The notes under the pieces: generated by a model
What the model saw: only the letters and a program-made list of their open reading frames with translations
Databases searched by the model: none
What the model was told of the DNA's origin: nothing
Source of the DNA: a virus
Taxonomy: Duplodnaviria > Heunggongvirae > Uroviricota > Caudoviricetes
IMG/VR virus record: IMGVR_UViG_3300031521_000016
Location: 35,895 to 99,894 of that record
Reading direction: 5' to 3' (one strand)
Length of the DNA stretch: 64,000 nucleotides
Program-made: the position numbers and the translations under genes
Part shown: positions 1 to 64,000 of the stretch, in pieces
Layout: every line of letters starts with the position of its first letter
Position numbering within the stretch: the first letter of the stretch is position 1

Positions 1-7714: not shown

Positions 7715-9340
7715 TTATTTCTCTGTTATTGTTGCATATATTGCAGTACCAAAAGGTACATCAAAAGAAGGATTATTGATTACTAACCAAATAAATTTAG
7801 AAGACATTTTCGATAATTCAGGTACCAAATCTTTGTTCATAGCATGCTCATCACCGTCAGTAATAAATACACCCATTTCCATTTTGCCTGATTTCCATTC
7901 TTCTAACATCTTCATTAGAGGAAGATCGTAGTTTGTTCCACCACCCGGTTCTAATCTAAAGTCAAATACAGGAGGTTGATTCAACATATCGTCATGGTAG
8001 ATTGAGTGATCAAATAGAATCAAGTGAGTCTTTTTGATTTTCTTAGCCATGATAATACCATTAACTTCACCTAGAACATGTTTAAGTCTATCATGTCCCA
8101 TAGAACCTGATGTATCAACAGCAATCATTGCTTTACCTAAGTGTTTAGGTACACCTTTCTTTCTGTCATAAACATAAAGTCCACGTGAGATATGTTTTCT
8201 TTTACCGAGAAATTCTTTTTCTTCAGATGCTATTCTACCTACGAATCTACGTAATTCAGATTTCCAGTCTATTAAAGGACGTGTCAATCTTGCTACACCT
8301 TTTGCTAATAGATTTTTTTCACCAGACATAGTTACTCTAGTTGATACTGCTCTTACTTGATCGGTTAATTTTTGTACAGTTTCATTATTTGGAATATCTA
8401 CTCCTACTCCTAATTCTCTCTGTATCTGTCTACTCAATTCAACAGTTATAGTTCCACCTATACCTTGATCTTCATAACCGTCTCCTTCGATTCGTTTAGT
8501 TTTACGTTCACCATCAGATCCGGTCTTTGAACCGCCTTTCTGTTCCTTTTCGGGTTTTCCAGCTTCTTTTCCGTCTTTATCTTCACCCGATTTTCCAGAT
8601 TTTCCGTCCTTTCCATCTTCACTGTCTTCTCCGTCACCACTTTCTCCGTCACCTTCACCATCTTCCTTATCGTCATCTTCTTCACCATCATATCCATCTG
8701 AATCATTGTCGTCGTCATCATCAGATTCTCCAGGATCTTGGTCGTCATCTCCAGAGTTCATATCTCCCCAACCCGGAGGTGGCGGTGGTTGTTTGTCAGT
8801 CTTTAAAAGCTTATAGATTTCTTCAGCTGCAAGTCCTACATATTCGTCTTTGTATAACCCTTTTAAACTATTTACTAATTGGTCCTTTGTTAATAAACCT
8901 TCATCAACTAGCATAGGATTTATTTCGTGGTCAGCTGCAACATTCCATTTACGTGGTTTTGCGCTAATATTCTGTCTTCTTACAAAATGTAGCATTACAT
9001 TATGTAAAATTTCATGACATAGTACAAATACAATTTCTTGTAAGCTTAGTTTTTCTGTCCAAGTTGGATTTATAAAGATATTGGCACCGTCTGTTGCCAT
9101 AGTTTTTACATGCTTACTGTTTCCAGGGACATATAAAATTCTAAATGAGTATACAAATTCACCAAAGAATGGATATCTACCGGTGATCATAGTAAGAGCT
9201 TTTAATACTCTATTTTTCACCTGATCCAAAGCAGGATCGTCCTGAGAGGAGTTACCCTCTAGGACTGCCTGATTTGATTTCCATGCTGAAAATCTATTAA
9301 AATCCTCAAAAAGAAGTGTTCTAGTTAATTCTTTTCTCAT
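7715..9340 (-). CDS. VWA-domain protein with N-terminal HExxH metallopeptidase-like domain and poly-acidic linker (CobT/DUF2201-like partner of MoxR)
   Basis: HEILH zinc motif, a D/E-rich linker of more than 100 aa, and the VWA MIDAS-like motif VDTSGSM. Confidence 0.7.
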   Translation of the reverse strand: MRKELTRTLLFEDFNRFSAWKSNQAVLEGNSSQDDPALDQVKNRVLKALTMITGRYPFFGEFVYSFRILYVPGNSKHVKTMATDGANIFINPTWTEKLSLQEIVFVLCHEILHNVMLHFVRRQNISAKPRKWNVAADHEINPMLVDEGLLTKDQLVNSLKGLYKDEYVGLAAEEIYKLLKTDKQPPPPPGWGDMNSGDDDQDPGESDDDDDNDSDGYDGEEDDDKEDGEGDGESGDGEDSEDGKDGKSGKSGEDKDGKEAGKPEKEQKGGSKTGSDGERKTKRIEGDGYEDQGIGGTITVELSRQIQRELGVGVDIPNNETVQKLTDQVRAVSTRVTMSGEKNLLAKGVARLTRPLIDWKSELRRFVGRIASEEKEFLGKRKHISRGLYVYDRKKGVPKHLGKAMIAVDTSGSMGHDRLKHVLGEVNGIIMAKKIKKTHLILFDHSIYHDDMLNQPPVFDFRLEPGGGTNYDLPLMKMLEEWKSGKMEMGVFITDGDEHAMNKDLVPELSKMSSKFIWLVINNPSFDVPFGTAIYATITEK

Positions 9341-9354
9341 TTCAATTTATTTCA

Positions 9355-10920
9355 TTAATCTTCATCATTGAAGACATTAGGATATGCATCTATAAGATCT
9401 GCTTTACATACATCTACCCAGTGATCGTCTTTTCTTAAAGCTGGGAAGATTCCTTGAATCATATTCATAGCTTTAACTGAGTTAGGAGCATCTTTAGTTT
9501 TCAATAACCATTGAATAAAGTTGTCTTGTTCTTTTTCAGTTAAAGAATCTTTATCTCTCACATAGTAGCAAACTGCTGATATAAGAGCATGAACTTCATC
9601 TTGTTTAAGTTTACTCCAAGAAGGTGCTTTAGCAGGATTTGTCCATACAAATTTAATATCTTCTGGATTAAATTTATCCATAAGCTTCACGAAACCGGCG
9701 TATGCATTAGCAGCTGCTGGTCCTACAGTAGCTCTAAGAATTGTAAGCTGAACTTTATCAGATACTGATCCTTCAGTTTTTGCAATTTGTTTGATTTTCT
9801 TAGAAGCCATTTCCCATGATCTAGGAGAAGGCCAAGGAGATGACCCAACAGAACCTTCGAATTCATCTAAGTCAAGTAAGTGGAAATATTCTTTGTTCCA
9901 TTTCAAGAATGCTACCATTCTAGGATCAATTAATAATTCACCGGCATCATTTTGTGCTGTTTTAGCCCATGTTTCCCATTCTTCAAGAGTAGGAGCAAAA
10001 TTGACTTGAATTACACGGTTTGATAGGGCAGTATCCCAGTGGAATAATTCCTTTTTAGCATCGATAAGGTCACTACGTCTATTAGCTAGAGCTATAATAA
10101 CCCATTTTGAACCCAATTTATAATCACCGATTTTACGTTCTCTCATAAGTTTTAGACAAACGTCTTGAACTCTTTCATCACATCTAGCGATCTCATCGAG
10201 AAGCAAAATACCTCCTTTTTCACCATTTACTGTCTTTTCTAGTTCTGGTTTTGATAGAGGATATACAGGAAGCATACCGTGTGGCAAAGAAATGTATTCA
10301 ATATCTTCTTTACTATTTCCTACTGTAGCAGGTAAACTGAAATCTTCAGGTCCCATGTTCATTAATGGAAAGTCAAGAATTCTTCTTTGTTTTTCTGCAT
10401 CTACTCCATAAAATTCTTGTGCTAAGGCATAGATAAGAGCAGTTTTACCGATACCTGGAGCTCCCCACATTAGAATTGGATCAGCTTCACCACCAGTTCT
10501 AATAGCTGAACGTAATAGGATTCCCAATGTTTCTCCATCAACATTTTCAATTTTGTCTGTTACCGGAAGCTTTAAATCTATCACATTTTTTTCATCTAGA
10601 GCTGTAACACTTTCGTAAAGAAATGCATTTCTTTTTCCGTTACCACCAGAAAATTCTGTTGGTTTAGATGGCATAGGTGGTATAGAAATAGCTAACCCAA
10701 GTGCTTTAGCTTCTTCGATATCAGCTTTTGTAGGATAGATTACTAATCCTTTAGGTTTTTTAGCCGATTTAACGAAATTGAAAAACCAAGAACCCGATCC
10801 TTTGAAAAAATTACCTACTTTTTCAATAGCATTTTTTATTGTGTCCTTAACTCCTTCGTTTGTGAACTGTGACGAGTCGTAATTTTCGTTGACAAAATCG
10901 TCAAACTTTTTAAATCTCAT
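9355..10920 (-). CDS. MoxR-like AAA+ ATPase (CobS-like)
   Basis: Walker A GAPGIGKT and Walker B LLLDEIARCDERVQDVCLKLM, typical of MoxR/CobS. Confidence 0.75.
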   Translation of the reverse strand: MRFKKFDDFVNENYDSSQFTNEGVKDTIKNAIEKVGNFFKGSGSWFFNFVKSAKKPKGLVIYPTKADIEEAKALGLAISIPPMPSKPTEFSGGNGKRNAFLYESVTALDEKNVIDLKLPVTDKIENVDGETLGILLRSAIRTGGEADPILMWGAPGIGKTALIYALAQEFYGVDAEKQRRILDFPLMNMGPEDFSLPATVGNSKEDIEYISLPHGMLPVYPLSKPELEKTVNGEKGGILLLDEIARCDERVQDVCLKLMRERKIGDYKLGSKWVIIALANRRSDLIDAKKELFHWDTALSNRVIQVNFAPTLEEWETWAKTAQNDAGELLIDPRMVAFLKWNKEYFHLLDLDEFEGSVGSSPWPSPRSWEMASKKIKQIAKTEGSVSDKVQLTILRATVGPAAANAYAGFVKLMDKFNPEDIKFVWTNPAKAPSWSKLKQDEVHALISAVCYYVRDKDSLTEKEQDNFIQWLLKTKDAPNSVKAMNMIQGIFPALRKDDHWVDVCKADLIDAYPNVFNDED

Positions 10921-10964
10921 AAAGTATGTTATTTTTTATTTTGGTATATATTCAGTGGTGCACG

Positions 10965-11000
10965 TAAAAAATAAAAAGGGAGGAGCTTTAAAGCTCCTCC
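10965..11000 (-). terminator. rho-independent terminator (stem GGAGGAGCTTT/AAAGCTCCTCC plus T-run)
   Basis: 11-bp perfect stem; on the minus strand it is followed by TTTTTATTTTTT. Confidence 0.6.
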
Positions 11001-11004
11001 TATC

Positions 11005-11208
11005 TTATTTCTTTTTCTTTTTGTCCTTCACCTTTTCTTTGGGAAGTTCTTCTGTACCACCTATTTCTTCTATAATAGGATTACGTACTTTAGTTTTCCA
11101 TTCCGATTTTGGACAGAAAATCCATCTTGATGTTTCAACTTTAATGTAAGCTTCTGCATCTTTAACTCTCTCAATTCTTTGTGTCGATATCTCCTTTACT
11201 GTTTTCAT
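11005..11208 (-). CDS. hypothetical small basic protein
   Basis: Track ORF followed by a strong hairpin terminator. Confidence 0.4.
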   Translation of the reverse strand: MKTVKEISTQRIERVKDAEAYIKVETSRWIFCPKSEWKTKVRNPIIEEIGGTEELPKEKVKDKKKKK

Positions 11209-11827
11209 CTGGTACTATTGTTTTTCGTTTACGTTTTTTAGCTTTCTTTAAATTCTCTGGTGATAGAAGAGGGGCTCCAATGACTTCATCAATAATATTG
11301 AACTCAGCAGCTGTCACAGGATCCATGTACCAATCAGACTTTGTCCTTTTGTATACTTCCAAATCTTTTTTCGTTAATTTTGTACGTGAAAAGAGTATGT
11401 TTTCACATACTTTAGTCAATCTTTCTCCTTCTTCTATGGATAGTTTTAATCCTTCTAATGAATCCTGCACTCCCATTGCTATTTCATGATACATGATAGT
11501 AGATAAATGGTGAGCTCGTCTCATATGTCCTGATGCTAGGATAAATAGCCCCATGCTCATAGCAGAGCCTAGACATGTTACACATACCGGTGTAGCAGAT
11601 AGTTCTATGGCGCCAATTAAAGCTAGTCCGTCATATACACTTCCACCATACGTATTTAAAAGTATGTGGATAGATGGCCGCTGATATCCATTATAGCTCA
11701 TCTCTTTTTCTTCATCATCTAAGTTAATCTCATAGATTGCCTTTATAATGTCTTCTACTGATAAAGATGTAATAGTTTTACCGAGTATAAAGATTCTTTC
11801 TTTTGGTTTAAAGTCTAGTGTGGCCAA
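11171..11827 (-). CDS. ClpP-family serine protease
   Basis: INTYGGSVYDGLALIGAIE...CLGSAMSMG matches the ClpP GxSxG serine motif, and a His lies downstream. Confidence 0.7.
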   Translation of the reverse strand: MATLDFKPKERIFILGKTITSLSVEDIIKAIYEINLDDEEKEMSYNGYQRPSIHILLNTYGGSVYDGLALIGAIELSATPVCVTCLGSAMSMGLFILASGHMRRAHHLSTIMYHEIAMGVQDSLEGLKLSIEEGERLTKVCENILFSRTKLTKKDLEVYKRTKSDWYMDPVTAAEFNIIDEVIGAPLLSPENLKKAKKRKRKTIVPDENSKGDIDTKN

Positions 11828-11846
11828 GTTTTTTAATTTTGATAGT

Positions 11847-12071
11847 TTATAAAATTTTTCGTATAATAAAAGTCATACTTGCCGATATCAATATTGCGAT
11901 AGGCACATATATGATTGATAATATTATACTAAGTGTTGTTTTAAAAGATGTTGCTAGGTATAAATTCTGTAAATCTACAGACTTACAGAGTGCTGTAATT
12001 AATGTTCGTTCTAAAATAGAAAATAGAATGAAGATAATAAGGAAAATCAGAATAGTTAATATTTTTTTCAT
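11847..12071 (-). CDS. small membrane protein
   Basis: Two hydrophobic helices. Chosen over the overlapping plus-strand ORF because of strand consistency. Confidence 0.4.
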   Translation of the reverse strand: MKKILTILIFLIIFILFSILERTLITALCKSVDLQNLYLATSFKTTLSIILSIIYVPIAILISASMTFIIRKIL

Positions 12072-12352
12072 TTGAAAGATATATTTTTTGAATCATGGGC
12101 GGCTTTCATGAAAATCTTTATAGCTTTTTCGTATGGAAGAAACTCTTCATTTTTCGTAAATTCAGTGATTCCAATATTTTTGCTTCTACATTCTTTCCAT
12201 GTCATACGATATTGTACTTCTAATCTCGAATATGCTTTTGCAGATTTTGTTTTTCTAAACTTTGTCACGATTACAGATCTGCTTTGAAATTCAAAAACTT
12301 TATCATTTATATCTATTGACAATATGGTTGAGTAATTATTCGTGGTTTTCAT
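12068..12352 (-). CDS. hypothetical protein
   Basis: The track ORF extends to 12412, into a palindrome. The internal ATG at 12352 (MKTTNNY) is the more plausible start. Confidence 0.4.
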   Translation of the reverse strand: MKTTNNYSTILSIDINDKVFEFQSRSVIVTKFRKTKSAKAYSRLEVQYRMTWKECRSKNIGITEFTKNEEFLPYEKAIKIFMKAAHDSKNISFK

Positions 12353-12400
12353 ATTGTTTTTAGAGTATTGTGTACAAAGTTCTTTATCTAGTTTACACAC

Positions 12401-12430
12401 AAATAACGACAAAACGTTTTGTCGTTATTT
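12401..12430. terminator. 30-nt perfect palindrome AAATAACGACAAAACG|CGTTTTGTCGTTATTT, possible bidirectional terminator
   Basis: Perfect inverted repeat flanked by T-runs on both strands. Confidence 0.45.
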
Positions 12431-12440
12431 GTTTTTTATT

Positions 12441-12899
12441 TTACGATAATAGATGGAATATGTCAGTATCAGTTTTTACTGTGTCAATATATGTACGCGG
12501 AGTCCGTGGTGTATTATAATCATAGCCGATTGGAGAAAGCATATATTTATATTCGATATTTTTATACAGAATCTTAACGTATAAGCTTGAATTGTTATAA
12601 TTCCAGACTTCGATTGAACATTTCACATCACGTGTGTCTTTACATGAAAATTTAAAGACTTTACAGTCTTTATTAGTTTGAACCTCTACAGAATCATAAG
12701 TATAGCTCTGTAAAAATCTAGAAAAAATGAAGATTTTTTTGTCTTCATAATTGAACATTAAATCGAGATTTGAATCTTCCCAATCTGACCATTTTTGTTC
12801 CGGAACTCTTACACTAAATGCTTCTGATTTATACCATACTTTATTTTGTGCTGTTAAAAAGATAGGGATAAAAAGTAAAATTGTTAGAATTTTTCTCAT
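12441..12899 (-). CDS. secreted protein
   Basis: Signal peptide MRKILTILLFIPIFLTAQ. Confidence 0.5.
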   Translation of the reverse strand: MRKILTILLFIPIFLTAQNKVWYKSEAFSVRVPEQKWSDWEDSNLDLMFNYEDKKIFIFSRFLQSYTYDSVEVQTNKDCKVFKFSCKDTRDVKCSIEVWNYNNSSLYVKILYKNIEYKYMLSPIGYDYNTPRTPRTYIDTVKTDTDIFHLLS

Positions 12900-12903
12900 G
12901 TCT

Positions 12904-13401
12904 TTATTTTTCTAATTGTTCTTCGATATAATTTGCAATTATGATAACATCTTCATCTCGCAGCGGCCAAAATTCTTTACCATTTACTTCTACTGCAAAG
13001 TCACCATCTGTTGGATCGATATGAACATTTGTTAATGTATTTACAGGATTATGTTTTGATGCAGAATAATCATCGATGCTTTTCAATAATCGACTATATG
13101 ACGAATCATCACTTTCTCTTGTAGACGGTTCATGCTTGAAGAATGAAATGACATCTTCATTCGTGTCGACCAAATCAATAGAAAGATCACTCCAGTCAGT
13201 TACTTTTTCCCAGTTTTCTACGATGAATATTTTGGCACATATTGCTATGAACTCCATATGTGCAAGATGATCATTGTATGATTCTAAAAAGTTAAAATCT
13301 ACATGTGAATGTGAAGCTTTAATGTGCTTAGACATATCTTCTAATGAAGAAAAACACGGTCTTACTATATGGCCATGTATTAACAATCCATTTCTGTTCA
13401 T
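12904..13401 (-). CDS. hypothetical protein
   Basis: Track ORF. Confidence 0.5.
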   Translation of the reverse strand: MNRNGLLIHGHIVRPCFSSLEDMSKHIKASHSHVDFNFLESYNDHLAHMEFIAICAKIFIVENWEKVTDWSDLSIDLVDTNEDVISFFKHEPSTRESDDSSYSRLLKSIDDYSASKHNPVNTLTNVHIDPTDGDFAVEVNGKEFWPLRDEDVIIIANYIEEQLEK

Positions 13402-14084
13402 TTGTACTTAGTTAGTTTTTCGTCCAGAATTTTTACACCTTCTGTTGCAGTTTGTTGAATAAAGATTCTGTTTCTTTCTCTTACAGGTTCATTGTTCGGA
13501 TCAATAATATAGATTGGAATATCGTCGTATACCAAATCCACTAATCCAGCTGCTGGATATACTTGTAATGATGTTCCAATGACTACTACGATATCTGCTC
13601 GTTCGATAAGTTCGGCTGCTTCGTCCATATTCGGTACACTTTCACCGAACCAAACAATATGTGGTCTTAATGCTGATCCATCGGCTGCTATAGAGCTAGT
13701 TTCGATTTTGAAATCGGCTGGCCAATCTACTATCTTTTTATCACCACATGATTTCATTTTAGTTAACTCACCATGTAAATGTAATACTTTCGTAGAACCG
13801 GCTCTTTCATGTAAATCGTCCACATTTTGTGTTATGATTTGTACATCAAATTCTTTTTCAAGATCTGCCAGATATTTATGGGCAGCATTAGGTTCGACAG
13901 TAGATAATTGTGCTCTTCGTTTATTATAGAATTCTAACATTTGAGCTCGATTCTTTTGCCAGCCAGTTACAGTAGCAACATCTGAAATGTTATATTCTTC
14001 CCATAGACCGTCAGAATCTCGAAAAGTTTTTATTCCACTTTCGGCGCTTATACCAGCACCAGTAAATACGATAAGTTTTTTCAT
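13398..14084 (-). CDS. Sir2-family NAD-dependent deacylase (sirtuin)
   Basis: GAGISAESGIKTFRD, QNVDDLHERAG and HGEL match the sirtuin Rossmann/NAD-binding motifs. Confidence 0.8.
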   Translation of the reverse strand: MKKLIVFTGAGISAESGIKTFRDSDGLWEEYNISDVATVTGWQKNRAQMLEFYNKRRAQLSTVEPNAAHKYLADLEKEFDVQIITQNVDDLHERAGSTKVLHLHGELTKMKSCGDKKIVDWPADFKIETSSIAADGSALRPHIVWFGESVPNMDEAAELIERADIVVVIGTSLQVYPAAGLVDLVYDDIPIYIIDPNNEPVRERNRIFIQQTATEGVKILDEKLTKYK

Positions 14085-14103
14085 TTGTTTTTATTTATGA
14101 TAC

Positions 14104-14113
14104 AAAAATAACA
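14104..14113 (-). promoter_or_regulatory. TGTTATTTTT variant
   Basis: 20 nt upstream of the Sir2 start; TATTTTTG also fits a TAnnTTTG-type -7 box. Confidence 0.3.
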
Positions 14114-14119
14114 CAATTT

Positions 14120-14407
14120 TCATTTAGTGGGAAACGCTAGTTCTTTCTTATGTCTCATATCTTTCTTAGGCTCATACCCAATATAAATAAAATTACCTGA
14201 ATAGAACTGTCTATTCTCATATATTACGTATGAGAACTTATGTTCTCCATGGCATATGAGATTGAATTCAGTATCAGTAACTCTATCTCTATTGAAAGAT
14301 GACATACTACAATTACGCATAGAATCTGGATATACTGATGTTATCTCATATTTCCCATCGAATGTAAAAATATGTCCATGCAAATCTTCTACTTTAGATT
14401 TGAACAT
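14120..14407 (-). CDS. hypothetical protein
   Basis: Track ORF. Confidence 0.45.
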   Translation of the reverse strand: MFKSKVEDLHGHIFTFDGKYEITSVYPDSMRNCSMSSFNRDRVTDTEFNLICHGEHKFSYVIYENRQFYSGNFIYIGYEPKKDMRHKKELAFPTK

Positions 14408-14886
14408 TATGCTAATCTGAATTTTCGCGTAAAGTTACGCAGAAATAAGATTTTTTCCAATTCTTCTTCAGAATCTACATTGAACTGTTTTACCCATTCT
14501 TTATAGGGTTCATCTTCAGTGATATAGTCTGTTTCGACAAAATCAGGATAAGCTTCTTTATCCCATACTCTTTCATCTGCTAACCACACGATACCGGTCA
14601 TTTGATTACCCAAGTCAGGCTCATGGAATACAGCATGTTTTATATTTGCAGCTTCTAAAGCATACGCATGCATATTCATAGTTCCCTTAGAAGCAATAGA
14701 ATCATTAGTAGTACCACCATTTAAGATAATAAATGTTTTATCTACATATGCCCATTTGATGCAATCATCCTGTGGCAAAAAAATGTTCATGTATTCTACA
14801 ACAGCATGTCCAAATTGTATTCCTTTTTGTATTCCACTCAATTGATAAGGTACTAGCCCCATCATTCTATATGTGTATTTTTTCAT
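14407..14886 (-). CDS. hypothetical protein (weak PTH2-like peptidyl-tRNA hydrolase resemblance)
   Basis: GIQKGIQFGHAVV...TFIILNG...GNQMTGIVW is loosely similar to the PTH2 core; weak support. Confidence 0.4.
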   Translation of the reverse strand: MKKYTYRMMGLVPYQLSGIQKGIQFGHAVVEYMNIFLPQDDCIKWAYVDKTFIILNGGTTNDSIASKGTMNMHAYALEAANIKHAVFHEPDLGNQMTGIVWLADERVWDKEAYPDFVETDYITEDEPYKEWVKQFNVDSEEELEKILFLRNFTRKFRLA

Positions 14887-15266
14887 AAAAATATTGTTGT
14901 TTGTATTAATTCATTTAAGTCATGTTTATCTTCTATGACATCTACTTTTTTAGTTTGCTCAAGAACATCGACAACTTCTTGTTCACTGATTACTTCATGA
15001 TACTCACCACTAAACGGTATAGATTCATCTAAAACATATTCATATTCATTTTTTAGATGTTTGAATAATGGTACTCTTTTATGTGTAGTTTCACAGTATG
15101 GACATTCATCATCTATTAATGAGATAATGAGAGAGTCTTTTTTGTAGTAAATCTTCATTTGAACATTACGAATATCGGCTAATAATTCCTTTTCGTGTAA
15201 TTCAAATCCTATACATGTCAATAATAAGCTAGTAACTTTATCGTCAAGATTAAGATTCAGGATCAT
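14883..15266 (-). CDS. hypothetical protein
   Basis: Track ORF. Confidence 0.45.
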   Translation of the reverse strand: MILNLNLDDKVTSLLLTCIGFELHEKELLADIRNVQMKIYYKKDSLIISLIDDECPYCETTHKRVPLFKHLKNEYEYVLDESIPFSGEYHEVISEQEVVDVLEQTKKVDVIEDKHDLNELIQTTIFL

Positions 15267-15795
15267 ATTCGATAAAGGGCTCTGAGTTTGTTATTATCTG
15301 TTTGTATCTATTAAATTCGCACATGGTCAAGTGTATGTTTTCACCACCTCCATAGTTCATACTGTGAACATAGTGTGCTGGAATATCGAGATCATGTTTT
15401 ACACAAAAATCTCTTAACCATTCTGCACATGCTTTACCAGTCTTTTCGACAAATTCTCCATCTGGATCTGCTCCATAATGTTCAAAACTTAAATCGTGGT
15501 CAAAAGAAATCAGCCAAAGAAACTTTTTCTGTTCGAAGAGTTCTGTTATCTTTTGTACAAATTCTGTATACGATCTTACTATTACCCAGTCTGTTTCAGA
15601 ATAGATAACTTTATTCATCGGCATATGCGGCATGTGATAATACATACACTCTCTAGGATGCCGCATATCGTCCAGAAACAATTTATATACTAAGATATCT
15701 CTTTCCATAATAGTTGTAAAGTTTCTTTTTCTGATTCCCAAACTTCTCGAGGTAATCCTGCTCTTGTTCCCTTTTCGAATATTACGCCTGGACAT
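15250..15795 (-). CDS. hypothetical protein
   Basis: Track ORF. Confidence 0.45.
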   Translation of the reverse strand: MSRRNIRKGNKSRITSRSLGIRKRNFTTIMERDILVYKLFLDDMRHPRECMYYHMPHMPMNKVIYSETDWVIVRSYTEFVQKITELFEQKKFLWLISFDHDLSFEHYGADPDGEFVEKTGKACAEWLRDFCVKHDLDIPAHYVHSMNYGGGENIHLTMCEFNRYKQIITNSEPFIEYDPES

Positions 15796-15849
15796 ATTTC
15801 ATACGTCTCTTCGATGTATTCTAGTTCTACCCAATCGGTACGTGGTACT

Positions 15850-16338
15850 TTATTGTCGTTTTCCATCTTCAATGATCAAATAGTTTAGAACAGCTGTCCA
15901 ATCGGGAAATTCTCCTGAACCGAAATGAATATGTTCACCAGTAAAGTCTAATACACCATTAGCATCCCTATCATCAATGATATAGTCTCCTTTTAGCAAG
16001 CCTTTATTATGTGAAAGAATAAGTTTTTTCTTTGCATCGATACCGAATAATACTTCTACACTCTTTCGTTTTTCTCCCCACGCGTCTGGATTACTCCAAG
16101 GTGGTGTACTTAAAATGTAAACTTCATATTTTTCTTGTAAAGCTTTAAATGCTTCTTGTGCACCTTCAATCGGTTCAAGATTCTTATATGCTTCAGGATG
16201 TTGAAATAGCTTATGTTGTTTGATACCTAGTGATGCTAATTCACCTACTCTCTTATCGAAGTCTACTAACACACCATCCATATCGATGTATACAATAGGT
16301 TTGTCAATTTGAATATGTGATCTTAAATAACTACTCAT
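15850..16338 (-). CDS. 5'(3')-deoxyribonucleotidase, HAD family (NT5C-like)
   Basis: HAD motif I VYIDMDGVLVDF and downstream GDYIIDDR. Confidence 0.75.
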   Translation of the reverse strand: MSSYLRSHIQIDKPIVYIDMDGVLVDFDKRVGELASLGIKQHKLFQHPEAYKNLEPIEGAQEAFKALQEKYEVYILSTPPWSNPDAWGEKRKSVEVLFGIDAKKKLILSHNKGLLKGDYIIDDRDANGVLDFTGEHIHFGSGEFPDWTAVLNYLIIEDGKRQ

Positions 16339-16342
16339 TCCT

Positions 16343-16588
16343 TTAGAATATTTTTATTAAAGATTTACGAGCTGATTCTATCATGACAATAGCATCATAC
16401 AGATCTTTGTCAGGATTCATCTCGTAAATTTTATTTGAATTGATAACTAGTTCCTCGCAGAACTTATTCAGTTGTTTCTTTAGCAGAGCACGATCTTCTG
16501 CCGATAATTTTTCTTTTTCTTCTGTTATAGAAACTGATTTCTTACTCCAGTTTGCACTCCACGTAATGTTGTTAGGGGTCTGTCTCAT
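16343..16588 (-). CDS. hypothetical protein
   Basis: Track ORF. Confidence 0.4.
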   Translation of the reverse strand: MRQTPNNITWSANWSKKSVSITEEKEKLSAEDRALLKKQLNKFCEELVINSNKIYEMNPDKDLYDAIVMIESARKSLIKIF

Positions 16589-17784
16589 TTTAAAAATTTA
16601 AAGTCGCAACGTCTATTTGGTCTATATTTAATTTTTGGATCGTTTAGTTTTCCTCTTCCGTCAGTCTGAATTCTTGATCCGTCGATTTTCCAGACTTTTA
16701 CCATTTCTTTCTTGGTACGTTCTACTCTTTCATCGCTTAACTTAAAATTGTATGGAATATCACCCATATAATCACAGTAACCGACTATTTGAAGTTTCAG
16801 CTTTGGATTATCTTGCATTTTCTTAGCTACTTTACAAATAGTAATCAATGCCCAATCATCTAACTCATATTTATCGAAGTCAAAATAGATGCTTGGAATT
16901 TCATTATCTGTTAAGTTAATAGTATCTACATTATGTTTTCCGTCTAGATTATTATTTCTATTCAGAATATAGGCTGATAATGAGTCGATCTTATTGTCTT
17001 GTGAAATATTTTTCTTTTTTAGTGATTTTATTTCTTTGTTTAGATCATTTATATCAGATTGTAGATTTCTATCTTTCTTCGGATACTTAACCGGTGAAAA
17101 TTTATACGATATGCCTAATGTCGCTAAACCAACTTTATCATTAGTTACTCCTTTGTATGTCCAGATACCTTCTAAATTATCTTTATTGAAACATATATAG
17201 CTCATTTTAGCTAGAATGTCGATATGTTTAGAATAATTATACTTTAAATATACAGAAATAGGTAATGTTACTGCTAATCCATATTTTTCTGTTACTGGGA
17301 AAGTAGGCATAATTCCGGGTGATGGAGACTTAATATGTAACATATCGTCTGCTGTAAGTCCCGGAGTCAAATCGTATGAGTAAAATGAATATCCTAATCC
17401 TACTGAACCATTTACTGTAAGTTTAGATAGTGAGTACGGTAAAATTAAATGCGTAATATCTATTGTAAGGTTTAAACCACCTGTCCAGATATCACTGCCT
17501 ATGTTTCGAGTAACCCCATTTAATCCGGTGTTAGCATTAATAGGTATATAATAACCGTTAGCACTTATTCCCCAAATATGATTAATCTTATATTCGAGAT
17601 TTAATCCGGCTGTTACTCCCCACACCGAACTTGGGAAAATATTCTTGAGAGACTGATTAATGTCTCCATCGAATCTGTTTAGACCAACTTCTGGTGTAAC
17701 AGACCACTTTGAGTAAGTGGGATAATTGTATGCATTACTATTCAATGACAGTAAACATACTAGAAATAGTATTAATTTTTTCAT
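16585..17784 (-). CDS. OmpA-family outer-membrane protein
   Basis: Signal peptide, a beta-rich N-terminal half, a coiled-coil linker, and a C-terminal OmpA peptidoglycan-binding domain (IYFDFDKYEL...LQIVGYCDYMGD...N..LSDERVE). Confidence 0.7.
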   Translation of the reverse strand: MKKLILFLVCLLSLNSNAYNYPTYSKWSVTPEVGLNRFDGDINQSLKNIFPSSVWGVTAGLNLEYKINHIWGISANGYYIPINANTGLNGVTRNIGSDIWTGGLNLTIDITHLILPYSLSKLTVNGSVGLGYSFYSYDLTPGLTADDMLHIKSPSPGIMPTFPVTEKYGLAVTLPISVYLKYNYSKHIDILAKMSYICFNKDNLEGIWTYKGVTNDKVGLATLGISYKFSPVKYPKKDRNLQSDINDLNKEIKSLKKKNISQDNKIDSLSAYILNRNNNLDGKHNVDTINLTDNEIPSIYFDFDKYELDDWALITICKVAKKMQDNPKLKLQIVGYCDYMGDIPYNFKLSDERVERTKKEMVKVWKIDGSRIQTDGRGKLNDPKIKYRPNRRCDFKFLK

Positions 17785-18479
17785 GATACAGTTTTATGTG
17801 AATAAAATTTATAGATGACATATGCATATATTAAGACTGTTAAGAATATAGGAGCATCTCCTACTGGTACACTATTTGGACATTCTACATATACATGTTC
17901 CCATTCCCAATATTCAATCCATCTATTTTGACACCAGTCATAATATACCTTTTTAACTTTAACGTTATATCCACAATCTGAATAGCATCTTTGTAACACA
18001 GATGCATTACCTATTGATGTCTTATTTGCATCTTCACTATTAAGAACTGAAGCATCTGCAGTAGGTGCTAGTTGACTACTAGATGTAGAAGTAGTATTTT
18101 TAGATCCGAATGAATTAAAGAATATTGGTTGTACAGATTGTGGTTGAATACTGGTTTCAGTCTTTACATTCATAGAAGAATTATATGTCATTGCTCCATT
18201 ACTTACTGAATTTACTGGAGTAGCATTAAATGCTTCATATTTATTTTCAGTAGGTGTCATCTGAATGCTATTAAAATCTTCATTATTATCAGACTCAGCT
18301 GAATAACTATTCATTTTTGGTGCATTAGGGATCGTAGTCTTGAAATTAGAATCAAAATTACTTTTCGTTACACTAGTATAGAAAAATGACTCATGATTCT
18401 CTGTGAGTTGAGTTACTGTTAATGATAATACGCTTATCAATGTAATAACTAGAGCGATAATGAATAGATTTTTTTTCAT
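17781..18479 (-). CDS. S/T/N-rich membrane protein with Cys-rich C-terminus
   Basis: TM segments at the N- and C-termini flank a low-complexity middle. Confidence 0.45.
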   Translation of the reverse strand: MKKNLFIIALVITLISVLSLTVTQLTENHESFFYTSVTKSNFDSNFKTTIPNAPKMNSYSAESDNNEDFNSIQMTPTENKYEAFNATPVNSVSNGAMTYNSSMNVKTETSIQPQSVQPIFFNSFGSKNTTSTSSSQLAPTADASVLNSEDANKTSIGNASVLQRCYSDCGYNVKVKKVYYDWCQNRWIEYWEWEHVYVECPNSVPVGDAPIFLTVLIYAYVIYKFYSHKTVS

Positions 18480-18985
18480 GGTTGATGATTAAATACATTT
18501 ATTGCATACCCATTTACCATGGGTCTTCCAGTGTTATATGCTCCAAATGCTAGTTTCCAACTTCCGTACGTATTATATAAATGTCTAATAATTTTCATAC
18601 TAGTTTGTACGTTAAAATCGATGTCATTCAGTAACATTTCTCTTGTGACTTTACGTCTTGGCCACATTAACTTAGCAGTAGAAGGCATAATTTGCATGGC
18701 TCCTAATGCTCCAACAGGTGATATTCTGGATTGATTATAAGACCATTGAAAGGGTCCCCTATATTCAGTTTCCTGTTTTGCAATCCCATATGCATATTGT
18801 TTAGGGACATCATATTCTTCAGCATACTTTTCAATGCAGTAATGCATCTGTAAGCAAGGCGGAATCATTTTAGATGTAGCATTGGGATTAAATTTATCAC
18901 CAGTTGCTATTGCTGGTGCAGTCCTAAAACTTAGGAATACGATAGCAATAGCAGACATGATAATTGTTGTGTAAAATAATTTCAT
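18476..18985 (-). CDS. lytic transglycosylase (SLT domain) with signal anchor, endolysin-like
   Basis: GIAKQETEY...GALGAMQIMPSTAKLM matches the SLT catalytic motif. Confidence 0.7.
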   Translation of the reverse strand: MKLFYTTIIMSAIAIVFLSFRTAPAIATGDKFNPNATSKMIPPCLQMHYCIEKYAEEYDVPKQYAYGIAKQETEYRGPFQWSYNQSRISPVGALGAMQIMPSTAKLMWPRRKVTREMLLNDIDFNVQTSMKIIRHLYNTYGSWKLAFGAYNTGRPMVNGYAINVFNHQP

Positions 18986-19324
18986 TTATTTACTTTTTTG
19001 TTTAGCGTAAATGTCTTTGGCATACAGGTTGAAAATTGCCTGTCCAAATTCTTTACTGTAAAGAGTGTACTTATGTGTAGCACGGTCTCCAAAAATTAAT
19101 TCTCCCTGTTCGTTTAATGCAACAGTGGTAGTTTGCAGGTTACAAACAGGTGTTACTACTAGTGTAGAATTGTACTTGTTGTAAAGCTGCGAAGCGTAAA
19201 ATCCAATGACCATCGCGATAGCAATAACCAAAACATTTAACAGATTCTTGAAGATTGGTAAAATCTTGCCAAATAGTTTTTTAACTTGTTCTTTGTCGAT
19301 ACTTACTTTTTCATTTGTTATCAT
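18986..19324 (-). CDS. single-TM protein, holin or i-spanin candidate
   Basis: One central TM helix (LLNVLVIAIAMVIGFYASQLY); sits beside the transglycosylase. Confidence 0.4.
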   Translation of the reverse strand: MITNEKVSIDKEQVKKLFGKILPIFKNLLNVLVIAIAMVIGFYASQLYNKYNSTLVVTPVCNLQTTTVALNEQGELIFGDRATHKYTLYSKEFGQAIFNLYAKDIYAKQKSK

Positions 19325-19348
19325 ATTCTATGTTTTATAATTATGTAC

Positions 19349-19358
19349 AAAAATAACA
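19349..19358 (-). promoter_or_regulatory. TGTTATTTTT variant
   Basis: 25 nt upstream of the start at 19324. Confidence 0.3.
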
Positions 19359-19397
19359 AAAAAGCATATCGTAGTAAAACGCTACCTGACACAAAAT

Positions 19398-19422
19398 GGG
19401 GAGAATCATAATGACACTCCCC
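19398..19422 (-). terminator. hairpin GGGGAG...CTCCCC followed by ATTTTGTG on the coding strand
   Basis: Follows the small lipoprotein ORF. Confidence 0.45.
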
Positions 19423-19441
19423 AAAAGTTCAACTCTATTGA

Positions 19442-19588
19442 TTAAATAGAATCTACACAAGCTATCGTATCGACTACCTGTACAGAATCAGTTTTAATAG
19501 AATCATTTGCAGGTGTTGCTACAGTAGATTGTTTTACACATGCAATAAATCCCATGCAAATAATAGAGATAAGAAGAATCTTTTTCAT
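19442..19588 (-). CDS. small lipoprotein (48 aa), o-spanin-like candidate
   Basis: Manual translation MKKILLISIICMGFIACVKQSTVATPANDS... has a signal peptide and lipobox Cys. Followed by hairpin terminator 19398-19422. Below the ORF-track size cutoff. Confidence 0.4.
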   Translation of the reverse strand: MKKILLISIICMGFIACVKQSTVATPANDSIKTDSVQVVDTIACVDSI

Positions 19589-19695
19589 TTTCGTTTATTT
19601 AATTTGAATATGTTATAGTACACCCTTATAATTGTTCTGTTCTTGTTTAGAAACTGTTTGTGTGTACTAGATAAATAAAAAAATAAAAACTCATA

Positions 19696-20076
19696 ATGAA
19701 ATTAAAAAGCTTTTCAGAATATATCAAAGAGGATGAAAATGTAGATGCTCCTGTAGCTGCACCTAGTTCAGTAGATGATACTAGAGATGAAACGAAAAAG
19801 AAATTTCGTACAAAGAAAGAGTTACTGGGATATACATCTGAAAGTGAACCTGTAATGGCCGTTATAAAAGTAGGACATACTATTGAACTTACTCCAGACG
19901 ATTTTAAACAACTGAAGAATTTAAAAGTTACTCAGTATGAAAGTGACATGTATGAACATGTTAGAGGAGGTAAAGTATATAAGATCAAGAAAGACGGAAA
20001 AGGAAAATATGTAATTTTTCACTATCATAAAACATTACACAAATTAACTCCAGTAGGTACATTTAGATTAGAGTAG
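19696..20076 (+). CDS. hypothetical protein (only plus-strand gene in the window)
   Basis: Track ORF in an otherwise non-coding plus-strand gap, convergent with the Thg1-like gene. Confidence 0.5.
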   Translation: MKLKSFSEYIKEDENVDAPVAAPSSVDDTRDETKKKFRTKKELLGYTSESEPVMAVIKVGHTIELTPDDFKQLKNLKVTQYESDMYEHVRGGKVYKIKKDGKGKYVIFHYHKTLHKLTPVGTFRLE

Positions 20077-20103
20077 TCTAAATGTACCTTGAGTTTACTT
20101 TAG

Positions 20104-20940
20104 TTATTGCAAGTATACTGTCAATATATCGTCGAAGAACTCTTTGTTCTGTGTAAAGATCGGCGTTTCAACAGCTTCCCATTTATTTCGTCTTGCTCCA
20201 TTCTTTAGATACTCAACCTTTTTAATGATTGCTCCTCGCTTCCTGCGGTAATCATACTCATTCCAATTGATACCTTTTTCAAAGATCATATCTTGCATTA
20301 CATCTGTTTTCTTACCGTGTAGTTCTTTTGGGCTGTATAAGCTTTGAGCTACAGAAGAAATAGAATTGCGAGTGGCATCTTGCTGTCTCCAAATGAAATA
20401 ATTTATAACTTCCTGTCTAGCTGGAATAGTGAATACTCTAGCATCAAATTCAGCTAATTTTTTGAAGCATCCCATGATGTCATCATGTGTCTGAAAAACA
20501 AGATTTTCAAATTTTGACAGAGCACGTTTGATTCGCAATTCATTAAACTTATTAGTTGCCATAGAAGCTGATACACTTACAATCTTTTGGATATTATTAT
20601 CGTACCATGCATCGGTTGTTACATCATCGAAATCAGTAATTAATACTGAGATTTCATCAGATTGGACGTAAGCACATTTAGCACCTTGGATATTTTTACA
20701 CAGATATGCTGCAGTAAGATTCATATCTTCAATTAATCCATCATCAAATGGACGTTGCAACCCTTTCGTGTAAGTATGAAATGCTTTTCCATCGATTCTG
20801 ATTACTGCATATGTACGTCTGGGTAGATACATTCGAGTTCTGTTCTCGTAGAACTCTTTCATCCTGTTCCCTAAATCATCTTTTTTATTTTCCACGGTCG
20901 GTGTAATATTTAATGTATAATGCTTGTTGTCTGATGCCAA
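20104..20940 (-). CDS. Thg1-like tRNA 5'-guanylyltransferase (TLP)
   Basis: FYENRTRMYLPRRTYAVIRIDGKAFHTY...RPFDDGLIEDMN...CAYVQSDEISVLITDF matches the Thg1 catalytic core (RxDG, PFD, SDEIS). The start may be the internal M27. Confidence 0.75.
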   Translation of the reverse strand: MASDNKHYTLNITPTVENKKDDLGNRMKEFYENRTRMYLPRRTYAVIRIDGKAFHTYTKGLQRPFDDGLIEDMNLTAAYLCKNIQGAKCAYVQSDEISVLITDFDDVTTDAWYDNNIQKIVSVSASMATNKFNELRIKRALSKFENLVFQTHDDIMGCFKKLAEFDARVFTIPARQEVINYFIWRQQDATRNSISSVAQSLYSPKELHGKKTDVMQDMIFEKGINWNEYDYRRKRGAIIKKVEYLKNGARRNKWEAVETPIFTQNKEFFDDILTVYLQ

Positions 20941-21133
20941 ATTCTCTAGTTAATAAATTCGGCATTGCTCCGCCATTTATTACATCTTCTACATATCCTG
21001 CCATTTTAATAGCATTAAACTCTCTTTCTCTTCCTTGGATAATTCCATCTTCTGCAATTTCAAGGATAGCAGCAGCTAAATCTGCTGCAGTTTCGGCAGC
21101 ATTTACTAAATCGTAATGTTCTAATCTTTTCAT
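20885..21133 (-). CDS. hypothetical protein
   Basis: Track ORF; overlaps the annotated Thg1 start unless Thg1 uses M27. Confidence 0.35.
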   Translation of the reverse strand: MKRLEHYDLVNAAETAADLAAAILEIAEDGIIQGREREFNAIKMAGYVEDVINGGAMPNLLTREFGIRQQALYIKYYTDRGK

Positions 21134-21137
21134 TCTC

Positions 21138-21572
21138 TTAATCTTTTATGAATTTGCCGTGTAATGTACGGTATATAAGTTCTTTGACATATAGTCTATT
21201 AGCTGTACTTTTCCATTTAATGCCTCTTTTCCAATTGTACGATATGCAGTTAATCAACCAAGAATTTGACATTTCAGATATTGGAACCCATTTTAATGGT
21301 TCGTCACCATTCTTGCCTCTACCTCCTCTGCAAACATATTTTCGTATTTCTTTAAATGTGCTATCTGAATAGATAGAGACATCTTTCATTGGTGCTTCTG
21401 GATAATCTGACATTCTTCTGTATGAATTACCACCGTCTAACATGTATCGTTTACCATTAGCATCGTCATGTGTAACATAATGATGTGTATGTAAGGACGT
21501 AAGTATTGTACCATCAGGGGTTTGCATTCTGCAAACTAACATTTTTCTTTCTTTCATATTCAAATATAACAC
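21138..21572 (-). CDS. hypothetical protein
   Basis: Track ORF. Confidence 0.45.
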   Translation of the reverse strand: MLYLNMKERKMLVCRMQTPDGTILTSLHTHHYVTHDDANGKRYMLDGGNSYRRMSDYPEAPMKDVSIYSDSTFKEIRKYVCRGGRGKNGDEPLKWVPISEMSNSWLINCISYNWKRGIKWKSTANRLYVKELIYRTLHGKFIKD

Positions 21573-21583
21573 ATTATTTCTAT

Positions 21584-22006
21584 TTAGAAACCGAATTGTA
21601 TAGATTTTATCAGTCCTCGTTTTTTTATCTCGAATTCATCTACAGTCATACCAGATTTTGAAAATTCAGTAAATATCATGGGATCTTTTCTTATCCAGCT
21701 TAAAGTTTTACTGTTAAGTAATGATTTTTTCTTGATAAGTCCGAATCTATCTTTATATGCAAAATATGTATCGCCAATTTTTACAATTAGTATATCGTAA
21801 ACATATTTATCTGTAGTAGTACATCTTGGTTCAATTGTATCGCCTATAGCATAATATCCTTTTACGACTAACATCTTAACGTAATGACATGCAAGTCCAT
21901 CATGAATGAAACATTTTGTATCTAATATCGTAGGACTATCTTGATTAAGAAGCGAGCGCGTTTCGAATCTTTTTCTGAGTATTCTATCTAAAGTTGCCTG
22001 GTTCAT
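21584..22006 (-). CDS. hypothetical protein with C-terminal QFGF tail
   Basis: Ends ...KKRGLIKSIQFGF; lies immediately downstream of the PARP-like gene. Confidence 0.5.
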   Translation of the reverse strand: MNQATLDRILRKRFETRSLLNQDSPTILDTKCFIHDGLACHYVKMLVVKGYYAIGDTIEPRCTTTDKYVYDILIVKIGDTYFAYKDRFGLIKKKSLLNSKTLSWIRKDPMIFTEFSKSGMTVDEFEIKKRGLIKSIQFGF

Positions 22007-23263
22007 TTAGTTGCTAATTTCTATAATATAGCGGATAGTAGCTTGCGATATATCGTAAATGATGTATTCATTGTTTCGTAAGTCTGCTCCACCCTCAGCG
22101 AATACAGAATCGAAACCATCAGCTGCAAGATTCTTTTTATTTAGCCCGTAATTAGAACGTGTTACATGTTTCTGATTTCCTACGTGAAAGTCAAATAATG
22201 CCAAGAAAGCAGTAGCAGCAGAACCTCTCGCCCAGTATGAACCGGATAATGATGTATAGCCGATAGACTTTTGTGCTTTATCAGCTCCATAGATACCGTC
22301 TCCGAACATAGAACCAGAATATACTGCTCCAGATGGTCTAATCAAAAGCCCTGTCTGTAAAATGTTAAGCCAGTTTTCATTTCTAGAACCATGCCAGAAT
22401 GTTTGTATCTTTTTATTTTTAGCTGAATCTACTTGTTTAATGAAGCGTTCTTCTGTTTGTATATTTTTTACACCGAATGCTCTAACGAATTGTTTAGCAT
22501 TTGGCCCCATAAGCGATTTGATTTTTTGAACTTCTGCATCTGTAATTTCTACCATTTCAAGACCAAGCATCTTTAATGTATCAACTTTTTCATCTGCATC
22601 ATCTTCTTCTCCACCATTTTCTGCAAGTTTTTGTTTCTTCAACATTTCAACTTGTCCTGCCATAGTATCTAAAAGTTTTTGTTCTTTGTCCATCATGTCG
22701 AACAGAGTTTTGTTTTTTGTATCTTTTAGATCGAAGTCTTTGGGTAAAAGATGATAACTTACATGCTTCATCTTTCTAGGTATAATCGAATACAGCTCTA
22801 AGAATAAGTTGTTGATATCATTAACCGTAAGAGTGGATAATCCGGCAGATATCGTATTAATGATGCCTTGTGCTGCATCAACTTGTTGTTGTGTAACGTC
22901 AGATTGAGAAATCGTGTAGTTTTCTTCTACCGTCTTTTTAGCAAAAGCTTGTAGTCTGTCGAAGAATAACTTAATCTTAGCATTAGCAATCTGAGTAATC
23001 GTTTTCTTCTTGCCGGTTTTAACATCAGTAGCAGTGGCTCCAATAGATTCGATGAATAGTGTGGTTACATCTTTATAACCTTTTTTCGTTTTCGCTCGAT
23101 ATGTCTTTTCCCATTCTCTAATCGGATAAGTTTTTTCAGCTGGTTTACCTCCTTGTACTCTACCATATACGACTGTGAATGTTCCATTTTCATTATCAGT
23201 CATATGATAAAATTTGTTGTTATTTTCACTGGTCACCATGACCAATTTTACTACTTTCCCCAT
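22007..23263 (-). CDS. PARP-like ADP-ribosyltransferase with N-terminal WGR domain
   Basis: WGR-like N-terminus (NNKFYHM...VVYGRVQGG...KGYKDV). Catalytic domain FWHGSRNENWLNILQTGL...GDGIYGADKAQKSIGY...NNEYIIYDISQATIRYIIE aligns with the PARP1 H-G-S / Y-Y / E triad. Confidence 0.8.
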   Translation of the reverse strand: MGKVVKLVMVTSENNNKFYHMTDNENGTFTVVYGRVQGGKPAEKTYPIREWEKTYRAKTKKGYKDVTTLFIESIGATATDVKTGKKKTITQIANAKIKLFFDRLQAFAKKTVEENYTISQSDVTQQQVDAAQGIINTISAGLSTLTVNDINNLFLELYSIIPRKMKHVSYHLLPKDFDLKDTKNKTLFDMMDKEQKLLDTMAGQVEMLKKQKLAENGGEEDDADEKVDTLKMLGLEMVEITDAEVQKIKSLMGPNAKQFVRAFGVKNIQTEERFIKQVDSAKNKKIQTFWHGSRNENWLNILQTGLLIRPSGAVYSGSMFGDGIYGADKAQKSIGYTSLSGSYWARGSAATAFLALFDFHVGNQKHVTRSNYGLNKKNLAADGFDSVFAEGGADLRNNEYIIYDISQATIRYIIEISN

Positions 23264-23264
23264 A

Positions 23265-23723
23265 TTATTGTTCTACGTTTTTTATTGTTCCCATTTCTAC
23301 TTCTCTGATAAACTCGGCATTGACGATCCCTACTCTAGGTACAAACTCGGAACCATCAGGTAAGCACCATTCATAATATAGTGATTCGCCATATCTATTA
23401 GCTATTTCTTTTACTGAAAGAAATTTCTTTACACCCAAAAATGAATTTAGTTTCTTTTCCATTTCTTCGATAGAAACGCGGGTATGATCTATACGTCTAG
23501 ATGCATTAGCAATTTTTATTGATAGTACAGATTTGAATAATTCTACATTAGATGAAACATCGTCAAAATCTACATTGTAGCCGTAATTTTGTCCGCCTGG
23601 ATCTGATTCAGCCCAGTCTTCTACATCACCTCTAATGTCTTCTTCCGTGTGTTCATCTGGTACTATCAAGTGATGAAGTCGTTCACCATTTCTAAATCGT
23701 TTTTTTATTTGTATCAGTTTCAT
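23265..23723 (-). CDS. hypothetical protein
   Basis: Track ORF. Confidence 0.45.
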   Translation of the reverse strand: MKLIQIKKRFRNGERLHHLIVPDEHTEEDIRGDVEDWAESDPGGQNYGYNVDFDDVSSNVELFKSVLSIKIANASRRIDHTRVSIEEMEKKLNSFLGVKKFLSVKEIANRYGESLYYEWCLPDGSEFVPRVGIVNAEFIREVEMGTIKNVEQ

Positions 23724-24013
23724 TGCTCTATAAAATAATCGATTTTACATGCTAACATATTTTTATCTTCTATTTTAAATGAGAATTTTCCAGAAGTGTA
23801 AATCATTATGCAATTTTCATGATTTATGATACGATAAGCATCCTTAGGAAGAAAAACTTCTTGTTTTGCTTTATAATCATATTTCAAAACACATAGAACA
23901 CCGGCTATACTTGTTTCTACAGTATCTATTTGTGTCTGAATATTGGGGCTTAATTTTTTTACTTGTTCTTCAAGTTCTGCAAATTCTTTTGCTGTAGTTG
24001 CGATTATTTTCAT
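23720..24013 (-). CDS. hypothetical protein
   Basis: Track ORF. Confidence 0.45.
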   Translation of the reverse strand: MKIIATTAKEFAELEEQVKKLSPNIQTQIDTVETSIAGVLCVLKYDYKAKQEVFLPKDAYRIINHENCIMIYTSGKFSFKIEDKNMLACKIDYFIEQ

Positions 24014-24014
24014 A

Positions 24015-25091
24015 TCAAAATATCATTTCATTAAGTTTTACATTGTCGATATATTTACTTCCGATATATTCGAATTGTCCACGAAACTCTGTACCTGAAC
24101 AATAATCTTCTTTTGTCGAGAAAATTTTATTCCGGTAAAGATATGATTCTACACGAGAAGCTAATTCGAACAGCTGAGGTTGTCTAATGTCATCCTTTGT
24201 GTATTTACCAAAAAATGGTTCGAGTTTTTGAATCTTTACTTTCGATTTACCGAGTAAGATTTTTGAAACTGAGGTAGCAGAGTGAGAAGATGGCAAGTCT
24301 CTGTATAAAATAAGTACGTCATTTAGAATAGCAGATGGCTTACCGACAGTTGATTCTTTATCGAAAATTAAGTTTGCAATATATTTCTTAAAATCGAGAA
24401 AGGACATGTCTGAAAAATCTTGTCTTTCATAACGGTCTGGTACATCGACATAATGTTTCATTTCACTATATTCAATAGAACTTTCACATGGAAATGAAGA
24501 GAGCTCTAAGAACATCATGTGTACTATTTTATTATGTAAATCACCAGGTACATCTTTTATTTTTAAAGAATGATGCATATCTGTAGGAATTTGTTGTGTC
24601 AGATATTCTCTGGCTTCTGCTATATCTTCAAAATATGAAGTATTAGTAACAACTCTTCCTAGTTTGCTATATGTTACTGCAGCAATAGATGCAACTGCTT
24701 TTGGATATGAGCCAAAAATACATCGATTAGTAATAATAAATTCTACTGATTTACGGCATCGTGAATTATGAGAATTTACGAGTTCTCCAGTAGAACATGG
24801 GATATCTTCCCATCCTAAGAAGATTTCAGGAGTGGCTTGCGTCTGCCAGATAAGTTCAATGAGAGCTTCATTTTTTCTCTCTACTACGGCATCGTATGTC
24901 TTACCCGATAATTCGTAATCACACACTTTAAGCGGAACATCATATCCACGCTTATCTTGAACGTAAATTTCGAGGCCCCGCTTAGTAGCAAAACATTGAG
25001 ATATCGTGTATTTTTCATCTCTATGAAAAGATGAATTCTCAGAACGAGAAAAAATAACGTCTCCAGGTTTTAAAAATAGATATTCATTCAT
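24015..25091 (-). CDS. hypothetical protein (358 aa)
   Basis: Track ORF with a promoter-like motif 25 nt upstream. Confidence 0.55.
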   Translation of the reverse strand: MNEYLFLKPGDVIFSRSENSSFHRDEKYTISQCFATKRGLEIYVQDKRGYDVPLKVCDYELSGKTYDAVVERKNEALIELIWQTQATPEIFLGWEDIPCSTGELVNSHNSRCRKSVEFIITNRCIFGSYPKAVASIAAVTYSKLGRVVTNTSYFEDIAEAREYLTQQIPTDMHHSLKIKDVPGDLHNKIVHMMFLELSSFPCESSIEYSEMKHYVDVPDRYERQDFSDMSFLDFKKYIANLIFDKESTVGKPSAILNDVLILYRDLPSSHSATSVSKILLGKSKVKIQKLEPFFGKYTKDDIRQPQLFELASRVESYLYRNKIFSTKEDYCSGTEFRGQFEYIGSKYIDNVKLNEMIF

Positions 25092-25114
25092 TTGATTATT
25101 TTTTTAGAATAAAT

Positions 25115-25124
25115 AAAAATAACA
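25115..25124 (-). promoter_or_regulatory. TGTTATTTTT variant
   Basis: 24 nt upstream of the start at 25091. Confidence 0.3.
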
Positions 25125-25374
25125 CAAAATGATGAACAGAGAAAATGTGTTAGTCTTTCTCTAACATGGTTTTTACGATGTATACACCAAAACCGATTAC
25201 GATAATAGCACCAAATACTTTATCAGAATTATCGACTATGTATTTAAAAAGATCGAACATAAATTGTTTTTTAATTATTACTTGAGAACGCTTAGTATAC
25301 TAAGTCTTGAATAGCATACTTTACCACTAAATGATCTGATAATTATTGTATTCAACGACCGCAAAAGTTCTGGG

Positions 25375-25983
25375 TTACATGAAGAGATCAAGCTTGTCGA
25401 TTAACGTATTTACTTCATCAGAAAAAACAGAACTTTTTTTGACTGTCGTAACATTGTTTGGACTATACATTTCTACCCAATTATACCCAATTAATAGTTG
25501 AGGAATTTCAAGTGGTTTATTACCACGATATTCATAGACATAATTTCCATCTGATCTTGATTGATATTTATATCTGAAATCTGGGTGACCAACTTGTGCA
25601 CTGACACTTACATAAATCTTGTCTGATGTAGTAGATATAGTTTTTGTTTCTCTCACTTTAGGGTTGTAAATATTATTCCTATTCGAGTTCGAATCGAACT
25701 CTTTCTGATAAAAACCTGACGATCCCGATATTCCATCAGAACCTGATGGGCCACGACCTGTTTTAACGGGTTCTGTACGTATCCACGGTTGATCATTTGG
25801 ATATGAGACGGCTTTTGCTTCATTTTCTTTTATCCAATGTTTCTCTCTCTTTTCTTCTAACGAAGCGGGAATTACACTTGGAATATGCTTTACATTCACA
25901 TTTATAATCTCATGTTCTTTTATAGAACTCACTGTTTTTTCGACTCCGAAAAATTTCTTTATTTTGTCATAAAATTTACTCAT
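25375..25983 (-). CDS. hypothetical protein
   Basis: Track ORF. Confidence 0.5.
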   Translation of the reverse strand: MSKFYDKIKKFFGVEKTVSSIKEHEIINVNVKHIPSVIPASLEEKREKHWIKENEAKAVSYPNDQPWIRTEPVKTGRGPSGSDGISGSSGFYQKEFDSNSNRNNIYNPKVRETKTISTTSDKIYVSVSAQVGHPDFRYKYQSRSDGNYVYEYRGNKPLEIPQLLIGYNWVEMYSPNNVTTVKKSSVFSDEVNTLIDKLDLFM

Positions 25984-26369
25984 AACATCATATCATTAGA
26001 TAAGTTATCTGCCCATGATGATACATTTAGTTCTGAAGGCATTACAAGACCTCCATGATCTTCTATAAACTCTTTCTGTGTCAAAATATGTTCGATTCTC
26101 ATAGTATGAGTACGACTACCAGAAGAGTTTGGTTCTATTGTTTCTATTAACCCTTCATTTGCATCAATTACACTTAAGATTTTAAGCTCGAAGAAATTTG
26201 TCTCATAACCACCGTCTGTATCTTCATGATAGTACTTATGATTCATATCTAAACTATCCATCATTCTTTTTCGACGGAGCAACTTAATATTTGTGTTCTT
26301 TATTTGAGCTTCCCAGTCTTTTCCGAGAAGCTCTTTCAATTCAAATTCAGTTAATGTATAATTTCTCAT
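25980..26369 (-). CDS. hypothetical protein
   Basis: Track ORF. Confidence 0.5.
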   Translation of the reverse strand: MRNYTLTEFELKELLGKDWEAQIKNTNIKLLRRKRMMDSLDMNHKYYHEDTDGGYETNFFELKILSVIDANEGLIETIEPNSSGSRTHTMRIEHILTQKEFIEDHGGLVMPSELNVSSWADNLSNDMML

Positions 26370-26668
26370 ACGATAAGTTTTAGATTTTTAGCACGATTAT
26401 ACATTTCACGATAGACTTCATTTTCTAAGAATTTATCTACACTACCAGACATATATTGTCCAGGCACATCTCCATATACGATTGCAGCACAAGGTTCGAT
26501 ATCGTCCATAAAAATGCCCAGATCATAATTACAACCTTTACTATCAGTAAATGGACCTAGATATGTACAATAGCTCCACATCCACTCAACAGCAGATGGA
26601 TAAAACAATAAAGTTACTACTGTTGAAAATTTAGGCTTTGCTTTCTGCGATTCCTCGTTCATATTCAT
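26366..26668 (-). CDS. hypothetical protein
   Basis: Track ORF. Confidence 0.45.
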   Translation of the reverse strand: MNMNEESQKAKPKFSTVVTLLFYPSAVEWMWSYCTYLGPFTDSKGCNYDLGIFMDDIEPCAAIVYGDVPGQYMSGSVDKFLENEVYREMYNRAKNLKLIV

Positions 26669-27056
26669 CTTCTTTTATAAAAGTTGCGTTGTCTTGTAGT
26701 TCAGGATATTTTCTCCACTCTTCCGGTACGTCTCCTTGACGCCATAAGTTGTTCGTATATCTAAAAGAACCATCTTTCATCTTTATGTAGAATTTTCTAC
26801 CACCGTGACCTGCAAAACGAGTTACTCCTGAAAGTTCACCACTGCCATGATATCTAGTGCCATCCACGATATAAGTATGTTCGTCGAATAATTGAATTTT
26901 TTCAATCCAAAATGCACAATTGAAGCAACATTTTTTGTCGTTCATGATATCTGATAGATTGCCTGGATGCATACCCTCAGTGCTGATCCAGACTCTATTA
27001 TGCGGATCGTGTGATTCTTCTCTATTGCATATTGAGCATCTTAGTTCAGTGTCCAT
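26631..27056 (-). CDS. hypothetical Cys/His-rich protein (possible zinc-binding)
   Basis: CSICNREESHDPH near the N-terminus and a later CCFNC motif. Confidence 0.45.
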   Translation of the reverse strand: MDTELRCSICNREESHDPHNRVWISTEGMHPGNLSDIMNDKKCCFNCAFWIEKIQLFDEHTYIVDGTRYHGSGELSGVTRFAGHGGRKFYIKMKDGSFRYTNNLWRQGDVPEEWRKYPELQDNATFIKEDEYERGIAESKA

Positions 27057-27499
27057 TAATCTTGCGATAAAAGTTCTTCTAATACGATCAATCTTTGTCT
27101 TTCTTTTTCTTCAGGAGATAATAAAGTTCCCAACTCAGCTTCAATAAGCTCTAGTTGCTTTTTCTTTTTTGAAACACCGATTACGTCTATGCGCAATTGC
27201 AAGTCTGTCTTCCATTGATCGATAGGATAGCCTTGCCATACATAGTCACTTTTCTTTACATTCAATTCACCGGCCGCTTTTTCGAAATAATCAGCTCTCA
27301 TTAATAAGAATGCCCACATTTCTACAATTTGTGCTACTTGTTGAATAGTGTGTAGATTAACTCTGGTACTAGAAAGTTCAGGATTAAAACTGAATGAGCA
27401 GTTGGTCAACCATGTAGGTTTTTCGATTTTCTTAATCTCTGCTCTTTTCTTTTCTGCTAACTTAAGCAGATCGTGAATTTTTTGATCGTTATTTGCCAT
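27056..27499 (-). CDS. hypothetical protein, paralog A of a duplicated about 150-aa family
   Basis: Shares WQGYPIDQW ... LSPEEK ... LLSQD with 29554-30006 (FLGYSIKDW ... LSPDDK ... LLSDD). Confidence 0.5.
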   Translation of the reverse strand: MANNDQKIHDLLKLAEKKRAEIKKIEKPTWLTNCSFSFNPELSSTRVNLHTIQQVAQIVEMWAFLLMRADYFEKAAGELNVKKSDYVWQGYPIDQWKTDLQLRIDVIGVSKKKKQLELIEAELGTLLSPEEKERQRLIVLEELLSQD

Positions 27500-27500
27500 T

Positions 27501-28646
27501 TTAATTGATGTGTATAGTTGTTTTTGAATTATTTTTTAGTTTGAGTGCTATTCTGACAAATGGTAATGTCGGTAAATCTGTTCTGTCATACAGTGTGATC
27601 ACTTTCTTAGAAAGTTCTTTTATGATTATTTCACCGAATAGATCAAATTCTATTGTACTTACTTTGGTAAGTGTGAACGTTTTAAATGTATAGTTGCGCT
27701 CTCCATAACTATAATATCCATTCGCGTGGTTTTCATTTTTTATTTTATGAGCAGTAAACTTGAAAACATCGAATGTATTACCAAACGGACCATCAGTTTT
27801 TATATACACTTTATCCGGTAGTACATAATCTTGGTCATCCGCTATTGGTTTACGATATGTTGATTTAAAGCTTAATTTGACATCTTCTGTCCAGAACTTA
27901 TTTACAACTCCGAAACATGGTTGAAGTAATAATTTTTCTATCAGATCTGAAAGATTAGATACAGGTGTAGAACTTATTTCTGATGCTATAGATGTTAAAT
28001 CAGATTTAGCTTCATAATTTTGACGTTTAACGTTATATACTACGTGTTTCTTAGAAGGTGTACAGTCAGATGATGAGCTCCAAGTCCGATAATCATAATG
28101 CATAAATTTGCCGAGATAGATTACAGGCTCTTGTTTTTTGTTTTCATATTCTCCACCAATAATCATTTCAGATGATTTTACTTTCTTGGCTTGAATAGAA
28201 GTAAATTCTTTCGATTTCTTATATTCTAAACTACAAGTAGGAATCAAAACGAGATCAGATTTATCCCATGCATATACGAAATCACCATCAAGTCCTTTTC
28301 CTTGGAATGAAGTTGTTTCCGATAAGATGAAAAGAAGGTTTGCAATAGTTATTTCAAACTCAAATCCTCTTGGATCGTAAATTCTAATCTTTTCATTACG
28401 GGCATTCCAACCCCAACGTTCTCTTGCTCCACCTACACCTTTATTTAGAACGAATCCAGATAATGGTGAATTATCGAAATCATCTACACCTAGTTTAGAC
28501 TGAATCCAATCTTTCCAAGATGTTTCTTTGCGTAGTTTGCCTTTCTGATCAATATACACTACATAAGCTAATTTGCCAGTGTAAGTATCCGATCTTTCAT
28601 TATACCCAACTTTTATTGTCTGCGGTATGTATAATTGTTCATTCAT
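27501..28646 (-). CDS. hypothetical protein (381 aa)
   Basis: Track ORF. Confidence 0.5.
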   Translation of the reverse strand: MNEQLYIPQTIKVGYNERSDTYTGKLAYVVYIDQKGKLRKETSWKDWIQSKLGVDDFDNSPLSGFVLNKGVGGARERWGWNARNEKIRIYDPRGFEFEITIANLLFILSETTSFQGKGLDGDFVYAWDKSDLVLIPTCSLEYKKSKEFTSIQAKKVKSSEMIIGGEYENKKQEPVIYLGKFMHYDYRTWSSSSDCTPSKKHVVYNVKRQNYEAKSDLTSIASEISSTPVSNLSDLIEKLLLQPCFGVVNKFWTEDVKLSFKSTYRKPIADDQDYVLPDKVYIKTDGPFGNTFDVFKFTAHKIKNENHANGYYSYGERNYTFKTFTLTKVSTIEFDLFGEIIIKELSKKVITLYDRTDLPTLPFVRIALKLKNNSKTTIHIN

Positions 28647-29554
28647 CGTCTTATTTCTTCGGTTTCTCGTGAATATGTATGAGTGTGTCTAGCATACTCA
28701 TTAGTTTTTATATTGTACCATACTGTAAAATCTTCATTCGTAATTACTCTTTTACCTAACCAAGTAGGAGCATGATTCCAGTTATCTACACTAGAATAGT
28801 AATCAGACGTGATTAAACATTCAGTTTGATCACTAGTTATAGATACTTTTATGTCTTTTTGATTTGGCAGACATACCGGGGTATTGTTATCGACCAATAT
28901 AAACTTTTTCTTGGCATTCTCTAGAACTAAAAATTTTCTATATTTTAAGACTAAAGAATTGATACGTTCCTTATAATTTTCGTTTAAAAGTTTTTTTACG
29001 CCGTTCACTTTGGCATAATATGCATCTTTATCCATAGCCGGATCTGCTTCATGGCATAATTTATCGACATATGTCTGAATTTTAAATTCTTCACGTATTT
29101 TACGAGCTAGATCATCAAATTCATCATTTATTTCATATCGACGTCTTTTAGCAACATCATATATTTTAGATGCTACTTTCCATCCAAGTACTTCATCAAT
29201 GCTTTTATTCTTATTACCTTTCATTGCCAATTGCTGTTCAGTAGTTAGCTTAATAAAATGATCTTCAGACAATTCAGCAATACATGGGATATACATATTC
29301 AGTTTCAATTTAGAGTACCATCGTGATTCTCTAAAACCTCCGGTCACATCGACCCAATTTACTCGATCAATTATGCTTAAGATATGATTAAAGCTTACTG
29401 TTTTAGAAAGCATGAAAGATGTGTGGAAGTTTTTTACTTCTTCTAACATCTTTAATGCCTTCTGCTCTTGTATCAAAAAGAATTCGAGATTCTTATCGGC
29501 ATGATAGTCTTTTTCCTTGAGATGGATATCAGTATAAACTGATTCCTTTTCCAT
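28643..29554 (-). CDS. hypothetical protein (303 aa)
   Basis: Track ORF. Confidence 0.5.
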   Translation of the reverse strand: MEKESVYTDIHLKEKDYHADKNLEFFLIQEQKALKMLEEVKNFHTSFMLSKTVSFNHILSIIDRVNWVDVTGGFRESRWYSKLKLNMYIPCIAELSEDHFIKLTTEQQLAMKGNKNKSIDEVLGWKVASKIYDVAKRRRYEINDEFDDLARKIREEFKIQTYVDKLCHEADPAMDKDAYYAKVNGVKKLLNENYKERINSLVLKYRKFLVLENAKKKFILVDNNTPVCLPNQKDIKVSITSDQTECLITSDYYSSVDNWNHAPTWLGKRVITNEDFTVWYNIKTNEYARHTHTYSRETEEIRR

Positions 29555-30006
29555 TAATTGTTGATAGATTCTTTTAATGCTGAATCATCAGAAAGCAAAC
29601 TTTCAAGCTCGATCATGTCACGGGTAAACTTATCGTCCGGTGAAAGATGTGTTTCCAATACATGGATAGCTTGTTCGTTCTTTTGATACTGTAAAATATT
29701 TTTGATTTGTTCAGCTCTAGTTTTTACATCGTCTGACCAATCTTTAATAGAATAGCCCAAGAACGTGTTGTCTACGGCAACTTCTAAACCCAATTCTTTA
29801 GCAGCTTCAGCACCTACAATAGATTGATTTTTAATAAATGCAAGAGCAGAAATACATTCGCCTAAAGATTCTAATTGATTAATGAATCCAAATTGCTCTA
29901 GTTTACGATTGACCGCATATTTAGCTTCTTGGATTTTATTCCATAGTGCTTTATTTTCATCAATAAGAGAATTCTGTTTGTCTAAAATTTGTTCACGTTT
30001 TAACAT
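29554..30006 (-). CDS. hypothetical protein, paralog B of the duplicated family
   Basis: See 27056-27499; length and motif order are collinear. Confidence 0.5.
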   Translation of the reverse strand: MLKREQILDKQNSLIDENKALWNKIQEAKYAVNRKLEQFGFINQLESLGECISALAFIKNQSIVGAEAAKELGLEVAVDNTFLGYSIKDWSDDVKTRAEQIKNILQYQKNEQAIHVLETHLSPDDKFTRDMIELESLLSDDSALKESINN

Positions 30007-30025
30007 ATATTATTTTTTAAAAATT

Positions 30026-30958
30026 TTAAAATACTAGGGATGACTTTGTTTCCCATCTGAAATACAATTTTGCATTTTCTCTAAGAACCAGATACTTGTA
30101 CGTATCTTTTATTTCAGATGCCATGCAATCATCATCTACACATATAGACATTTCATCTATGTCATATAGATTTGCACCAAATGGTAAAATAGTCAATAAT
30201 CTGTATGAAGTTTTCACATACTCTACGATAGCATTATAGAAATGCTTACTCGCATTCTCATCTATCCATTTATCGATTTCTGAGTTCGATTCAGATTTAT
30301 AGAGTTTTCTGAATGTTACTTGATCAGCTCCTAGAAATTTACATCTGTCGATTATCGCTTTTGGACTATAGTTATCGAAGTCATTAACTAAATTTATAGA
30401 TAATCTGATATTGAAATCTAACTCTTTTGCAAGGGCAATTTTATCGAATACATTAAATTCAGTACTTTTGGCACATCCTATTAATTCTAAATTGCGTAAA
30501 TTATCAACTATGTTTGAAATTGAAAATGAAATAGTAGTAACTCCAATACGACGTAAATGCGTCAAATTTGATTTATCCAGTAATACACCGGTAGTTTGTA
30601 GTTCGATGCTTTTAAATGGTGAAGTCAATCTTGAATTGATCTCAGAGAAGAAATCTAAGAATTGTGGATTTTGAATAGGTTCACCTGTACCAGTTAATAC
30701 TACTGTGTTACAGCCGTTATCTCTAGCAAATTGCAATCGATTAAAATAATCTTTGTAATACTGAGAGTCTTTAGAAATTATTTTATCTAATGCATGTCTT
30801 CTGGCTAAAGATGTGTTAAACTCTTTAAAATTCGGTTTAATCAACGCAGATATAACGTCATTGTATGGATTAGTATGAGTTCTACTAACACAAAATTTAC
30901 AGTGATTTATACATTTGTTCTTCGTCGGAACAACGATACTAAGACTTTGGATATTCAT
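30026..30958 (-). CDS. radical SAM enzyme
   Basis: CINHCKFC (CX3CX2C) at residues 16-23 and a downstream GTGEP SAM-binding motif. Confidence 0.7.
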   Translation of the reverse strand: MNIQSLSIVVPTKNKCINHCKFCVSRTHTNPYNDVISALIKPNFKEFNTSLARRHALDKIISKDSQYYKDYFNRLQFARDNGCNTVVLTGTGEPIQNPQFLDFFSEINSRLTSPFKSIELQTTGVLLDKSNLTHLRRIGVTTISFSISNIVDNLRNLELIGCAKSTEFNVFDKIALAKELDFNIRLSINLVNDFDNYSPKAIIDRCKFLGADQVTFRKLYKSESNSEIDKWIDENASKHFYNAIVEYVKTSYRLLTILPFGANLYDIDEMSICVDDDCMASEIKDTYKYLVLRENAKLYFRWETKSSLVF

Positions 30959-30984
30959 ATTGCTTTAGTTCTGAATTATTATAA

Positions 30985-30994
30985 AAATATAACA
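30985..30994 (-). promoter_or_regulatory. TGTTATATTT motif
   Basis: Between terminator 31008-31037 and the radical SAM start at 30958. Confidence 0.4.
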
Positions 30995-31007
30995 TATATT
31001 TTCACAC

Positions 31008-31037
31008 AAAAAAAAAGGAGTATCGCCACGATACTCC
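31008..31037 (-). terminator. rho-independent terminator (9-bp stem GGAGTATCG/CGATACTCC, 3-nt loop, then T9)
   Basis: Perfect stem followed on the minus strand by TTTTTTTTT; downstream of the flotillin gene stop. Confidence 0.7.
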
Positions 31038-31060
31038 TTTTGATATTAAGAAAGGTATTT

Positions 31061-32923
31061 TTATTCTTTAACGTCTGGTTTAGTCAATGGTTTTGTCGTT
31101 TCATCAGAGTTACGGACCATCTTTAAAACTTCCATACCTAATATACCATTTAATGCTCCATTTCCTCCTTCACCATTACCCGAAACAAGGACTTCAGGAA
31201 TAATTTTCACGTTGTTTATACCGATTTGTTCGATCACCTTAAACTTGGCGAAATTATCTTGACCCATAGAATCAACTTGCAATTTGTAAGATTCAGCAGT
31301 AGCTCTACCAATTGCTTCGATCTTGGTAGCTTCAGCCTTACCGGTAAGTTCAATTTGTGTTGCTTCAGCATCTGCATTAACCTTTTTAGCTTCAGCTTGA
31401 GCTCCAGCTTTAAGTTTAATTGCTTTTGCTTCACCTTCAGCTCTTTTTACTTCAGATTCTGCATTTCGTTGTGAAATTTCAACTTGTTGTTGAGCATTTA
31501 CAACTTCTCTTTGCATGTCTGCGATAGCTTCAGCAGATGCTAAAGTTTTTCTCATATCTTGAGCTTTTCTTTGTGTTTCAAATGTAACCTCTTGTTCCTG
31601 AGCAATTTTACGGTCAGTAAGAGTTTTCATAAGTTCGATAGGTGGAACAATATCACCGATTAGTGTATCAACGGCATGTACATTATATTCTTCTAATACT
31701 GCTGAGATTTTAGCTTTTGCGTCACCTTGTTTCTCTTGACGGTGGCCTAAGAATTCGATAACATCTGCATCTTGAGCAGAATTTCGGAAATAGTTACCGA
31801 TTGTTGGTTCAAGAACCTGTGATACCATGTTTTGCATAGATCCGAATCGGGCAATAACTTTAGGAGCTTCAGTAGATGGAACGTGAATGATCTGAGATAC
31901 ATCAAGGTTGAATGGGAAACCATCTTTTGAACGAACAGTAATAGTATTCAGATTCTTATCCAAGTTATGTGATTCTGTTCTTGCATTTGCCCAATTTAAT
32001 ACAAGATTTGTAGTAGGCACAACTTCAATCTTATGTGTATAAGGATTAATCGGATACTTACCTGGATTCAAAGTTTCAATCCATACACCCTTTTCACCTT
32101 TTTTCACGATGTTACCATGTTTGAAGTTTGCTCCGGTTACATCTTCACCTTCTTTTCCAACAAATGATATAACTACTCCAGCAGTACCAATTCCGATTTC
32201 AGTCATCGGTTTCTTTTCAATTTCCACTGCCCATGGGTTAAGTGAATATGTACCAGCCTGAATAACTTGCTCTTGCATACCTCTTTCTCCGCCATTTGCT
32301 AAGAATGTTTCAAAATCTTGGAAGTTATTATGACCATCGATAGTTGGACCAGCAATATTACCAGCACCTAATTGTACACCATCTAATGCAGTAACAATAC
32401 CTATCATTCCATCTTCTATAGATACAATATCAGTTTGGAATACATCGAACAATAAAGTATTAAGTCTGTATACACCAGTATTAAGATACCCAAGTTGTCT
32501 ACCACGTTTACCGCCATTGTTCAAGAATAGTCTGGCATTTTGAAAATTGTCAGAGTCTACACTACGAGCAAGCATAGTACCATCCGGTAATTTCTGTCCA
32601 TCTTTTGCGGAAATGATTCCTAATCTACCCTTTGGAATAACAGTAAGTGGTTCTTGCTTAATTTCATATTGCCAAATCCACTTAAACCAGTACAAACCTG
32701 GTGCTAATGTATCAGCTTGATAACCTGCTTCACCGTTTAATGCGATAATTTTACCGTCGGGTAACGATTTTTCTTTTCCGAATAGCACGAATTTTTTGAT
32801 GACAAGACCAATCTTATCTTCAGGAATAATAATCATCCCAAAGAATACTCTTAAGATGAACTTGTAAAATACAAGGGCTAGTACAACTACTGGCACCCAC
32901 CAATACGCTAATAATGCAATCAT
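31061..32923 (-). CDS. flotillin-like SPFH/band-7 protein
   Basis: N-terminal TM, SPFH-like core, and a C-terminal A/E/K-rich coiled-coil flotillin tail (AEAKKVNADAEATQIELTGKAEATKIEAIGRATAESY). Confidence 0.6.
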   Translation of the reverse strand: MIALLAYWWVPVVVLALVFYKFILRVFFGMIIIPEDKIGLVIKKFVLFGKEKSLPDGKIIALNGEAGYQADTLAPGLYWFKWIWQYEIKQEPLTVIPKGRLGIISAKDGQKLPDGTMLARSVDSDNFQNARLFLNNGGKRGRQLGYLNTGVYRLNTLLFDVFQTDIVSIEDGMIGIVTALDGVQLGAGNIAGPTIDGHNNFQDFETFLANGGERGMQEQVIQAGTYSLNPWAVEIEKKPMTEIGIGTAGVVISFVGKEGEDVTGANFKHGNIVKKGEKGVWIETLNPGKYPINPYTHKIEVVPTTNLVLNWANARTESHNLDKNLNTITVRSKDGFPFNLDVSQIIHVPSTEAPKVIARFGSMQNMVSQVLEPTIGNYFRNSAQDADVIEFLGHRQEKQGDAKAKISAVLEEYNVHAVDTLIGDIVPPIELMKTLTDRKIAQEQEVTFETQRKAQDMRKTLASAEAIADMQREVVNAQQQVEISQRNAESEVKRAEGEAKAIKLKAGAQAEAKKVNADAEATQIELTGKAEATKIEAIGRATAESYKLQVDSMGQDNFAKFKVIEQIGINNVKIIPEVLVSGNGEGGNGALNGILGMEVLKMVRNSDETTKPLTKPDVKE

Positions 32924-32944
32924 GTTTTTGTTTTTTAATTATGT

Positions 32945-33463
32945 TTATTTAATGTAATTCGAATTGAAAGTAGAATTTAAACTGTTTAATTTGTCTGTTA
33001 GCTTAGTAGTTTTTATGTTATCAATATTATACTTCTCTTGATACTCAGCATCATAACGTTCATATAGTGATTCAGGAGTACCTGTTAAAGAGTTAGTAAT
33101 AAAGTCATCGTCTACATCTTTTCGATGATTATGAATCCAGTATTCACCGACTTGTTTATAGTAGTACTTATAGAAATCTGTTGGCCAGAATATCCATAGA
33201 TCGTAAATAGTAAATTCTTGATGATAGTCTAATACAAATTTTCTTACATAGTATCCGCCATGCTTCCTGTAAATTTCATAGATAGGCGTGTGTCTTCCTA
33301 TGAACCGTTTAGCTTTAGGCAGTTTTATCTTAATAATGAGCTTCTTTGGAACAACATATGACAATAAAAAACGTAAGAATGCAATTCCACATAGAAAAAT
33401 AGCTATAGCGAATATTACCATTAATGAGTATACTATGATACATTCTAGAGGTTTATCATTCAT
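32945..33463 (-). CDS. membrane protein
   Basis: N-terminal TM helices. Confidence 0.45.
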   Translation of the reverse strand: MNDKPLECIIVYSLMVIFAIAIFLCGIAFLRFLLSYVVPKKLIIKIKLPKAKRFIGRHTPIYEIYRKHGGYYVRKFVLDYHQEFTIYDLWIFWPTDFYKYYYKQVGEYWIHNHRKDVDDDFITNSLTGTPESLYERYDAEYQEKYNIDNIKTTKLTDKLNSLNSTFNSNYIK

Positions 33464-33968
33464 AATTTTCTGTGTAAGTTTTGTTTAAATTTTCAATTTT
33501 CTGTTCAATCTTCTGAGTTTTTGATAGTCGTCTATTGTATTCAGTATTAGAGATAGCATCTAGCTCTTCATATTTAGCACATAGATCATTAATTTCATGC
33601 TCTATTGAAGCATAGTCTACAGGATGTCTATTAACCATTTCATATCTCCATCCTTTTATTTCGAACGGTATAGGACATAAAATGTATATCAAAATGTTTA
33701 ATGATTCAATAGAAGTCCATTGTAATGCATATTTTTCAATATGCCAATCATCCCAAGTATATGCAAGTTTATAAATAGGATCAACTTTAGAATCATATTT
33801 ATGCGACTTTCGCAAGTATATTTTGATTGTTTTACTATAGCATGCAAATATGCAATTCGAAATGATATTAAATGCAGCGTATGCAATAAAACAAAAAATA
33901 AAGAAAACTATCATTGGCATACCGTCAAATGGAGATGATAAAGGAGCTGATAATAAAAAATTACTCAT
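33456..33968 (-). CDS. membrane protein
   Basis: N-terminal TM helices. Confidence 0.45.
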   Translation of the reverse strand: MSNFLLSAPLSSPFDGMPMIVFFIFCFIAYAAFNIISNCIFACYSKTIKIYLRKSHKYDSKVDPIYKLAYTWDDWHIEKYALQWTSIESLNILIYILCPIPFEIKGWRYEMVNRHPVDYASIEHEINDLCAKYEELDAISNTEYNRRLSKTQKIEQKIENLNKTYTENYE

Positions 33969-34146
33969 CTTTTTTTGTTTTTACAGTAATATTATGGTCC
34001 CTTTTTATACGTGTCTTTTTCGTTAATGCTGAAACCACGTTAACAACCATAGAAGTTAATAGTGATAGAGCTATTAGTATGAAAATACAGTATCCAAATA
34101 ATCTGTCTCCAGATTGTCCATTTAGAAAATTAAAAAATTCTGTCAT
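33961..34146 (-). CDS. small membrane protein
   Basis: One TM helix. Chosen over the overlapping plus-strand ORF because of strand consistency. Confidence 0.3.
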   Translation of the reverse strand: MTEFFNFLNGQSGDRLFGYCIFILIALSLLTSMVVNVVSALTKKTRIKRDHNITVKTKKDE

Positions 34147-34309
34147 GTCGTTTAAAGTTGATCATTATCTATATCATGTGTAATATTCTTGTCCCACCAT
34201 TTTCCAAGTTTGGATGTAGGATATTTTTCGGCGATATAGTTACCGATAAAGAATATGGTTGCAAGTACAAGATATGTACCTAGAATCCAGTATAAAATTT
34301 GCATCGTTG

Positions 34310-34543
34310 TCATTTTTTAGGGCACCAATCAGGAGTTGAACATTCTTTACGTTTGTTGTATGGTCTACAGCTAGATGTTATAAGCTTGTAATTTTGTCTA
34401 TCTGCGAGATATTTTGAGCCCTCATCTTTTTTATCGTTTTCTTTGAGAGTACATGCTACAGCACAATCATCGTCACAGAACCAATCGAAAGGGTCTGGAT
34501 CATGTAATAGAACATGATATGGGCAATCTATACAGTTATCCAT
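34310..34543 (-). CDS. small Cys-rich protein (possible metal-binding)
   Basis: Nine Cys in 77 aa, including CIDCPYH and CDDDCAVAC. Confidence 0.4.
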   Translation of the reverse strand: MDNCIDCPYHVLLHDPDPFDWFCDDDCAVACTLKENDKKDEGSKYLADRQNYKLITSSCRPYNKRKECSTPDWCPKK

Positions 34544-34545
34544 GA

Positions 34546-35031
34546 TTAAATTTTGACAGTGTTAATAGTTACAATTAATTCGGCAATCTTATCATCCAAT
34601 CTTTTCTTATTGTCTTCAATAGTACTTATAACAGCTCTACATTGCATTCTGTAATGTTCCAGACATTCATCTGCATTATCGAAACATGCAACGAACGGTG
34701 TCGGTTTAAATGAATTTCCACTTCTACCCCAAGCGTATAGTTGTTCGTTATATTCATAAATCTGCACAATAGATTTGCATCGTACACCCTTTTTAGTTAA
34801 TTTCACGAGAGCATTCTCTGAACCATAAAGTTGTTTAACAGAAGGTGATTCAGATTTTGGTACGAGTATACATTTTGTAGGAACAGTATGTCTATATGCT
34901 CCATTACTACATAGATCAAAATCAAAATGTAAATAATTGCATACAAAAATTTCTTTCCCTAAATAAGGTGAATTTTTTTGAGCTAGAATTTCTGAATCAA
35001 GTTTCATATTAATGTGAATGTGAGGTTTCAA
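34546..35031 (-). CDS. hypothetical protein
   Basis: Track ORF. Confidence 0.45.
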   Translation of the reverse strand: MKPHIHINMKLDSEILAQKNSPYLGKEIFVCNYLHFDFDLCSNGAYRHTVPTKCILVPKSESPSVKQLYGSENALVKLTKKGVRCKSIVQIYEYNEQLYAWGRSGNSFKPTPFVACFDNADECLEHYRMQCRAVISTIEDNKKRLDDKIAELIVTINTVKI

Positions 35032-35917
35032 TGTATATCATTTCTGCATTACTATATGCTGCGGTAATATCAGCTTTCATTTCAGAAATAATAGATTCTA
35101 CTTTATATACATGAATATCATCTTCTAAATCAAGTGACATAGCAAGAATAAATTTGTTATTGCCATTGTATTCAGATCGCATGTTATTTATATGCTTAAC
35201 ATCTGGATACGATTTAATGATCTGTTTTATATGCATTCTCATTTCCCTTGATATGCTTTCACCAATCATTAATTTTCTAAATTCGTTACTCAAAAAATAT
35301 GAGGATGATAATAAAAGTAATCCAACAGTGATCGATCCAATTGCATCAAATACGGGAGATATGCATATAGCTAATGTAGTAGAAAGTAGTACAATAACTA
35401 ATCCTGTAAGGGCAGCAAAATCTTCAATTATGATAACGAATATATTAGCATCAGTTGAATTTTTAAGATGATTTAGCCAACTAACTTTTCTATGCTTATC
35501 CATTTTGAATCGTTTGAATGCAACATAGAATGAATTTGCCTCAATGATGATCGATATAATTAGAACGATAAAAATCCACATCATATTTGAAAGGCCCTCT
35601 GGTTCTATTATCTTATGAATGCCTTCATATACTGAATATAAACCACCAACAAAGAATAGTAAAACTCCTACTAACAGTCCATAAAAATATTCCTCTTTGC
35701 CATAACCAAATGCATGTTGTTCATCAGGTTCTTTTTTAGAACGTTTAGAGCCCACGATTAAAAGAATTTGGTTTGCAGTGTCAGCAAAAGAGTGAATAGA
35801 TTCAGCGAACATTCCAGCACTTCCAGTAATGAATGATACTATCAACTTAATTGCACTTATTATGAGATTTCCTACTCCTGCTACAATTACTGCCTTTAAA
35901 CTTCCTTCTGTACTCAT
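35009..35917 (-). CDS. cation diffusion facilitator (CDF) family metal efflux transporter
   Basis: Six predicted TM helices, the CDF signature SIHSFADTANQ in TM2, and a C-terminal cytoplasmic domain. Confidence 0.75.
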   Translation of the reverse strand: MSTEGSLKAVIVAGVGNLIISAIKLIVSFITGSAGMFAESIHSFADTANQILLIVGSKRSKKEPDEQHAFGYGKEEYFYGLLVGVLLFFVGGLYSVYEGIHKIIEPEGLSNMMWIFIVLIISIIIEANSFYVAFKRFKMDKHRKVSWLNHLKNSTDANIFVIIIEDFAALTGLVIVLLSTTLAICISPVFDAIGSITVGLLLLSSSYFLSNEFRKLMIGESISREMRMHIKQIIKSYPDVKHINNMRSEYNGNNKFILAMSLDLEDDIHVYKVESIISEMKADITAAYSNAEMIYIETSHSH

Positions 35918-36420
35918 TCAGCCTCCATTATTCGTTCAAGATATTCCCATGCTTTTAATACGTCGATCGGATGTTCTGTGCATTGAATAGCATTTCTGAA
36001 TTCTGCATATTCATTTTTGTACATTAAGAACTTATCTTTGTTGTATTCTTTACTTTGAATAGTATTTGCAATTCTATCACATATTTTGACAGCTGTTGCT
36101 TTCCAGTTTCCACGAATTTTAGGATAAGTCTTGGCATGTTTTTCTGTCCGGTTTCTTCCTAATTCATCAGTTACACAGAATACTATTTCTGCGATATTTT
36201 TACCGAATGCTTTCTTAATATCATTGAACGATAAATGAGTATCTTCCAATACATCATGTAAAATACATCCAATAACAATTTCTTCATCAAATCCCAAAAT
36301 CTCAGCGATTTCAGCTACACGCTTTACATGATATGCATATGGGTAGATATCGTAAGTCTGGCCTTTATGAACCAACTCAGCTACCATCAAAGCTCTATCC
36401 TTTTTTGTTATCGTTATCAT
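35914..36420 (-). CDS. HD-domain small alarmone hydrolase (SpoT/Mesh1-like (p)ppGpp hydrolase)
   Basis: H...HDVLEDT...FG..IAEIVFCVTDE matches the RelA/SpoT HD hydrolase motifs; 168 aa, single domain. Confidence 0.7.
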   Translation of the reverse strand: MITITKKDRALMVAELVHKGQTYDIYPYAYHVKRVAEIAEILGFDEEIVIGCILHDVLEDTHLSFNDIKKAFGKNIAEIVFCVTDELGRNRTEKHAKTYPKIRGNWKATAVKICDRIANTIQSKEYNKDKFLMYKNEYAEFRNAIQCTEHPIDVLKAWEYLERIMEAE

Positions 36421-36577
36421 TTATTTTTAATTTTGTTTCTTTTTCTATTCTTTTACGTTCTTTCTTGCCAGCTTTATATGCATCATATAGAATCGATGGC
36501 CGTCTAACGTACTTTGGACAGGTTTTACCTTCAAGACCACGTTTAAATACTACTCCTTGAATCTGTAAATATGGCAT
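36395..36577 (-). CDS. hypothetical small basic protein
   Basis: 60-aa track ORF overlapping the HD gene's start region. Confidence 0.3.
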   Translation of the reverse strand: MPYLQIQGVVFKRGLEGKTCPKYVRRPSILYDAYKAGKKERKRIEKETKLKINDNDNKKG

Positions 36578-36579
36578 AA

Positions 36580-36888
36580 TTATTCAATTTTCCTTATGAT
36601 TTTTCCACTTTCAAGTGGTTCTACCGCCCCATCAGTGGATTGTGTAGTACTGGCAATTTTTACAAGTGTTATTGTCGTGACGTAATGATTATCTTGAAGT
36701 TTTTCTGCGAATACTTTAGCAGTACACTTTAAACGTACTTCTTTTGCATTAGACATCCATAAAGTTATATACGGTTCTTGTTTTTCATCTGCATTTTGTT
36801 GAATGAGACATATTTTGTCTGCTGGTATAATTACAGGATTGCCGTACCAGTCATTAACTACGATAAAATTTTGTTCTACACTACTCAT
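36580..36888 (-). CDS. hypothetical protein
   Basis: Track ORF. Confidence 0.45.
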   Translation of the reverse strand: MSSVEQNFIVVNDWYGNPVIIPADKICLIQQNADEKQEPYITLWMSNAKEVRLKCTAKVFAEKLQDNHYVTTITLVKIASTTQSTDGAVEPLESGKIIRKIE

Positions 36889-37129
36889 TGTTTTTTCTTT
36901 TCAATTCTTTATTTCGCAGAAACTCTTCATCTGAAATGAAATTCAACATGAAAGTTTGCGGAATACGTAATGTAACCTCAGTTCTGGTCATACTTGGAGC
37001 TTTGAACTCCTGAATTGTAGAAGTTATACCCATCCAAATAACTGGAATAGATAAAACAATTTGTACGATCAAAATAATCGAGGTTCGACGAGTTGAACGA
37101 TAATCTAAGAAATCGCTTTTCTTTCTCAT
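36881..37129 (-). CDS. small membrane protein
   Basis: One TM helix. Confidence 0.4.
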   Translation of the reverse strand: MRKKSDFLDYRSTRRTSIILIVQIVLSIPVIWMGITSTIQEFKAPSMTRTEVTLRIPQTFMLNFISDEEFLRNKELKRKNNE

Positions 37130-37130
37130 T

Positions 37131-37895
37131 TTATTTTTTATTTGTTGGTTCTAACCAAGTTCCATCTCTAAATATTAGATCAAGAAAGCCCGGAATATAT
37201 GTTGATTCTACTAAATTCAACAGTTTTAAAGTTTTGACTGTATCATGTTTCATCATCTTCTTAACTTCTTCTCTTATACGTTCATTACTCACAGTCTTTC
37301 CAAGTTTTTCGAGGATAGCAGGTTGCTTCATAGCTTCCCAAATATCTACGTGGATATCGAAGTTTTTTGTGATAGAAAAACGCATAGCTCGCAAGATACG
37401 TAATGGATCGTCCATCATAGTAATCTTTGGATCGATAGGGGTAATCAAAATACGATTACTTAATGCAAGCTTGCCATTGAATAAGTCGATAATTTTGCCC
37501 TCTTCATCTTCTGCCATTGCATTGACAGTAAAATCTCTTCGTTCTAAGTCATCAGCTAAAGTACCCAGTGCTAAGATAGGAGTTCTTGTATCGGGTATGT
37601 AACCGAGCTCTTTTCGTGCTAATACAAAATCAGCAACTAATCCGTCATAAATATGACCATGTGGAAATTTAGCGCGAATAGTAAACATTTCTGGAGTAGA
37701 AAGAAAGATACTATATTTGCGTTCTTTCATCCATTCATACATGACGTTGAAACCTTCAGTGACAGTTAATTCACTGCATAAGCCAGGAACTATACGTTCT
37801 TGTTCATTTAGTACAAAAGTGAAATCGACATCTTTGTTTTCGATACCTAATAGAGCATCTCTTACTACTCCTCCTACTTTATAAATTTTTGGCAT
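37131..37895 (-). CDS. class-II tRNA nucleotidyltransferase head/neck domain (minimal CCA- or A-adding enzyme / poly(A) polymerase family)
   Basis: GGVVRDALLG...DVDF, ERRDFTVNAMA and DDPLRILRAMRF are the canonical PolyA_pol head-domain motifs; only 254 aa. Confidence 0.8.
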   Translation of the reverse strand: MPKIYKVGGVVRDALLGIENKDVDFTFVLNEQERIVPGLCSELTVTEGFNVMYEWMKERKYSIFLSTPEMFTIRAKFPHGHIYDGLVADFVLARKELGYIPDTRTPILALGTLADDLERRDFTVNAMAEDEEGKIIDLFNGKLALSNRILITPIDPKITMMDDPLRILRAMRFSITKNFDIHVDIWEAMKQPAILEKLGKTVSNERIREEVKKMMKHDTVKTLKLLNLVESTYIPGFLDLIFRDGTWLEPTNKK

Positions 37896-38109
37896 ATTGT
37901 ATGTTTAATTCGTATCTTTTTATTGAGGTAGTAATTGATGGAATAACTTGACCATTAGTTATGAGGCTTAATCTATCAATAAGTTCCCTATCATTATAAT
38001 GTTCAGAATTTCGTATAATCTTTGAAAAATTCTGATTAAAACGTAATCTATAAGGTACTTTACTTCCCCCTCGATAATACTTTACATTATGAAATTTTAT
38101 AAGCTGCAT
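37879..38109 (-). CDS. hypothetical protein
   Basis: Track ORF. Confidence 0.4.
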   Translation of the reverse strand: MQLIKFHNVKYYRGGSKVPYRLRFNQNFSKIIRNSEHYNDRELIDRLSLITNGQVIPSITTSIKRYELNIQYAKNL

Positions 38110-38486
38110 TAATCAATAGCTTGGGCAGTAAATGTTAACGAGGCTGGTCTTACATCATTGAATCCAAGCTGTTTGAGTTGATAAATAATGGCATCTTCCA
38201 TTATGTCATCCTCTTCGATTTTTATGAATACTGCATAATTCGGTTTCTCAGCATAGTTACCGTCTGGAAAATAAACAAACTTGCAGTTTATCAGAAATCT
38301 ATACAGAACGGGATCTTTTACTGCTTCGACTTCAGTGAAAGAATCGATTGTGACAAGATGATGAATTTCATACTTATCGATGAGAACAATAGAATCGAAT
38401 TCTTCAGCATCTTTGTAATAAGTACCTTTGATAGGTCTATTTGTTCTGAATTCTTTTCCGGCGTATAATTTACCTACTTCTAACAT
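38109..38486 (-). CDS. hypothetical protein
   Basis: Track ORF with a promoter-like motif 19 nt upstream. Confidence 0.5.
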   Translation of the reverse strand: MLEVGKLYAGKEFRTNRPIKGTYYKDAEEFDSIVLIDKYEIHHLVTIDSFTEVEAVKDPVLYRFLINCKFVYFPDGNYAEKPNYAVFIKIEEDDIMEDAIIYQLKQLGFNDVRPASLTFTAQAID

Positions 38487-38504
38487 ATATTTGATTTTAT
38501 AGAT

Positions 38505-38514
38505 AAATATAACA
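38505..38514 (-). promoter_or_regulatory. TGTTATATTT motif
   Basis: Between terminator 38544-38578 and the start at 38486. Confidence 0.4.
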
Positions 38515-38543
38515 TATTTTGATGCGAAGAGTAAACCTCGGAA

Positions 38544-38578
38544 ATAAAAAAATGCCTGAATTAAAAAATTCAGGCATT
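38544..38578 (-). terminator. rho-independent terminator (stem AATGCCTGAATT/AATTCAGGCATT plus T7)
   Basis: 12-bp stem followed on the minus strand by TTTTTTT. Confidence 0.65.
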
Positions 38579-38602
38579 TTACATTTTCTTGGCAATATAT
38601 TT

Positions 38603-38866
38603 TTATTTCTTTTTCTTGTCGTAGAGCTTTACGCCTTTGTCCATAATCGAAGTCCAGATTAATGTACGTTCAGATTTCGACAATGTAGTCATCGACATAG
38701 CATTTTTCAATGAAATTTTACGACCGACAGCGTAGCTGTATTGATCACCGTGTACACATTTTGATTGCGATGTAACTTCGCTATCATTGACTATAAGAAT
38801 ACAATTTGTCTTCTTGTCATCGAGTTTATGTTTCCATAAAACTGCAATATTATCAGTAATTTGCAT
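38603..38866 (-). CDS. hypothetical protein
   Basis: Track ORF followed by a strong terminator. Confidence 0.45.
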   Translation of the reverse strand: MQITDNIAVLWKHKLDDKKTNCILIVNDSEVTSQSKCVHGDQYSYAVGRKISLKNAMSMTTLSKSERTLIWTSIMDKGVKLYDKKKK

Positions 38867-38874
38867 ATTAATTA

Positions 38875-39120
38875 TTATTTAGTTGTAGAATCATCGGGTT
38901 CATAGTAAATTGGAGCAGGGGTAGAAATTTCTGGAATCTCAAAATAGCCTATAACAGAACCCGTTAATGTTACAAATGCTAGAGAATAATATGAACCCCT
39001 TTTGGTTTCACCCGAACAAAAAGCTGTAATACCTTTGTAGATGCACTGTATTTCTCCTAGTGTGGCAAGTAATAAAATAAATGCAAAAACTGGTAAAAAT
39101 TTAGAACGTATCTTTATCAT
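38875..39120 (-). CDS. small membrane/secreted protein
   Basis: N-terminal hydrophobic segment. Confidence 0.4.
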   Translation of the reverse strand: MIKIRSKFLPVFAFILLLATLGEIQCIYKGITAFCSGETKRGSYYSLAFVTLTGSVIGYFEIPEISTPAPIYYEPDDSTTK

Positions 39121-39516
39121 AGCTTTAAGAAAAAATAACCGTATTATACCCTATCATCTCTTCGTTAATTTACTAGAGTTTGTAGATAGTCCTAGTACGT
39201 TGCAAATCTCGGTCCATATTTTGGTCGATTATGTATTTCTACATCAACGCTTCTTTATTACTAAAGCTTTAAACTAGGGTCGACTGGTACAATATTTCCG
39301 ACCGATTGGATGGTTAAAGATTATTACTTGTTAAGTCCTTTGCTGTATTTTTCACCCATCTTCACGATATTGAAACATTCAGTATTCGTGATTTGATTTA
39401 ACTTGGCAGTTTTATCGATGTTACTACCGTCTGCTACATACGCATTATACAATGCAATTGCGTGATCTTTGAAAATTGTGTTCATTTGATTATTTTTTTA
39501 AATTGTTTTTATAATC

Positions 39517-39526
39517 TAATATAACA
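39517..39526 (-). promoter_or_regulatory. TGTTATATTA motif
   Basis: 32 nt upstream of a 53-aa ORF (39324-39485) that is not in the track. Confidence 0.3.
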
Positions 39527-39546
39527 TAATGAACACGCATAGAAAA

Positions 39547-39987
39547 TTACGCTTTGATAATTTTGTGTTTTTCTAGGTCAATTTGGCCTATCTTCGTAAC
39601 ATCTTGAATGTACCAGTTTAGAATTCTATGACTGTTAGTAGCTTCTTCACAGTCATTCTCATCTATGAAAATTTCATATACTGTATCATGAACAAGAATA
39701 TATTGAGAATAAGAATCGAGGTTATCCCATGAGTCAAACTCGAACATATCTCTTATGTAATCTTCAAGAAATGCCGTCAATGAATGTTCTATAGTCTCAC
39801 CGGACACTTCTTCAAATTCGTCCATGAATGTATCAGAATAGTCGAATACTTTTATCTTCCTAGCTTTCTTAGGTGCAGATTTAAGGATTGCCATGAAATC
39901 GATAACGGCTTTGTCTGTAGATTTCCCTTCAGGTAAAGTTCTACCATATTCAATAGCATCGAATATGATTTGATTTGTTAGTGTCAT
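39547..39987 (-). CDS. hypothetical protein
   Basis: Track ORF. Confidence 0.5.
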   Translation of the reverse strand: MTLTNQIIFDAIEYGRTLPEGKSTDKAVIDFMAILKSAPKKARKIKVFDYSDTFMDEFEEVSGETIEHSLTAFLEDYIRDMFEFDSWDNLDSYSQYILVHDTVYEIFIDENDCEEATNSHRILNWYIQDVTKIGQIDLEKHKIIKA

Positions 39988-40487
39988 AAAATTATATCGT
40001 AATCAAATTGTGAATACTTATCTAAAATATCTATATTAGTGTTAACAGGAACTGGAGCAGTTAAGCCCGTGTTTTCTTTTTCTACAAATGACGCAAAATT
40101 CATACTATTTACGATAAGTCGTTTATCTGGCATCATGTATTTGCAATACTCAGTTTGCCAATTCTTACGGACAACTTGTCCCAAAGTCGATGTATCTAAT
40201 ACTAGATGATCTGGTGTAGAATCTGCTATGAACCAAACATTTTTCTTTCCATTTTTCTTACGCCAATAATTGATAGTATCATACTGTCCCTTACCGGTAT
40301 AGAAATCACGTCCTTCTATTTTTGGAGGCAATACAAATAACATGTCGCATTCATACATCGGTTCAGGAGAATATTCTCCACCTACATACTCTACTAATTC
40401 ACATCCAAACTTATTCTTTATGATGGATCTAGTACGTAGCAACTGATCATAATCACAGTTATTGCTTTTAGATAAATAAATTTTCAT
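39984..40487 (-). CDS. hypothetical protein
   Basis: Track ORF. An MKIYL start loosely recalls nucleoside 2-deoxyribosyltransferase-like folds, but this is unsupported. Confidence 0.45.
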   Translation of the reverse strand: MKIYLSKSNNCDYDQLLRTRSIIKNKFGCELVEYVGGEYSPEPMYECDMLFVLPPKIEGRDFYTGKGQYDTINYWRKKNGKKNVWFIADSTPDHLVLDTSTLGQVVRKNWQTEYCKYMMPDKRLIVNSMNFASFVEKENTGLTAPVPVNTNIDILDKYSQFDYDIIL

Positions 40488-40489
40488 TT

Positions 40490-40927
40490 TTACACTAATT
40501 TTGAAAAATCTTTTAGCTCATTTCTAACTTTCATCAGGATTTTACCAAGCATATTTTTACCTACACCTTCGCATACTCCCCAATATTTATCTCCCCACCA
40601 ATTACCTTCAATAAGCATTGCATCACCGGTAGCAATTAATTTCTTTGTAAGTTCGGCACTTTGTGAAAATTTAGCCATTACGACTTCTTCCATAATGCTA
40701 TCTTTAACTAAATCCCAATCGGAACGTAGATTTACAGATCTGCCAAGTTTTTTACTCTCGCTTGGATTAAGCGATACGAATGATTCTCTAGCAACTGAAT
40801 CATTCGTTTTCATAGAATGAAATGCGCCTTCTGAGTTGGCATACGTTCTTCCGTCATAAGTAACTGGTGATTCCCAGAAGTTACTGAGGAATGCGTATTC
40901 CCCTTTGAAAAAGTCAATAGTTTTCAT
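40490..40927 (-). CDS. NADAR (YbiA-like) ADP-ribosyl hydrolase domain protein
   Basis: FLSNFW, E at SEGAFHSMK, MEEVVMAKFSQ...LTKKLIATGDAMLIEGNWWGDKYWG and NMLGKILMKVR match the NADAR signature. Confidence 0.75.
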   Translation of the reverse strand: MKTIDFFKGEYAFLSNFWESPVTYDGRTYANSEGAFHSMKTNDSVARESFVSLNPSESKKLGRSVNLRSDWDLVKDSIMEEVVMAKFSQSAELTKKLIATGDAMLIEGNWWGDKYWGVCEGVGKNMLGKILMKVRNELKDFSKLV

Positions 40928-41606
40928 CGTTTGTATATTTTGAACATTTTTTAGTTTCTTTTGTTATAAGCTGAATATTTGTCGTTATTCCGCTAGGCTT
41001 TGTAAATGGTCTTGATCGTAAATCTACCCATCCTTCTGCTATTTCATACGCAGATTCTACAATTTCATGTGAACAGTCATACTTAACGTATGAACAGCAA
41101 CCTACATAGCCATTATTTTGTAAAGCTATCGACCATGTTTTACGTGAATTTTTACATGTGTAACAGATGCTAGGATATTTAGCTGATACAGTTTCCTCAT
41201 CTAATTCAGGATCGTTTTCGCTAGCTTGTGCCAACTCTTTATCGTCTACTTTGTCTTCATCTTCTGTAACATCACAGTTTTTATTGTCAATGCATGATTC
41301 TTCCTCGTAATTTTCCAATTCTAAATCATGCATGAGAATTTTATCGACATAATCTTCATACAAGAGCATGTTGCATTTTAAATATTGCGCTGCTACAGCC
41401 GAATTATGTTTTTTCAGTTCATCAAATGATAGTCCTAATGTATTTTTGCTACAATCTGTATCAATTGAATATTCTAATCCTTTTGACCAGTTTACTAAAA
41501 AATATACATTATTGTTCTCGCCGAATTTATCAGCCTGCATAGCTATAAATGCATCAGTTACACTTTTTATGTAACTTTCATATTTTAATCTGGTATCCGT
41601 GTTCAT
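40914..41606 (-). CDS. hypothetical acidic protein with Cys-rich C-terminus
   Basis: Track ORF. Confidence 0.45.
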   Translation of the reverse strand: MNTDTRLKYESYIKSVTDAFIAMQADKFGENNNVYFLVNWSKGLEYSIDTDCSKNTLGLSFDELKKHNSAVAAQYLKCNMLLYEDYVDKILMHDLELENYEEESCIDNKNCDVTEDEDKVDDKELAQASENDPELDEETVSAKYPSICYTCKNSRKTWSIALQNNGYVGCCSYVKYDCSHEIVESAYEIAEGWVDLRSRPFTKPSGITTNIQLITKETKKCSKYTNDENY

Positions 41607-41607
41607 A

Positions 41608-41919
41608 TCAGTTAAGTTGAAAAAGCCACTCTGCGTAATTACCCCAATGAAATCTATCTTTCGGACAATCTTTTTGAAATTGATCTAAGTCACATTTAGC
41701 AATTAAATTTAATGCATCCTCTAATGCATTTTCATAAGTAGTGAAACTTCCAGATTCTTTACAATCACCTCTAAAGTCTGACCATCCTAAATCAGTGCCA
41801 CTATCTACTTTCATTATTTGCCAAAGAAACCCTGAAGCATTGGTGTAAATGCTTATTAAAATATTCTTTTCTAACATTTGGGTTTTATGCCGTTTTGTCA
41901 ATTCAATTAGTCTTTCCAT
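41608..41919 (-). CDS. hypothetical protein (start trimmed to avoid an 80-nt overlap)
   Basis: Internal ATG at 41919 (MERLIELTK). Confidence 0.4.
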   Translation of the reverse strand: MERLIELTKRHKTQMLEKNILISIYTNASGFLWQIMKVDSGTDLGWSDFRGDCKESGSFTTYENALEDALNLIAKCDLDQFQKDCPKDRFHWGNYAEWLFQLN

Positions 41920-41926
41920 GAAAAAT

Positions 41927-42385
41927 CTATTTACAGATCTTGTCTGCACAATATGTAGCAGCAAAACCGTCAGGTTTAAAACGAGGTTTATATCCCATTG
42001 ATTCAATATATCCTAAAGATGCACGTAATACTGCATTGGATTTATATTTCGGATCAGGATTAAAGTCAATATCGATAAACTCAGGTTTTTGAATTCCAGA
42101 ATTTCTCAAGTACTCAGAAATTTCAATTGAGATTTCTACTTCTTTCCACAATCTTGAAAATGAATCATATACACGTTTTGTCAATTCCTTTGAATAAAGA
42201 ACGTGAGCACCGTGATTTCCGTAATGTAGAACAATTACTACTGCATATAATGTAGAAGCTCCTCTGCTCTGCGAATCTGTACCTACGTAGATTTTTATAT
42301 CTTCGTGGTCAATAAATTGCTGTTGCAAGTATGGTATTAAGTCGACTTCTTTTTTTGTAGTCAAACTTTTAAATTTTCTTTCCAT
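41927..42385 (-). CDS. hypothetical protein
   Basis: Track ORF adjacent to the nucleotidyltransferase gene. Confidence 0.45.
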   Translation of the reverse strand: MERKFKSLTTKKEVDLIPYLQQQFIDHEDIKIYVGTDSQSRGASTLYAVVIVLHYGNHGAHVLYSKELTKRVYDSFSRLWKEVEISIEISEYLRNSGIQKPEFIDIDFNPDPKYKSNAVLRASLGYIESMGYKPRFKPDGFAATYCADKICK

Positions 42386-42394
42386 AATGAATTA

Positions 42395-43588
42395 TTATCT
42401 TGATGCACTAGGCCTGGGAATCCTTCCCTTTTCTACTTCAGGTCTATTACTTATTCTACTTTTTTTGACATGCCTAATTTGATCATTACAATTTTTCCAT
42501 CTCATGGATATGAGTAAATTGTTGATATAGTCACGATCTGGAGATTCTTGCATGTCGGATTTGTCAAATGCTTCATTTACTTGTTTCATCAAGTCTTCAG
42601 CTTCATTAACTAAATCTTCATATTCATATTCTCCTTTTCTGATAGCTAACAATTTATCTCTATTTGTGCGTCTTACATTTATTCCTTTGCCTTGCGCAAT
42701 CTCTAATGACATTTCAAGCAAACGTAAAGTATGTGCTAAATTTTTACCGTCATATCCTTTTCCGTGCAACATGTTATCATTGAAACGGTGAACATTCCTT
42801 TTGGCAACCCATTCCCAGTATTCTTTATATTCTTTGCAGTATACAGAATAACCTTCCATGTTAAATTGCATTAAGAAATCTGGTTTTATACCACTTGGAA
42901 TATTACTAAGACTTACATCCATCGCAGTTTCTTCGTCTGAAACAATACCTCTATAGTAATCAGATATGAGAATGCCTTGTTCTCTAGCAAGAAATTGATT
43001 ACGATTATAGTATACACCGTATGTGTTTTTCATATGAGGTAGTGCAACTAATCCACAACAATCTTGTACCATGTCGTTCATTCGTAAGTACTCTTTAACG
43101 TTAATAGAGCCTTGCTTCCATTGAACGAAACAGAATTCTAAAATGCTTTTGCGTTTTTCATCGAACTGTTTAACAATCTTTTTGTTCAATCCTCTAGCTT
43201 TCTTTATTTGTTGAGTAGCATACCCACCAAATGAATTTTTACAGAGCTTAGAGATAAATTTATCTCTATTTTCGAGGATCATATCGAATATTGGTGCTTT
43301 ATAAATTACACAATCTTCAGGTGTATTCAAAAGCTCTATGATATTAGGATTGTTAGTGTATATTAATTCCAAAAATTTTCCTAATTCGTAGAATGTGATA
43401 TCGTTCATTTCATCAGATACTTGATCGTCATATTCTAATCCAAGAATTTTATCGATAGGTTGCATGAATACACCACGTATGTCTGTATCAGAAGTTTCTG
43501 TTGCAGTACCATATGCGTGTGAACCAGCGATAACTTCATAAATTATCAGTCCATTATCTCGTAAATCTTGTAAAGTTAATTTCTTCAT
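42395..43588 (-). CDS. Pol-beta-superfamily nucleotidyltransferase (RlaP/PF10127-like; CD-NTase/OAS-like not excluded)
   Basis: GSHAYGTATETSDTDIRGV is the G[S]-x9-DxD nucleotidyltransferase motif followed by RGV, as in RNA-repair-associated predicted nucleotidyltransferases; 397 aa. Confidence 0.6.
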   Translation of the reverse strand: MKKLTLQDLRDNGLIIYEVIAGSHAYGTATETSDTDIRGVFMQPIDKILGLEYDDQVSDEMNDITFYELGKFLELIYTNNPNIIELLNTPEDCVIYKAPIFDMILENRDKFISKLCKNSFGGYATQQIKKARGLNKKIVKQFDEKRKSILEFCFVQWKQGSINVKEYLRMNDMVQDCCGLVALPHMKNTYGVYYNRNQFLAREQGILISDYYRGIVSDEETAMDVSLSNIPSGIKPDFLMQFNMEGYSVYCKEYKEYWEWVAKRNVHRFNDNMLHGKGYDGKNLAHTLRLLEMSLEIAQGKGINVRRTNRDKLLAIRKGEYEYEDLVNEAEDLMKQVNEAFDKSDMQESPDRDYINNLLISMRWKNCNDQIRHVKKSRISNRPEVEKGRIPRPSASR

Positions 43589-43884
43589 TTGAAGTTCTTT
43601 ATTGTATTAAATTCTGAAATAAAATCTTGATAATTAATTTCAGTATATTGATGTTCATTGAAATATTGTATGTCATTGCTAAATGACATTTGCATATCTG
43701 CTACAAAAATAAACGGTCCTAAAACTGGCTTTATTCTTCGTGTATCTACATGGGTATGCAATATTGAAGTATCAGCAAAAGAACTCCAATTGAAGCCATG
43801 CTCTAACATGATAGCTTGAAATAATCTTCCTTCGCCAGTGTTAGCTAGTCGTATTCTAAAGGTTGTAGTTTTATCGAGTTGCAT
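43585..43884 (-). CDS. hypothetical protein
   Basis: Track ORF. Confidence 0.45.
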   Translation of the reverse strand: MQLDKTTTFRIRLANTGEGRLFQAIMLEHGFNWSSFADTSILHTHVDTRRIKPVLGPFIFVADMQMSFSNDIQYFNEHQYTEINYQDFISEFNTIKNFK

Positions 43885-43908
43885 CTTATGCTATTATTGA
43901 TTATTTTA

Positions 43909-43918
43909 AAATATAACA
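43909..43918 (-). promoter_or_regulatory. TGTTATATTT motif
   Basis: Between hairpin 43931-43964 and the start at 43884. Confidence 0.4.
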
Positions 43919-43930
43919 AAATAAGTACAT

Positions 43931-43964
43931 ATAGAAAAGGAGGCATTTTACGTAAAATGCCTCC
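43931..43964 (-). terminator. hairpin (stem GGAGGCATTTTA/TAAAATGCCTCC) with T-runs on both sides
   Basis: Perfect 12-bp stem located 25 nt after the stop of 43989-44435. Confidence 0.55.
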
Positions 43965-43988
43965 TTTTTTCTTCAAATTAAGTGTGTC

Positions 43989-44435
43989 TTATTCCACTTT
44001 TTTCTTCCGTGGAGCAGCTTTCTTAACTGTTGTTTCTGATGTAGCTACAGTTTTGGCACGTGGTTTGCGAACTTTTGCAGGCAAAACTTCTGATTCTACA
44101 GGGGCTGAACCAGTTACTGTACCATTTGATTCATCTACAGCTTTTTCTTCTTGTTCGATTGGTTCAGAGGTAAAACCGGGATCTGATACATTATTAAGTT
44201 TTAAGTTTGCGAAAGGTTTCCCTTGGTCAGGGGATAGAGAACGTTCAAACTTTGCAATAGTATCATCTACTGCGGTTACTGATGTTTCAACTGGTGCGGC
44301 AGTTTCTTCTTGAACTACAGCAGGAGCTTCTACTACTACATCTACAGGCGTTTCTGCTACAGACGGATCAGATTTCTTCGAAAGAACTAGAACGACTATA
44401 ATAATCGCTACAGCTACTAATAAAAATGTTGTCAT
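43989..44435 (-). CDS. membrane-anchored P/A/V/E-rich protein
   Basis: N-terminal TM followed by low-complexity sequence. Confidence 0.45.
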   Translation of the reverse strand: MTTFLLVAVAIIIVVLVLSKKSDPSVAETPVDVVVEAPAVVQEETAAPVETSVTAVDDTIAKFERSLSPDQGKPFANLKLNNVSDPGFTSEPIEQEEKAVDESNGTVTGSAPVESEVLPAKVRKPRAKTVATSETTVKKAAPRKKKVE

Positions 44436-44439
44436 TGTG

Positions 44440-44670
44440 TTATTTAATTAATTGTGGTTTATCTTTACTTTTGATTGAAAATTCTTTGTTTATATGTCCA
44501 CATTTTGAACATTTAAAAGATGGCATAGGTACTACAGTATCTTGTTGTGATCCGGTAACCAGTTTAGATATTCTATATAAATAGACGATATTTTCAAAGG
44601 TTCCATTTGAACATTCTTCACATAATATAGCAGTTCCATGTTCAGCAAGATTAATTCTTGATTGATCCAT
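44440..44670 (-). CDS. zinc-ribbon protein
   Basis: CEEC...CSKCGH (CxxC...CxxC). Confidence 0.45.
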   Translation of the reverse strand: MDQSRINLAEHGTAILCEECSNGTFENIVYLYRISKLVTGSQQDTVVPMPSFKCSKCGHINKEFSIKSKDKPQLIK

Positions 44671-44709
44671 ATTTTATTTTTATTTTTATAGATCAATCAA
44701 GAAAAAGTT

Positions 44710-45123
44710 TTATTTCATCGTTATCCTAAAAGCAGGAGTATAGAAAGTACCGGCTTCAGTAATTATATATGCACTGACATCGTAAGTTTTTCCGCTTTCT
44801 AATTCTACGTATTGAAAATATTGTGCGGCATCACCTAAATATGCAGTGTCATATGCAACATCATTTGGTTCGTCACCACCTACTTCAAGATATCGTACAC
44901 CTTTTTCAATGTAAGGAAGAGTGTCCCAATCAGATTGAAAAATAAAGAGTTGTAATCTTCCCCAACCAACATCGGTTGTACGAATAATTCGTAGTTCACC
45001 TATACCGTCTTCGGCAGTCATGTTAGTGTTTGTACTTGCAGACATTGAAGTCGTTGCGAACGCAGTCGATACCACAAATAGCGATATCAGAATAAATAAA
45101 AGTTTTTTCATTTTCATTTTCAT
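44710..45123 (-). CDS. secreted protein
   Basis: Signal peptide MKMKMKKLLFILISLFVVSTAFA. Confidence 0.5.
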   Translation of the reverse strand: MKMKMKKLLFILISLFVVSTAFATTSMSASTNTNMTAEDGIGELRIIRTTDVGWGRLQLFIFQSDWDTLPYIEKGVRYLEVGGDEPNDVAYDTAYLGDAAQYFQYVELESGKTYDVSAYIITEAGTFYTPAFRITMK

Positions 45124-45129
45124 TTGTTT

Positions 45130-45366
45130 TTAATTGTTATTTACTAATTCTGTTGTTTCTGTTACGATTAATTCATACTCAGGTTCTTCTATTTTGGTAA
45201 CGAAAAATAGATTGCCTTCTTTCCTGAATGCCGTTTCGACACCAAGTTTTTCTTTCATTTCATTCACATCGGAAACATTTGCTTCAGGCAATATCCTGAA
45301 TACTTCAAACATATCTTCTCCTACATATATGAAAGTACGTTTGAATAATTCTTTAGCTGTATACAT
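45130..45366 (-). CDS. hypothetical protein
   Basis: Track ORF. Confidence 0.4.
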   Translation of the reverse strand: MYTAKELFKRTFIYVGEDMFEVFRILPEANVSDVNEMKEKLGVETAFRKEGNLFFVTKIEEPEYELIVTETTELVNNN

Positions 45367-45868
45367 ATTTGCTTATTAATTTTATTGCAGATACTATAGC
45401 TTGTTCTAATGCATCTTCATATGAGACATAGTCATGTTTATCATATACGATTTTTCCTCGTAAGTCGATATATTCATTTCCAATATTGCATAATGCAAAT
45501 GTCCAATTATCTGTGATTGTTGGATTAACAATGATGTGAATCTTATGGCTTTTTCTGAACCATTTTTTTGCAATAGAAAGTGTCGGGGCTGGAATGTAAT
45601 TCGCTACAGTGTAAATTTCTTCTGGTGTAGTAGACCAAGATGGATTTGTGTCATTTAGTACGCAAAAATATCCTAAATCACCTTTAGCTATAGGGAATTT
45701 TACATCTTTCAGCATCTGAGCTGTACCAAAAGATACACGATCATCTTCTAAAATTTTTCCCAATTCTTCAAAACTGTATTTTTCTTTCGAAATAGTATGT
45801 AAATCTTCGGGACTTATTTTGTTAAAGAAGGTATCAATATGCATTCTTAATGTTTTTGTAAGTTTCAT
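45353..45868 (-). CDS. hypothetical protein
   Basis: Track ORF. Confidence 0.5.
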   Translation of the reverse strand: MKLTKTLRMHIDTFFNKISPEDLHTISKEKYSFEELGKILEDDRVSFGTAQMLKDVKFPIAKGDLGYFCVLNDTNPSWSTTPEEIYTVANYIPAPTLSIAKKWFRKSHKIHIIVNPTITDNWTFALCNIGNEYIDLRGKIVYDKHDYVSYEDALEQAIVSAIKLISKYVYS

Positions 45869-45874
45869 GTAATC

Positions 45875-45884
45875 TAATATAACA
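45875..45884 (-). promoter_or_regulatory. TGTTATATTA motif
   Basis: Only 7 nt upstream of the ATG at 45868, which would give a near-leaderless transcript. Confidence 0.3.
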
Positions 45885-45897
45885 AAAGATGATACGA

Positions 45898-46278
45898 CTA
45901 GATAATTTCTTTTAATGATTCAGCAGTCTTCAAGTATTCTTTTATGAACTGTGCCAATTTGTAGTCATATAGAGAAATATGATATAATAACCATTTTCTC
46001 GATATATTTACAAGTTCTTCACTTGTTTTATCACATTTCATTGATTCTAAACTATTAAGAAAGTCCGAATGCAAACATATATGAGATTTGAAATCTGGAT
46101 AATCTAGCAATAACATTATCTGCTCTTCGTGAGCAAAATGAATGCGTGAATAGTCTTTTAATGCCGCTACAGCATTAGTTACATCTATTTCTTCATTTTC
46201 TATTTGTTCGAAAATCTCGAAAAATCGTTGGTGATCATTATCTAAAATGTCAATCTCAAGCTTTAAAAAGTCTATCAT
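45898..46278 (-). CDS. hemerythrin-like HHE cation-binding domain protein
   Basis: Spacing of HFAHEEQIM ... HICLH ... WLLYHISLYDYK fits hemerythrin iron ligands. Confidence 0.5.
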   Translation of the reverse strand: MIDFLKLEIDILDNDHQRFFEIFEQIENEEIDVTNAVAALKDYSRIHFAHEEQIMLLLDYPDFKSHICLHSDFLNSLESMKCDKTSEELVNISRKWLLYHISLYDYKLAQFIKEYLKTAESLKEII

Positions 46279-47369
46279 GGCACGTATTGTATTTCAGGCC
46301 TCATCGTAGCAGAGGATTTCGGTAAAAATATTTTCGTTGCAGTACTAGTTTCTGAACCAGAAAAACTAACCGCCTCAGTTACAGATTTTTCATTAAAGCA
46401 TACATAATCACCAGTAGGAACTCTTTTCTCGCCGACTCCGACTTCATAGAATACTAACATGATTTTGCCATTTAGTGACTTAATGATATACTGTCTACAT
46501 AGTTCATCATATATTGCACATAATGAAGTATTATCGGGATTCAATAAAAAGTTGTCAACTATTTTAATGAATTTATCGTTCATGTTATTCTGCATATAGA
46601 ACTCGTATTGATACTTAATGAGCTCATAAGCAGAAGCAGGAGATTGTTTAGTCATATTTATGAAAATGGGAGACCAAACTGTACTAAACTTCTTACCAAA
46701 TGAAAAAGTTTCATAGTTGAATTTACAACCTGACTGTTCAAATATAGAAGAGATTGTTTCAATATAAGTTATCTTCGATCCTAGAGATTCACCTACAGCT
46801 GCATTAGTAGATTTTATCTCATACTCATTTTCATCTATGTTAACGTCTGAACTTTTATACGCATTTTTTACGAATAAGTCTAAGAGATATTCACCTTTAC
46901 CGCTAGGGTTTTTGCCTATTTGAGTATTCAAACTGTATATAGCTATTAACAATTCATCGATAGCTTTACTTTCAAACTGAAAATGTATCTTTATCTCATT
47001 AAAGATATTTCCCTTTTTTACACCTTCTTCGTATGTAAAAATGAAACTTTTGTTTAGAATTGCATCAAGAATGATATCGAAATTGACAGGATCTTGAAAC
47101 TGAAATTTTACTAACTTTCCTCTAAACTGATCCCATAAAATTTTGAATCCAGAGATTGGCTTTTCGATAGCAAAATAAGGCAAAATCTTCTTCTGTATCT
47201 CATCGTATAAGATTGGATCGTAAAGAAGTTCTCTCATTATTTTTTCCGTTTTCTTTTCATCAGATAAAAATGCATTAGCAATTCTGACTAAAAATGGTGC
47301 ATGATGCAAACTGCCATTCTTTGAATCGAAAAAATCTATAGAAGCTTTAAGTAGTTTAATATCTTCCAT
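46275..47369 (-). CDS. hypothetical protein (364 aa)
   Basis: Track ORF. Confidence 0.5.
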   Translation of the reverse strand: MEDIKLLKASIDFFDSKNGSLHHAPFLVRIANAFLSDEKKTEKIMRELLYDPILYDEIQKKILPYFAIEKPISGFKILWDQFRGKLVKFQFQDPVNFDIILDAILNKSFIFTYEEGVKKGNIFNEIKIHFQFESKAIDELLIAIYSLNTQIGKNPSGKGEYLLDLFVKNAYKSSDVNIDENEYEIKSTNAAVGESLGSKITYIETISSIFEQSGCKFNYETFSFGKKFSTVWSPIFINMTKQSPASAYELIKYQYEFYMQNNMNDKFIKIVDNFLLNPDNTSLCAIYDELCRQYIIKSLNGKIMLVFYEVGVGEKRVPTGDYVCFNEKSVTEAVSFSGSETSTATKIFLPKSSATMRPEIQYVP

Positions 47370-47401
47370 TTAAGCTCCGTTTTTTTAGGAGCTCTATACA
47401 T

Positions 47402-47656
47402 TTAAGCATTTTTATTGTGTATTTTTTTCAAATTAGATTCTATTTCAAGAATCTTATCTACTGGTACATTATCTGCATAAAAGCAGAAGTAGTTCCATTT
47501 AGATTTTATTTGGGAATATTTAAAGCCTGGTATCTTAACAAGTTCTAAAAATTCTGAGTCGAGAAAATCGATCGCTTCTTCGTTTAAAAGAGCACATCCA
47601 TAATGTCGTTCCTCTAAATAATATGCATATTTTGTATTAAATTCTGTCGAGGTCAT
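47402..47656 (-). CDS. hypothetical protein
   Basis: Track ORF. Confidence 0.45.
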   Translation of the reverse strand: MTSTEFNTKYAYYLEERHYGCALLNEEAIDFLDSEFLELVKIPGFKYSQIKSKWNYFCFYADNVPVDKILEIESNLKKIHNKNA

Positions 47657-47901
47657 AAAATATTGATAAAGTCACTAATATCTGGTAAATTTTTCTCATT
47701 TGGTAGAATTGAAATGTCGGGTTCACCATCATTGTCAAATTGAACGTAATATATGTCTGGTAAGATTTCCATTATTTCTACGCATTTAGGGCAATAGATG
47801 TTGTACATATTCAGTTGAGCAAGTTCTCTTATAGTCTGTACTGAACGTTCAGTTTCGAAACTGCAGCAAGGACACTGATATTTTCTATATTCGGTTATCA
47901 T
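47653..47901 (-). CDS. zinc-finger protein
   Basis: CPCC...CPKC. Confidence 0.45.
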   Translation of the reverse strand: MITEYRKYQCPCCSFETERSVQTIRELAQLNMYNIYCPKCVEIMEILPDIYYVQFDNDGEPDISILPNEKNLPDISDFINIL

Positions 47902-48101
47902 GTTCTATGCTCATCTAAAAATTGAATCTTAGCTTCAGCTTCAGATTCTTCGATATACAAGATTTCCACGGTTAATGCTTCAATCTTACGTTGTAGTAGA
48001 ACTAAATCGTGTTCTAATTTACGTTTCTGTATTTCTAATTCTCTCAACTGAGCTGCTTTTTCGTCTTCATAAGCATATATGCTCATTCCTGTACTTTTCA
48101 T
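47898..48101 (-). CDS. small coiled-coil protein
   Basis: Track ORF. Confidence 0.4.
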   Translation of the reverse strand: MKSTGMSIYAYEDEKAAQLRELEIQKRKLEHDLVLLQRKIEALTVEILYIEESEAEAKIQFLDEHRT

Positions 48102-49828
48102 CTTATTATTTTTATACGTTTTTGAAATTCTGGTGGAAAATTATTTCTGCTATTTCTGAATAAATCAGAGAGGCATCCGTCTAAGAAGTACGTTATTGCC
48201 CAATCATCTTTTGATCGTATACTTCTACCTACTCCTTGAAGTATTGCATTACATGTTTTCCAGTTGTACCATTCTGGCATATATTTAAGCTTTGCACTTA
48301 CAAACTTATCTCCTAATGATGGATATGGTACTTTTAAGAAAATTTGGAATCGTGATTTCTCATTCATTAAGTCTAAGCCTTCTAATATTGAAGGCCCCAT
48401 TAATACAGCATTCGGTATGTCATTGAATCGTTTTAATGCGTCATCCTTTTCTTTTGAATTACTATAGAGAATAATTCTCTGTTGTTCTTGAAAGTCTAAT
48501 GCATTAAATAATTTTGACGATATTTCATATGAACCACTATGAATTATACCACTGTCGGTTTCATGAGATCGTAGAAGTTCTTTGACTTTATCCTTCATCC
48601 AATCAAAGTTAGCTTCACGTTTAGCCATACTCATACGTTTGTCGGGATAGAAAAAGATAGGAGAATTATTGAAATCAAACTTCGATTCCATTCTCATGTA
48701 TTTAACTTTACTTGCTCCTATAGTCTTCATGAAATCTTTAGGATCGCCCATAGTAGCAGTCATTAAAAGCTTGAACTTAGCTTGTTCATGAAAGTGTCTA
48801 TTCATCATGTAAGATTCTTCTAGACAATTAAAAACTGCTCCTCCTTCTTGAGGATTCTTAACAATAAAATCTACCCCAACCTGAGAGATAATGTGATTAT
48901 AGTCTTCAAATTTACAGTGTGAATCTGATATGAAATCCGCTTGGGCAAAGGCAGCTCGCCAATCTCTTGGTATAGCTTTAGTAGATGGAAATCTAGAAGC
49001 AGCTTCTTTTTTCATAGGTTCTGCTGCTCTTGCATAATCACGTAAAAACAGTTCTATGTCTTTTAGTACAATAAATAGCTTTCCATTATCTTCCTCTTCT
49101 AATAAAGCTTGAATTATACGTTTTACTCTTGATGGCTGCCTAGAAGGTGCTGGAAATCCAGTCTTCTTTAGAAAAGCATAAAAATCTTCAGCTTTCTGTA
49201 CAAAATCTACGTTAATTTTTGGACTAAAGTGATTTTGTACAATCTCAGAAACTTTATGTGCTTCATCACATATCGTAAAATCTCTTATTGGGAAAGGTAC
49301 ACTTTTATTCTGTTCTTGCATTTTACCATCTACATAATTACGTTGCAATATCCAATACGGATATGTCATTAACGTTGTATATGATTTTATTGCCTTTTTT
49401 CTATTTACTAAATATCCGCATTCGTTAAAACATGGTAGTTCCTCAGCATCCTCATAAGATACACCCTGTAATTTACAGTCACCTAATGAAAATTTTTCGC
49501 CATTTACTGCACAAGTATAATTATCTATACCCTTGATATAGCCAAATCTATCAATTCGTTCAATATCTTTTAAGTATTGATCGAATAGTGATAGATCTGA
49601 TGCTAGAATATAACCTTTCATGTTATACTCATTTAATAAACTAGAAAAGAGAATTGCTATTACTGACTTACCAGAACCTGTAGGTGCATCTAATAAGTAA
49701 AGATTTTTTTCTCCTTTGAAAAAAGTATCTAGTATGTCTACTAGAACTTCAAATTGTCCATCTCGAAATTCAAAATTATCGCCGAGAAGTTTCTTTGCAT
49801 GTCGTATTATAGTATTATGGTCTATCAT
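48098..49828 (-). CDS. SF2 DEAH-box helicase
   Basis: Walker A DAPTGSGKS, DEAH box ICDEAHKV, and motif VI QGVGRSIR. Confidence 0.75.
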   Translation of the reverse strand: MIDHNTIIRHAKKLLGDNFEFRDGQFEVLVDILDTFFKGEKNLYLLDAPTGSGKSVIAILFSSLLNEYNMKGYILASDLSLFDQYLKDIERIDRFGYIKGIDNYTCAVNGEKFSLGDCKLQGVSYEDAEELPCFNECGYLVNRKKAIKSYTTLMTYPYWILQRNYVDGKMQEQNKSVPFPIRDFTICDEAHKVSEIVQNHFSPKINVDFVQKAEDFYAFLKKTGFPAPSRQPSRVKRIIQALLEEEDNGKLFIVLKDIELFLRDYARAAEPMKKEAASRFPSTKAIPRDWRAAFAQADFISDSHCKFEDYNHIISQVGVDFIVKNPQEGGAVFNCLEESYMMNRHFHEQAKFKLLMTATMGDPKDFMKTIGASKVKYMRMESKFDFNNSPIFFYPDKRMSMAKREANFDWMKDKVKELLRSHETDSGIIHSGSYEISSKLFNALDFQEQQRIILYSNSKEKDDALKRFNDIPNAVLMGPSILEGLDLMNEKSRFQIFLKVPYPSLGDKFVSAKLKYMPEWYNWKTCNAILQGVGRSIRSKDDWAITYFLDGCLSDLFRNSRNNFPPEFQKRIKIIR

Positions 49829-49861
49829 ATTAATTATATGAAGACCTATACAAAGTTCTAA

Positions 49862-50137
49862 TTATTTTTTGTCCCAATCTTCATCCCACTCTTCTTCATC
49901 AGCTTCTTCTCCAGGTGCAAGTAATGAGTTGATAAATGCAGCTGAACAGCTTTTATGTGTAGGATATGAGTTAAATTCTGGGTAAAAATGATGTACATCG
50001 TGAGGAGTGCCCATTGATATGCTTTTTCCACAATGTTCACAAGTTTTTGTACTTCTCCCTGACTTTACGGGACGATTTTCGTAATAATTTTCAGCTTCAA
50101 GATATTCATGCTTGACTCTTCCTTCTGTATTTTCCAT
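49862..50137 (-). CDS. small zinc-binding protein
   Basis: CEHCGK...HKSC; acidic C-terminus. Confidence 0.4.
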   Translation of the reverse strand: MENTEGRVKHEYLEAENYYENRPVKSGRSTKTCEHCGKSISMGTPHDVHHFYPEFNSYPTHKSCSAAFINSLLAPGEEADEEEWDEDWDKK

Positions 50138-50634
50138 TAGAATCCAAATTTAGTTGATATTTTTCGTTTACGTAAAAGCTTTAGTTCATTCTCATCAGAT
50201 AGTGTGCTCAATAAAGATTCACGTGTTATAGGATATACAAGTTTTCTTATATTCTTAACTATTAATGATTTCTGTAAAGCTAAAGCTAAATTCTCATATT
50301 TTGTGGGCAGCGCCGGTAATTGTATAGTTTCCCAGTTGCCAGATTTAGCAGTAATGTTCTTGGTTTCAATATCTATTTCTAACCCATAATCTTCATTTGA
50401 TGATAAAATCGATATAGCACATGTATTATCTACATTGCCGTAAAAAATCATTTTATCAAAAGTTTGTAGAATATCTATTGCACACGCAGTCAGACGTGAA
50501 ATGAATATATCGTCACAATCAATGAAACTTTCATCCCATAATACACTATGTGCAATATTATGGGATGAAGGCGTTTTGTTCACATCTCTGTAAATGACAA
50601 TACGTTGCATGTTTTTAGAGAATCCTAGAACCAT
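50137..50634 (-). CDS. hypothetical protein with C-terminal KFGF tail
   Basis: Ends ...RKRKISTKFGF; immediately downstream of the Nudix gene. Confidence 0.5.
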   Translation of the reverse strand: MVLGFSKNMQRIVIYRDVNKTPSSHNIAHSVLWDESFIDCDDIFISRLTACAIDILQTFDKMIFYGNVDNTCAISILSSNEDYGLEIDIETKNITAKSGNWETIQLPALPTKYENLALALQKSLIVKNIRKLVYPITRESLLSTLSDENELKLLRKRKISTKFGF

Positions 50635-51176
50635 GAAGGAAACAAGATCTGTAAAATTTGTTTAACTTTGTATCTGAATGGATGTTTCACCTTTTCATTG
50701 TAGATATTGTTTATGCGAGAATAATGATTGAATGCCCAATCGTAATTATGCAGACATTTGACATTTATCCATCTTAAATCTTCAACTTCATTTTCTTCAG
50801 AGCCAAGGCGGTTCAGATGAGGCAAAGGTTGAGTATAATCAAACTTTAAGACTAAGTAGTATCTAAATGTGATATTCTGCTCATTGTATGCATCTTCATT
50901 CCAAGAATCGAATTTGAGCATTTCTGGATCGATTCTGATCCCGGTTTCTTCGAATAATTCTCTTACACAACCCTGGCGAGAAGTTTCATCGTAATCTAAA
51001 TAGCCACAAGGTGCATTCCAATAGCCTTGAAAATTCGGTGTTCCGCTTCCACGTTTATTTGCTAAAATGTAAGTTTCACCATCTTTTTTTGCAAAAATGA
51101 AACCTGTTACAGCAGTGGCTCTGCTAATCCAATAAGTTTTACCTTCATGTTCAACTGGAAAATTTTTTCTACTCAT
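50625..51176 (-). CDS. Nudix hydrolase
   Basis: Nudix box GYLDYDETSRQGCVRELFEETGI (Gx5Ex7REuxEExGu). Confidence 0.75.
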   Translation of the reverse strand: MSRKNFPVEHEGKTYWISRATAVTGFIFAKKDGETYILANKRGSGTPNFQGYWNAPCGYLDYDETSRQGCVRELFEETGIRIDPEMLKFDSWNEDAYNEQNITFRYYLVLKFDYTQPLPHLNRLGSEENEVEDLRWINVKCLHNYDWAFNHYSRINNIYNEKVKHPFRYKVKQILQILFPSWF

Positions 51177-51352
51177 AATGTTGTTTGTTCTGATATTAAT
51201 TCTGATAAGATGTGTATAATGTCATCTTTAGTCATAAATAAAGGATAGTGTGTATGTGCTGTAGGAATATAACTGTTGATCTGATGTAGTAATTTACTTT
51301 TCAAATCGTCTCTTGCTTCTTGTCTATACTTTGCTTTATCTTCAGATGTCAT
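51173..51352 (-). CDS. small hypothetical protein (59 aa, not in track)
   Basis: Manual translation MTSEDKAKYRQEARDDLKSKLLHQ...; its stop overlaps the Nudix ATG (ATGA). Confidence 0.35.
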   Translation of the reverse strand: MTSEDKAKYRQEARDDLKSKLLHQINSYIPTAHTHYPLFMTKDDIIHILSELISEQTTL

Positions 51353-51434
51353 ATTAATAAGTTATTAATAAAGATATATTGATGATAGGTGATGATCTCT
51401 GTGTTATTGACTAAGATCATCACCTATGTATTTA

Positions 51435-52664
51435 TTACCAACGAATATTTCTCCGTTTTTCTTTTGTTTTCAATGGACTATTTTCGTCTGCAACATAATC
51501 ATTTGTTATTGACCAGTAACATACTCCTCCTGTTATAAGCAATGTTACTATCCAAGTCATTATTTTTGCCCATAGTGGTGGTTCTACACGAATGTATGAA
51601 AATTCTTCGAAGTGTCTTCGTTTCCATTCTTTGCCGATATATCGTATAGTAACTGTAGCAATCTGTTTTGGATCAAATTTACCAGATTCCATAATTCCTT
51701 GACGGATATCGGGAATTATTTGACGTTGTGGAGACCAAGTGAAAGGATATACCCAACTAATTCCATTACCTGAAGTATTTAGACCGATACAGATGACTAA
51801 TTCATTGTCGTTTCCACCTTCCCAAAGTGCTTCTTGATATCTTCCAGCTATTTCAGGTCTATTTGCAAAGAATAGAAAATATACTCTCGCATGTTTAGTT
51901 TTTCCGTAATATCCATTAATGTATGTACTCCACTGTCTCATTAATCCTTTGTCTTTTGGTGTCATCCATTTTACAGAATCGAGGCCAAGTACAGTTTCTT
52001 GTGACATACCGTCCACTTTTGGGTAATCGTATAGACTATAGGCTTTAATGTCTTGTTCTGTAACATCCATAAAATCGAAAGAGGAGTGAGCAGCTTTTAC
52101 ACGATTTTCATATGAATGCTCTGTAGTAGAAGATATAGCAGATAGTGCTACTTTATCCCATTCAAATTGATACATATCGCCATCTTTACCGTATGATCTA
52201 CCCCAAGAGTTATGATAATTAATGTGTCTATTAAGTTCTACGAATTGTGGTTTACCGTGCCATTTCTTTATCAATTGATTGTAATAACCAGATGATACTG
52301 AAAATGATTCTCCTAATGAATTTACAACTTTCCATTCTGGTTGATGTACATCACAATAAGAACAGTCATAATACACAGTATGTGATGTTCGATGCTTACC
52401 AGAACCTGAATAAGTAGTATGAGAACATGTTTTTTGTACCCATGTTTCATAATATTCATAATACTGTGCCTTTACAATTAAAGCACCATGATACTCTGTG
52501 TCAGTCATAGCAATTTTTTCTGTGACGACTTTAGAGATTCCGATGAAAATAACACTTACGGCAAGAGGCAGAATTAATTCCCACCATGTCATATCCTTCT
52601 TAAAGAATACGGCCATTACTACTATCCCAATTATAGGGACTAAGAGAGCAAACCAAATTGACAT
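51435..52664 (-). CDS. membrane protein (409 aa)
   Basis: TM helices at both termini. Confidence 0.5.
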   Translation of the reverse strand: MSIWFALLVPIIGIVVMAVFFKKDMTWWELILPLAVSVIFIGISKVVTEKIAMTDTEYHGALIVKAQYYEYYETWVQKTCSHTTYSGSGKHRTSHTVYYDCSYCDVHQPEWKVVNSLGESFSVSSGYYNQLIKKWHGKPQFVELNRHINYHNSWGRSYGKDGDMYQFEWDKVALSAISSTTEHSYENRVKAAHSSFDFMDVTEQDIKAYSLYDYPKVDGMSQETVLGLDSVKWMTPKDKGLMRQWSTYINGYYGKTKHARVYFLFFANRPEIAGRYQEALWEGGNDNELVICIGLNTSGNGISWVYPFTWSPQRQIIPDIRQGIMESGKFDPKQIATVTIRYIGKEWKRRHFEEFSYIRVEPPLWAKIMTWIVTLLITGGVCYWSITNDYVADENSPLKTKEKRRNIRW

Positions 52665-52695
52665 ATTTACATTTTTTAAATTGATTATTTTAAAC

Positions 52696-52705
52696 TAATA
52701 TAACA
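52696..52705 (-). promoter_or_regulatory. TGTTATATTA motif
   Basis: Between hairpin 52711-52737 and the start at 52664. Confidence 0.4.
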
Positions 52706-52710
52706 CAAAT

Positions 52711-52737
52711 GAGGGTAGGAAAAAAATTCCTACCCTC
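52711..52737 (-). terminator. hairpin (11-bp stem GAGGGTAGGAA/TTCCTACCCTC) followed by ATTTGTG
   Basis: Perfect stem immediately upstream of a TGTTATATT motif. Confidence 0.5.
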
Positions 52738-52862
52738 TTAACTGAAAAAATGTATTGATGCAAAAAGTTGCGTACGCAATTAAATTACTGCAATGATTTA
52801 CGAAATAACAGTTTCAGTCATAATAAAACCTAATTGATTTTATTATATATCTGCTCCTACTG

Positions 52863-53429
52863 TTAGAAAACGCTTACATTATTATCTTTTCCGGTTTTCA
52901 TTACTTCATCTGTACGATCAGATGTAATAGGCTTGTATTCTAGTGCTTTTCTACTGAAGAACAAGTTATAAAATGAACCGGGGAATTTTTGCAATAAGTT
53001 ATTATGTTCGAGAACAATACCTTGAATTATTTTTTCTTCAATAAAGAATCCGTCTCGTTGGCCTTCTATTTGGTTAGCCAAATTTTGATACATTTTACCG
53101 ATAATGTCGAAATTAGCATTCGGATTAGATTCCTGAACCCATTTCATAAATAGTCCTTGTGAATCTTTTCGACCGGCCATGATTGCATCTACATTATGTT
53201 TAAAAGAAGAATCTGCTTTCAGTGTTACCTGAGCATTACCAGAGATTGTTTTCCACATTTTGTCGTAGAATGCGGTACGTTCATCCATTTTTTGTTTAAA
53301 ACGGTTGTTCAAATCTACTTCATCATTGGAGAACCCGATGAAACCACTCGCAAAAATGAATGTGAAAATAACAGCTATACCAATACCTGCTATTTTAATA
53401 ATTGAAATTCCTTTGAAGTCTAAATTCAT
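52863..53429 (-). CDS. LemA-like membrane protein
   Basis: N-terminal TM and C-terminal HNNLLQKFPGSFYNLFF, resembling the LemA YNxxIxxFPxN tail. Confidence 0.45.
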   Translation of the reverse strand: MNLDFKGISIIKIAGIGIAVIFTFIFASGFIGFSNDEVDLNNRFKQKMDERTAFYDKMWKTISGNAQVTLKADSSFKHNVDAIMAGRKDSQGLFMKWVQESNPNANFDIIGKMYQNLANQIEGQRDGFFIEEKIIQGIVLEHNNLLQKFPGSFYNLFFSRKALEYKPITSDRTDEVMKTGKDNNVSVF

Positions 53430-53462
53430 TGTTTTTTTTATTTTATGATTATTTTTATAGAC

Positions 53463-53472
53463 AAATATAACA
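53463..53472 (-). promoter_or_regulatory. TGTTATATTT motif
   Basis: 34 nt upstream of the start at 53429. Confidence 0.35.
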
Positions 53473-53495
53473 CATGTTCTAGCACAAAGAAAATA

Positions 53496-53984
53496 TCATT
53501 TGACATGTTTCAATACAGCGAATAATGTAGAGTATGTACCAATTTTATCGTCATATCCACCCTTAAATAAGCTATAATTTCTTATCTTTACACCATTTTT
53601 ACTTATGCCGATTCTGTACAAATATTTGTCGCGATTCTTATGTTCATCATACCACAAATTATCTTCTTCGTCGTACCTAAATCCATTATCGTATAGTGAT
53701 TGAACGATATCGATAACCGGCACGTAACCAGTGTAACGCTTAATAGTTTTATAGTCAAATCTTAGACCTCCAAAATACATTGTATAGTATCTATCATGAT
53801 CACCGTTGGATGTTAAAAGATCGAATATTACTTCACCAATATGTGATATTGCAGCTAATTCTTTTTCTACTTCTAAGATATAGTCAGAAATAGTAAAATA
53901 ATCTAACGCATACACCATATACGGGTATGTACTATTTATTGTAACTTCTATTTTATATAAGAGTCTGGTCGGAATTGATTCCAT
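53496..53984 (-). CDS. hypothetical protein
   Basis: Track ORF. Confidence 0.5.
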   Translation of the reverse strand: MESIPTRLLYKIEVTINSTYPYMVYALDYFTISDYILEVEKELAAISHIGEVIFDLLTSNGDHDRYYTMYFGGLRFDYKTIKRYTGYVPVIDIVQSLYDNGFRYDEEDNLWYDEHKNRDKYLYRIGISKNGVKIRNYSLFKGGYDDKIGTYSTLFAVLKHVK

Positions 53985-54250
53985 GTAAGTGCTGGTTTTG
54001 TTATAGACATTAAAGAGTCTTCTGTTATAAATAAGACAGTTTCTGGGAAAAATCTTGCTTCAAATTCGAATATTAATTTTGCTTCACTTATACTGAATAA
54101 TTTATCTTCATTATGAAATGAAACAGGAGAAATTTCAACTAAATGACAATCTGTATATTCGATAAACTGATAACGAATAGAAATTTCAGGATACTGCTTA
54201 CTTAGCTCCGTCAATTTCGTGTTTAAATAATTTTTTGATTCTCGATTCAT
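53948..54250 (-). CDS. hypothetical protein
   Basis: Track ORF. Confidence 0.4.
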   Translation of the reverse strand: MNRESKNYLNTKLTELSKQYPEISIRYQFIEYTDCHLVEISPVSFHNEDKLFSISEAKLIFEFEARFFPETVLFITEDSLMSITKPALTWNQFRPDSYIK

Positions 54251-54261
54251 ATAGCGCTAAA

Positions 54262-54291
54262 AACCCTCCAAATAGAATTATGAGGAGGGTT
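54262..54291 (-). terminator. hairpin AACCCTCC...GGAGGGTT followed by TTTTTAG, lying between a promoter-like motif and a start codon
   Basis: 8-bp stem with a 14-nt loop; an unusual position that could be an attenuator-like element. Confidence 0.35.
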
Positions 54292-54301
54292 AAATATAAC
54301 A
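54292..54301 (-). promoter_or_regulatory. TGTTATATTT motif
   Basis: Upstream of hairpin 54262-54291 and the start at 54250. Confidence 0.35.
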
Positions 54302-54318
54302 AAATATTGCAAAACGAA

Positions 54319-54915
54319 TTACATCGTCTGTTTTCTTTTATTTTTCCATTCAGTATATGGCATTTTGACATCTTTTTCTGTATCACCATCTTTTACTTTT
54401 AGTGTTACATCTTTTCCATCATAGTCATAAAGATAGAACGTACCTAAATCGTCAGCTCTATATTTATTTCCCAATTCAATCTTATCTTGAATAGAGTTAC
54501 CAACAGCAACTTCTTCAATTTTACCGATTTGAATTTTGAATTTTCTACCCTTTTTGTCTCTTAGTACGATAAGAACTTTATTAGGATCTACTTTCTTTGC
54601 TTCTGCAGCAGTTTCGATAGGTTTGATAATGTCTTTCTTATCTTTGCCAAATTCTTCCATACCTACTACATCTAATTCAGATTCTAGTCTATTGAAAGGT
54701 GGTTCGCCTGCTGGTGTATCAAATTCTGGACCTTCATTGTTTATTACTGCAGTAAAAGGTTTACCAGCAGAAAGAAGATCGAAAAAGTAAGATGCTACTA
54801 CCGGTACGCTTAAGCTTTTTGAAGCAGTACCTTTATCACCTGGTTGGTATGCTGCAATTCTACCTTCTGCTAGCATAGTAAAACCATCGAAGGTTTTGAT
54901 TTTTTTATAACCCAT
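54319..54915 (-). CDS. hypothetical protein (possible head-assembly protein by position)
   Basis: Track ORF two genes downstream of the portal-like gene. Confidence 0.45.
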   Translation of the reverse strand: MGYKKIKTFDGFTMLAEGRIAAYQPGDKGTASKSLSVPVVASYFFDLLSAGKPFTAVINNEGPEFDTPAGEPPFNRLESELDVVGMEEFGKDKKDIIKPIETAAEAKKVDPNKVLIVLRDKKGRKFKIQIGKIEEVAVGNSIQDKIELGNKYRADDLGTFYLYDYDGKDVTLKVKDGDTEKDVKMPYTEWKNKRKQTM

Positions 54916-54928
54916 TGTCTTGTTTATT

Positions 54929-55246
54929 TTATGTTATTTTAATCCAGCCTTCTCCGCCTGGACCACATTCATTTTCTATAGTTATCTTTATCAGTTTTTG
55001 ATTCTCATAACCTCCAGCTCTTATAGCTATTGGCATAAATTCTTTTTCTAACATCTCTTCATCGAAGGGATGACTATCTCCTAAGCATACAAATACATGA
55101 TTCTCTTTCTCGTTAAGATATACATCACCGTATTCACCATTGCAAAGAATTGCAATGGCATACGCATAATGTTGAAGTTTAGCAAAATCGATAGGTCCCG
55201 GATATTTAACGTCTTCGTTAAATTCTTTGTATTTCTTTATTCTCAT
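54929..55246 (-). CDS. hypothetical protein
   Basis: Track ORF. Confidence 0.45.
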   Translation of the reverse strand: MRIKKYKEFNEDVKYPGPIDFAKLQHYAYAIAILCNGEYGDVYLNEKENHVFVCLGDSHPFDEEMLEKEFMPIAIRAGGYENQKLIKITIENECGPGGEGWIKIT

Positions 55247-56964
55247 TAGATTGCAGGTTTTGTTTCTTCAGCAGCAGGTTCAGGAGTACTTTCTGGTTCA
55301 GGAGTAGTTGCTGGTTCAGGAGTAGATGATGATCCAGAACCTGAGCTATCACTAGATGGTTCAGATGATGATGAACTTCCTCCAGCTGGAGCTGATGGAG
55401 CAGTATAACTTAGTCCTCCTGCGGACGCAGTATTTTCACCACCATTTTCTTCTTCATCTTCTTTAATCATACGTTCATTCATAGCTAATACGTCCTTATC
55501 CATGTGTAAATATTGTTGAACTAAGAATCTCATAGAGAAGAATGGTTTGCCTTCTGCCTTTTGAAGCTGTGACATAGAACCGATAAATTCTAGACGCTTA
55601 GTCATAATCTCTTGTTCTCTGATTTCTTCGAACATGTTATCTTTAACGAAACGCAATCCTAATGATGACTTAAACAGCTCATCATCTTCAAGATGATTAT
55701 ATTTAAGACACATTTGAATCCAGAGTGGTTTCAACAATATTTCTTGGAATGCTGAACGAATTCTGCTTACAAATTTACCGAAACGTACTTCTTCACGGTC
55801 TACACCAGTAGCAGCCGAACCAGACATTTGTCCACCAGAATTGGCTTTATCGAAACGAGCAAAAGGAATTTTTGAATCTTCTTTAAGCTTATTCATCCAA
55901 TACATCAATAGTGTACTATTTTGTAAGTCTGGACCATCACCACCCATAGTGGATATATCTATTTGTTCACCGTTCTTAGAAGGGAATAAGTAATTCTTGT
56001 AGAATTGACCTACAGAAGGTGATCCGTTGATTCTTAATTGGCCATCGTTAGAATCCAAGATTATGTCTTCTTTATAGATCGCCATTAATTCAGCTAAGGT
56101 TTCTTTTGCTTTCTGAGGAGATTTCGATCCAATTGGAACAATCATTTTTACTCTCCAAGTAGCATTCATCATAGTCCACATAACCATTGCATTCTCGATC
56201 ATTCTTAGAAGATTGAAAGAACGTACCAGATTTTCAACGTATGATATTCTTGAAGGTAAATTGCCTTTAGCATAAGAGATGTATACAACTTGTGTATCAT
56301 ATAGCATTCTTGTCATAGCAGGTCTATCAGGGTAAAGGTACCATACCTTTTTCATTATTCCGTTTTCCTGTAAGACATCAGGCTTCAGAAATGCGGCATC
56401 TAATTCTTTAAACCCTAGTACATTTTCACCTTTTGCATCAAATACAATTTCAAATGCTAGTACTCCATCTACTAAAAATTGACGGAAATATTGCCAACCT
56501 GTGATATCAGCTCCAAATCCATGTCTATTATAGATTCGTTTATATTCATCACTTATGGCATCTCTTATTTCCTCACTTATATCTAAGTTTGCCACAGAAG
56601 GATAAGCAAAATAGTTAGTTTCATCATATACAATACCTTCATCAGCAAGTGTGGTCATCATGAAATCGATTTCACCATTTAAAGCAAATTTTCTCAGATA
56701 ATCTCTTCGTGATGGGTAATCTTTATCGAAAATAGCTGTGTACTTTTTCTGTGAAACATCAGCTAATGCAAATGCATAAGCTAAATCTTTTGGAGCATAT
56801 TCTCCCAGTGTAGCTTCAGTAGGTCCGATAGCTCTTGAATTTCGTATGACTAGATCATCATACTTCATCCCTAAACTAGATATCTTTCGGATACCATCAC
56901 CTACACTGACAAGTGATTTAACTCCAAAACGATCAAAAAATCCGCTTTCAAATAATTTAGACAT
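55246..56964 (-). CDS. portal protein (T4 gp20-like)
   Basis: FGKFVSRIRSAFQEILLKPLWIQMCLK, ENAMVMWTMMNATWRVKMIVPIG and the following helical segment align with T4 gp20 ([50 protein letters not shown]). C-terminal S/P/E-rich tail. Confidence 0.65.
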   Translation of the reverse strand: MSKLFESGFFDRFGVKSLVSVGDGIRKISSLGMKYDDLVIRNSRAIGPTEATLGEYAPKDLAYAFALADVSQKKYTAIFDKDYPSRRDYLRKFALNGEIDFMMTTLADEGIVYDETNYFAYPSVANLDISEEIRDAISDEYKRIYNRHGFGADITGWQYFRQFLVDGVLAFEIVFDAKGENVLGFKELDAAFLKPDVLQENGIMKKVWYLYPDRPAMTRMLYDTQVVYISYAKGNLPSRISYVENLVRSFNLLRMIENAMVMWTMMNATWRVKMIVPIGSKSPQKAKETLAELMAIYKEDIILDSNDGQLRINGSPSVGQFYKNYLFPSKNGEQIDISTMGGDGPDLQNSTLLMYWMNKLKEDSKIPFARFDKANSGGQMSGSAATGVDREEVRFGKFVSRIRSAFQEILLKPLWIQMCLKYNHLEDDELFKSSLGLRFVKDNMFEEIREQEIMTKRLEFIGSMSQLQKAEGKPFFSMRFLVQQYLHMDKDVLAMNERMIKEDEEENGGENTASAGGLSYTAPSAPAGGSSSSSEPSSDSSGSGSSSTPEPATTPEPESTPEPAAEETKPAI

Positions 56965-57727
56965 TATTAGTATTTATTTTTCTCCCTGGATACAATATCA
57001 TCTCTTGTATTTTTATTTTGTATGAAAATGGTGTAAGAAAATAAGTGTTCATACCATCATTATACCAACGCTTAGATATAGCTGCATTTGACATATTTGA
57101 TATTGCTATATTTGAATATAGGTTAGATTTTAATGTAGGTTTAATTCTTTTCTTATATGGTTTACTTTTCTTCAGAATGGGATTTTTATACTTCCATATA
57201 AATCCCATAGAATATTCTCGTTCTCCTCTGCAGCAATCTGTTACATGTCCGATACCTAATGTTCTCTGTATTTCTTTAGCTGAAGGCCATTCTTTTATAA
57301 AAACTCCATCTAGATCATATTGCAATACAACCTTACTTCTATTAGAATTTAGATTGTTTATTAATCTTTCACGATGAATATATGAATAAGCTTCTCTTGC
57401 TTCAGCATATCCTTTGCTAGAATATTTAGATGGTCGTTGTTTAAAGTTTTTTCCTGTGAATAGACTTGTGAATGCATTAAATGCATAAGCTGATGCTCTA
57501 TTTCTATATATTCTCCATAGTAACCAATGTGCAATAAAATGTTCTCTAGCTGTCAAAAATACTAGATTTGTATCTTCATCGCCACCTCCCATAGATTTCA
57601 TAATAATATGATGACGTTCATAATATACACCATATTCTTTTACTCTATCTCTACGAGTTTCTATCAAGCTATGATAATGCCAAATATAATTCATTTTATA
57701 TATCGTCCTCGTCAAAGAATAAGTCAT
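56957..57727 (-). CDS. HNH homing endonuclease
   Basis: ERHHIIMKSMGGGDEDTNLVFLTAREHFIAH HNH motif. Confidence 0.7.
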   Translation of the reverse strand: MTYSLTRTIYKMNYIWHYHSLIETRRDRVKEYGVYYERHHIIMKSMGGGDEDTNLVFLTAREHFIAHWLLWRIYRNRASAYAFNAFTSLFTGKNFKQRPSKYSSKGYAEAREAYSYIHRERLINNLNSNRSKVVLQYDLDGVFIKEWPSAKEIQRTLGIGHVTDCCRGEREYSMGFIWKYKNPILKKSKPYKKRIKPTLKSNLYSNIAISNMSNAAISKRWYNDGMNTYFLTPFSYKIKIQEMILYPGRKINTNNV

Positions 57728-58382
57728 ATTTTATGTCATTCAGAGTAGTATTCTTTTCTTCGAAGACATTTATTTCTTCAGTTGCAGTTTTATTGTACTC
57801 TTCAGGAATTTCTTTCTCTTTTTCTTTTTTGACTTTCTTTTCTTTTATTTTCTTAATCGCAACAGTATTTTCTTTATTCCAGTCAAATACTAATCCGTTA
57901 TAGTTTATATTCCCAAATTTATGTCTTGGTAAAGTAGGCAGTTTACCCCAGTCCTCTTTTTCAATTTTACCACACTTTAGAATATACGAATTGAAATATT
58001 CTTTTCTAGTATGAATCATGAATGATGTAGACAAAGATGCTACATTATCATGCTTCAGAAAATCATGCATAGTCTTTTCATTAAAATAGAGAAGATTGAA
58101 TCCTATAAATGCATCAGCTTTAACTTCTAAAACATAAGTTATGCATAATCTATGCCATTTATCTGTATCTTTTGCATTTGCTCCGTATGTAAAAATGTAG
58201 ATGTTTCCTTTTTCTAGAGGCTGAGTAGTTTCATTTTCTTTCAGAATATTCAAGAAATAGTCTGCAGTTTTCAATTTGTTAATCGAGATTTTCTCCTTTC
58301 TATAGACTTTAGAAAATTCAGTATCTAAATTTTTTATAGTTTCTATAAGCTTTTCTAGATTGTACACTTTATTGGTTTCCAT
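57696..58382 (-). CDS. hypothetical protein
   Basis: Track ORF. Confidence 0.45.
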   Translation of the reverse strand: METNKVYNLEKLIETIKNLDTEFSKVYRKEKISINKLKTADYFLNILKENETTQPLEKGNIYIFTYGANAKDTDKWHRLCITYVLEVKADAFIGFNLLYFNEKTMHDFLKHDNVASLSTSFMIHTRKEYFNSYILKCGKIEKEDWGKLPTLPRHKFGNINYNGLVFDWNKENTVAIKKIKEKKVKKEKEKEIPEEYNKTATEEINVFEEKNTTLNDIKYDLFFDEDDI

Positions 58383-58878
58383 ATAAGAATTTTTCTGTTA
58401 CTATCATAAATTGCCAGCCTCTATCTTCAGCCCATTTCTTAGCAGTTTGAAATTTATGCATATTTATAGCATATTCTTTCATTTGTTCATTATGGGCTAA
58501 AATACGTTTTTCCGTTAGTCTGCTAGTAGGGAGTGTTGGTTTTTCAAGCTTCTTTGACGGTTTCACTTCTATGATGAATTCAGTAAATGTACCGTCAGCT
58601 TGTCTTACTTTCATATAGAAGTCTAAGTTATATATGCAAGTTTTATTTTGGATAGGATGTAAGTATGGAATCTGAATAGACTCCGATGACCATTTTACTA
58701 CTTGTGCATTTATATCGCAAAAGGTAGCAAATTTCTGTTCCCAGCTAGATCTAAATATTATCTTAGAGTAATCTCCAACATATTTTTCTGGGTATATGAT
58801 CTTGTAATAGCCCTGTTTCGTAGCAGCATTTTTACGAGGGACTAAATTTTTTATGTTTAAGCTTCTTCCCATAATCAA
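58369..58878 (-). CDS. hypothetical protein (possible PD-(D/E)xK nuclease fold)
   Basis: NLDFYMKV...EFIIEVKPS resembles a D...ExK motif; weak. Confidence 0.35.
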   Translation of the reverse strand: MIMGRSLNIKNLVPRKNAATKQGYYKIIYPEKYVGDYSKIIFRSSWEQKFATFCDINAQVVKWSSESIQIPYLHPIQNKTCIYNLDFYMKVRQADGTFTEFIIEVKPSKKLEKPTLPTSRLTEKRILAHNEQMKEYAINMHKFQTAKKWAEDRGWQFMIVTEKFLYGNQ

Positions 58879-59222
58879 AAATTATGTACACCATCTGTTT
58901 CAGATATCGAAACTTTCATTGAAGATTTAACTGGATAGAGGTCTCTCCAGCCTTTTGCCATACCATTTTTACACATCTGTGTATAATATGCAAAAGCATT
59001 TGATGATTTAGTGGGATCAAAACTGCGCCAGTATTTTATGCAATCTTCTATCGCATATGATATACAATCTTGTCTATCATCTTCATATTTGTACTTAAAG
59101 ACTTTCGAAATTTCATTCGCCATTCTCATTAGTAATTCAACAGCTCTAGGAGTTAGTACTCCGGCTTCTTTAGATTTTATAATCTCAGCTAACAATTCTT
59201 TATTGTCACAGTATTTGGCCAT
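58875..59222 (-). CDS. late sigma factor (T4 gp55-like)
   Basis: DNKELLAEIIKSK, ISYAIEDCIKYWRSFD and SNAFAYYTQMC parallel T4 gp55 (NNKELLQAIIDWK; IADGIEASIKGLHNFD; NPHAYITQAC). Confidence 0.6.
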   Translation of the reverse strand: MAKYCDNKELLAEIIKSKEAGVLTPRAVELLMRMANEISKVFKYKYEDDRQDCISYAIEDCIKYWRSFDPTKSSNAFAYYTQMCKNGMAKGWRDLYPVKSSMKVSISETDGVHNF

Positions 59223-59315
59223 TTTAGTAAATGATATTAGTTATTCTGAACTATTATTAGTAGTAGAGAATTTATAGTATTTATATGGCTAGCTGTTATT
59301 AGTTCTAACAACAAA

Positions 59316-59344
59316 AAGCCTGAATGAAATTAATCACTCAGGCT
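59316..59344 (-). terminator. hairpin AAGCCTGA...TCAGGCTT followed by TTTTTGTTG
   Basis: Downstream of the 858-aa gene stop. Confidence 0.5.
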
Positions 59345-59365
59345 TTTCATGAAATATATTAAATA

Positions 59366-61942
59366 TTAGTCTAGTTCTGGTTTATCTTTAGATTCCATTA
59401 CTTTCTTAACTTCTTTAGGATATGCATCATAAATTGCGTTAAGTACTCCATTATAGTCTTCATCATCATCACTGATTTTGTGTGATTTCTTAAGAGTTTT
59501 AATTTCTTTTATGATTTCAGTGAAACTTACTTCTCCGATGTTTGCTTTTACTTCTTTCAGTGCAGCTTTAGCTTCTGATGAAGCTTCATTTAAATCTGCA
59601 TTCATAGCATCTAAAAGTCCTTTAACACCACTGATTGTTCCGTTGATACTTTCATTTGAAGTAAAAACTGCATTCATATCGTCACGAATTTTTTCTAGTG
59701 AGTCAAGTGCTTTTGCAAGTTTAGCTTTAATTGTATCTGGAGTTGGTTCTTCTTCCTCTTCTGTTTCTTCAGATTCTGGTTCTTCTTCAGGTTCTGGTTC
59801 TTCTTCAGGTTCTTCTTCTGTAGCTGGTTCTTCTTCAGCAGCTGGTTCTTCTTCAGACTCAGGTGACTTTTCAACAGTTTCAGTTTTCTTTTTATCTGTA
59901 GGTGCTTCAGCATCAAAATCGATAGTCAAATTTTCTTCTTCTTCGAGTTCGTTTACTTTTACATTTCTTTTTTCTACAAATGCTAGTTCACCATCACATT
60001 CAACCTGTATCAATTCATCATCTCCTTTTGATGTATAGTCAGAAGCTAAAACATTTACTTCTTTACCTGCATATGGTCCTTCTTGATCATCAGATATTGT
60101 AGCTTTTACGTAAGAAGGTTCTCCTTCTTCTTCTGGATCAATAGCTGTAGCAGTAGGTGCATCTTCAGTTTCTTTAGATACAAGAGCTTCTTGTGGAAGC
60201 AATTCTTCTTCTTGAAGTTTATCTCCTACCTTTTCATTTTTATCAAATGCTTGTTTCTTTTCATCTTCAAGAGAATCTAATTCTGTAACAGAAATAGTTT
60301 TTGTAGTACCAGCAGAAGTTACTACTGTAACTTTTTTATTGCTACTATCAACTGATTGTACAGTAGCTTGTTCTCCTGATTTCAGTTTTACATCATCTCC
60401 TGGTGAAACACCAGCATCTGATACGGCAGATTCAAATTTCTTTAATTCTTCAGAAAGACTTCTGTAATCATTTCTTAGTTTAGAAAGTTGTGTAGTTAAA
60501 GTTTCTTCTAACTGTTTAACCTGAGCAGATGCTCCTAAGAATGGATCTTTTTTAACACCTTCTATTTTAGACATTTCAGCTTCTAAAATAGACATATTTT
60601 TCAAAAGTTCAGTTTGTTGTTTCTTGATACCGAAGATTGCAGCTTTATCTTTTTCAATATATTCTGCCAAAGATTCAGTTATATCGTATCCTAAAAATTC
60701 TAGAATAATATCTCTTGCTTGTGTTACGTTGATTCCAGTATAGAATTCATTAGTCATCATAGAATCATTTACTTTGTTCAAGTAAATTTGTTCATCAACT
60801 TTCATGAGTGTTACATAAGAACCTACATATCTTTTTGATGAGATAACTTTGGCGAAATCAATTTCATAGAAGTTTTCGAACATGTCAGTTACGAATTGGA
60901 TATCTGATGCAATTTTTGCTTCATCCAATCTGAACATTCCAGTTGATACTAAACTTTTTGCTATGTTGGTAGCTGGTACATTTTTACCGTTGAATTTTAC
61001 TACGGTTTTGTTTTCGTTTTCGAAAATTTCAACTTTATTTCTACCTACATAGAAAGATGCTTTCCCTTCTTTTACGAAGAAATGTGGAGAATTAATGATA
61101 CCGTAAGAACGTTTAATATTTTCCGATAATGTAGAAAATTCTTCTTGTCCTACTTTTTCTACCACAGAACCTACTTTCTTGTATACATCACCTTTAATAG
61201 TGAAGTATTCTTTTCCATTTTCTAAAAGAATTGGAGAATATACTGTCTGTAAATCTGAATTACCATTTTCAGCTATAAGTTGTAAACTACCATTTGATGA
61301 AGTTTGTACTTTCTTTAAGCTTTCTAGCAATTTTTTAGCACCACTGTGGAAAGTGAATTTAGAAAGTGTATCAATAACGTTACTTCTAGAAGAAGAAGTA
61401 GGGTCTTCAAAGTGATTTTCTAATTTTTCAACAGTAGCTTCGTATAAGAAATTACCCTTTCCCTGATTAAGCTCATATATAGCTTTAGAAAGTAGAACAC
61501 TTTCTTTACGGGCTTCGAAATTTTCTTTTAATGTCTTTAAAGATTCGCTAACATTATTGTCCCATGTGAAATTGCCTAATGCAATCATAAAGTCTTCAAT
61601 GATAAGATAATCCTGAGAAATGTTTTCTACCACATATCTTTCAAATTTATCCAACGTGTATCTTAAAGTTGGATAATGATAAGCTTGTGATTCTCTTATG
61701 TGTGATATAGCTTGTGCTATACCAAGATTCTTTACTCCTTCATACTTATCAGCAGTTTGAATAAATCTAGTAACATGCTTATCTGCATCCTTGATGTTCT
61801 TCAATTTTTCTACTATAGCTTTAGTCAATTGTTCTTCGGGTACAGAAGTGTATGTTTCAAGAACTTCTTTACAAACATTTTTGCACTCTAGTGATGTTGT
61901 TTTCTCTAAGAGTTTGTTTACTCGTTTGTTCAAATTAAGCAT
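59366..61942 (-). CDS. large coiled-coil protein with acidic EEEP tandem repeats (858 aa)
   Basis: Track ORF with long coiled-coil stretches and a repeat block (EEEPAAEEEPATEEEPEEEPEPEEEPESEE) encoded by 15-nt tandem repeats at about 59750-59870. Confidence 0.6.
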   Translation of the reverse strand: MLNLNKRVNKLLEKTTSLECKNVCKEVLETYTSVPEEQLTKAIVEKLKNIKDADKHVTRFIQTADKYEGVKNLGIAQAISHIRESQAYHYPTLRYTLDKFERYVVENISQDYLIIEDFMIALGNFTWDNNVSESLKTLKENFEARKESVLLSKAIYELNQGKGNFLYEATVEKLENHFEDPTSSSRSNVIDTLSKFTFHSGAKKLLESLKKVQTSSNGSLQLIAENGNSDLQTVYSPILLENGKEYFTIKGDVYKKVGSVVEKVGQEEFSTLSENIKRSYGIINSPHFFVKEGKASFYVGRNKVEIFENENKTVVKFNGKNVPATNIAKSLVSTGMFRLDEAKIASDIQFVTDMFENFYEIDFAKVISSKRYVGSYVTLMKVDEQIYLNKVNDSMMTNEFYTGINVTQARDIILEFLGYDITESLAEYIEKDKAAIFGIKKQQTELLKNMSILEAEMSKIEGVKKDPFLGASAQVKQLEETLTTQLSKLRNDYRSLSEELKKFESAVSDAGVSPGDDVKLKSGEQATVQSVDSSNKKVTVVTSAGTTKTISVTELDSLEDEKKQAFDKNEKVGDKLQEEELLPQEALVSKETEDAPTATAIDPEEEGEPSYVKATISDDQEGPYAGKEVNVLASDYTSKGDDELIQVECDGELAFVEKRNVKVNELEEEENLTIDFDAEAPTDKKKTETVEKSPESEEEPAAEEEPATEEEPEEEPEPEEEPESEETEEEEEPTPDTIKAKLAKALDSLEKIRDDMNAVFTSNESINGTISGVKGLLDAMNADLNEASSEAKAALKEVKANIGEVSFTEIIKEIKTLKKSHKISDDDEDYNGVLNAIYDAYPKEVKKVMESKDKPELD

Positions 61943-61981
61943 TTTTTATTTCGTTATTTTGTCTATATATTATTGTGTGCA

Positions 61982-62281
61982 TCATAAAAGCATAGATGTG
62001 TACATTCTCATCCTATCTCCCATTGTTGCAATTTGTGAGAAAATTTCATTTTTTCTTAAAGGGAGATTATCTCCATAGAATATTGCAGTCATAGCCGGAA
62101 TATCTTGCGACTGTAAATAATTCTCAAATGAGTCAAAATTAGACGTATTTTTTAGATACTCTTTAAAGTGTACTTTCACTTCATCATTTTTCAACGGTGA
62201 AATTACTACCAATCTATGAGGATATAAATCATATCTAAAAGAATATAGCTGATCCCAGGTAAAATCTTCTAGGTGTTTCAT
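61982..62281 (-). CDS. hypothetical protein
   Basis: Track ORF. Confidence 0.45.
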   Translation of the reverse strand: MKHLEDFTWDQLYSFRYDLYPHRLVVISPLKNDEVKVHFKEYLKNTSNFDSFENYLQSQDIPAMTAIFYGDNLPLRKNEIFSQIATMGDRMRMYTSMLL

Positions 62282-62346
62282 TTCTATTTAGTTTTTTGAG
62301 TTGTACATAATCTATTGAATATATATAACTTTCGTACACATATAAC

Positions 62347-63213
62347 TTACTCCCAATATCCTTCACCAAATTTTTGATTCTGTGATGGAATAGTAGAAGA
62401 TTCTGTAAATGGAGCAGTAAAAGTAACTCCATCATTTACTATTTGATTATCTAAAGATTGTTGTGTCAAGTCTAATGGATTCCCTAAGTCTGTAGGAGAT
62501 GTGCTTACAGTGCTTACATTAATCTGTGTATGTTGAATTGTAGATTGTGCGTGCATCTCTTGTTTTGGATCGAAGATAGGATAAAAGGTTTCTAATTCTA
62601 GATCGAAAGTTATAGTAGTTCTGCTATTTTCGCCGTACGTATAATCGAACAACTTTGTATTCGTATATGACTCTGGAAATCCTACTTGAACTGGTACTAC
62701 TGTACCACCATAATTTACTCTATAAACTAGAGTCTTGTAGAATATTTTGATAAGCTCTTGTGTAATCTTAAATGAATCAATGACTGAATCTACTAAGACT
62801 GTCACTGTAAAGTTCATGCTCAATGGTATAGAATTCAAGTATGAATTATATCTGTTAAGTTGACCCTCTTCTTCTTTTGTATAGAATCCTCTAACGAATC
62901 TACTAGTCATTTGACCAGATAGGACTGAAGTGCCAGTTAATGATAATGAACCTCTTGGAATTGGATCGTAATTTCCTTCTATCATGTTGGGTTTACAGTC
63001 ACCCCAATCTATGAAATAGTCTTGTATAAAACGTTCATCGCCTGAAAATGCATAATAAAAGGGTACCTGAATCACATTAGTAACAGTATCAGACTCTATA
63101 TTATTGATAGAAATCTTACCATTCAGTGAATTGATAAGACCAACTATGATTGTTCTAATTAGTACATCGTCAGTATTATACTTATGATTAAATCCACTTT
63201 TTTCTGTTATCAT
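62347..63213 (-). CDS. hypothetical structural protein (C-terminal ...GYWE as in T4 tail tube gp19 ...DYWE)
   Basis: Track ORF. Only the C-terminal motif matches T4 gp19; the length (288 aa) differs. Confidence 0.4.
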   Translation of the reverse strand: MITEKSGFNHKYNTDDVLIRTIIVGLINSLNGKISINNIESDTVTNVIQVPFYYAFSGDERFIQDYFIDWGDCKPNMIEGNYDPIPRGSLSLTGTSVLSGQMTSRFVRGFYTKEEEGQLNRYNSYLNSIPLSMNFTVTVLVDSVIDSFKITQELIKIFYKTLVYRVNYGGTVVPVQVGFPESYTNTKLFDYTYGENSRTTITFDLELETFYPIFDPKQEMHAQSTIQHTQINVSTVSTSPTDLGNPLDLTQQSLDNQIVNDGVTFTAPFTESSTIPSQNQKFGEGYWE

Positions 63214-63256
63214 TTCCTTATTATTTATTCTATATATTAAGTGTGTACAGAGTGTA

Positions 63257-64000: not shown

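Follow-up and report, generated by a model that had tools for sequence, protein, structure and literature searches.

The window analyzed here is a 64,000-nucleotide (64-kb) stretch of phage DNA. It encodes a T4-type portal protein (phrog_213, E=2.3e-61; PF07230, E=1.2e-62) and a gp15 tail sheath stabilizer; its source is a large T4-like myovirus, and the host is probably a member of the Bacteroidota. A near-identity search of the deposited phage genomes in INPHARED gave no match, so the phage itself is absent from that collection. On the minus strand lies a gene of the PARP family (Table 1), and the open reading frame (ORF) delimited in a preliminary description of this DNA proved to be real in its coordinates, strand, start codon and length. 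The gene belongs to a tightly packed, co-oriented block that also holds its two immediate neighbors and the ORFs at 23720-24013 and 24015-25091. A scan of positions 19000-26500 predicted 43 promoters compared to 36.9 in shuffled sequence and 7 terminators compared to 3.1, both in the range expected from shuffling; Bacteroidota promoters lie outside the model used.

Table 1. Features of the PARP gene, its protein and other genes of the window (window coordinates).
Feature	Position	Strand	Residues	Remarks
PARP-family gene	22007..23263	minus	418 aa plus stop	ATG start; WGR - helical domain - ADP-ribosyltransferase domain
WGR domain	23054..23263	minus	1-70	Pfam, profile alignment, model
Y-G-R motif within WGR domain	23159-23167	minus	Y33-G34-R35	coordinates checked by translation
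Flexible linker, WGR to helical domain	22982..23053	minus	71-94	low pLDDT, variable in family alignment
Helical regulatory domain	22568..22981	minus	95-232	counterpart of PARP1 HD / PARP_reg
ADP-ribosyltransferase catalytic domain	22010..22567	minus	233-418
Catalytic-domain residues	22391-22393; 22289-22291; 22265-22270	minus	H291; Y325; K332-S333	coordinates verified by translation
Catalytic-domain residues	22256-22258; 22067-22069	minus	Y336; E399	coordinates verified by translation
Downstream ORF	21584..22006	minus	140 aa	ends ...KKRGLIKSIQFGF; start abuts PARP stop codon
Upstream ORF	23265..23723	minus	152 aa	stop 1 nt before PARP start
Thg1-like 3'-5' nucleotidyltransferase (tRNA 5'-end repair type)	20104..20940	minus		four genes downstream of PARP, same block
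NADAR-domain protein	40490..40927	minus		Pfam NADAR E=1e-27; TIGR02464 E=2.4e-23; PADLOC PDC-M42C E=1.4e-14
Nudix hydrolase	50625..51176	minus		Pfam NUDIX E=4.5e-15
PTH2-fold protein	14407-14886			7 kb from PARP, beside SIR2 and cREC

Because its start adjoins the PARP stop codon, the downstream ORF is probably co-transcribed with the PARP gene. The preliminary description had proposed it as a partner and had drawn attention to its FGF tail. The tail is real (the protein ends in ...QFGF), but it is not specific to the PARP neighbor, as the ORFs at 6046-7452 and 50137-50634, both unrelated to it, end alike; we therefore rejected it as a signal. The partnership was rejected as well: none of 86 other PARP loci has a homologue of the ORF, and both exhaustive protein searches show it to be an orphan, with only one 100% identical and one 89% identical cluster among 5.8 billion proteins and a single representative among 1.84 billion proteins in the second search. 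It had no match in Pfam, PHROG or PADLOC. The upstream ORF gave no family matches and has no homologue near PARP in other lineages, and PADLOC-DB v2 returned no defense-system match for the PARP or its six nearest neighbors.

The Thg1-like gene is well supported (Pfam Thg1, E=2.6e-28; phrog_4717, E=6.6e-87), and the window also encodes a CCA-adding enzyme, RlaP and a SIR2 - PTH2-fold - cREC - HAD cluster, while a tRNA scan found zero tRNAs. No PARG, Macro or ARH/ADP-ribosylglycohydrolase domain was detected in window ORFs of at least 90 aa. The sole candidate in the window for a glycohydrolase that removes ADP-ribose is the NADAR-domain protein, which may be linked to the PARP. The Nudix protein, with weak matches to the NMN adenylyltransferase/Nudix and ADPR-responsive families of NCBIfam, is a possible ADP-ribose or NAD pyrophosphatase.

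The PARP protein matched the Pfam PARP family (PF00644) at E=5.8e-22 (78.6 bits; cutoff 26.7), PHROG 23333 over its whole length at E=4.8e-54 and, in a phmmer search of the PDB, PARP1 chains at E=3.8e-15 over query residues 82-416, which comprise the helical and catalytic regions; no NCBIfam model matched it. At the sequence level, this similarity is far beyond chance. The peptide blocks cited in the preliminary description, FWHGSRNENWLNILQTGL, GDGIYGADKAQKSIGY and NNEYIIYDISQATIRYIIE, are all present in the translation. In the phmmer alignment the HGS, GIY.AD, KS..Y and NEYI.YD blocks align column for column with PARP1, where we take their counterparts to be H862-G863-S864, Y896, K903-S904, Y907 and E988. 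H291, Y325 and E399 pair with PARP1 H862, Y896 and E988, and G292, K332, S333 and Y336 with G863, K903, S904 and Y907 of the donor site. All seven of H291, G292, S293, Y325, K332, Y336 and E399 are invariant in 75/75 family members; position 333 is Ser in 71 of these and Ala in four. The H-Y-E triad and the donor-site tyrosine pair are thus intact, as had been claimed.

The alignment to PARP1 and PARP2 is also gapless over the stretch matching what we take to be the PARP1 D-loop region. Judging from alignment gaps, the acceptor-side segment from Y336 to E399 has about 18 residues fewer than its PARP1 counterpart, and N397, an invariant Asn in the family, replaces PARP1 Y986. An H-Y-E triad is needed but insufficient for polymer synthesis, since PARP3 and PARP4 carry it and are mono-transferases; we give roughly even odds to an oligo- or poly-ADP-ribose product as opposed to single units. 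PTS_2-RNA (PF01885; KptA/Tpt1, the H-H-h clade) had no match in the phage PARP and matched one of its 75 relatives (E=0.0041). Together with the H-Y-E triad, this places the phage PARP outside the KptA clade.

For the single phage sequence, the WGR family PF05406 scored weakly (E=0.0034, 17.9 bits compared to a cutoff of 22), while 39 of 75 homologues matched it, the best at 9.6e-10. A family profile gave one continuous alignment with WGR-catalytic chains of PARP1 and PARP2 (E=3.5e-26), in which the phage YGRV is aligned to WGRVG of PARP1 (W589-G590-R591). Across the family G34 and R35 are invariant, with Y, W or F at position 33. The WGR assignment is therefore weak for the single sequence and solid at the family level. 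In an AlphaFold (AF2) model of the protein (pLDDT 88, pTM 0.83), the domain forms a beta-sheet of four strands plus a helix; the pLDDT of the linker is low in blocks 71-90 and falls below 50 at residues 74-78.

The layout given in the preliminary description, a WGR and a catalytic domain, was correct as far as it went and overlooked the helical regulatory domain between the two. Residues 95-232 align to the PARP1 helical subdomain by phmmer, hmmsearch and Foldseek, and they are entirely helical in the AF2 model (H95-115, H125-140, H147-160, H185-215). Pfam PARP_reg had no match in the phage PARP and matched weakly in 5 of 75 relatives, so that autoinhibition by this domain is argued from fold and alignment only. 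With the helical domain in place between the WGR and catalytic domains, the core architecture of PARP1-3 (WGR-HD-ART) is complete, here in minimal form.

The best Foldseek matches of the model were PARP1 WGR-CAT on a DNA break (4dqy_C, TMq 0.63; 7s6m) and PARP2 (6x0l), with E from about 1e-19 to 4e-20, TMq of at most 0.64 and about 490 columns. Similarity to the PARP catalytic fold, the absence of which had been named as refuting the assignment, was thus found. Pfam, phmmer, profile alignment and AF2/Foldseek agree on a PARP-family enzyme with a WGR domain in a phage, as originally proposed. The gene almost certainly encodes an intact PARP-family WGR-HD-ART enzyme and, as judged from its sequence, a relative of the human DNA-break sensors PARP1 and PARP2 that is apparently active.

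The family is widespread. At least 4989 homologues at E<1e-5 were found among 8000 candidates scored, and the best 120 listed are mostly about 400-440 aa. There are 253 confirmed viral contigs and 119 cellular loci, the latter mainly in Bacteroidota; the nearest cellular homologues (37-47% identity) belong to Cytophagales, Saprospiraceae and Microscillaceae. Neighbors were counted per PARP lineage (n = 28) in flanks of ±4-8 kb. The most frequent, in 13/28 lineages, is a small uncharacterized protein of about 65 aa (TTTLEVK), whose gene occupies the +1 or, less often, the +2 position relative to PARP in 42 of the 79 cellular loci and is found beside PARP in 23 of 90 viral loci. It has no Pfam family and is a putative DNA-binding protein, with sub-significant profile matches (E 0.07-0.6) to the arginine-repressor N-terminal winged helix; a six-frame translation of the window gave a best match of E=0.92, so it is absent here.

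An ATP-dependent DNA ligase occurs in the flanks in 8/28 lineages. In Cellulophaga phage phi4:1 it lies two genes from PARP, and in the closest long-contig relative a Pyr_excise gene of the T4 endonuclease V type is directly downstream. A CCA-adding enzyme occurs in 5/28 lineages and directly adjoins PARP in phi4:1 and Microscillaceae bacteria; a macrodomain adjoins it in a Clostridia-type lineage. RNA ligase (3/28), PTH2-like (2/28) and Thg1 genes (1/28, the lineage of the window only) are rarer. In one phage clade of 47 loci, PARP lies between two RNA-ligase paralogues and a PTH2-fold protein, a 2H-like protein and RlaP. No such RNA-repair linkage was seen around PARP in Klebsiella, Xanthomonas and Stenotrophomonas phages. 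We therefore downgraded RNA-repair linkage as a family-wide property, strong as it is in the 47-locus clade, to one of few independent lineages. The PTH2-fold protein of the window was likewise set aside as a partner: its counterparts are at +1 or +2 in the 47 loci, yet these amount to 2/28 lineages, and here it is distant from PARP. Since neighbors differ widely between lineages, the context points to no single target.

Our preferred reading is that the gene encodes a functional, break-activated enzyme of the PARP1-3 clade in minimal WGR-HD-ART form, in a T4-like myovirus; we put the probability of this whole statement at about 0.65. By analogy with its human relatives, the helical domain would block productive NAD+ binding in the resting state. 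The WGR domain would bind a nucleic-acid discontinuity (a nick or an end), most likely in DNA and possibly in RNA, and this binding would destabilize the helical domain. ADP-ribose would then be moved from NAD+ onto the PARP itself and also onto acceptors close by, either proteins or nucleic-acid ends. The parallel with PARP1-3 and with a Herpetosiphon PARP that depends on DNA (PMC8120803) makes activation by DNA or RNA plausible, and the break-activated mechanism, taken alone, is somewhat probable. During infection the enzyme might mark breaks and nicks in nucleic acid or regulate what happens at them, either in phage DNA repair and ligation or in takeover of host proteins while host DNA is degraded; the DNA ligase and Pyr_excise neighbors may be counted as break or repair context. 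Because the window has no PARG or macrodomain, the NADAR protein or host enzymes would be left to reverse the modification.

One alternative is that the protein is an RNA- or tRNA-end enzyme in a phage RNA-repair or counter-defense module, whose WGR domain senses broken RNA. A terminal phosphate would be ADP-ribosylated and thereby capped, or removed as by KptA/Tpt1, and the NADAR and Nudix proteins would process the products. The Thg1-like tRNA 5'-end repair gene in the same block argues for this, and the CCA-adding enzyme, RlaP, SIR2 - PTH2-fold - cREC - HAD, NADAR and Nudix genes of the window match the sirtuin-centered RNA-repair neighborhoods described previously (PMC9503650, section 3.7.3). 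It is also consistent with the surroundings of PARP in the 47-locus clade, with the recurrence of the CCA-adding enzyme and with reported ADP-ribosylation of nucleic-acid terminal phosphates by PARP1-3 in vitro (PMC8053099, PMC8385414). However, the linkage is clade-specific, as the lineage counts for RNA ligase, PTH2-like and Thg1 genes show, and it may reflect no more than synteny passed down in an early-gene region; unrelated genes lie beside distant phage PARPs, and the most widespread neighbors are DNA ligase and the small, putatively DNA-binding protein. In addition, the enzyme is not in the KptA clade, and the RNA-repair genes of the window are scattered over 30 kb, none adjoining PARP. 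We regard this reading as quite unlikely. No more probable is its wider form, a nucleic-acid-end ADP-ribosyltransferase in a tRNA/RNA-repair and counter-defense network that would sense RNA or DNA ends cleaved by host nucleases through its WGR domain and use ADP-ribose to cap or process them; its partners would be the Thg1-like protein, CCA-adding enzyme, RlaP, PTH2-fold hydrolase, SIR2-cREC-HAD, NADAR and Nudix proteins. If true, it would be a PARP1-3-type role not yet shown in any virus, and it would bear on a possible descent of eukaryotic break-sensing PARPs from phage repair enzymes.

Another possibility is a modifier of proteins in host takeover or counter-defense, with a role like that of T4 Alt, ModA and ModB or of AcrIF11 and no break-dependent switch. 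Its targets could be host RNA polymerase, translation factors or defense proteins, and the WGR domain would only localize it to DNA. Iyer et al. liken phage PARPs to the T4 enzymes, proposing that they act similarly but add chains (PMC7824862), and the PART family, among the commonest viral ADP-ribosyltransferases, has been grouped with macromolecule modifiers (PMC9503650). Small uncharacterized ORFs make up the block around the gene, an arrangement that we assume early host-manipulation regions typically show, and the variable neighborhood of the gene would suit an accessory weapon. On the other hand, the helical domain and the G-R motif of the WGR domain are strictly conserved and would be superfluous in a constitutive toxin-like enzyme; many Bacteroidota have close homologues on the chromosome, accompanied by a small conserved neighbor, which favors a housekeeping or stress role over a phage-specific weapon; and neither likeness to the R-S-E phage enzymes nor a PADLOC match was found. 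We consider such a modifier unlikely. Far less probable still is a recently captured host gene that has no phage role, or a catalytically dead pseudo-enzyme, in spite of the suggestion by Perina et al. that viruses acquired their PARPs from hosts (PMC4245714) and of the nearest cellular relatives lying in Bacteroidota, the likely host phylum. All catalytic and NAD+-site residues are intact and invariant, and the family is present in more than 250 viral contigs of many lineages at 40-67% identity and conserved length. The gene matches the remaining window in GC content (33-34%) and is packed translationally among its phage neighbors in the block, and near-identical strains keep it intact with one conservative difference, Q277H.

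Contrary to the novelty implied by the preliminary description, phage WGR-PARPs are not new. GenBank phage records already annotate them, they are discussed in four papers (PMC4245714, PMC7824862, PMC9503650, PMC11662467), and viral PARPs are listed in the first two of these; no biochemical test of any phage PARP was found in the literature searched. With architecture, phage occurrence and likely chemistry already in the literature, the discovery is incremental. What the window contributes is another intact minimal WGR-HD-ART enzyme. By our counts, which run to thousands of metagenomic members, large Bacteroidota phages and their hosts very commonly carry the family; the bacterial sets given in reviews comprise only 28-72 sequences. 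PARP1-3 are central human DNA-break sensors and drug targets, and their origin is debated, with transfer from eukaryote to bacterium set against a bacterial or phage origin. A soluble-looking enzyme of 418 aa would be a handy minimal model for allostery from the WGR to the helical domain, and also convenient for asking what ADP-ribosylation does in infection.

The phage PARP resembles the human PARP1/PARP2 core (4dqy_C, 7s6m, 6x0l) in domain order, fold, H-Y-E triad and the donor-site Gly, Ser, Lys and Tyr. It differs in its low identity (17-23%), in lacking zinc fingers, a BRCT domain and the N-terminal extension, and in having YGR as its motif, a shorter acceptor-side segment and Asn in place of PARP1 Y986. 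It is also phage-encoded, in a setting without histones, HPF1 or PARG.

Compared by description, the bacterial WGR-PARPs of Herpetosiphon aurantiacus, Clostridioides difficile CD160 and Cytophagales 'clade 1.1' (PMC5966428, PMC8120803) share the minimal WGR-(helical)-catalytic layout, the H-Y-E triad and the Y/W-G-R variant. In clade 1 bacterial PARPs the helical domain is often missed by Pfam and present in models. The Herpetosiphon and C. difficile enzymes PARylate in vitro, the former requiring DNA, and each is paired with a PARG that reverses its PARylation (PMC5966428, PMC8120803). Unlike both, the phage PARP has no PARG or macrodomain in its window, and it lacks the small conserved neighbor usual in Bacteroidota homologues. 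A complete reversible PAR system in bacteria consists of a PARP plus PARG, macrodomain or ARH (PMC4245714); within the 64-kb window only NADAR and Nudix were found, and the remaining phage genome lies outside it.

Like T4 Alt, ModA and ModB, the enzyme is predicted to perform phage-encoded, NAD+-dependent ADP-ribosyl transfer in infection. Those enzymes are R-S-E and cholera-toxin-like and have no WGR or helical domain, whereas the phage PARP is H-Y-E and diphtheria/PARP-like; no match to an R-S-E or Alt/VIP2-type fold was obtained, and all sequence and structure matches were H-Y-E PARPs. Other phage PARPs have been annotated before: Cellulophaga phage phi4:1 gp031, Xanthomonas phage XacN1 BBA65562.1 and the proteins of Klebsiella phages 05F01 and FBKp34 are alike over their full length in size and architecture, as are the uncultured huge phage LR756500.1 and UniProt A0A8D9PE85. 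Tblastn comparison with annotated phage PARPs, which also fall in PHROG 23333, gave 96-99% coverage and 24-44% identity, with 28% for the best match in a cultured phage and 44% for the best deposited record; the BFVD model match had a TM of 0.84 at 36% identity. The surroundings differ even here: in phi4:1 the PARP is accompanied by a CCA-adding enzyme, the TTTLEVK protein and DNA ligase, in the window by orphan ORFs and a Thg1-like gene.

In the 418-aa product of the PARP gene, Pfam recognized a PARP catalytic domain (E=5.8e-22) and gave a WGR match that stayed below threshold (E=0.0034; 17.9 bits, cutoff 22); phrog_23333 took in the whole protein (PHROGs, E=4.8e-54). When PDB sequences were searched with phmmer, catalytic fragments of PARP1 scored best (E~4e-15), followed by PARP2, PARP3, and PARP4. 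The PARP1 alignment ran from residue 82 to 416 of the query and therefore covered, beyond the catalytic core, the helical subdomain N-terminal to the transferase fold. WHGSR, GIYGAD, KS..Y, and NEYIIYD paired column for column with PARP1 segments that we take to hold H862, Y896, K903-S904, Y907, and E988. This confirms the collinearity with the PARP1 catalytic signature claimed in the preliminary description, whose observation and core interpretation were right; all three peptide blocks that it quoted are present in the translation of 22007-23263. Across the window PARP and 74 homologues (alignment A1, 44-65% identity), H291, G292, S293, Y325, K332, Y336, and E399 were invariant, as were G34 and R35. 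Position 33 was Tyr in 50 sequences, Trp in 21, and Phe in four; [W/Y]GR variation has already been described for bacterial PARPs (PMC5966428).

A Pfam scan of these 75 family members found PARP in all of them, WGR in 39 (best E=9.6e-10), and PARP_reg weakly in five. Against PARP1/PARP2 WGR-catalytic chains, a family profile gave a single continuous alignment from the WGR motif on (E=3.5e-26), with YGRV opposite WGRVG of PARP1. An AlphaFold2 model with A1 as input (mean pLDDT 88, pTM 0.83) comprised the four segments listed in the table. Its top Foldseek matches in the PDB were human PARP1 chains on a DNA double-strand break (7s6m and 4dqy_C; TMq up to 0.64, ~490 columns) and PARP2 (6x0l). Because these top ranks are WGR-HD-ART chains (HD, helical regulatory domain; ART, ADP-ribosyltransferase domain), we conclude that the window PARP is the minimal core of the PARP1-3 clade. 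Of its three domains, the WGR and catalytic domains had been recognized beforehand but the helical domain had been missed; the supposed structural likeness to the PARP fold is borne out by the model.

Features of the window, segments of the PARP model, and TTTLEVK copies at other PARP loci
Feature	Position	Strand	Detail
ORF with shared basic C-terminal tail	6046-7452	minus	EKKRGDIKARQFGF
DUF2201 metallopeptidase/VWA-like protein	7715-9340	minus	domain scan, motifs by eye
AAA/MoxR-like ATPase	9355-10920	minus	domain scan, motifs by eye
ClpP-family protease	11171-11827	minus	domain scan, motifs by eye
SIR2	13398-14084	minus	E=6.8e-45
PTH2-fold protein	14407-14886	minus	AF2 and Foldseek
cREC domain	15250-15795	minus	E=3.5e-15
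NT5C/HAD phosphatase	15850-16338	minus
Thg1-like 3'-5' nucleotidyltransferase	20104-20940	minus	Pfam E=2.6e-28; phrog_4717 E=6.6e-87
140-aa ORF	21584-22006	minus	starts immediately after PARP stop codon; shared basic C-terminal tail EIKKRGLIKSIQFGF
PARP-family ORF	22007-23263	minus	418 aa, ATG start
HD_4 protein	35914-36420
CCA-adding enzyme	37131-37895
NADAR	40490-40927	minus
RlaP	42395-43588
ORF with shared basic C-terminal tail	50137-50634	minus	LRKRKISTKFGF
Nudix	50625-51176
Portal gene	55246-56964
Four-stranded sheet and helix	aa 1-70		AlphaFold2 model of PARP
Poorly ordered linker	aa 71-94		AlphaFold2 model of PARP
All-helical domain	aa 95-232		AlphaFold2 model of PARP
Alpha/beta domain	aa 233-418		AlphaFold2 model of PARP
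TTTLEVK copies, L094-L172	+1 of PARP
TTTLEVK copy, L002	6154-6618
TTTLEVK copy, L003	5443-5982
TTTLEVK copy, L010	7410-7949

The window belongs to a T4-like myovirus. Besides a helicase and a homing endonuclease, it encodes a T4-type portal (phrog_213, E=2.3e-61; PF07230, E=1.2e-62) and a tail sheath stabiliser resembling T4 gp15; 103 of 109 non-overlapping ORFs are on the minus strand, and GC is even at 32-36%. A homing/HNH endonuclease gene (56957-57727, minus; phrog_655, E=1.8e-34) directly adjoins the portal gene. No deposited phage genome matched the window at the DNA level; metagenomic contigs at 99.6-99.8% identity exist, and the sole difference in their PARP is Q277H, in a variable region. 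Since type-IX-secretion sorting domains occur in ORFs of related phage contigs and the nearest cellular PARPs come from Cytophagales, Saprospiraceae, Microscillaceae, and Bernardetia, a Bacteroidota host is likely. The metallopeptidase, ATPase, and protease genes in the table are consecutive (7715-11827, minus). One of 27 ORFs in 40914-63966 (alignment A5) matched RnlB_antitoxin, the antitoxin to RNase LS/RnlA (Pfam, E=9.7e-12), and others matched RNaseH_like, TnsA-like endonuclease, and hemerythrin.

A tblastn search of 50,697 phage records found a homologue in 16, full-length in 15 and in several annotated as poly(ADP-ribose) polymerase. They include Cellulophaga phi4:1 and phi17:2 (28% identity), Xanthomonas XacN1 and Xoo-sp13, Klebsiella 05F01, FBKp34, and KP13-16, Stenotrophomonas CM1 and RAS14, and a 462-kb uncultured phage (44% identity). 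A phage "NAD(+) ADP-ribosyltransferase" in BFVD reached TM 0.84 to our model. A wide protein search yielded at least 4989 PARP homologues at E<1e-5 among 8000 candidates scored, the best 120 of which all had lengths of 394-439 aa and in many cases came from contigs of 100-425 kb; IMG/VR held 253 confirmed loci. One PARP, 56% identical to that of the window, lies on JBBACR010000001.1 (425,361 bp), deposited as "Candidatus Pacearchaeota archaeon"; we equated this record with the IMG/VR viral genome IMGVR_UViG_3300035208_004923, also 425,361 bp (L010 in the table), and the supposed archaeon is probably a misbinned huge phage.

Perina et al. (2014) named Aeromonas phage Aeh1 and Cellulophaga phi4:1 and noted the conserved triad (PMC4245714), Iyer et al. 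(2021) pointed out jumbo-phage PARPs and cited that of XacN1 (PMC7824862), and in Iyer et al. (2022) the PART/PARP family ranks with the commonest ARTs of viruses (PMC9503650). For gut jumbo phages, a 2024 survey lists "PARP1" as a sensor of DNA damage (PMC11662467). That the window PARP joins an already recognized phage group is therefore well supported. The interest lies in phage PARPs as enzymes for which the searched literature held no experiment, in the size of the phage and Bacteroidota family relative to published counts, and in a conserved small neighbor that is absent from the window.

To describe this neighborhood, we called and clustered the ORFs surrounding 168 PARP loci (viral, cellular, and annotated phages) and grouped the PARPs at 55% identity into 28 lineages. 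The commonest neighbor, found in 13 lineages and in both bacteria and phages, was the small TTTLEVK protein, named after its ~65-aa domain consensus (A..LM..NG.TTTLEVK..LR..GY.A.Q..VS..M...W...NG..R.Y.). Among cellular loci it occupied position +1 or +2 (mostly +1) in 42 of 79; of 90 viral loci, 23 had it, usually directly upstream of PARP. The viral carriers include Cellulophaga phi4:1 (gp030) and, on long contigs, the closest relatives of the window. Phage copies are often fused to a C-terminal "..GQAKAAY...DVR..R" module. The protein has no Pfam family; its profile matched five arginine-repressor (ArgR) entries below significance (E 0.07-0.6), all in their N-terminal winged helix. The best six-frame match in the window had E=0.92.

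ATP-dependent DNA ligase ranked second (8 of 28 lineages), and we also found a CCA-adding enzyme and an HD_4 protein (five each), RlaP (four), RNA ligase (three), a PTH2-fold protein (two), and a macrodomain (two, Clostridia-type). A 47-locus viral clade keeps a fixed order of DNA ligase, two RNA ligases, a 67-aa ORF, PARP, a PTH2-fold protein (identified through its window homologue), a Gp23-fragment protein, a 2H-like protein, and RlaP. The distant PARPs of the Klebsiella, Xanthomonas, and Stenotrophomonas phages have unrelated neighbors. Taken together, the counts per lineage and these unrelated neighbors point loosely to nucleic-acid breaks and repair, of DNA more widely than RNA, and to no single fixed operon. 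In Ruminococcus, Oscillospiraceae, Lachnospiraceae, and Treponema MAGs (L151-L154, L169, L171, L172, L104), a 145-aa macrodomain protein (PF01661, E=2.8e-07; TARG1-like by eye) is encoded immediately upstream of PARP, an arrangement that suggests a reversible two-gene ADP-ribosylation module in the Clostridia-type lineage. Window ORFs of 147 and 381 aa (27056-28646, minus), 4-5 kb upstream of PARP and without a Pfam match, have homologues at PARP -1/-2 in seven loci of another phage clade (L050, L068, L071, L072, L080, L081, L083).

The 140-aa ORF directly abuts the PARP stop codon and is therefore probably co-transcribed with PARP. The preliminary description proposed it as a partner, which we ruled out: it is an orphan with no homologue within 8 kb of PARP at 86 other loci. 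It had no Pfam, PHROG, or PADLOC match, only two clusters (100% and 89% identical) in a 5.8-billion-sequence collection, and one representative among 1.84 billion sequences, every one scored with HMMER. Its FGF tail is real but not specific to it, as three of 109 ORFs, unrelated to one another, share the basic tail (~0.02 FGF endings expected by chance). The tail has the appearance of a short linear motif that several phage proteins use, and is a candidate docking peptide for, e.g., a clamp, protease, or capsid-targeting partner.

The window carries further NAD, ADP-ribose, and RNA-repair genes. The cluster at 13398-16338 (minus) encodes SIR2, a 95-aa ORF, the PTH2-fold protein, a 127-aa ORF, cREC, and the NT5C/HAD phosphatase, and its SIR2-cREC-HAD group is similar to the sirtuin-centred NAD+-dependent RNA-repair neighborhoods proposed by Iyer et al. 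(2022; PMC9503650). The PTH2-fold protein matched phrog_3668 "hydrolase" and no Pfam family; in Foldseek searches with its AF2 model (pLDDT 92.8), ranks 1-11 and 13 were all peptidyl-tRNA hydrolase 2 structures (2zv3, 3erj, 1xty, and 1q7s among them). Its family comprises more than 2000 unannotated proteins of ~160 aa, lies at +1/+2 of PARP in 47 viral loci (L022-L089), and, judging from the model, can confidently be predicted to have the peptidyl-tRNA hydrolase 2 fold. The Thg1-like gene is the fourth one downstream from PARP. With its listed TTG start it shares 56 nt with an 82-aa ORF (20885-21133), and translation may therefore begin at a more internal codon; the protein of near-identical strains has 263 aa.

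Because no PARG, macrodomain, or ADP-ribosylglycohydrolase was found in the other ORFs of at least 90 aa in the window, which is part of the genome, NADAR is the sole candidate if a phage enzyme encoded there reverses the PARP products. Among PADLOC models, the NADAR protein matched PDC-M42C, a candidate defence model (E=1.4e-14); its match to the NCBIfam "NADAR family anti-phage protein" scored far under the cutoff. It may serve the phage to counter, or to mimic, a host defence based on ADP-ribose.

In the window PARP, a fold like that of PARP1/PARP2 thus contains an NAD+ site that is intact and strongly conserved; helical and WGR domains precede this fold, and the gene is set in a phage gene block. 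By analogy with the established mechanism of PARP1-3 and with the DNA-dependent Herpetosiphon enzyme, WGR would bind a nick or end, the helical domain would then be destabilized, giving NAD+ access, and ADP-ribose would be transferred onto the enzyme itself and nearby acceptors. Two bacterial WGR-PARPs PARylate in vitro, one of them requiring DNA (PMC8120803). The same catalytic site could instead serve a constitutive takeover enzyme modifying host proteins, which we consider improbable in a protein with WGR and helical domains. An RNA-end-directed role in tRNA repair, which the Thg1-like and CCA-adding enzymes of the window favor and the wider DNA context disfavors, appears a little more doubtful. 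A non-functional passenger gene, with catalytic residues invariant across 75 sequences, is very improbable.

Compared with PARP1 and PARP2, the window PARP aligns gap-free opposite what we take to be the PARP1 D-loop region. Since its Y336-E399 segment is ~18 residues shorter than in PARP1, the position of PARP1 Y986 is an invariant Asn in its family, and PARP3 and PARP4, despite their H-Y-E, are mono-transferases, mono- and poly-activity stand at near even odds.

What the first reader, a model, noticed from the sequence alone, without database searches (positions are those of the whole stretch)
26631..30958. Radical SAM gene preceded by a module with a duplicated about 150-aa paralog pair
Genes 29554-30006 and 27056-27499 are clear paralogs (xLGYxIxDW ... 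LSP[ED][ED]K ... LLS[QD]D). They bracket two large genes of unknown function (303 and 381 aa) directly downstream of a CX3CX2C radical SAM enzyme (30026-30958), with a Cys/His-rich 141-aa protein after them. Radical SAM enzymes in phages include viperin-like antivirals and counter-defences, DNA or RNA base modification, and peptide maturation. The bracketing paralogs could be module-specific chaperones or recognition subunits.
Basis: partly seen in the sequence, partly recalled or inferred. Interest (0 to 1): 0.55.

Follow-up and report, generated by a model that had tools for sequence, protein, structure and literature searches.

The report
Two gene pairs beside unrelated rSAM
The supposed radical-SAM "module" is really three separately inherited pieces placed side by side in an uncultured large phage: a stand-alone radical SAM enzyme of unknown function, and two different two-gene pairs that each combine a small helical protein of one family with its own large partner.

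Summary
All six genes lie at the stated coordinates on the minus strand. The 150-aa and 147-aa proteins are true paralogs, and the 310-aa protein is a radical SAM enzyme with a CX3CX2C motif.

The interpretation as one rSAM-centred module is not supported.
- Orthologs of the rSAM (38-68% identity, about 11 independent contexts, mostly huge-phage contigs) never have any of the other genes nearby.
- P381→P147 is a widespread, tightly coupled two-gene cassette (phrog_2475 + phrog_2574). P147 lies immediately downstream of P381 in 73 of 79 viral loci, and P381 homologs occur in 185 sequenced phages, including Bastillevirinae and Lak megaphages. No rSAM of the window's family and no second paralog was seen beside it.
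- P150→P303 is a second, rare cassette. All four independent P303-family contexts have a P150-type gene directly upstream, without P381 or the rSAM.

So the "bracketing paralogs" are two ancient subfamilies, each dedicated to its own non-homologous large partner. Their adjacency is specific to this phage lineage.

Interest is moderate to low.

The parts
31013..31041 (-). Intrinsic terminator ending the upstream SPFH gene (13-bp stem, T-run)
   Evidence: sequence
30978..31005 (-). Promoter-like site (GTGAAA-16-TATAAT), 20 nt upstream of the rSAM start codon. Probable start of the transcription unit (inferred).
   Evidence: The number of promoter-like sites in the region is not above shuffles, so this is a consensus match only.
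30026..30958 (-). Stand-alone radical SAM enzyme (310 aa) of an uncharacterised family found mostly on huge-phage contigs. Has CX3CX2C at residues 16-23 and TGTGEP at 89-94, and no SPASM or twitch cluster.
29554..30006 (-). P150: divergent (P150-type) member of the phrog_2574 small-protein family; first gene of cassette B
28643..29554 (-). P303: large partner of cassette B. Very small family (7 clusters among 1.8 billion representatives) with a conserved N-terminal motif of about 50 aa. No Pfam, PHROG or PDB match.
27501..28646 (-). P381: large partner of cassette A (phrog_2475). Beta-rich protein with a conserved N-terminal ~240 aa and a variable C-terminus.
27056..27499 (-). P147: orthodox phrog_2574 small protein; second gene of cassette A
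26631..27056 (-). P141: Cys/His-rich lineage-specific ORFan, co-transcribed with the cassettes but not found next to either cassette elsewhere
25375..26668 (-). P100, P129 and P202: three further overlapping lineage-specific ORFans that complete the translationally coupled string

Best explanation
The region is a single probable transcription unit assembled from independently inherited pieces. It is not a radical-SAM pathway.

The pieces:
1. A stand-alone radical SAM enzyme from an uncharacterised family that occurs almost only on large or huge phage contigs. It has no conserved partner gene.
2. Cassette B, P150→P303: a rare pair made of a P150-type small protein followed by a P303-type protein.
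3. Cassette A, P381→P147: a very widespread pair in large myoviruses and jumbo or megaphages, made of a beta-rich ~380-aa protein followed by a ~140-aa protein.
4. Lineage-specific ORFans (P141, P100, P129, P202).

P150 and P147 are ancient subfamilies of one small-protein family (phrog_2574). Each is dedicated to its own non-homologous large partner.

Inferred mechanism: each small protein forms a stoichiometric complex with its neighbour. The grounds are strict adjacency, same strand, start/stop overlap and co-conservation. The small protein would act as a partner, adaptor or regulatory subunit.

More tentative inference: cassette A is a non-virion complex that binds or processes nucleic acid. 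P381 is built of SH3/Tudor/KOW/MazF-like small barrels, and it sits in replication or RNA-repair gene neighbourhoods.

Status of each step:
- Shown: gene structure, paralogy, the two conserved pairs, and the independence of the rSAM.
- Inferred: physical complexes and co-transcription.
- Speculative: the nucleic-acid role.
For: Independence of the rSAM:
- 1,333 homologs, all unnamed.
- Contexts at 60-68% identity (L005-L011), at 38% in the 735-kb phage LR756501, and in 4 MAG contigs contain no P150, P303, P381 or P147.
- The closest relatives share a different neighbourhood: S1-domain gene, NusG, rSAM, thymidine kinase, histidine kinase, polyA polymerase.

Cassette A:
- P381 has 2,328 homologs and hits in 185 phage genomes.
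- In 79 IMG/VR loci, 76 have a P147-family gene and 73 have it immediately downstream on the same strand. Two of the three loci that lack one are cut by the contig end.
- The pair is also adjacent in the Vibrio, C. difficile and Bacillus phages and in L015.
- The 12 tblastn hits of P147 all lie in phage records that also hold a P381 hit; in the seven records where both positions are listed (seven Bacillus phages), P147 lies roughly 0.8-1.3 kb downstream of the P381 hit on the same strand.

Cassette B:
- An exhaustive phmmer search of P303 finds only 7 clusters.
- In L095, L096/97, L098 and L099 the gene directly upstream is P150-type (phmmer E=1.8e-38, 1.2e-17, 1.1e-20, 7.4e-13). None of these loci has a P381-family or rSAM-family gene within the sequence held; L096 gives a full 6 kb on each side, whereas L095 and L099 are contigs of only 1.3-1.7 kb.

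P303 is unrelated to P381: hhalign probability 0.15-0.3%.

Other support:
- Operon structure: terminator plus promoter-like site upstream of the rSAM, and no minus-strand terminator before the end of P202.
- Purifying selection on every gene.
- 14 of 53 non-redundant cassette-A loci have Rnl2, Thg1, HD, MBL or RlaP genes within 6 kb.
Against: - No direct evidence of physical interaction. No P381-P147 fusion proteins were found among 120 homologs.
- In this phage the rSAM is only 19 nt upstream of P150 and is probably co-transcribed, so a lineage-specific functional link cannot be excluded.
- The most distant P381 relative examined (PA5oct, 25% identity) is followed by a dCMP-deaminase-like gene, not a P147 homolog.
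- The cassette-B sample is small: 5 lineages, two of them on contigs under 2 kb.
Confidence: 0.7

Rival explanations
1. One reading: one functional module in which the radical SAM enzyme acts on or with P303 and P381, and the two paralogs serve as module-specific chaperones or recognition subunits (for example peptide or protein maturation, or nucleic-acid modification).
For: The genes are contiguous and probably co-transcribed from one promoter, with 19 nt between the rSAM and P150. The arrangement is conserved in strain-level relatives L012-L014. In 3 of 53 other cassette-A loci some radical SAM gene lies within two genes.
Against: rSAM orthologs in about 11 other contexts never carry the cassettes. 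None of 79 P381 loci has this rSAM family. The rSAMs seen near cassette A elsewhere belong to unrelated families: NrdG, RlmN/Cfr-like and another. There is no SPASM or twitch domain and no precursor-peptide-like gene. L012-L014 are the same species, so they add no independent support.
Confidence: 0.1
2. Each cassette is a toxin-antitoxin-like, exclusion or anti-defence pair. The large protein would be an effector (P381 carrying a MazF/Kid-like barrel), and the small helical protein its neutraliser or regulator.
Confidence: 0.12
3. P150 is a recent, decaying tandem duplicate of P147 within this phage, and P303 is a meaningless or very young ORFan. The 'pair' would then have no biological significance.
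For: P150 is much more divergent from the family profile than P147 (42 vs 139 bits). P303 had no hits in the word-indexed search or in IMG/VR.
Against: P150-type and P303-type genes are conserved as an adjacent pair in four other lineages at 24-48% identity. Both are under purifying selection (dN/dS 0-0.28). P150-type proteins share their own signature motif.
Confidence: 0.03
4. The cassettes encode a virion or assembly component together with its dedicated assembly chaperone.
For: Beta-rich large proteins with variable C-termini and small helical partners are typical of fibre-plus-chaperone pairs. The window also encodes a T4-like portal.
Against: In annotated phages the cassette lies among replication and nucleotide-metabolism genes: DNA ligase, HD or MBL hydrolases, RNA ligase. 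The distant PA5oct homolog lacks the virion mass-spectrometry flag that nearby genes carry. BFVD shows no structural similarity to tail or fibre proteins beyond noise.
Confidence: 0.05

Closest known systems
PHROG families phrog_2475 (P381) and phrog_2574 (P147/P150), e.g. Bacillus phage W.Ph. gp153, the BCP8-2_093/_091 pair, Vibrio phage pv27 CDS0164/0165 and C. difficile phage LIBA2945_00120/_00119
   Same: P381 matches phrog_2475 at E=2e-70 and P147 matches phrog_2574 at E=4e-18. Gene order and tight adjacency are the same as in those phages.
   Different: These families have no known function and were not described as an obligate pair. This phage additionally carries a second, divergent phrog_2574-type gene (P150), paired with a protein that is unrelated to phrog_2475.
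Radical SAM superfamily, 'MoaA/NifB/PqqE/SkfB-like' group (structural neighbours GDGT-MAS 7tom, viperin 5vsl, MoaA 1tv7)
   Different: No subfamily model is reached: the best NCBIfam hits are 31-34 bits against cut-offs of 284-400. There is no profile hit to any PDB sequence. It lacks a SPASM or twitch Cys cluster and the MoaA C-terminal cluster. It has a 40-residue low-confidence insert between the cluster loop and the GGE motif.
Anaerobic ribonucleotide reductase activase NrdG
   Same: Both are phage-encoded radical SAM proteins with an N-terminal cluster motif.
MazF/Kid/CptN endoribonuclease toxins and SH3/Tudor/KOW small barrels
   Different: Only a small part of a 381-aa protein aligns. 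There is no sequence similarity, and the scores are too low to infer homology or activity.

Membership tests
Radical SAM superfamily (PF04055) | CX3CX2C [4Fe-4S] motif | tested here: met
   CINHCKFC at residues 16-23. C16, C20 and C23 are invariant in 27-28 homologs.
Radical SAM superfamily (PF04055) | Profile match above the curated cut-off, plus a partial TIM-barrel fold with a GGE SAM-binding motif | tested here: met
NrdG (anaerobic RNR activase) | Match to the NrdG equivalog models (TIGR02491, TIGR02495, TIGR02826) | tested here: not met
   No hit at E ≤ 0.1. Positive control: the L038 NrdG scored 177.9 bits.
NrdG (anaerobic RNR activase) | Co-occurring NrdD glycyl-radical reductase | tested here: inconclusive
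   None was seen among the ten largest ORFs of the window scanned with Pfam. The rest of the phage genome (at least 140 kb) lies outside the window.
Viperin / pVip | Match to viperin family models (NF038283; PADLOC pVip) | tested here: not met
SPASM/twitch peptide-maturase rSAMs | C-terminal auxiliary Fe-S cluster domain (multiple conserved Cys) | tested here: not met
   Only PF04055 is detected. Beyond the radical SAM motif the invariant Cys are C83, C206 and C278, scattered. SPASM-family models score 18-34 bits against cut-offs of 380-445.
MoaA | Equivalog score and a C-terminal CX2CX13C cluster | tested here: not met
   TIGR02666 scores 31 bits against a cut-off of 284. The sequence has no such Cys motif.
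phrog_2475 | Profile match | tested here: met
   P381: E=2.1e-70, profile positions 3-237 of 383.
phrog_2574 | Profile match | tested here: met
   P147: E=3.9e-18, full length. P150: E=2.8e-6 over the C-terminal half. An independent HMM gives E=7e-44 and 5e-14.
Cassette A (phrog_2475 followed by phrog_2574), as defined here | Small gene immediately downstream of the large gene on the same strand | tested here: met
   In the window P381 ends at 27501 and P147 starts at 27499. The same holds in 73/79 viral loci.
Cassette B (P150-type followed by P303-type), as defined here | P150-type gene immediately upstream of a P303-family gene | tested here: met
   1-nt overlap in the window. Also seen in L095, L096/97, L098 and L099.
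Type II toxin-antitoxin (MazEF-like) | Toxin homology or activity and neutralisation by the partner | not testable with these tools

The most novel reading that the evidence does not exclude
The phrog_2574-type small proteins are a family of dedicated partner or adaptor subunits that evolution has combined with at least two non-homologous large proteins, P381-type and P303-type. Cassette A would then be a near-core, still uncharacterised complex of many large phages (Bastillevirinae, Lak megaphages, Vibrio and C. difficile myoviruses, several jumbo phages). It could have a new nucleic-acid-directed activity, for example in RNA or DNA end processing or repair. This window would be the only known genome where both versions sit side by side.
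Probability: 0.3. Interest if true: 0.6.

Novelty: new variant of a known kind. Interest (0 to 1): 0.33.

Why it matters
The finding itself is downgraded: there is no new radical-SAM pathway here.

Two by-products are useful.
- phrog_2475 and phrog_2574, catalogued separately as 'unknown function', form an almost invariant two-gene unit. It occurs in about 185 sequenced large phages and in thousands of metagenomic ones, including genetically tractable Bacillus and Vibrio phages. That makes a widespread unknown directly testable as a complex.
- The small subunit has a second, rare subfamily paired with an unrelated protein. This hints at a reusable partner module.

In addition, the rSAM belongs to a sizeable family (more than 1,300 sequences) that is almost restricted to large-phage contigs and absent from cellular genomes. 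No substrate can be assigned to it, which makes it a reasonable target for enzymology.

Tried and rejected
- Near-identity DNA search of the region against 50,697 phage genomes: no match.
- P303 as a diverged P381 paralog, which would imply a duplicated whole cassette: rejected by BLASTP and by profile-profile comparison.
- P303 related to the small-protein family: rejected.
- Sequence profiles of the rSAM, P381, P147 and P303 families against the PDB: no significant hit.
- PADLOC HEC-05 hit of P150: not reproduced in 11 other family members, so treated as coiled-coil noise.
- Rosetta-stone fusions of P381 with P147: none in 120 homologs.
- rSAMs adjacent to cassette A in L025, L038, L041 and L044: unrelated families.
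- The 398-aa + 151-aa pair upstream of cassette B in L098 as a remote cassette A: rejected.
- PA5oct as an experimentally profiled homolog: its downstream gene is a deaminase, not P147.
- Cellular homologs of the rSAM for operon context: only 4 MAG contigs, with uninformative ankyrin-repeat and unknown neighbours.
- Literature search for the PHROG ids and for 'radical SAM' plus 'huge phages': nothing relevant.
- Reverse context search starting from the small proteins in IMG/VR: it either failed for lack of a conserved stretch or found nothing.
- Rfam and tRNA scans of the window: empty.
Full report
OBSERVATION

Gene layout. In order of transcription they are:
- rSAM, 310 aa (30958-30026)
- P150 (30006-29554)
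- P303 (29554-28643)
- P381 (28646-27501)
- P147 (27499-27056)
- P141, Cys/His-rich (27056-26631)
- three more overlapping small ORFs: P100, P129 and P202, ending at 25375

From P150 onward the genes abut or overlap by 1-4 nt. P141 and P100 overlap by 38 nt.

Transcription signals. A strong terminator (31041-31013) ends the upstream SPFH/Band-7 gene. A promoter-like site (31005-30978) precedes the rSAM start codon. No minus-strand terminator follows before the end of P202. One transcription unit is therefore likely, by inference.

The rSAM. It has CINHCKFC at residues 16-23 and passes the Pfam PF04055 threshold.

Paralogy. P150 and P147 are paralogs beyond chance:
- BLASTP E=6e-9.
- Both hit phrog_2574.
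- An HMM built only from 63 homologs of other phages scores them at 42 and 139 bits.

Coding status. Comparison with three strain-level relatives (L012-L014) gives dN/dS of 0-0.34 for all nine genes, so they are real coding genes.

Host genome. The window is a low-GC (33%) stretch of an uncultured large phage. It encodes a T4-like portal, PARP, RlaP, a DinG-type helicase and a MoxR/VWA pair. Identical proteins occur only on metagenomic contigs of up to 140 kb. It has no close DNA relative among 50,697 sequenced phages.

THE rSAM IS AN INDEPENDENT GENE

Distribution. It has 1,333 homologs in the metagenomic protein collection. They are either unnamed or carry only generic radical SAM labels. 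Only two records match among sequenced phages, both copies of the 735-kb uncultured phage LR756501. Only four MAG contigs match among 185,579 species genomes.

Contexts examined:
- 60-68% identity: L005 (531-kb contig), L006-L009, L010, L011, and one place listed without DNA.
- 38-40% identity: L004 and L102-L104.

None of these contains P150, P303, P381 or P147 (tblastn, phmmer and HMM searches). The closest relatives instead share a different neighbourhood: S1-domain gene, NusG, rSAM, thymidine kinase, sensor kinase, polyA polymerase. Outside the rSAM itself the window shares no synteny with them.

Family assignment. Only the superfamily can be assigned.
- NCBIfam subfamily models (tungsten-cofactor maturase, MoaA, PqqE and others) score 13-34 bits against cut-offs of 130-650. 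No NrdG or viperin model is hit.
- PADLOC gives nothing.
- A family profile finds no PDB sequence.
- There is no SPASM, twitch or MoaA-type auxiliary Cys cluster.

Its substrate cannot be assigned.

CASSETTE A (P381→P147) IS A WIDESPREAD CONSERVED PAIR

Distribution of P381.
- It matches phrog_2475 at E=2e-70.
- It has 2,328 metagenomic homologs.
- It has tblastn hits in 185 phage records: 139 Bacillus, 15 Prevotella (Lak), Vibrio ~190-kb phages, C. difficile LIBA phages, PA5oct, fHe-Yen9-04, RsoM2USA, XacN1 and others. Those listed that carry an annotation call it a hypothetical protein.
- The N-terminal ~240 residues are strongly conserved, with many invariant polar residues. The C-terminus varies.

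Pairing with P147.
- In Vibrio pv27, C. difficile LIBA2945, Bacillus BCP8-2 and metagenomic locus L015, the gene directly downstream is a P147 homolog.
- In 79 IMG/VR loci, 76 carry a P147-family gene. It lies immediately downstream on the same strand in 73, is 104 nt away in one, and is separated only by a second tandem P381 paralog in two. Two of the three loci without one are cut by the contig end.
- None of the 79 loci has the window's rSAM family within 6 kb, and none has a second small-protein paralog.
- P147's own 12 tblastn hits in sequenced phages all fall in records that also hold a P381 hit; in the seven records where both positions are listed, P147 lies roughly 0.8-1.3 kb downstream of the P381 hit on the same strand.

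CASSETTE B (P150→P303) IS A SECOND, RARE CONSERVED PAIR

P303 looked like an ORFan in the word-indexed search and in IMG/VR. The exhaustive phmmer search of 1.84 billion representatives found six relatives besides P303's own cluster.

All four independent contexts that could be fetched have a P150-type gene directly upstream of the P303-type gene:
- L096/97 (179-kb contig): E=1.8e-38 to P150
- L095: E=1.2e-17
- L098: E=1.1e-20
- L099: E=7.4e-13

No P381-family or rSAM-family gene lies in the sequence held for any of these loci; L096 gives a full 6 kb on each side, whereas L095 and L099 are contigs of only 1.3-1.7 kb.

Further points:
- P150-type proteins share their own signature (…HLSxDDKFxxDM…) and lack the TNCxF motif of P147-type proteins.
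- The P303 family has an invariant-rich N-terminal motif of about 50 aa. It shows no relation to P381, to the small-protein family, to Pfam or to the PDB.
- P150 has no homolog in IMG/VR or in any sequenced phage.

The 'bracketing paralog pair' therefore arises because two different cassettes with mirrored gene order happen to be neighbours in this lineage. P141, P100, P129 and P202 are lineage-specific.

WHAT THE CASSETTES DO

This remains unknown.

Genome neighbourhood. Neighbours of cassette A vary between loci. RNA or DNA end-processing genes recur within 6 kb in 14 of 53 non-redundant loci:
- Rnl2-type RNA ligase, directly upstream in three loci
- Thg1
- HD and MBL/RNase Z-like hydrolases
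- RlaP

The window itself encodes Thg1, PARP and RlaP nearby.

Working model. Each small protein forms a stoichiometric complex with its large neighbour. Cassette A is a non-virion complex that binds or processes nucleic acid.
- The architecture is well supported.
- The complex is inferred from strict adjacency, co-conservation and start/stop coupling.
- The activity is speculative.

Rivals. Four were considered: a lineage-specific functional link with the rSAM, a TA-like or anti-defence pair, a decaying duplicate, and a structural protein with its chaperone. They are weighed in the rival-explanations section. The decaying-duplicate idea is refuted by the conserved P150→P303 pairs.

VERDICT

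As a candidate new radical-SAM system the finding is not real. What remains is a new variant of a catalogued but uncharacterised phage gene pair, plus an unassigned family of phage radical SAM enzymes. Interest is moderate to low.

Noticed in passing
window 31061-32923 (-): 620-aa membrane-anchored SPFH/Band-7 protein (PF01145, E=4e-25) directly upstream of the rSAM unit, closed by a strong terminator. Band_7 proteins also appeared among the neighbours of cassette A in two other phages.
   Followed up: partly
window 22007-23263 (-), 20104-20940 (-), 42395-43588 (-): A PARP-catalytic-domain protein, a Thg1-like tRNA-His guanylyltransferase (assigned through the 97-99% identical locus L012) and an RlaP RNA-repair nucleotidyltransferase. 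Together they suggest an RNA-repair or ADP-ribosylation toolkit in this phage.
   Followed up: partly
window 7715-9340 and 9355-10920 (-): Adjacent AAA ATPase (PF00004/AAA_5 hits, MoxR-like) and a DUF2201 metallopeptidase/VWA protein; this kind of ATPase-VWA pairing is well known from cellular genomes (my own knowledge, not tested here).
   Followed up: no
window 16585-17784 (-), 48098-49828 (-), 55246-56964 (-): An OmpA-domain protein, a DinG/Rad3-type helicase and a T4-like portal protein (gp20 family). These confirm a large myovirus-type phage. The window has no tRNA genes and no Rfam hits.
   Followed up: partly
L016 4781-7179, L031 5995-8051, L032 5992-8990, L087 6001-9011: In four other phages the large protein P381 is itself duplicated, as two copies side by side or within about 600 bp of each other, followed by a single P147-type gene. 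This is the converse of the window, where the small protein has two versions.
   Followed up: partly
L003 6215-6994 (Bacillus phage BCP8-2): A gene whose record note cites similarity to a T5orf172 protein (a domain typical of homing-endonuclease-like genes) lies between the P381 and P147 homologs, which suggests a mobile-element insertion into the cassette.
   Followed up: no
L011 8660-9874: An IS605 OrfB/TnpB (Cas12f1-like) gene lies immediately upstream of the rSAM ortholog on a huge-phage-like contig. In L010 a DUF723 gene of the homing-endonuclease type follows the rSAM.
   Followed up: no
L098 5860-6618: A weak second P303-like ORF (phmmer E=1e-5) lies two genes downstream of the cassette-B pair. 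It may be a P303 paralog.
   Followed up: no
window 25375-25983 (-): P202 is by far the most divergent gene between strain variants (91.9% nucleotide identity against 97-100% for its neighbours; dN/dS 0.34). It is followed by a 283-bp non-coding gap.
   Followed up: no
L006/L008 (rSAM loci, 126-236-kb contigs): The rSAM sits inside very long runs of co-directional 55-100-aa ORFs with no family hits. This is an unusual gene-size landscape for those phages.
   Followed up: no

What the first reader, a model, noticed from the sequence alone, without database searches (positions are those of the whole stretch)
30985..30994. Recurrent intergenic 10-mer TGTTATATTT/TGTTATTTTT (coding strand): candidate phage promoter coupled to upstream hairpin terminators
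At least 13 intergenic sites carry this motif 7-45 nt upstream of start codons. They are near 4781, 5993, 14104, 19349, 25115, 30985, 38505, 39517, 43909, 45875, 52696, 53463 and 54292. Eight are exact TGTTATATTT. Several sit immediately after a stem-loop plus T-run (4795, 31008, 38544, 43931, 52711), giving a terminator-promoter module. The motif resembles an extended -10 (TGnTATAAT), and the TTTTT variants also fit a Bacteroidota -7 box (TAnnTTTG). Two copies (near 10927 and 61955) are in inverted orientation.
Basis: seen in the sequence. Interest (0 to 1): 0.5.

Follow-up and report, generated by a model that had tools for sequence, protein, structure and literature searches.

The report
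Stereotyped promoter motif of a huge Bacteroidota phage
A short sequence (TGTTATWTT) that recurs between genes in this uncultured giant phage is very probably its own version of the unusual promoter type used by Bacteroidota bacteria, often placed right after a transcription terminator; this is useful for annotation but is an expected kind of element.

Summary
The 9-mer TGTTATWTT occurs 16 times on the coding (minus) strand. Fourteen of these lie in the 4.3% of the window that is intergenic, where 0.19 are expected by chance. TGTTAT is the most enriched intergenic hexamer in an unbiased scan.

The 14 sites form a discrete class. They score 23.5-37 bits on a position weight matrix (PWM), and the next best hit scores 9.3. 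They share a bipartite layout: a T-rich TTTTCT-like box, about 14-15 nt, then TnTGTTATWTT(T)(G), lying 5-42 nt upstream of start codons. Seven sites follow a strong hairpin plus T-run.

The geometry matches the Bacteroidota sigma-A -33/-7 promoter (TTTG-N19-21-TAnnTTTG), not the sigma-70 -35/-10 promoter. The phage is a T4-like huge phage of the Lak/Mahaphage group, and its genes lack Shine-Dalgarno sites. Relatives carry textbook AAATTTG-N19/20-TAnnTTTG promoters in the same kind of position. One 68-70% ortholog locus conserves hairpin plus TGTGTTATATT. Two further sites outside the window, in the same phage, are both intergenic.

A separate ATATATA(G) motif plus a T4 gp55 homologue accounts for the late genes.

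Verdict: a lineage-specific "extended -7" promoter class, most likely read by host RNA polymerase. A phage-factor-dependent (middle-type) class is not excluded. This is a new variant of a known kind, of modest interest.

The parts
4775..4810 (-). Promoter-like site 1: TATTCT-N15-TGTTATATT, 17 nt before the ATG at 4763. The T-rich box lies in the loop of the upstream terminator hairpin.
   Evidence: (32.1 bits)
5987..6022 (-). Promoter-like site 2: CTTTTC-N15-TGTTATTTT, 16 nt before the ATG of an AAA_33 kinase-like gene (5572-5976).
   Evidence: (27.4 bits)
14099..14134 (-). Promoter-like site 3: TTTCCC-N15-TGTTATTTTTG (full TAnnTTTG), 20 nt before the ATG of the Sir2 gene (13398-14084). No terminator upstream.
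   Evidence: (26.1 bits)
19344..19379 (-). Promoter-like site 4: TTTTAC-N15-TGTTATTTTTG, 25 nt before the ATG of 18986-19324. This gene heads an operon that includes SLT and OmpA-domain genes.
   Evidence: (28.2 bits)
21557..21592 (-). The first ATG is only 5 nt downstream, at the predicted start site. An in-frame ATG lies 15 nt further on.
   Evidence: (27.1 bits)
25110..25145 (-). Promoter-like site 6: TTTTCT-N15-TGTTATTTT, 24 nt before the ATG of 24015-25091. This gene heads an operon that includes the PARP-domain gene.
   Evidence: (36.0 bits)
30980..31015 (-). Promoter-like site 7 (the finding's own coordinates): TTTTTT-N15-TGTTATATT, 27 nt before the ATG of the radical-SAM gene (30026-30958). 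The T-run of the terminator supplies the upstream box.
   Evidence: (30.9 bits)
38500..38535 (-). Promoter-like site 8: TTTACT-N15-TGTTATATT, 19 nt before the ATG of 38109-38486.
   Evidence: (32.5 bits)
39512..39547 (-). Promoter-like site 9: ATTTTC-N15-TGTTATATT, 32 nt before the ATG of a 53-aa ORF (39324-39485). The leader contains AATAATCA.
   Evidence: (24.6 bits)
43904..43939 (-). Promoter-like site 10: CTTTTC-N15-TGTTATATT, 25 nt before the ATG of 43585-43884. This gene heads an operon with RlaP, RNaseH-like and NADAR genes.
   Evidence: (29.1 bits)
45870..45905 (-). Promoter-like site 11: TTATCT-N15-TGTTATATT. The first ATG is 7 nt downstream, so the mRNA is leaderless or the start is the in-frame ATG 24 nt further on.
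   Evidence: (27.9 bits)
52691..52726 (-). Promoter-like site 12: TTTTTT (hairpin loop)-N15-TGTTATATT, 32 nt before the ATG of a conserved 409-aa membrane protein (51435-52664). TGTGTTATATT and the hairpin are conserved in the 68-70% ortholog locus L143.
   Evidence: (30.4 bits)
53458..53493 (-). Promoter-like site 13: TTTTCT-N15-TGTTATATTTG (best PWM score), 34 nt before the ATG of 52863-53429 (PHROG family 'virion structural protein').
   Evidence: (37.2 bits)
54287..54322 (-). Promoter-like site 14: GTAATT-N15-TGTTATATT (weakest upstream box), 42 nt before the ATG of 53948-54250. A hairpin plus T-run follows the motif instead of preceding it.
   Evidence: (23.5 bits)
4794..4817 (-). Intrinsic-terminator-like hairpin (10 bp stem, dG -15.1). 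Its TTTG tail abuts the TGTTATATT of site 1.
6015..6044 (-). Terminator-like hairpin (dG -15.7), 13 nt upstream of site 2.
19387..19431 (-). Terminator-like hairpin (GGGGAG...CTCCCC then ATTTT, dG -16.9), 28 nt upstream of site 4.
31013..31041 (-). Terminator-like hairpin (13 bp, dG -16.1) followed by a long T-run, 18 nt upstream of site 7.
38549..38580 (-). Terminator-like hairpin (14 bp, dG -17.8) plus T-run, 27 nt upstream of site 8.
43935..43968 (-). Terminator-like hairpin (dG -19.4). Its tail, TTTTCT, is the upstream box of site 10.
52711..52737 (-). Terminator-like hairpin (11 bp, dG -18.8), 5 nt upstream of site 12. It is kept in L143 with different arm sequences.
54264..54289 (-). Hairpin CCCTCC...GGAGGG plus TTTTT, starting 12 nt after the T of TGT of site 14. 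The predicted start site falls inside its 5' arm.

Best explanation
TGTTATWTT is the core of a stereotyped class of phage promoters of the Bacteroidota -33/-7 type.

The TATWTT(T)(G) part corresponds to the -7 element TAnnTTTG. The invariant TnTGT immediately upstream acts like an 'extended' element, with TG one base before the TA-box, as in extended -10 promoters. A T-rich TTTTCT-like box 14-15 nt upstream of TGT takes the place of the -33 TTTG, giving an 18-20 nt spacer to the TA.

Host RNA polymerase with the Bacteroidota primary sigma factor would bind here and start transcription about 4-6 nt downstream of the motif, near the conserved TA at +13/+14. This would yield A-rich leaders of about 11-37 nt without Shine-Dalgarno sites.

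Half of the sites sit just after a strong intrinsic terminator, so each terminator-promoter pair ends one transcription unit and starts the next. The class drives non-structural, auxiliary genes: Sir2, PARP, radical SAM, RNA repair, a kinase and many unknowns.

Structural genes use a different ATATATA(G) motif that is probably read with the phage's gp55-like late sigma.

Shown: the motif, its layout, its bias, its conservation and its context. Inferred: promoter activity, the start site, and which sigma reads it.
For: 1. Bias. Fourteen of 16 sense-strand copies are intergenic, against 0.19 expected. Only 1 of 4 antisense copies is intergenic. TGTTAT is the top intergenic hexamer.

2. Bipartite logo. 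T is present in 11-12 of 14 sites at each of positions -20 to -18, there is C/T at -17/-16, and T at -2 is invariant. After the core come T in 9 of 14, G in 7 of 14, and A at +14 in 12 of 14. The T-rich box is present whether or not a hairpin is nearby.

3. Discrete class. The sites score 23.5-37.2 bits and the next best hit scores 9.3. The two copies inside genes lack the flanks.

4. Geometry. The layout matches the Bacteroidota promoter as described in PMC6847099: T-12, A-11, T-8, T-7, T-6 and G-5, with 4-5 nt to the start site and a -33 TTTG. Sigma-70 -35/-10 pairs are not enriched (101 found against 97 in shuffles, 91 against 100, and 77 against 100).

5. Host type. The portal protein is closest to Bacteroidetes-infecting huge phages and Lak phages (PMC7162821). 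Shine-Dalgarno-like 4-mers are found upstream of 5 of 108 starts, against 9.8 at random positions, and leaders are A-rich.

6. Out-of-sample test. In about 9 kb of the same phage beyond the window (L021), both new copies are sense-strand and intergenic. One follows a hairpin and reads TGTTATATTTG.

7. Conservation. In L143 (the 68-70% ortholog of the 409-aa gene) the otherwise diverged spacer keeps TGTGTTATATT and the hairpin, the latter with changed arm sequences.

8. Relatives. L169, L172 and L174 have AAATTTG-N19/20-TACCTTTG or TATATTTG at 12-100 nt, mostly 22-44 nt, before ATGs. The syntenic L142 has TTTCAC-N20-TAAATTTG after terminators, and TGTTAAATT at the orthologous operon.

9. Separate late system. 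There is a gp55 homologue (PHROG family phrog_234 at 2e-16; PDB 7d7c_F at 4e-5). ATATATA-type motifs precede the gp15-like gene and other genes of the structural block.

10. Logic. After 7 strong terminators, this motif is the only conserved element before the next gene.
Against: - No transcription start data exist.
- T-6 (9 of 14) and G-5 (7 of 14) are only weakly kept here. They are nearly invariant in Flavobacterium johnsoniae promoters (PMC6847099).
- The upstream box has C or T where the consensus has G.
- The canonical TAHHTTTG is not enriched in intergenic DNA apart from the four TGTTAT sites that contain it. What this phage selects is TGTTATWTT, not the host consensus, which could mean an extra phage factor is involved.
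- None of 80 relatives shares the motif.
- One site precedes a gene whose PHROG family is called 'virion structural protein', so 'non-structural genes only' is not strict.
- The host is inferred, not identified.
- Only about 84 kb of a genome that is probably much larger was seen.
Confidence: 0.65

Rival explanations
1. The motif marks promoters that need a phage-encoded specificity factor. This would be a middle-type class in the manner of T4 MotA/AsiA sigma appropriation, or a phage sigma other than gp55. The host -7-like box would be retained, and the invariant TnTGT and/or the TTTTCT box would be read by the phage factor.
For: - TGT and T at -2 are invariant, while the host-critical T-6 and G-5 are relaxed.
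- The -33 position has TTTTCT here and TTTCAC in L142, instead of the AAATTTG seen in other relatives.
- No plain canonical -7 boxes are enriched in 64 kb.
- The motif is lineage-specific.
- Huge phages are reported to encode sigma-70-like and AsiA-like proteins (PMC7162821).
Against: - No sigma, MotA or AsiA-like family was found among the roughly 80 window proteins scanned, apart from the gp55 homologue (Pfam columns).
- If this class needed a phage factor, the 84 kb examined would contain no promoter usable by the unmodified host enzyme.
- The geometry is fully explained by a sigma-A promoter with an extended element.
Confidence: 0.2
2. The motif acts in RNA, not DNA. It would be an intercistronic processing site, a translational operator or a stability element (UGUUAUWUU) in leaders transcribed from further upstream.
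For: The motif is strand-specific and lies in 5' regions of genes. An RNA element would show the same orientation bias.
Against: - A second conserved box at fixed spacing upstream and a variable distance (5-42 nt) to the ATG fit a DNA promoter, not an RNA operator near the start codon.
- Seven sites lie just downstream of strong terminators, where little read-through RNA is expected.
- Relatives have textbook promoters in the same positions.
- No Rfam family matches the window.
Confidence: 0.05
3. These are ordinary sigma-70-type extended -10 promoters (TGnTATAAT) of a phage whose host is not a Bacteroidota bacterium.
For: TG-T-TATATT has the extended -10 geometry, and TATATT matches TATAAT at 5 of 6 positions.
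Against: - No TTGACA-like -35 is present, and sigma-70 promoter pairs are not above shuffles.
- TGnTATAAT itself is never intergenic in the window.
- Shine-Dalgarno sites are absent.
- The closest relatives are Bacteroidetes-type huge phages that carry TTTG/TAnnTTTG promoters.
Confidence: 0.06
4. The recurrence has no function of its own. It would be a by-product of AT-rich intergenic composition or of copied intergenic cassettes.
For: Intergenic DNA is AT-rich, and the 10-mer with one mismatch allowed is not enriched window-wide.
Against: - Composition-matched shuffles of the intergenic DNA give 0.19 against 14 observed.
- The flanks outside the two boxes are not similar to each other.
- The motif is conserved in L143 while its surroundings diverged.
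Confidence: 0.02

Closest known systems
Bacteroidota primary-sigma (sigma-ABfr) promoters, -33 TTTG / -7 TAnnTTTG (Bayley et al. 2000; Chen et al. 2007; refined to TAHHTTTG in PMC6847099)
   Same: - TA..TT of the -7 box is invariant.
- There is no G at the two middle positions.
- A T-rich box lies 18-20 nt upstream of the TA.
- The site is sense-oriented and close upstream of genes that lack Shine-Dalgarno sites.
- Relatives of this phage carry the textbook form.
   Different: - T-6 and G-5 are kept in only 64% and 50% of sites.
- The upstream box is TTTTCT, with no G.
- An invariant TnTGT extension precedes the box.
- The sequence is far more stereotyped than a host promoter set.
Extended -10 promoters of sigma-70 (TGnTATAAT), including phage T4 early promoters (own knowledge)
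   Same: TG sits exactly one base upstream of the TA-box. The upstream element is weak or atypical, as expected if the TG contact compensates for it. These are strong phage promoters built on the host enzyme.
   Different: There is no TATAAT hexamer or TTGACA -35. The host sigma is very probably of the divergent Bacteroidota type. Sigma-70-type pairs are not enriched.
T4 middle promoters (MotA box at -30 plus a sigma-70 -10; sigma appropriation by MotA/AsiA; own knowledge)
   Same: The host-like downstream box is kept, while the upstream element is replaced by a different conserved box (TTTTCT here, TTTCAC in L142).
   Different: The box sequence is unrelated to the MotA box. No MotA or AsiA homologue was seen in the window. 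No timing data exist.
T4 late promoters (TATAAATA, read by gp55 with gp33 and the sliding clamp; own knowledge; gp55 in PDB 7d7c)
   Same: The phage has a gp55 homologue and a separate A/T-only motif, (A/G)ATATATA(G/A), before structural genes.
   Different: TGTTATWTT is a different sequence, has an upstream box, and precedes mostly non-structural genes. It is not this class.
Rho-independent terminators followed directly by a promoter (insulated transcription units in compact phage genomes)
   Same: Seven of 14 sites follow a GC-rich hairpin plus T-run within 4-28 nt. In three of them the T-run or the hairpin loop doubles as the upstream promoter box.
   Different: Half of the sites have no terminator. 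At one site (54293) the order is reversed.

Membership tests
Bacteroidota sigma-A -33/-7 promoter | -7 element TAnnTTTG, with T-12, A-11, T-8, T-7, T-6 and G-5 nearly invariant and no G at -10/-9 | tested here: inconclusive
   TA, T-8 and T-7 are present in 14 of 14 sites, though these positions lie inside the 9-mer used to select the sites. The middle positions are T and A/T. T-6 is present in 9 of 14 sites and G-5 in 7 of 14. The full TAHHTTTG is present in 4 of 14 (definition from PMC6847099).
Bacteroidota sigma-A -33/-7 promoter | -33 element TTTG about 19-21 nt upstream of the -7 element | tested here: inconclusive
   A T-rich box lies at the right distance (TTT at -20 to -18 in 11-12 of 14 sites; spacer 18-20 nt), but C/T stands where G is expected. 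PMC6847099 notes that the -33 is weak even in F. johnsoniae.
Bacteroidota sigma-A -33/-7 promoter | Transcription starts 4-5 nt downstream of the -7 element | not testable with these tools
   No RNA data are available. A conserved TA/A at +13/+14 (12 of 14) lies in the expected zone.
Bacteroidota sigma-A -33/-7 promoter | Recognition by the Bacteroidota primary sigma holoenzyme, in a Bacteroidota host | not testable with these tools
   Indirect evidence only: portal affinity to Bacteroidetes huge phages, no Shine-Dalgarno sites, and canonical promoters in relatives.
Bacteroidota sigma-A -33/-7 promoter | Sense-oriented position shortly upstream of genes | tested here: met
   Fourteen of 14 class members are intergenic, on the coding strand, 5-42 nt before an ATG. 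Two of 2 are so placed outside the window.
Sigma-70 extended -10 promoter | TG one base upstream of the -10 hexamer | tested here: met
   TG-T-TATWTT in all 14 sites.
Sigma-70 extended -10 promoter | -10 hexamer close to TATAAT, and sigma-70-type promoters in general use in the genome | tested here: not met
   - The hexamer is TATATT or TATTTT.
- TGnTATAAT is intergenic in 0 of 2 sense-strand copies.
- Sigma-70 -35/-10 pairs are at or below shuffle expectation in all three 20-kb scans.
T4-type late promoter (gp55) | TATAAATA-like -10 element without an upstream box, in front of late (structural) genes | tested here: not met
   - The motif differs in sequence and has an upstream box.
- Downstream genes are mostly auxiliary.
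- A separate ATATATA(G) class sits before the gp15-like gene, the 858-aa gene and others.
T4-type middle promoter (MotA-dependent) | MotA box (TGCTT core) near -30, and MotA/AsiA encoded by the phage | tested here: not met
   No TGCTT-type box is present; the box is TTTTCT. No MotA or AsiA family hits were found among the window proteins scanned. The rest of the genome was not seen.
Intrinsic (rho-independent) terminator, for the upstream half of the module | GC-rich stem-loop followed directly by a T-run, downstream of a gene | tested here: met
   Seven of 14 sites have one: dG -15.1 to -19.4 kcal/mol with T-rich tails. Only 3 of 60 control windows reached -10 or lower. The other 7 sites have none.

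The most novel reading that the evidence does not exclude
TGTTATWTT sites are not plain host promoters but a phage-programmed class. An unidentified phage factor, or a modified host sigma, would read the invariant TnTGT and/or the TTTTCT box. This would make the class the Bacteroidota-phage counterpart of T4 middle transcription (sigma appropriation). Each huge-phage lineage would have evolved its own private promoter 'dialect': TGTTATWTT here, TTTCAC/TAAATTTG in L142, TACCTTTGTA and GTATATTTG in others.
Probability: 0.2. Interest if true: 0.55.

Novelty: new variant of a known kind. Interest (0 to 1): 0.3.

Why it matters
It gives a ready-made transcription map for an uncultured huge phage:
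- 14 predicted transcription units in 64 kb.
- Seven terminators.
- A separate late class tied to a gp55 homologue.

It supports a Bacteroidota host. It flags two start codons that are probably mis-called.

It also shows that related huge phages each carry a very stereotyped private version of the -33/-7 promoter. The TG-extended version, with the otherwise near-invariant G relaxed, is a testable hint about how the divergent Bacteroidota sigma reads DNA, and a candidate strong part for Bacteroidota genetic tools.

It does not open a new kind of biology.

Tried and rejected
- **Source contig in IMG/VR by exact 53-mer:** nothing found.
- **Portal-based locus searches**: only short or structural-region relatives. 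L012 is syntenic but covers no TGTTAT region.
- **Near-identical metagenome copies** (L002-L008, L021, L022): no substitutions around the sites, so there is no power for population-level footprinting.
- **Radical-SAM homologues**: many huge-phage contigs, but synteny is lost. Those loci show TATATATA or TAAATAAA motifs, not TGTTATWTT.
Follow-up found only unrelated cases: L046 is a tandemly repeated gene cassette with a Shine-Dalgarno site, and L133 is not related.
- **Is the 409-aa gene behind site 52697 the capsid gene?** If so, that would argue against a non-late class. It has no PDB or Pfam hit, and its conserved hydrophobic N- and C-terminal segments point to a membrane protein. I ran no further search on it.
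- **Rfam on the whole window:** no match.
- **The 203-nt gene-free gap at 39121-39323:** not unusually structured (z = -0.9).
- **Rejected readings:** T4 late promoter, ribosome-binding site (the distance to the ATG varies too much) and dimeric operator (the core is not palindromic).
Full report
**1. What the window is**

- The window has 33% G+C. In my ORF-based gene set, about 95% of it is coding and all but three short ORFs lie on the minus strand.
- It encodes several T4-type proteins:
  - a T4-type portal at 55246-56964 (Pfam Portal_T4, 1e-62);
  - a gp15-like tail-sheath stabiliser;
  - proteins like the head-closure protein and the gp2 DNA-end protector;
  - a homologue of the T4 late sigma gp55 at 58875-59222 (phrog_234 at 2e-16; PDB 7d7c_F 'gp55' at 4e-5).
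- The closest portals in the phage collection are those of 460-735 kb uncultured huge phages (34-44% identity) and the Prevotella Lak megaphages (about 36%). That group was predicted to infect Bacteroidetes (PMC7162821).
- Shine-Dalgarno-like 4-mers are under-represented before start codons (5 of 108 genes against 9.8 at random positions), and leaders are A-rich. Both are reported traits of Bacteroidetes (PMC6847099).
- The same phage occurs almost unchanged in many metagenome assemblies.

**2. The observation**

- Exact TGTTATATTT occurs 6 times (0.9 expected) and TGTTATWTTT 10 times (2.1 expected). All but one are on the minus strand.
- The real unit is the 9-mer TGTTATWTT. There are 16 copies on the coding strand. 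Fourteen lie in the 4.3% of the window that is intergenic (p about 8e-18). Shuffles of the intergenic DNA itself give 0.19.
- In an unbiased k-mer comparison, TGTTAT is the most enriched intergenic hexamer, and TGTTATAT is intergenic in 10 of 10 copies.
The count of 'eight exact' is wrong, and the 'inverted copy' at 61955 is not a match. The plus-strand copy at 10927 lacks the context of the class.

**3. Anatomy**

Aligning the 14 sites shows conservation beyond the 9-mer:
- an invariant T two bases upstream (TnTGTTATWTT);
- then T (9 of 14) and G (7 of 14);
- a TA at +13/+14 (A in 12 of 14);
- a T-rich box at -21 to -16 (TTTTCT in four sites; T in 11-12 of 14 sites at each of three positions).

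The T-rich box is present whether or not a hairpin is near.

A PWM over -22 to +15 separates the 14 sites (23.5-37.2 bits) from everything else (9.3 or less). The two 9-mer copies inside genes fall away. So this is a discrete class, not the tail of a compositional distribution.

The motif ends 5-42 nt before the first ATG.

**4. Terminator coupling**

- Seven of the 14 sites follow a hairpin of -15 to -19 kcal/mol with a T-rich tail, 4-28 nt upstream of TGT. Only 3 of 60 random coding-strand windows reach -10.
- In sites 7 and 10 the terminator's T-run is itself the upstream box. In sites 1 and 12 the box lies in the hairpin loop.
- The other seven sites start 6-23 nt after the preceding stop codon without a terminator. 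This count includes 25116, which lies just after an unannotated 36-codon ORF.
- At 54293 the order is reversed: the hairpin plus T-run begins 12 nt after TGT.

**5. Which promoter type**

- Read as T-A-T-W-T-T-(T)-(G), the core aligns with the Bacteroidota -7 element TAnnTTTG (TAHHTTTG).
- The T-rich box lies 18-20 nt upstream of the TA, where the -33 TTTG belongs.
- The conserved A at +14 lies in the zone where starts are expected, 4-5 nt after the element (PMC6847099).
- Sigma-70-type TTGACA/TATAAT pairs are not above shuffle expectation in any of three 20-kb scans, and TGnTATAAT is never intergenic.
- The TG-N-TA arrangement does copy the geometry of an extended -10 element.

**6. Comparative evidence**

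- *Same phage, outside the window.* About 9 kb beyond the left end (L021) holds two further 9-mers. Both are sense-strand and intergenic. One follows a hairpin and reads TGTTATATTTG. None is in coding DNA. About 9.6 kb beyond the right end is a tightly packed replication/recombination operon with no copy of the 9-mer.
- *L143.* This locus encodes a 68-70% identical ortholog of the 409-aa gene. The spacer has diverged, but three blocks survive: CAGATATATAAT, the hairpin (with different arm sequences that still pair), and TGTGTTATATT, here completed to TATATTTG.
- *L142.* This is a syntenic 21-kb relative (57% identity). It has no TGTTATWTT. It has TTTCAC-N20-TAAATTTG after terminators, and hairpin-TTTTTG-TGTTAAATT before the orthologous operon.
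- *Eighty further relatives from IMG/VR* (30-54% identity in that protein):
  - None is enriched for TGTTATWTT.
  - Many show textbook AAATTTG-N19/20-TACCTTTG(TA) or (G)TATATTTG before start codons, 12-100 nt and mostly 22-44 nt upstream.
  - TAHHTTTG occurs up to 18 times in the upstream regions of one locus.

So the group as a whole uses Bacteroidota-type promoters. Each lineage has its own very uniform version, and the window's phage has a TG-extended version with a relaxed 3' G.

**7. A second class**

- Gaps without TGTTATWTT often carry (A/G)ATATATA(G/A), sometimes with GTRCAC a few bases upstream. Examples are 63231, 62320, 61964, 52844 and 10945.
- These precede the gp15-like gene, a 99-aa gene, the 858-aa gene and an AAA+/DUF2201 operon.
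- The same motif stands before the 858-aa ortholog in L012 (AGATATATAG) and after the portal in L142. It is the top intergenic k-mer in several relatives.
- With a gp55 homologue present, this is the natural candidate for the late class. The T4 late promoter is TATAAATA (own knowledge).
- That leaves TGTTATWTT as the class that works without gp55.

**8. Genes served**

- First genes and operons behind the 14 sites encode:
  - an AAA_33 kinase-like protein, Sir2 and a radical-SAM enzyme;
  - PARP, NADAR, RlaP and RNaseH-like proteins;
  - a CCA-adding-type nucleotidyltransferase, an HD protein and a cation-efflux protein;
  - SLT and OmpA-domain proteins, an RnlB-like antitoxin and many unknowns.
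- The exception is 52863-53429, whose PHROG family is named 'virion structural protein'.
- The 409-aa protein behind site 12 is a widely conserved protein with hydrophobic ends, not a capsid protein.

**9. Mechanism proposed**

- Host RNA polymerase with the Bacteroidota primary sigma binds the -7-like box. The TG extension, and perhaps the T-rich box, compensate for the missing G.
- Transcription starts near +14 to +16 and gives short A-rich leaders.
- Upstream terminators isolate units.
- This is inferred, not shown.

The main rival (about 20%) is that the invariant TnTGT and the non-canonical upstream box are read by, or with, a phage factor, as in T4 middle transcription. The points in its favour are:
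- the relaxed T-6 and G-5;
- the absence of plain canonical boxes in 64 kb;
- the lineage specificity of the motif.

No such factor was seen in the window, but most of the genome is unseen.

RNA-level roles, a sigma-70 host and chance are each unlikely, for the reasons given under the rival explanations.

**10. Novelty and score**

- Bacteroidota -33/-7 promoters, extended TG elements, terminator-promoter pairs and T4-type temporal classes are all known.
- New here are the particular TG-extended, G-relaxed version, and the observation that related huge phages each carry a private, highly uniform version.
- This is useful for annotation and as a lead on sigma-DNA recognition in Bacteroidota, but it is not surprising in kind. 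Interest 0.3.

Noticed in passing
window 63225-63245, 62314-62334, 61958-61978, 52838-52858, 10939-10960 (minus strand); also L012 3933-3999, L142 3708-3752, L019 4405-4443: A second intergenic motif class, (A/G)ATATATA(G/A), often has GTRCAC 4-8 nt upstream. It precedes the gp15-like gene, the 858-aa gene and other genes. It is conserved at orthologous spots in relatives, and TATATATA or GATATATAG is the top intergenic k-mer in many related huge phages. It is the likely gp55-dependent late promoter class.
   Followed up: partly
window 58875-59222 (-), with upstream gap 59223-59365: This 115-aa protein is a homologue of T4 late sigma gp55 (phrog_234 at 2e-16; PDB 7d7c_F at 4e-5). Its own upstream region has a terminator hairpin followed by CCATATAAATAC. 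An ATATAAA-like block also stands before the orthologs in L012 and L142.
   Followed up: partly
window 53446, 52682, 43898, 39487, 25093 (minus strand): The 8-mer AATAATCA is intergenic in 5 of its 6 sense-strand copies. All five lie in leaders downstream of TGTTATWTT sites, between the motif and the ATG. Relatives show similar AATAATTAA or TAACCAATTAA leader motifs. It may be a leader or translation-initiation element in phages that lack Shine-Dalgarno sites.
   Followed up: no
window 54264-54301 (-): At site 54293 the terminator-like hairpin (CCCTCC...GGAGGG plus TTTTT) follows the promoter motif, and the predicted start site falls inside its 5' arm. Transcripts arriving from the portal operon would contain the whole hairpin and could stop there. 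Transcripts started at the promoter would lack part of the stem and could read on. This is pure inference.
   Followed up: no
window 52703-52858 (-): Between the conserved CAGATATATAAT block and terminator 52711-52737 lies about 110 nt with no ORF. It folds well (z = -6.1 for 52703-52838 including the terminator) and is partly conserved in L143. It could be a small RNA made from a late-type promoter, or a structured 3' UTR.
   Followed up: partly
window 21557 and 45868 (first ATGs of ORFs 21138-21557 and 45353-45868): In two transcription units the first ATG lies only 5-7 nt after the motif, at or before the predicted start site. Either the mRNAs are leaderless or the true starts are the in-frame ATGs 15 and 24 nt further downstream.
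   Followed up: partly
window 39121-39323 and 25146-25374 (-): Two long gaps have no called gene. The 203-nt gap has no Rfam match and is not unusually structured (z = -0.9). The 283-nt gap contains an uncalled 36-codon ORF (MFDLFKYIVDNSDKVFGAIIVIGFGVYIVKTMLEKD) with a hydrophobic core, ending 5 nt before the upstream box of site 25116.
   Followed up: partly
window 56957-57727 (-); L019 4444-5142 versus L020: A homing-endonuclease-like gene (phrog_655 at 2e-34) sits between the gp2-like gene and the portal and overlaps the portal start. Other copies of the phage have a 245-aa form there. L019 differs from L020 by an inserted NUMOD3-type gene that is preceded by CTTATATATAG. These are mobile endonucleases that vary between strains.
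   Followed up: no
window 13398-14084, 22007-23263, 40490-40927, 42395-43588, 20104-20862, 37131-37895, 53496-53984: There is a dense set of auxiliary genes typical of conflict and RNA-repair systems: Sir2, a PARP catalytic domain, NADAR, RlaP, Thg1-like tRNA-His guanylyltransferase, a CCA-adding-type nucleotidyltransferase and an RnlB-like antitoxin.
   Followed up: no
L046 (IMGVR_UViG_3300020166_000306), 854-8021: An unrelated viral contig carries six tandem gene cassettes of about 1.3-1.6 kb. Each is preceded by a nearly identical ...TTTTTTTCTATGTTATATTATAAAAAC... followed by GGAGG and an ATG. It surfaced only because it shares the 9-mer.
   Followed up: no

What the first reader, a model, noticed from the sequence alone, without database searches (positions are those of the whole stretch)
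35009..35917. Cation diffusion facilitator transporter encoded by a phage, immediately upstream of the alarmone hydrolase
A six-TM CDF protein with the HSFAD signature is an unusual auxiliary gene for a phage. It may manipulate Zn/Mn/Co homeostasis of the infected cell. Metal-dependent enzymes nearby include the HD hydrolase, NUC nuclease, hemerythrin and VWA metallopeptidase.
Basis: partly seen in the sequence, partly recalled or inferred. Interest (0 to 1): 0.5.

Follow-up and report, generated by a model that had tools for sequence, protein, structure and literature searches.

The report
Huge-phage ZnT9-like metal efflux transporter
A large phage of Bacteroidales-type bacteria carries an intact copy of a host-derived metal-export pump that is most similar to the mitochondrial zinc exporter ZnT9; related giant phages carry such pumps too, so it is a real but fairly ordinary borrowed host gene whose role in infection is untested.

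Summary
[quoted passage not shown] The window is phage, with a T4-like portal and gp15; its nearest relatives are the 462-735 kb "huge phages" and Lak phages. New here: the protein belongs to the ZnT9/SLC30A9-like CDF branch (profile-profile probability 99.9%, E=5e-37, against E=9e-13 for YiiP). It shares ZnT9's published hallmark, HxxxD in TM2 but V/IxxxD in TM5. Zinc export from the cytoplasm is therefore the best guess. The gene is not unique. All 27 phage copies examined are intact and keep the key residues. They fall into at least five clades interleaved with Bacteroidota genes, which suggests repeated capture. PHROG 7308 already catalogues phage "cation efflux proteins". The proposed link to nearby metalloenzymes is not supported. 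The HD (Mesh1/SAH-like) gene is transcribed before the CDF (ATGA overlap), and this adjacency occurs in no sampled relative. The other cited enzymes lie 10-30 kb away. Verdict: new member of a known kind, modest interest.

The parts
35009..35917 (-). CDF transporter gene, 302 aa, stop codon included; ZnT9/SLC30A9-like subfamily
   Evidence: ORF; Pfam/NCBIfam/PHROG matches; AF2 model and Foldseek; ZnT9 comparison
35288..35890 (-). Transmembrane domain (residues 10-210, Cation_efflux; six TM helices)
   Evidence: Pfam PF01545 residues 10-210; AF2 helices 3-31, 34-60, 74-104, 112-139, 157-185, 189-216
35780..35794 (-). TM2 transport-site motif H42-S-F-A-D46 (HxxxD), within the invariant E39..H42..D46..N49-Q50
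   Evidence: Sequence; invariant in 121/121 family members and in vertebrate ZnT9; aligns with YiiP D45/D49
35420..35434 (-). TM5 motif I162-I-I-E165-D166 (the V/IxxxD of ZnT9 in place of the canonical HxxxD; the adjacent Glu is invariant)
   Evidence: Sequence; E165 and D166 invariant, position 162 always I or V; ZnT9 TM V 'V/IXXXD' described in PMC11335279
35036..35248 (-). Cytoplasmic C-terminal domain (residues 224-294, ZT_dimer, alpha-beta-beta-alpha-beta)
   Evidence: Pfam PF16916, 29.1 bits against cut-off 26.7; AF2 secondary structure H224-235, E240-252, E255-264, H270-287, E291-299
35914..35917 (-). ATGA overlap of the HD-hydrolase stop and the CDF start, with GGAGG ending 4 nt before the ATG
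   Evidence: Sequence read
35914..36420 (-). Gene transcribed immediately before the CDF: 168-aa HD_4 / Mesh1 / small-alarmone-hydrolase-like protein (a neighbour; no functional partnership shown)
   Evidence: Pfam HD_4 3e-10, TIGR00691 N-terminal region; PDB hits 4yf1, 3nqw, Rel hydrolase domains, SAH 6z3o; adjacency absent in relatives
34546..35007 (-). Next gene after the CDF, 153 aa from the ATG at 35007 (1 nt after the CDF stop); no family match
   Evidence: Sequence; no Pfam or PHROG hit
38549..38580 (.). Terminator-like hairpin with a 14-bp stem. No further minus-strand terminator-like site down to 33400, so the HD and CDF genes lie in one uninterrupted co-directional block.

Best explanation
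The gene encodes a functional, dimeric CDF-type divalent-metal/proton antiporter of the ZnT9 (SLC30A9)-like branch. An ancestor of this phage lineage captured it from a Bacteroidales-type host, and it has since been kept under purifying selection. It is expressed from a long co-directional gene block during infection and inserts into the host inner membrane. There it moves a divalent metal, most probably Zn2+, from the cytoplasm to the periplasm. The metal binds a transport site built from H42/D46 (TM2) and D166 (TM5), probably helped by the invariant E165, N158 or E39. The benefit to the phage is inferred: keeping free cytoplasmic zinc, or a similar metal, low during the long infection cycle of a very large phage, or under metal stress. 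Shown: gene integrity, family and subfamily membership, fold, conservation across phages, Bacteroidota origin, and composition matched to the phage. Inferred: transport activity, substrate, direction of transport, expression, and the benefit.
For: CDF membership comes from Pfam, NCBIfam and PHROG matches above their cut-offs, and from the fold. ZnT9-like assignment rests on three results. BLASTP against a source-named ZnT9 (P0131) gives 31% identity over 267 aa with 2 gaps, 137 bits, E=5e-41. Profile-profile A2 against a ZnT9 alignment gives probability 99.94%, E=5e-37, score 269, whereas YiiP gives score 91, E=9e-13 and about 54 bits. The invariant residues are shared: TM2 E..HS..D..NQ, TM5 N......ED, TM6 D. 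ZnT9's published hallmark is HxxxD in TM II and V/IxxxD in TM V (PMC11335279), and the query has I162xxxD166. ZnT9 is a mitochondrial Zn2+ exporter. It binds Zn2+, the authors mutated the HxxxD residues H198/D202 (which they describe as corresponding to residues important for YiiP activity) and tested rescue, and the matrix is topologically equivalent to the bacterial cytoplasm (PMC8901913). Selection and residence: 27 phage copies are intact with all key residues kept; dN/dS is about 0.12-0.3 with dS saturated; GC3 is 22%, close to the other phage copies (10-23%) and unlike the bacterial homologues (45-60%), and the gene's overall GC (31.5%) is close to the window's 33%. Origin: the nearest cellular homologues (50-58%) are Bacteroidales, Rikenellaceae, Prolixibacteraceae and Lentimicrobiaceae. 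The query clade (bootstrap 100) is sister to a Bacteroidales/Rikenellaceae clade (bootstrap 84). Operon-like packing: ATGA overlap upstream, a 1-nt gap downstream, and no terminator-like site within the block.
Against: No transport, expression or localisation data exist. The TM5 half of the canonical four-residue site lacks its His, so site geometry and selectivity cannot be read from the well-studied CDFs. Three different alignments to YiiP gave three different TM5 registers. The published CDF clade analysis warns that site composition predicts metal selectivity poorly (PMC5703985). NCBIfam's best named matches, all far below their cut-offs, are the iron-type MamB/MamM/FieF. The query and its 99% twin sit on a long branch and differ at four near-invariant positions (L14G, W79Y, A84G, M249E). 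ZnT9's two conserved His residues between TM3 and TM4, and its CTD His, are not conserved at the aligned positions.
Confidence: 0.62

Rival explanations
1. It is the same kind of working CDF exporter, but its physiological substrate is not zinc. It could be Fe2+, Mn2+, Co2+ or Cd2+, for example to limit iron or manganese toxicity in anaerobic, metal-rich habitats.
For: The best named NCBIfam resemblances are MamB, MamM and FieF, which are iron-type. The carboxylate-rich site (E39, D46, E165, D166, with only one His) differs from the classical Zn-type HD-HD. A-site composition correlates poorly with selectivity (PMC5703985). C. elegans SLC-30A9 probably also bound Cu2+ and Mn2+, with low affinity.
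Against: All those NCBIfam scores are 4-5 times below their cut-offs. The only experimentally studied relatives that share the TM2/TM5 signature are ZnT9 proteins, which act on zinc.
Confidence: 0.25
2. The phage protein does not mainly transport metal itself. Instead it forms mixed dimers with the host's 50-58% identical CDF and changes or blocks host metal efflux, as a takeover or poisoning function.
For: CDFs work as dimers, and some form heterodimers such as ZnT5/ZnT6 (PMC10932157). The closest cellular homologues are from the presumed host group. The query has a long branch and substitutions at four near-invariant positions.
Against: Every conserved polar residue of the transport pathway is retained in all 27 phage copies. 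A mere dimer poison would not need that. Nothing tested here bears on heterodimerisation.
Confidence: 0.05
3. The CDF and the alarmone hydrolase transcribed before it form a functional module. The transporter would tune the Mn2+/Zn2+ level that controls the metal-dependent hydrolase, or more broadly it would serve the phage's other metalloenzymes.
For: There is a four-base ATGA overlap and a shared co-directional block. The HD protein is Mesh1/SAH-like, and that family is Mn2+-dependent (established knowledge).
Against: No HD hydrolase homologue lies within 6-10 kb of the CDF in any of the 24 relatives' loci compared. In five related phages the CDF instead sits in a PARP / 159-aa / CDF / RlaP block. 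The other cited metalloenzymes lie 10-30 kb away. An exporter would lower, not raise, the supply of cofactor.
Confidence: 0.05
4. The gene is not really a phage gene. It would be host DNA joined to the phage by mis-assembly, or the window would be a bacterial region.
For: The closest cellular homologues are bacterial at 50-58% identity. Some 'phage' database hits look like bacterial contigs (H4-H10).
Against: GC (31.5%) is close to the window's 33%, and GC3 (22%) is like the other phage copies, not the bacterial homologues. The gene overlaps or abuts phage-block genes on both sides. All 22 ORFs of at least 250 aa in the 64 kb window are on the minus strand, and it carries phage hallmark genes. 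Curated complete huge-phage genomes carry intact homologues.
Confidence: 0.02

Closest known systems
ZnT9 / SLC30A9 (mitochondrial proton-coupled zinc antiporter) and its prokaryotic homologues
   Same: It is the best-scoring characterised relative: 31% identity, almost gapless over the six TMs and the start of the CTD, with profile-profile probability 99.94%. It shares TM2 E..HS..D..NQ, TM5 N......ED with V/IxxxD in place of HxxxD, the TM6 Asp and a short TM4-TM5 loop without His. Export is from the matrix or cytoplasm side.
   Different: The phage protein is a minimal 302-aa form. It lacks ZnT9's N-terminal extension of about 230 aa (targeting signal plus conserved region) and the conserved C-terminal tail of about 70 aa. 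ZnT9's two conserved His residues between TM3 and TM4 align with E98 and E105, and its CTD His aligns with N244. It is bacterial or phage rather than eukaryotic.
Bacteroidota chromosomal CDFs of the same subfamily (uncharacterised; e.g. P0015, P0021, Bacteroidales/Rikenellaceae MAGs)
   Same: They are 50-58% identical over the full length, with the same length and the same invariant residues. They form the sister clade in the tree. They are the probable source of the phage gene.
   Different: They sit in a cellular context (next to an RND efflux system, or near GldL gliding genes) and have higher GC3 (45-60%, against 22%). The query differs from them at L14G, W79Y, A84G and M249E.
YiiP/FieF (E. 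coli, Shewanella), the structural archetype of CDFs
   Same: Same fold and domain order (Foldseek top hits, TM-score up to 0.71). The TM2 site residues align (H42/D46 with D45/D49), as does the loop HxFGxGK(A/E)E signature.
   Different: Only 19-22% identity. YiiP has DxxxD in TM2 and HxxxD in TM5. The binuclear CTD site C histidines are not conserved (H232 aligns with N, H248 with S).
PHROG 7308 'cation efflux protein' and czcD-type viral auxiliary genes
   Same: These are phage- or virus-associated CDF genes already catalogued as moron / auxiliary metabolic genes. The query matches at 2e-28 over nearly its full length. czcD is reported among viral AMGs.
   Different: The match is moderate (100 bits). 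The non-huge-phage records with hits (Listeria and Enterococcus 'phage' contigs) are only 25-32% identical. No function has been tested for any of them.
CDFs of huge phages LR756500 (462 kb) and LR756501/3 (735 kb) and of IMG/VR jumbo contigs
   Same: They are intact 298-306-aa CDFs of the same subfamily, 46-54% identical, in related T4-like-portal huge phages.
   Different: They fall in different CDF clades from the query and have different neighbouring genes. They were not discussed in the main text of the paper describing these genomes.

Membership tests
Cation diffusion facilitator (CDF) superfamily | Sequence match to the family models above curated cut-offs (Pfam PF01545; TIGR01297) | tested here: met
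   PF01545 128.4 bits against 26.6; TIGR01297 134.4 bits against 82.35
Cation diffusion facilitator (CDF) superfamily | Six transmembrane helices followed by a cytoplasmic alpha-beta-beta-alpha-beta (ferredoxin-like) domain | tested here: met
   AF2 model with pLDDT 84, six long helices plus H-E-E-H-E; Foldseek PDB top hits YiiP/ZnT7/ZnT1/ZnT8 at probability 1.00; ZT_dimer 29.1 bits against 26.7
Cation diffusion facilitator (CDF) superfamily | Site A, first half: BxxxB motif (B = H/D/N/E) on TM2 | tested here: met
   H42-S-F-A-D46, invariant in 121/121 homologues; aligns with YiiP D45/D49
Cation diffusion facilitator (CDF) superfamily | Site A, second half: BxxxB motif on TM5 (canonically HxxxD) | tested here: not met
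   The motif is I162xxxD166. Only the Asp is present, and the adjacent E165 is invariant. The same deviation is documented for ZnT9. TM5 pairs that cannot be mapped by alignment are documented for CDF clades 13, 14, 17 and 18. The deviation therefore marks a subfamily and does not exclude the protein from the superfamily.
Cation diffusion facilitator (CDF) superfamily | Divalent-metal/proton (or K+) antiport activity | not testable with these tools
   Needs complementation or proteoliposome assays
ZnT9 / SLC30A9-like CDF branch | HxxxD kept in TM II while TM V reads V/IxxxD | tested here: met
   H42xxxD46 and I162xxxD166; feature as stated in PMC11335279
ZnT9 / SLC30A9-like CDF branch | Closer in sequence and profile to ZnT9 than to the other structurally characterised CDF it was compared with at profile level (YiiP) | tested here: met
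   ZnT9: 137 bits, hhalign score 269, E=5e-37. YiiP: about 54 bits, hhalign score 91, E=9e-13. ZnT1, ZnT8, ZnT7 and ZnT4 chains: 23-43 bits in the PDB searches
ZnT9 / SLC30A9-like CDF branch | Long conserved N-terminal extension with mitochondrial targeting signal, and conserved C-terminal blocks | tested here: not met
   The query is 302 aa. The alignment covers ZnT9 residues 233-499 of 567 only. The query is a prokaryote-type minimal homologue, not a ZnT9 orthologue.
ZnT9 / SLC30A9-like CDF branch | Two conserved His residues between TM III and TM IV | tested here: not met
   ZnT9 H327 and H334 align with E98 and E105 of the query. The query family instead conserves H101.
ZnT9 / SLC30A9-like CDF branch | Zn2+ binding and export from the matrix or cytoplasm side | not testable with these tools
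   Reported for C. elegans and human SLC30A9; untested for any bacterial or phage member found here
Phage auxiliary / moron gene of host origin | Encoded within a bona fide phage genome, with composition matched to the phage | tested here: met
   Portal and gp15 in the window; gene GC 31.5% against window 33%, and GC3 22% like the other phage copies (10-23%) against bacterial homologues 45-60%; gene junctions
Phage auxiliary / moron gene of host origin | Retained intact and under constraint in related phages; nearest cellular homologues in the host group | tested here: met
   27 intact phage copies with key residues kept; dN/dS of 0.3 or less; sister to a Bacteroidales/Rikenellaceae clade, bootstrap 84
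Small alarmone hydrolase / Mesh1-type HD domain (the neighbouring gene 35914-36420) | HD_4 / RelA-SpoT hydrolase-domain homology with the HD...ED motif | tested here: met
   HD_4 40.5 bits against 27.2; TIGR00691 N-terminal 120 positions; PDB 4yf1, 3nqw (Mesh1), Rel hydrolase domains, SAH 6z3o; 'LHDVLEDT' aligned. (p)ppGpp hydrolysis itself was not tested.

The most novel reading that the evidence does not exclude
Zinc (or divalent-metal) export is a convergently selected takeover function of very large Bacteroidota phages. The ZnT9-like host exporter has been captured independently at least four or five times and then kept intact. That would mean metal homeostasis of the infected cell is a real bottleneck for megaphage replication. 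Possible reasons are zinc released by degradation of host ribosomes and proteins during a long infection, or a host zinc-dependent defence or intoxication response. These minimal phage and bacterial proteins would also be tractable models for the unusual ZnT9 transport site, for which no solved structure turned up in the PDB searches made here.
Probability: 0.25. Interest if true: 0.55.

Novelty: new member of a known kind. Interest (0 to 1): 0.3.

Why it matters
If the protein works as inferred, phages with very large genomes do more than reprogram host nucleotide and energy metabolism. They also take control of trace-metal levels in the infected cell, and they have acquired the tool for this repeatedly from their Bacteroidota hosts. 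The analysis also shows that a large, uncharacterised bacterial and phage CDF subfamily carries the same atypical transport site as human ZnT9 (HxxxD in TM2, V/IxxxD plus an invariant Glu in TM5). ZnT9 is a disease gene for which no solved structure turned up in the PDB searches made here. Small prokaryotic or phage homologues could serve as structural and mechanistic models. On its own, though, this is one more host-derived accessory gene of a known family with no functional data, so the immediate significance is modest.

Tried and rejected
(1) Megablast of 34-38 kb against 50,697 phage records gave no match, so the phage lineage had to be placed by protein searches.

(2) Mapping the TM5 metal ligands by alignment to YiiP failed. 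phmmer, hhalign, a family-profile hmmsearch and a MAFFT alignment with distant homologues gave three or four different registers. The register was settled only through the ZnT9 comparison and the published V/IxxxD description.

(3) Model coordinates are not exposed to scripts, so site-A geometry (the roles of E165, N158 and E39) could not be measured.

(4) The Foldseek AFDB50 library was unavailable. The ZnT9 lead, first recalled from memory, was instead verified by using the recalled sequence only as bait and then comparing the query with real, source-named database proteins.

(5) Conserved HD-hydrolase/CDF linkage was looked for in 7 + 17 relatives' loci and not found.

(6) The sigma-70 promoter scan found fewer sites than in shuffles (22 against 28.8), so it is uninformative. 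Bacteroidota-type promoters are not covered.

(7) Literature searches for phage-encoded CDFs ('cation diffusion facilitator' with phage, auxiliary metabolic or huge phages) found no dedicated study. The huge-phage paper's main text mentions no cation, efflux or transporter genes.

(8) dN/dS is only an upper-bound style estimate because dS is saturated (above 1.2 or undefined) in all pairs.

(9) The idea that the gene is host contamination was rejected on composition and gene junctions.

(10) No tRNA genes occur in the window.
Full report
OBSERVATION. It runs from 35917 to 35009 on the minus strand, with an ATG start, 302 codons and a TAA stop. It scores far above the curated thresholds of the CDF models: Pfam Cation_efflux 128 bits against 26.6, residues 10-210; ZT_dimer 29.1 against 26.7, residues 224-294; TIGR01297 134 against 82. 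The HSFAD motif is residues 42-46. [quoted passage not shown] Its best structural matches in the PDB are YiiP, ZnT7, ZnT1 and ZnT8, all at probability 1.00.

The window is phage. All 22 ORFs of at least 250 aa lie on the minus strand. They include a T4-type portal (1e-62) and a gp15-type tail-sheath stabiliser. The portal's closest relatives are the metagenomic huge phages LR756500 (462 kb, 43%), LR756504/2/1 (636-735 kb) and the Lak Prevotella megaphages (36%). There is no nucleotide-level match to any deposited phage.

One detail needs correcting. Both genes are on the minus strand, so the CDF is transcribed immediately after the HD hydrolase gene (35914-36420), not before it. The two reading frames overlap in ATGA, with a GGAGG just ahead. 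The next gene starts 1 nt after the CDF stop. No terminator-like hairpin interrupts the minus strand between a strong one at 38580-38549 and 33400.

WHAT IT IS. A search of 5.8 billion proteins returned 1,206 hits at E of 1e-10 or better. These comprise a 99% twin, a group at 60-68% identity, and then a dense set of 51-58% homologues, several of them named as Bacteroidales CDFs. Contexts were read for representatives. The 64-68% relatives (P0008, P0002) lie on phage-like contigs of up to 137 kb, with Thg1, OmpA-like and homing-endonuclease genes and many ORFs without family matches. P0069 (54%) is on another phage-like contig (187 kb). P0015 and P0021 (57-58%) are in ordinary Bacteroidota chromosomal contexts. 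A scan of one genome per species found the nearest cellular homologues (50-58%) almost exclusively in uncultured Bacteroidales, Rikenellaceae, Prolixibacteraceae and Lentimicrobiaceae. More distant members (33-39%) occur in Actinomycetota, Myxococcota, Acidobacteriota and others.

Across the 121 closest homologues the polar residues E39, H42, D46, N49 (TM2), E66, H68, E75, E98, E126, E165, D166 (TM5), D191, E212 and E220 are invariant. N158 is nearly so (116 of 121, otherwise Ser), and the query keeps all of them.

The canonical CDF transport site is two BxxxB motifs, one on TM2 and one on TM5 (PMC10932157). The TM2 half is present (H42xxxD46). TM5 has no HxxxD anywhere in this subfamily, and alignments to YiiP gave inconsistent TM5 registers. 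The TM2 'AEAIHSxADxxNQ' and TM5 'LLEDxAAL' motifs reminded me of eukaryotic ZnT9. I treated that as a lead only. I used a recalled human segment as bait to retrieve real proteins that NCBI and UniRef name 'proton-coupled zinc antiporter SLC30A9, mitochondrial'. I then compared the phage protein with those.

The result is 31% identity over 267 residues with two gaps, 137 bits, E=5e-41. The profile-profile comparison gives probability 99.94%, E=5e-37, score 269. For YiiP the figures are about 54 bits and score 91. The residues invariant in vertebrate ZnT9 (E268, H271, D275, N278, Q279, H297, E355, N390, E395, D396, D422) coincide with the invariant residues of the phage and bacterial family. A 2024 paper states that ZnT9's distinctive feature is that the TM V HxxxD 'is changed to V/IXXXD' while the TM II HxxxD is kept (PMC11335279). 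The query reads I162-I-I-E-D166, and position 162 is I or V in every homologue. That fixes the register.

The gene is therefore a minimal, prokaryote-type member of the ZnT9-like CDF branch. It is not a ZnT9 orthologue. It lacks the long N-terminal extension and the C-terminal tail, and ZnT9's loop and CTD histidines are not conserved at the aligned positions.

HOW IT MOST LIKELY WORKS. ZnT9/SLC-30A9 binds Zn2+ and exports it from the mitochondrial matrix. The authors mutated its HxxxD residues (H198, D202), which they describe as corresponding to residues important for YiiP activity, and tested whether the mutants still rescue (PMC8901913). The matrix corresponds topologically to the bacterial cytoplasm (established knowledge). 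By homology, the phage protein should be a dimeric metal/proton antiporter in the host inner membrane that moves Zn2+ (less certainly another divalent metal) out of the cytoplasm. It would use H42/D46/D166 with help from the invariant E165, N158 or E39.

What is shown is integrity, family, fold and conservation. Activity, substrate, expression and benefit are inferred. Substrate assignment is the weakest step. Site composition predicts selectivity poorly across CDF clades (PMC5703985). The best named NCBIfam resemblances, far below cut-off, are iron-type MamB/MamM/FieF.

IS IT MAINTAINED IN PHAGES? Yes. tblastn finds intact homologues in the curated huge phages LR756501/3 (735 kb, 305 aa, 48%) and LR756500 (462 kb, 298 aa, 46%). 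A pattern-limited scan of IMG/VR found 17 loci, most on contigs of 86-429 kb. All 27 phage copies assembled here are full-length (298-329 aa). All keep E39, H42, D46, N49, H68, E126, I/V162, E165, D166 and D191.

Pairwise dN/dS among phage copies is 0.12-0.34 with dS saturated. The gene's GC (31.5%) is close to the window's 33%, and its GC3 (22%) resembles the other phage copies (10-23%), whereas bacterial homologues have GC3 of 45-60%. The gene is therefore a long-resident, constrained phage gene, not a recent pickup or an assembly artefact.

A bootstrapped NJ tree (100 replicates) places the query with eleven relatives in a 100%-supported clade. Only two of those relatives had their phage context checked. 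This clade is sister (84%) to a 100%-supported Bacteroidales/Rikenellaceae bacterial clade. Four other phage clades sit elsewhere, partly nested among Prolixibacteraceae and Lentimicrobiaceae sequences (73-79%): the LR756500 group (100%), the LR756501 group (85%), the L012-14/26 group (100%) and L027/28 (100%). This favours several independent captures, although NJ with moderate support is not decisive. Notably, the phages that share the most other genes with the window (PARP-domain, RlaP and a 159-aa protein at 38-47% identity; L015/L020/L021/L023/L025) carry a CDF from a different clade (the LR756500 clade).

THE PROPOSED LINK TO NEIGHBOURING METALLOENZYMES. The HD protein is genuinely Mesh1/small-alarmone-hydrolase-like (HD_4; 'LHDVLEDT'; best PDB hits 4yf1, Mesh1 3nqw, Rel hydrolase domains, SAH 6z3o). 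But no HD homologue lies near the CDF in any of the 24 relatives' loci compared. In the 64-68% relatives the CDF follows Thg1 and precedes an L-PSP gene. In five IMG/VR phages it sits in a PARP / 159-aa / CDF / RlaP block. In LR756501 it follows a ClpB-like gene. The other enzymes cited do exist but are distant: Endonuclease_NS at 4918-5547, DUF2201 peptidase/VWA at 7715-9340 and hemerythrin at 45898-46278. The ATGA overlap therefore reflects tight packing in this lineage. There is no evidence for a conserved functional module.

COMPARISON WITH WHAT IS KNOWN, AND NOVELTY. Phage-borne CDFs are already catalogued: PHROG 7308, category 'moron, auxiliary metabolic gene and host takeover'. czcD-type genes appear in viral AMG lists. 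They are nevertheless rare overall. Only 10 of 50,697 phage records hit, and seven of those are short or doubtful Listeria and Enterococcus contigs. BFVD has only a giant-virus and a plant-virus CDF. I found no paper that discusses them in phages, and the huge-phage paper's main text does not mention them.

What this analysis adds is the assignment to the ZnT9-like branch, the recurrence and apparent repeated capture in huge Bacteroidota phages, and the rejection of the neighbour-based functional story. That makes it a new member of a known kind. Interest is modest (0.3). A specialist would not be very surprised by a host-derived transporter in a huge phage, and no long-standing question becomes testable. 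The repeated capture and the ZnT9 connection are worth a note.

LIMITS. There are no experimental data of any kind. dS is saturated. The tree is NJ only. The 'phage' status of the 60-68% clade rests on two inspected contexts. The host is inferred only from homology.

Noticed in passing
window 13398-14084, 22007-23263, 40490-40927, 50625-51176 (all minus strand): A set of NAD+/ADP-ribose-related genes is scattered through the window: SIR2 (7e-45), a 418-aa PARP-catalytic-domain protein (6e-22), NADAR (1e-27) and NUDIX (5e-15). It may be an ADP-ribosylation or NAD-salvage or counter-defence toolkit. The PARP protein is conserved at 44-47% identity in five IMG/VR phages.
   Followed up: partly
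window 20104-20940, 37131-37895, 42395-43588, 15250-15795, 53496-53984, 41927-42385: There is a dense RNA-repair and tRNA-maintenance repertoire: Thg1 tRNA-His guanylyltransferase, a CCA-adding/PolyA_pol nucleotidyltransferase, an RlaP nucleotidyltransferase, a cREC_REC cyclic-phosphate receiver domain, an RnlB-antitoxin-like protein and an RNaseH-like protein. Yet there are no tRNA genes in the 64 kb.
   Followed up: no
L015 2439-8117; also L020, L021, L023, L025: A conserved gene block (PARP-domain protein, a 159-aa protein homologous to window 14407-14886, the CDF, then RlaP) occurs in five IMG/VR phage contigs. In the window the same four genes are dispersed over 28 kb (14.4, 22, 35 and 42 kb), which indicates extensive rearrangement of this accessory region.
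   Followed up: partly
L001 2830-4454; L002 2079-3706: The phage relatives that carry the 64-68% CDF also encode an ABC-transporter permease (BPD_transp_1) and ATPase pair next to a large OmpA-domain protein. That is a second transporter system on these phages. No counterpart was seen among the window ORFs scanned.
   Followed up: no
window 7715-9340 and 9355-10920: A DUF2201_N metallopeptidase / VWA-like protein (541 aa) lies directly downstream of a 521-aa AAA+ ATPase. This resembles the MoxR-VWA type pairing seen in cellular genomes. A ClpP-like protease (11171-11701) lies just upstream.
   Followed up: no
window 55246-56964, 56957-57727, 58369-58872: The T4-like portal gene is directly preceded by, and overlaps by 8 nt, an ORF with a weak NUMOD1 (homing-endonuclease DNA-binding) match. 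That ORF has homologues next to LAGLIDADG genes in relatives. A TnsA-like endonuclease lies about 650 nt further upstream. These may be selfish elements around the portal gene.
   Followed up: no
window 30026-30958 and 31061-32923: A radical SAM protein (310 aa) and a 620-aa SPFH/Band 7 membrane-scaffold protein lie 2-5 kb downstream of the CDF in the same strand block. Two small ORFs at 32945-33463 and 33456-33968 have hydrophobic N-terminal stretches and may be membrane proteins (read from the translations; not tested).
   Followed up: no
window 38549-38580: A perfect 14-bp-stem hairpin (AAAATGCCTGAATT...AATTCAGGCATTTT) is flanked by T-runs on the minus strand. It is the only strong terminator-like element in 33.4-38.6 kb and probably marks a transcription-unit boundary upstream of the block that contains the HD and CDF genes.
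   Followed up: partly
L024 (IMG/VR UViG_3300025030_000039, 429 kb) and L011 (LR756500, 462 kb): The CDF proteins of these two records are identical, so the IMG/VR contig is probably the same phage as, or a very close relative of, the curated 462 kb genome.
   Followed up: no
query residues 14, 79, 84, 249 (nt 35878-35876, 35683-35681, 35668-35666, 35173-35171): The query and its 99% twin differ from 97% or more of the family at four positions (L14G, W79Y, A84G, M249E), and they sit on a long branch within their clade. This suggests relaxed or shifted constraint in this particular phage lineage. The cause is unexplained.
   Followed up: partly
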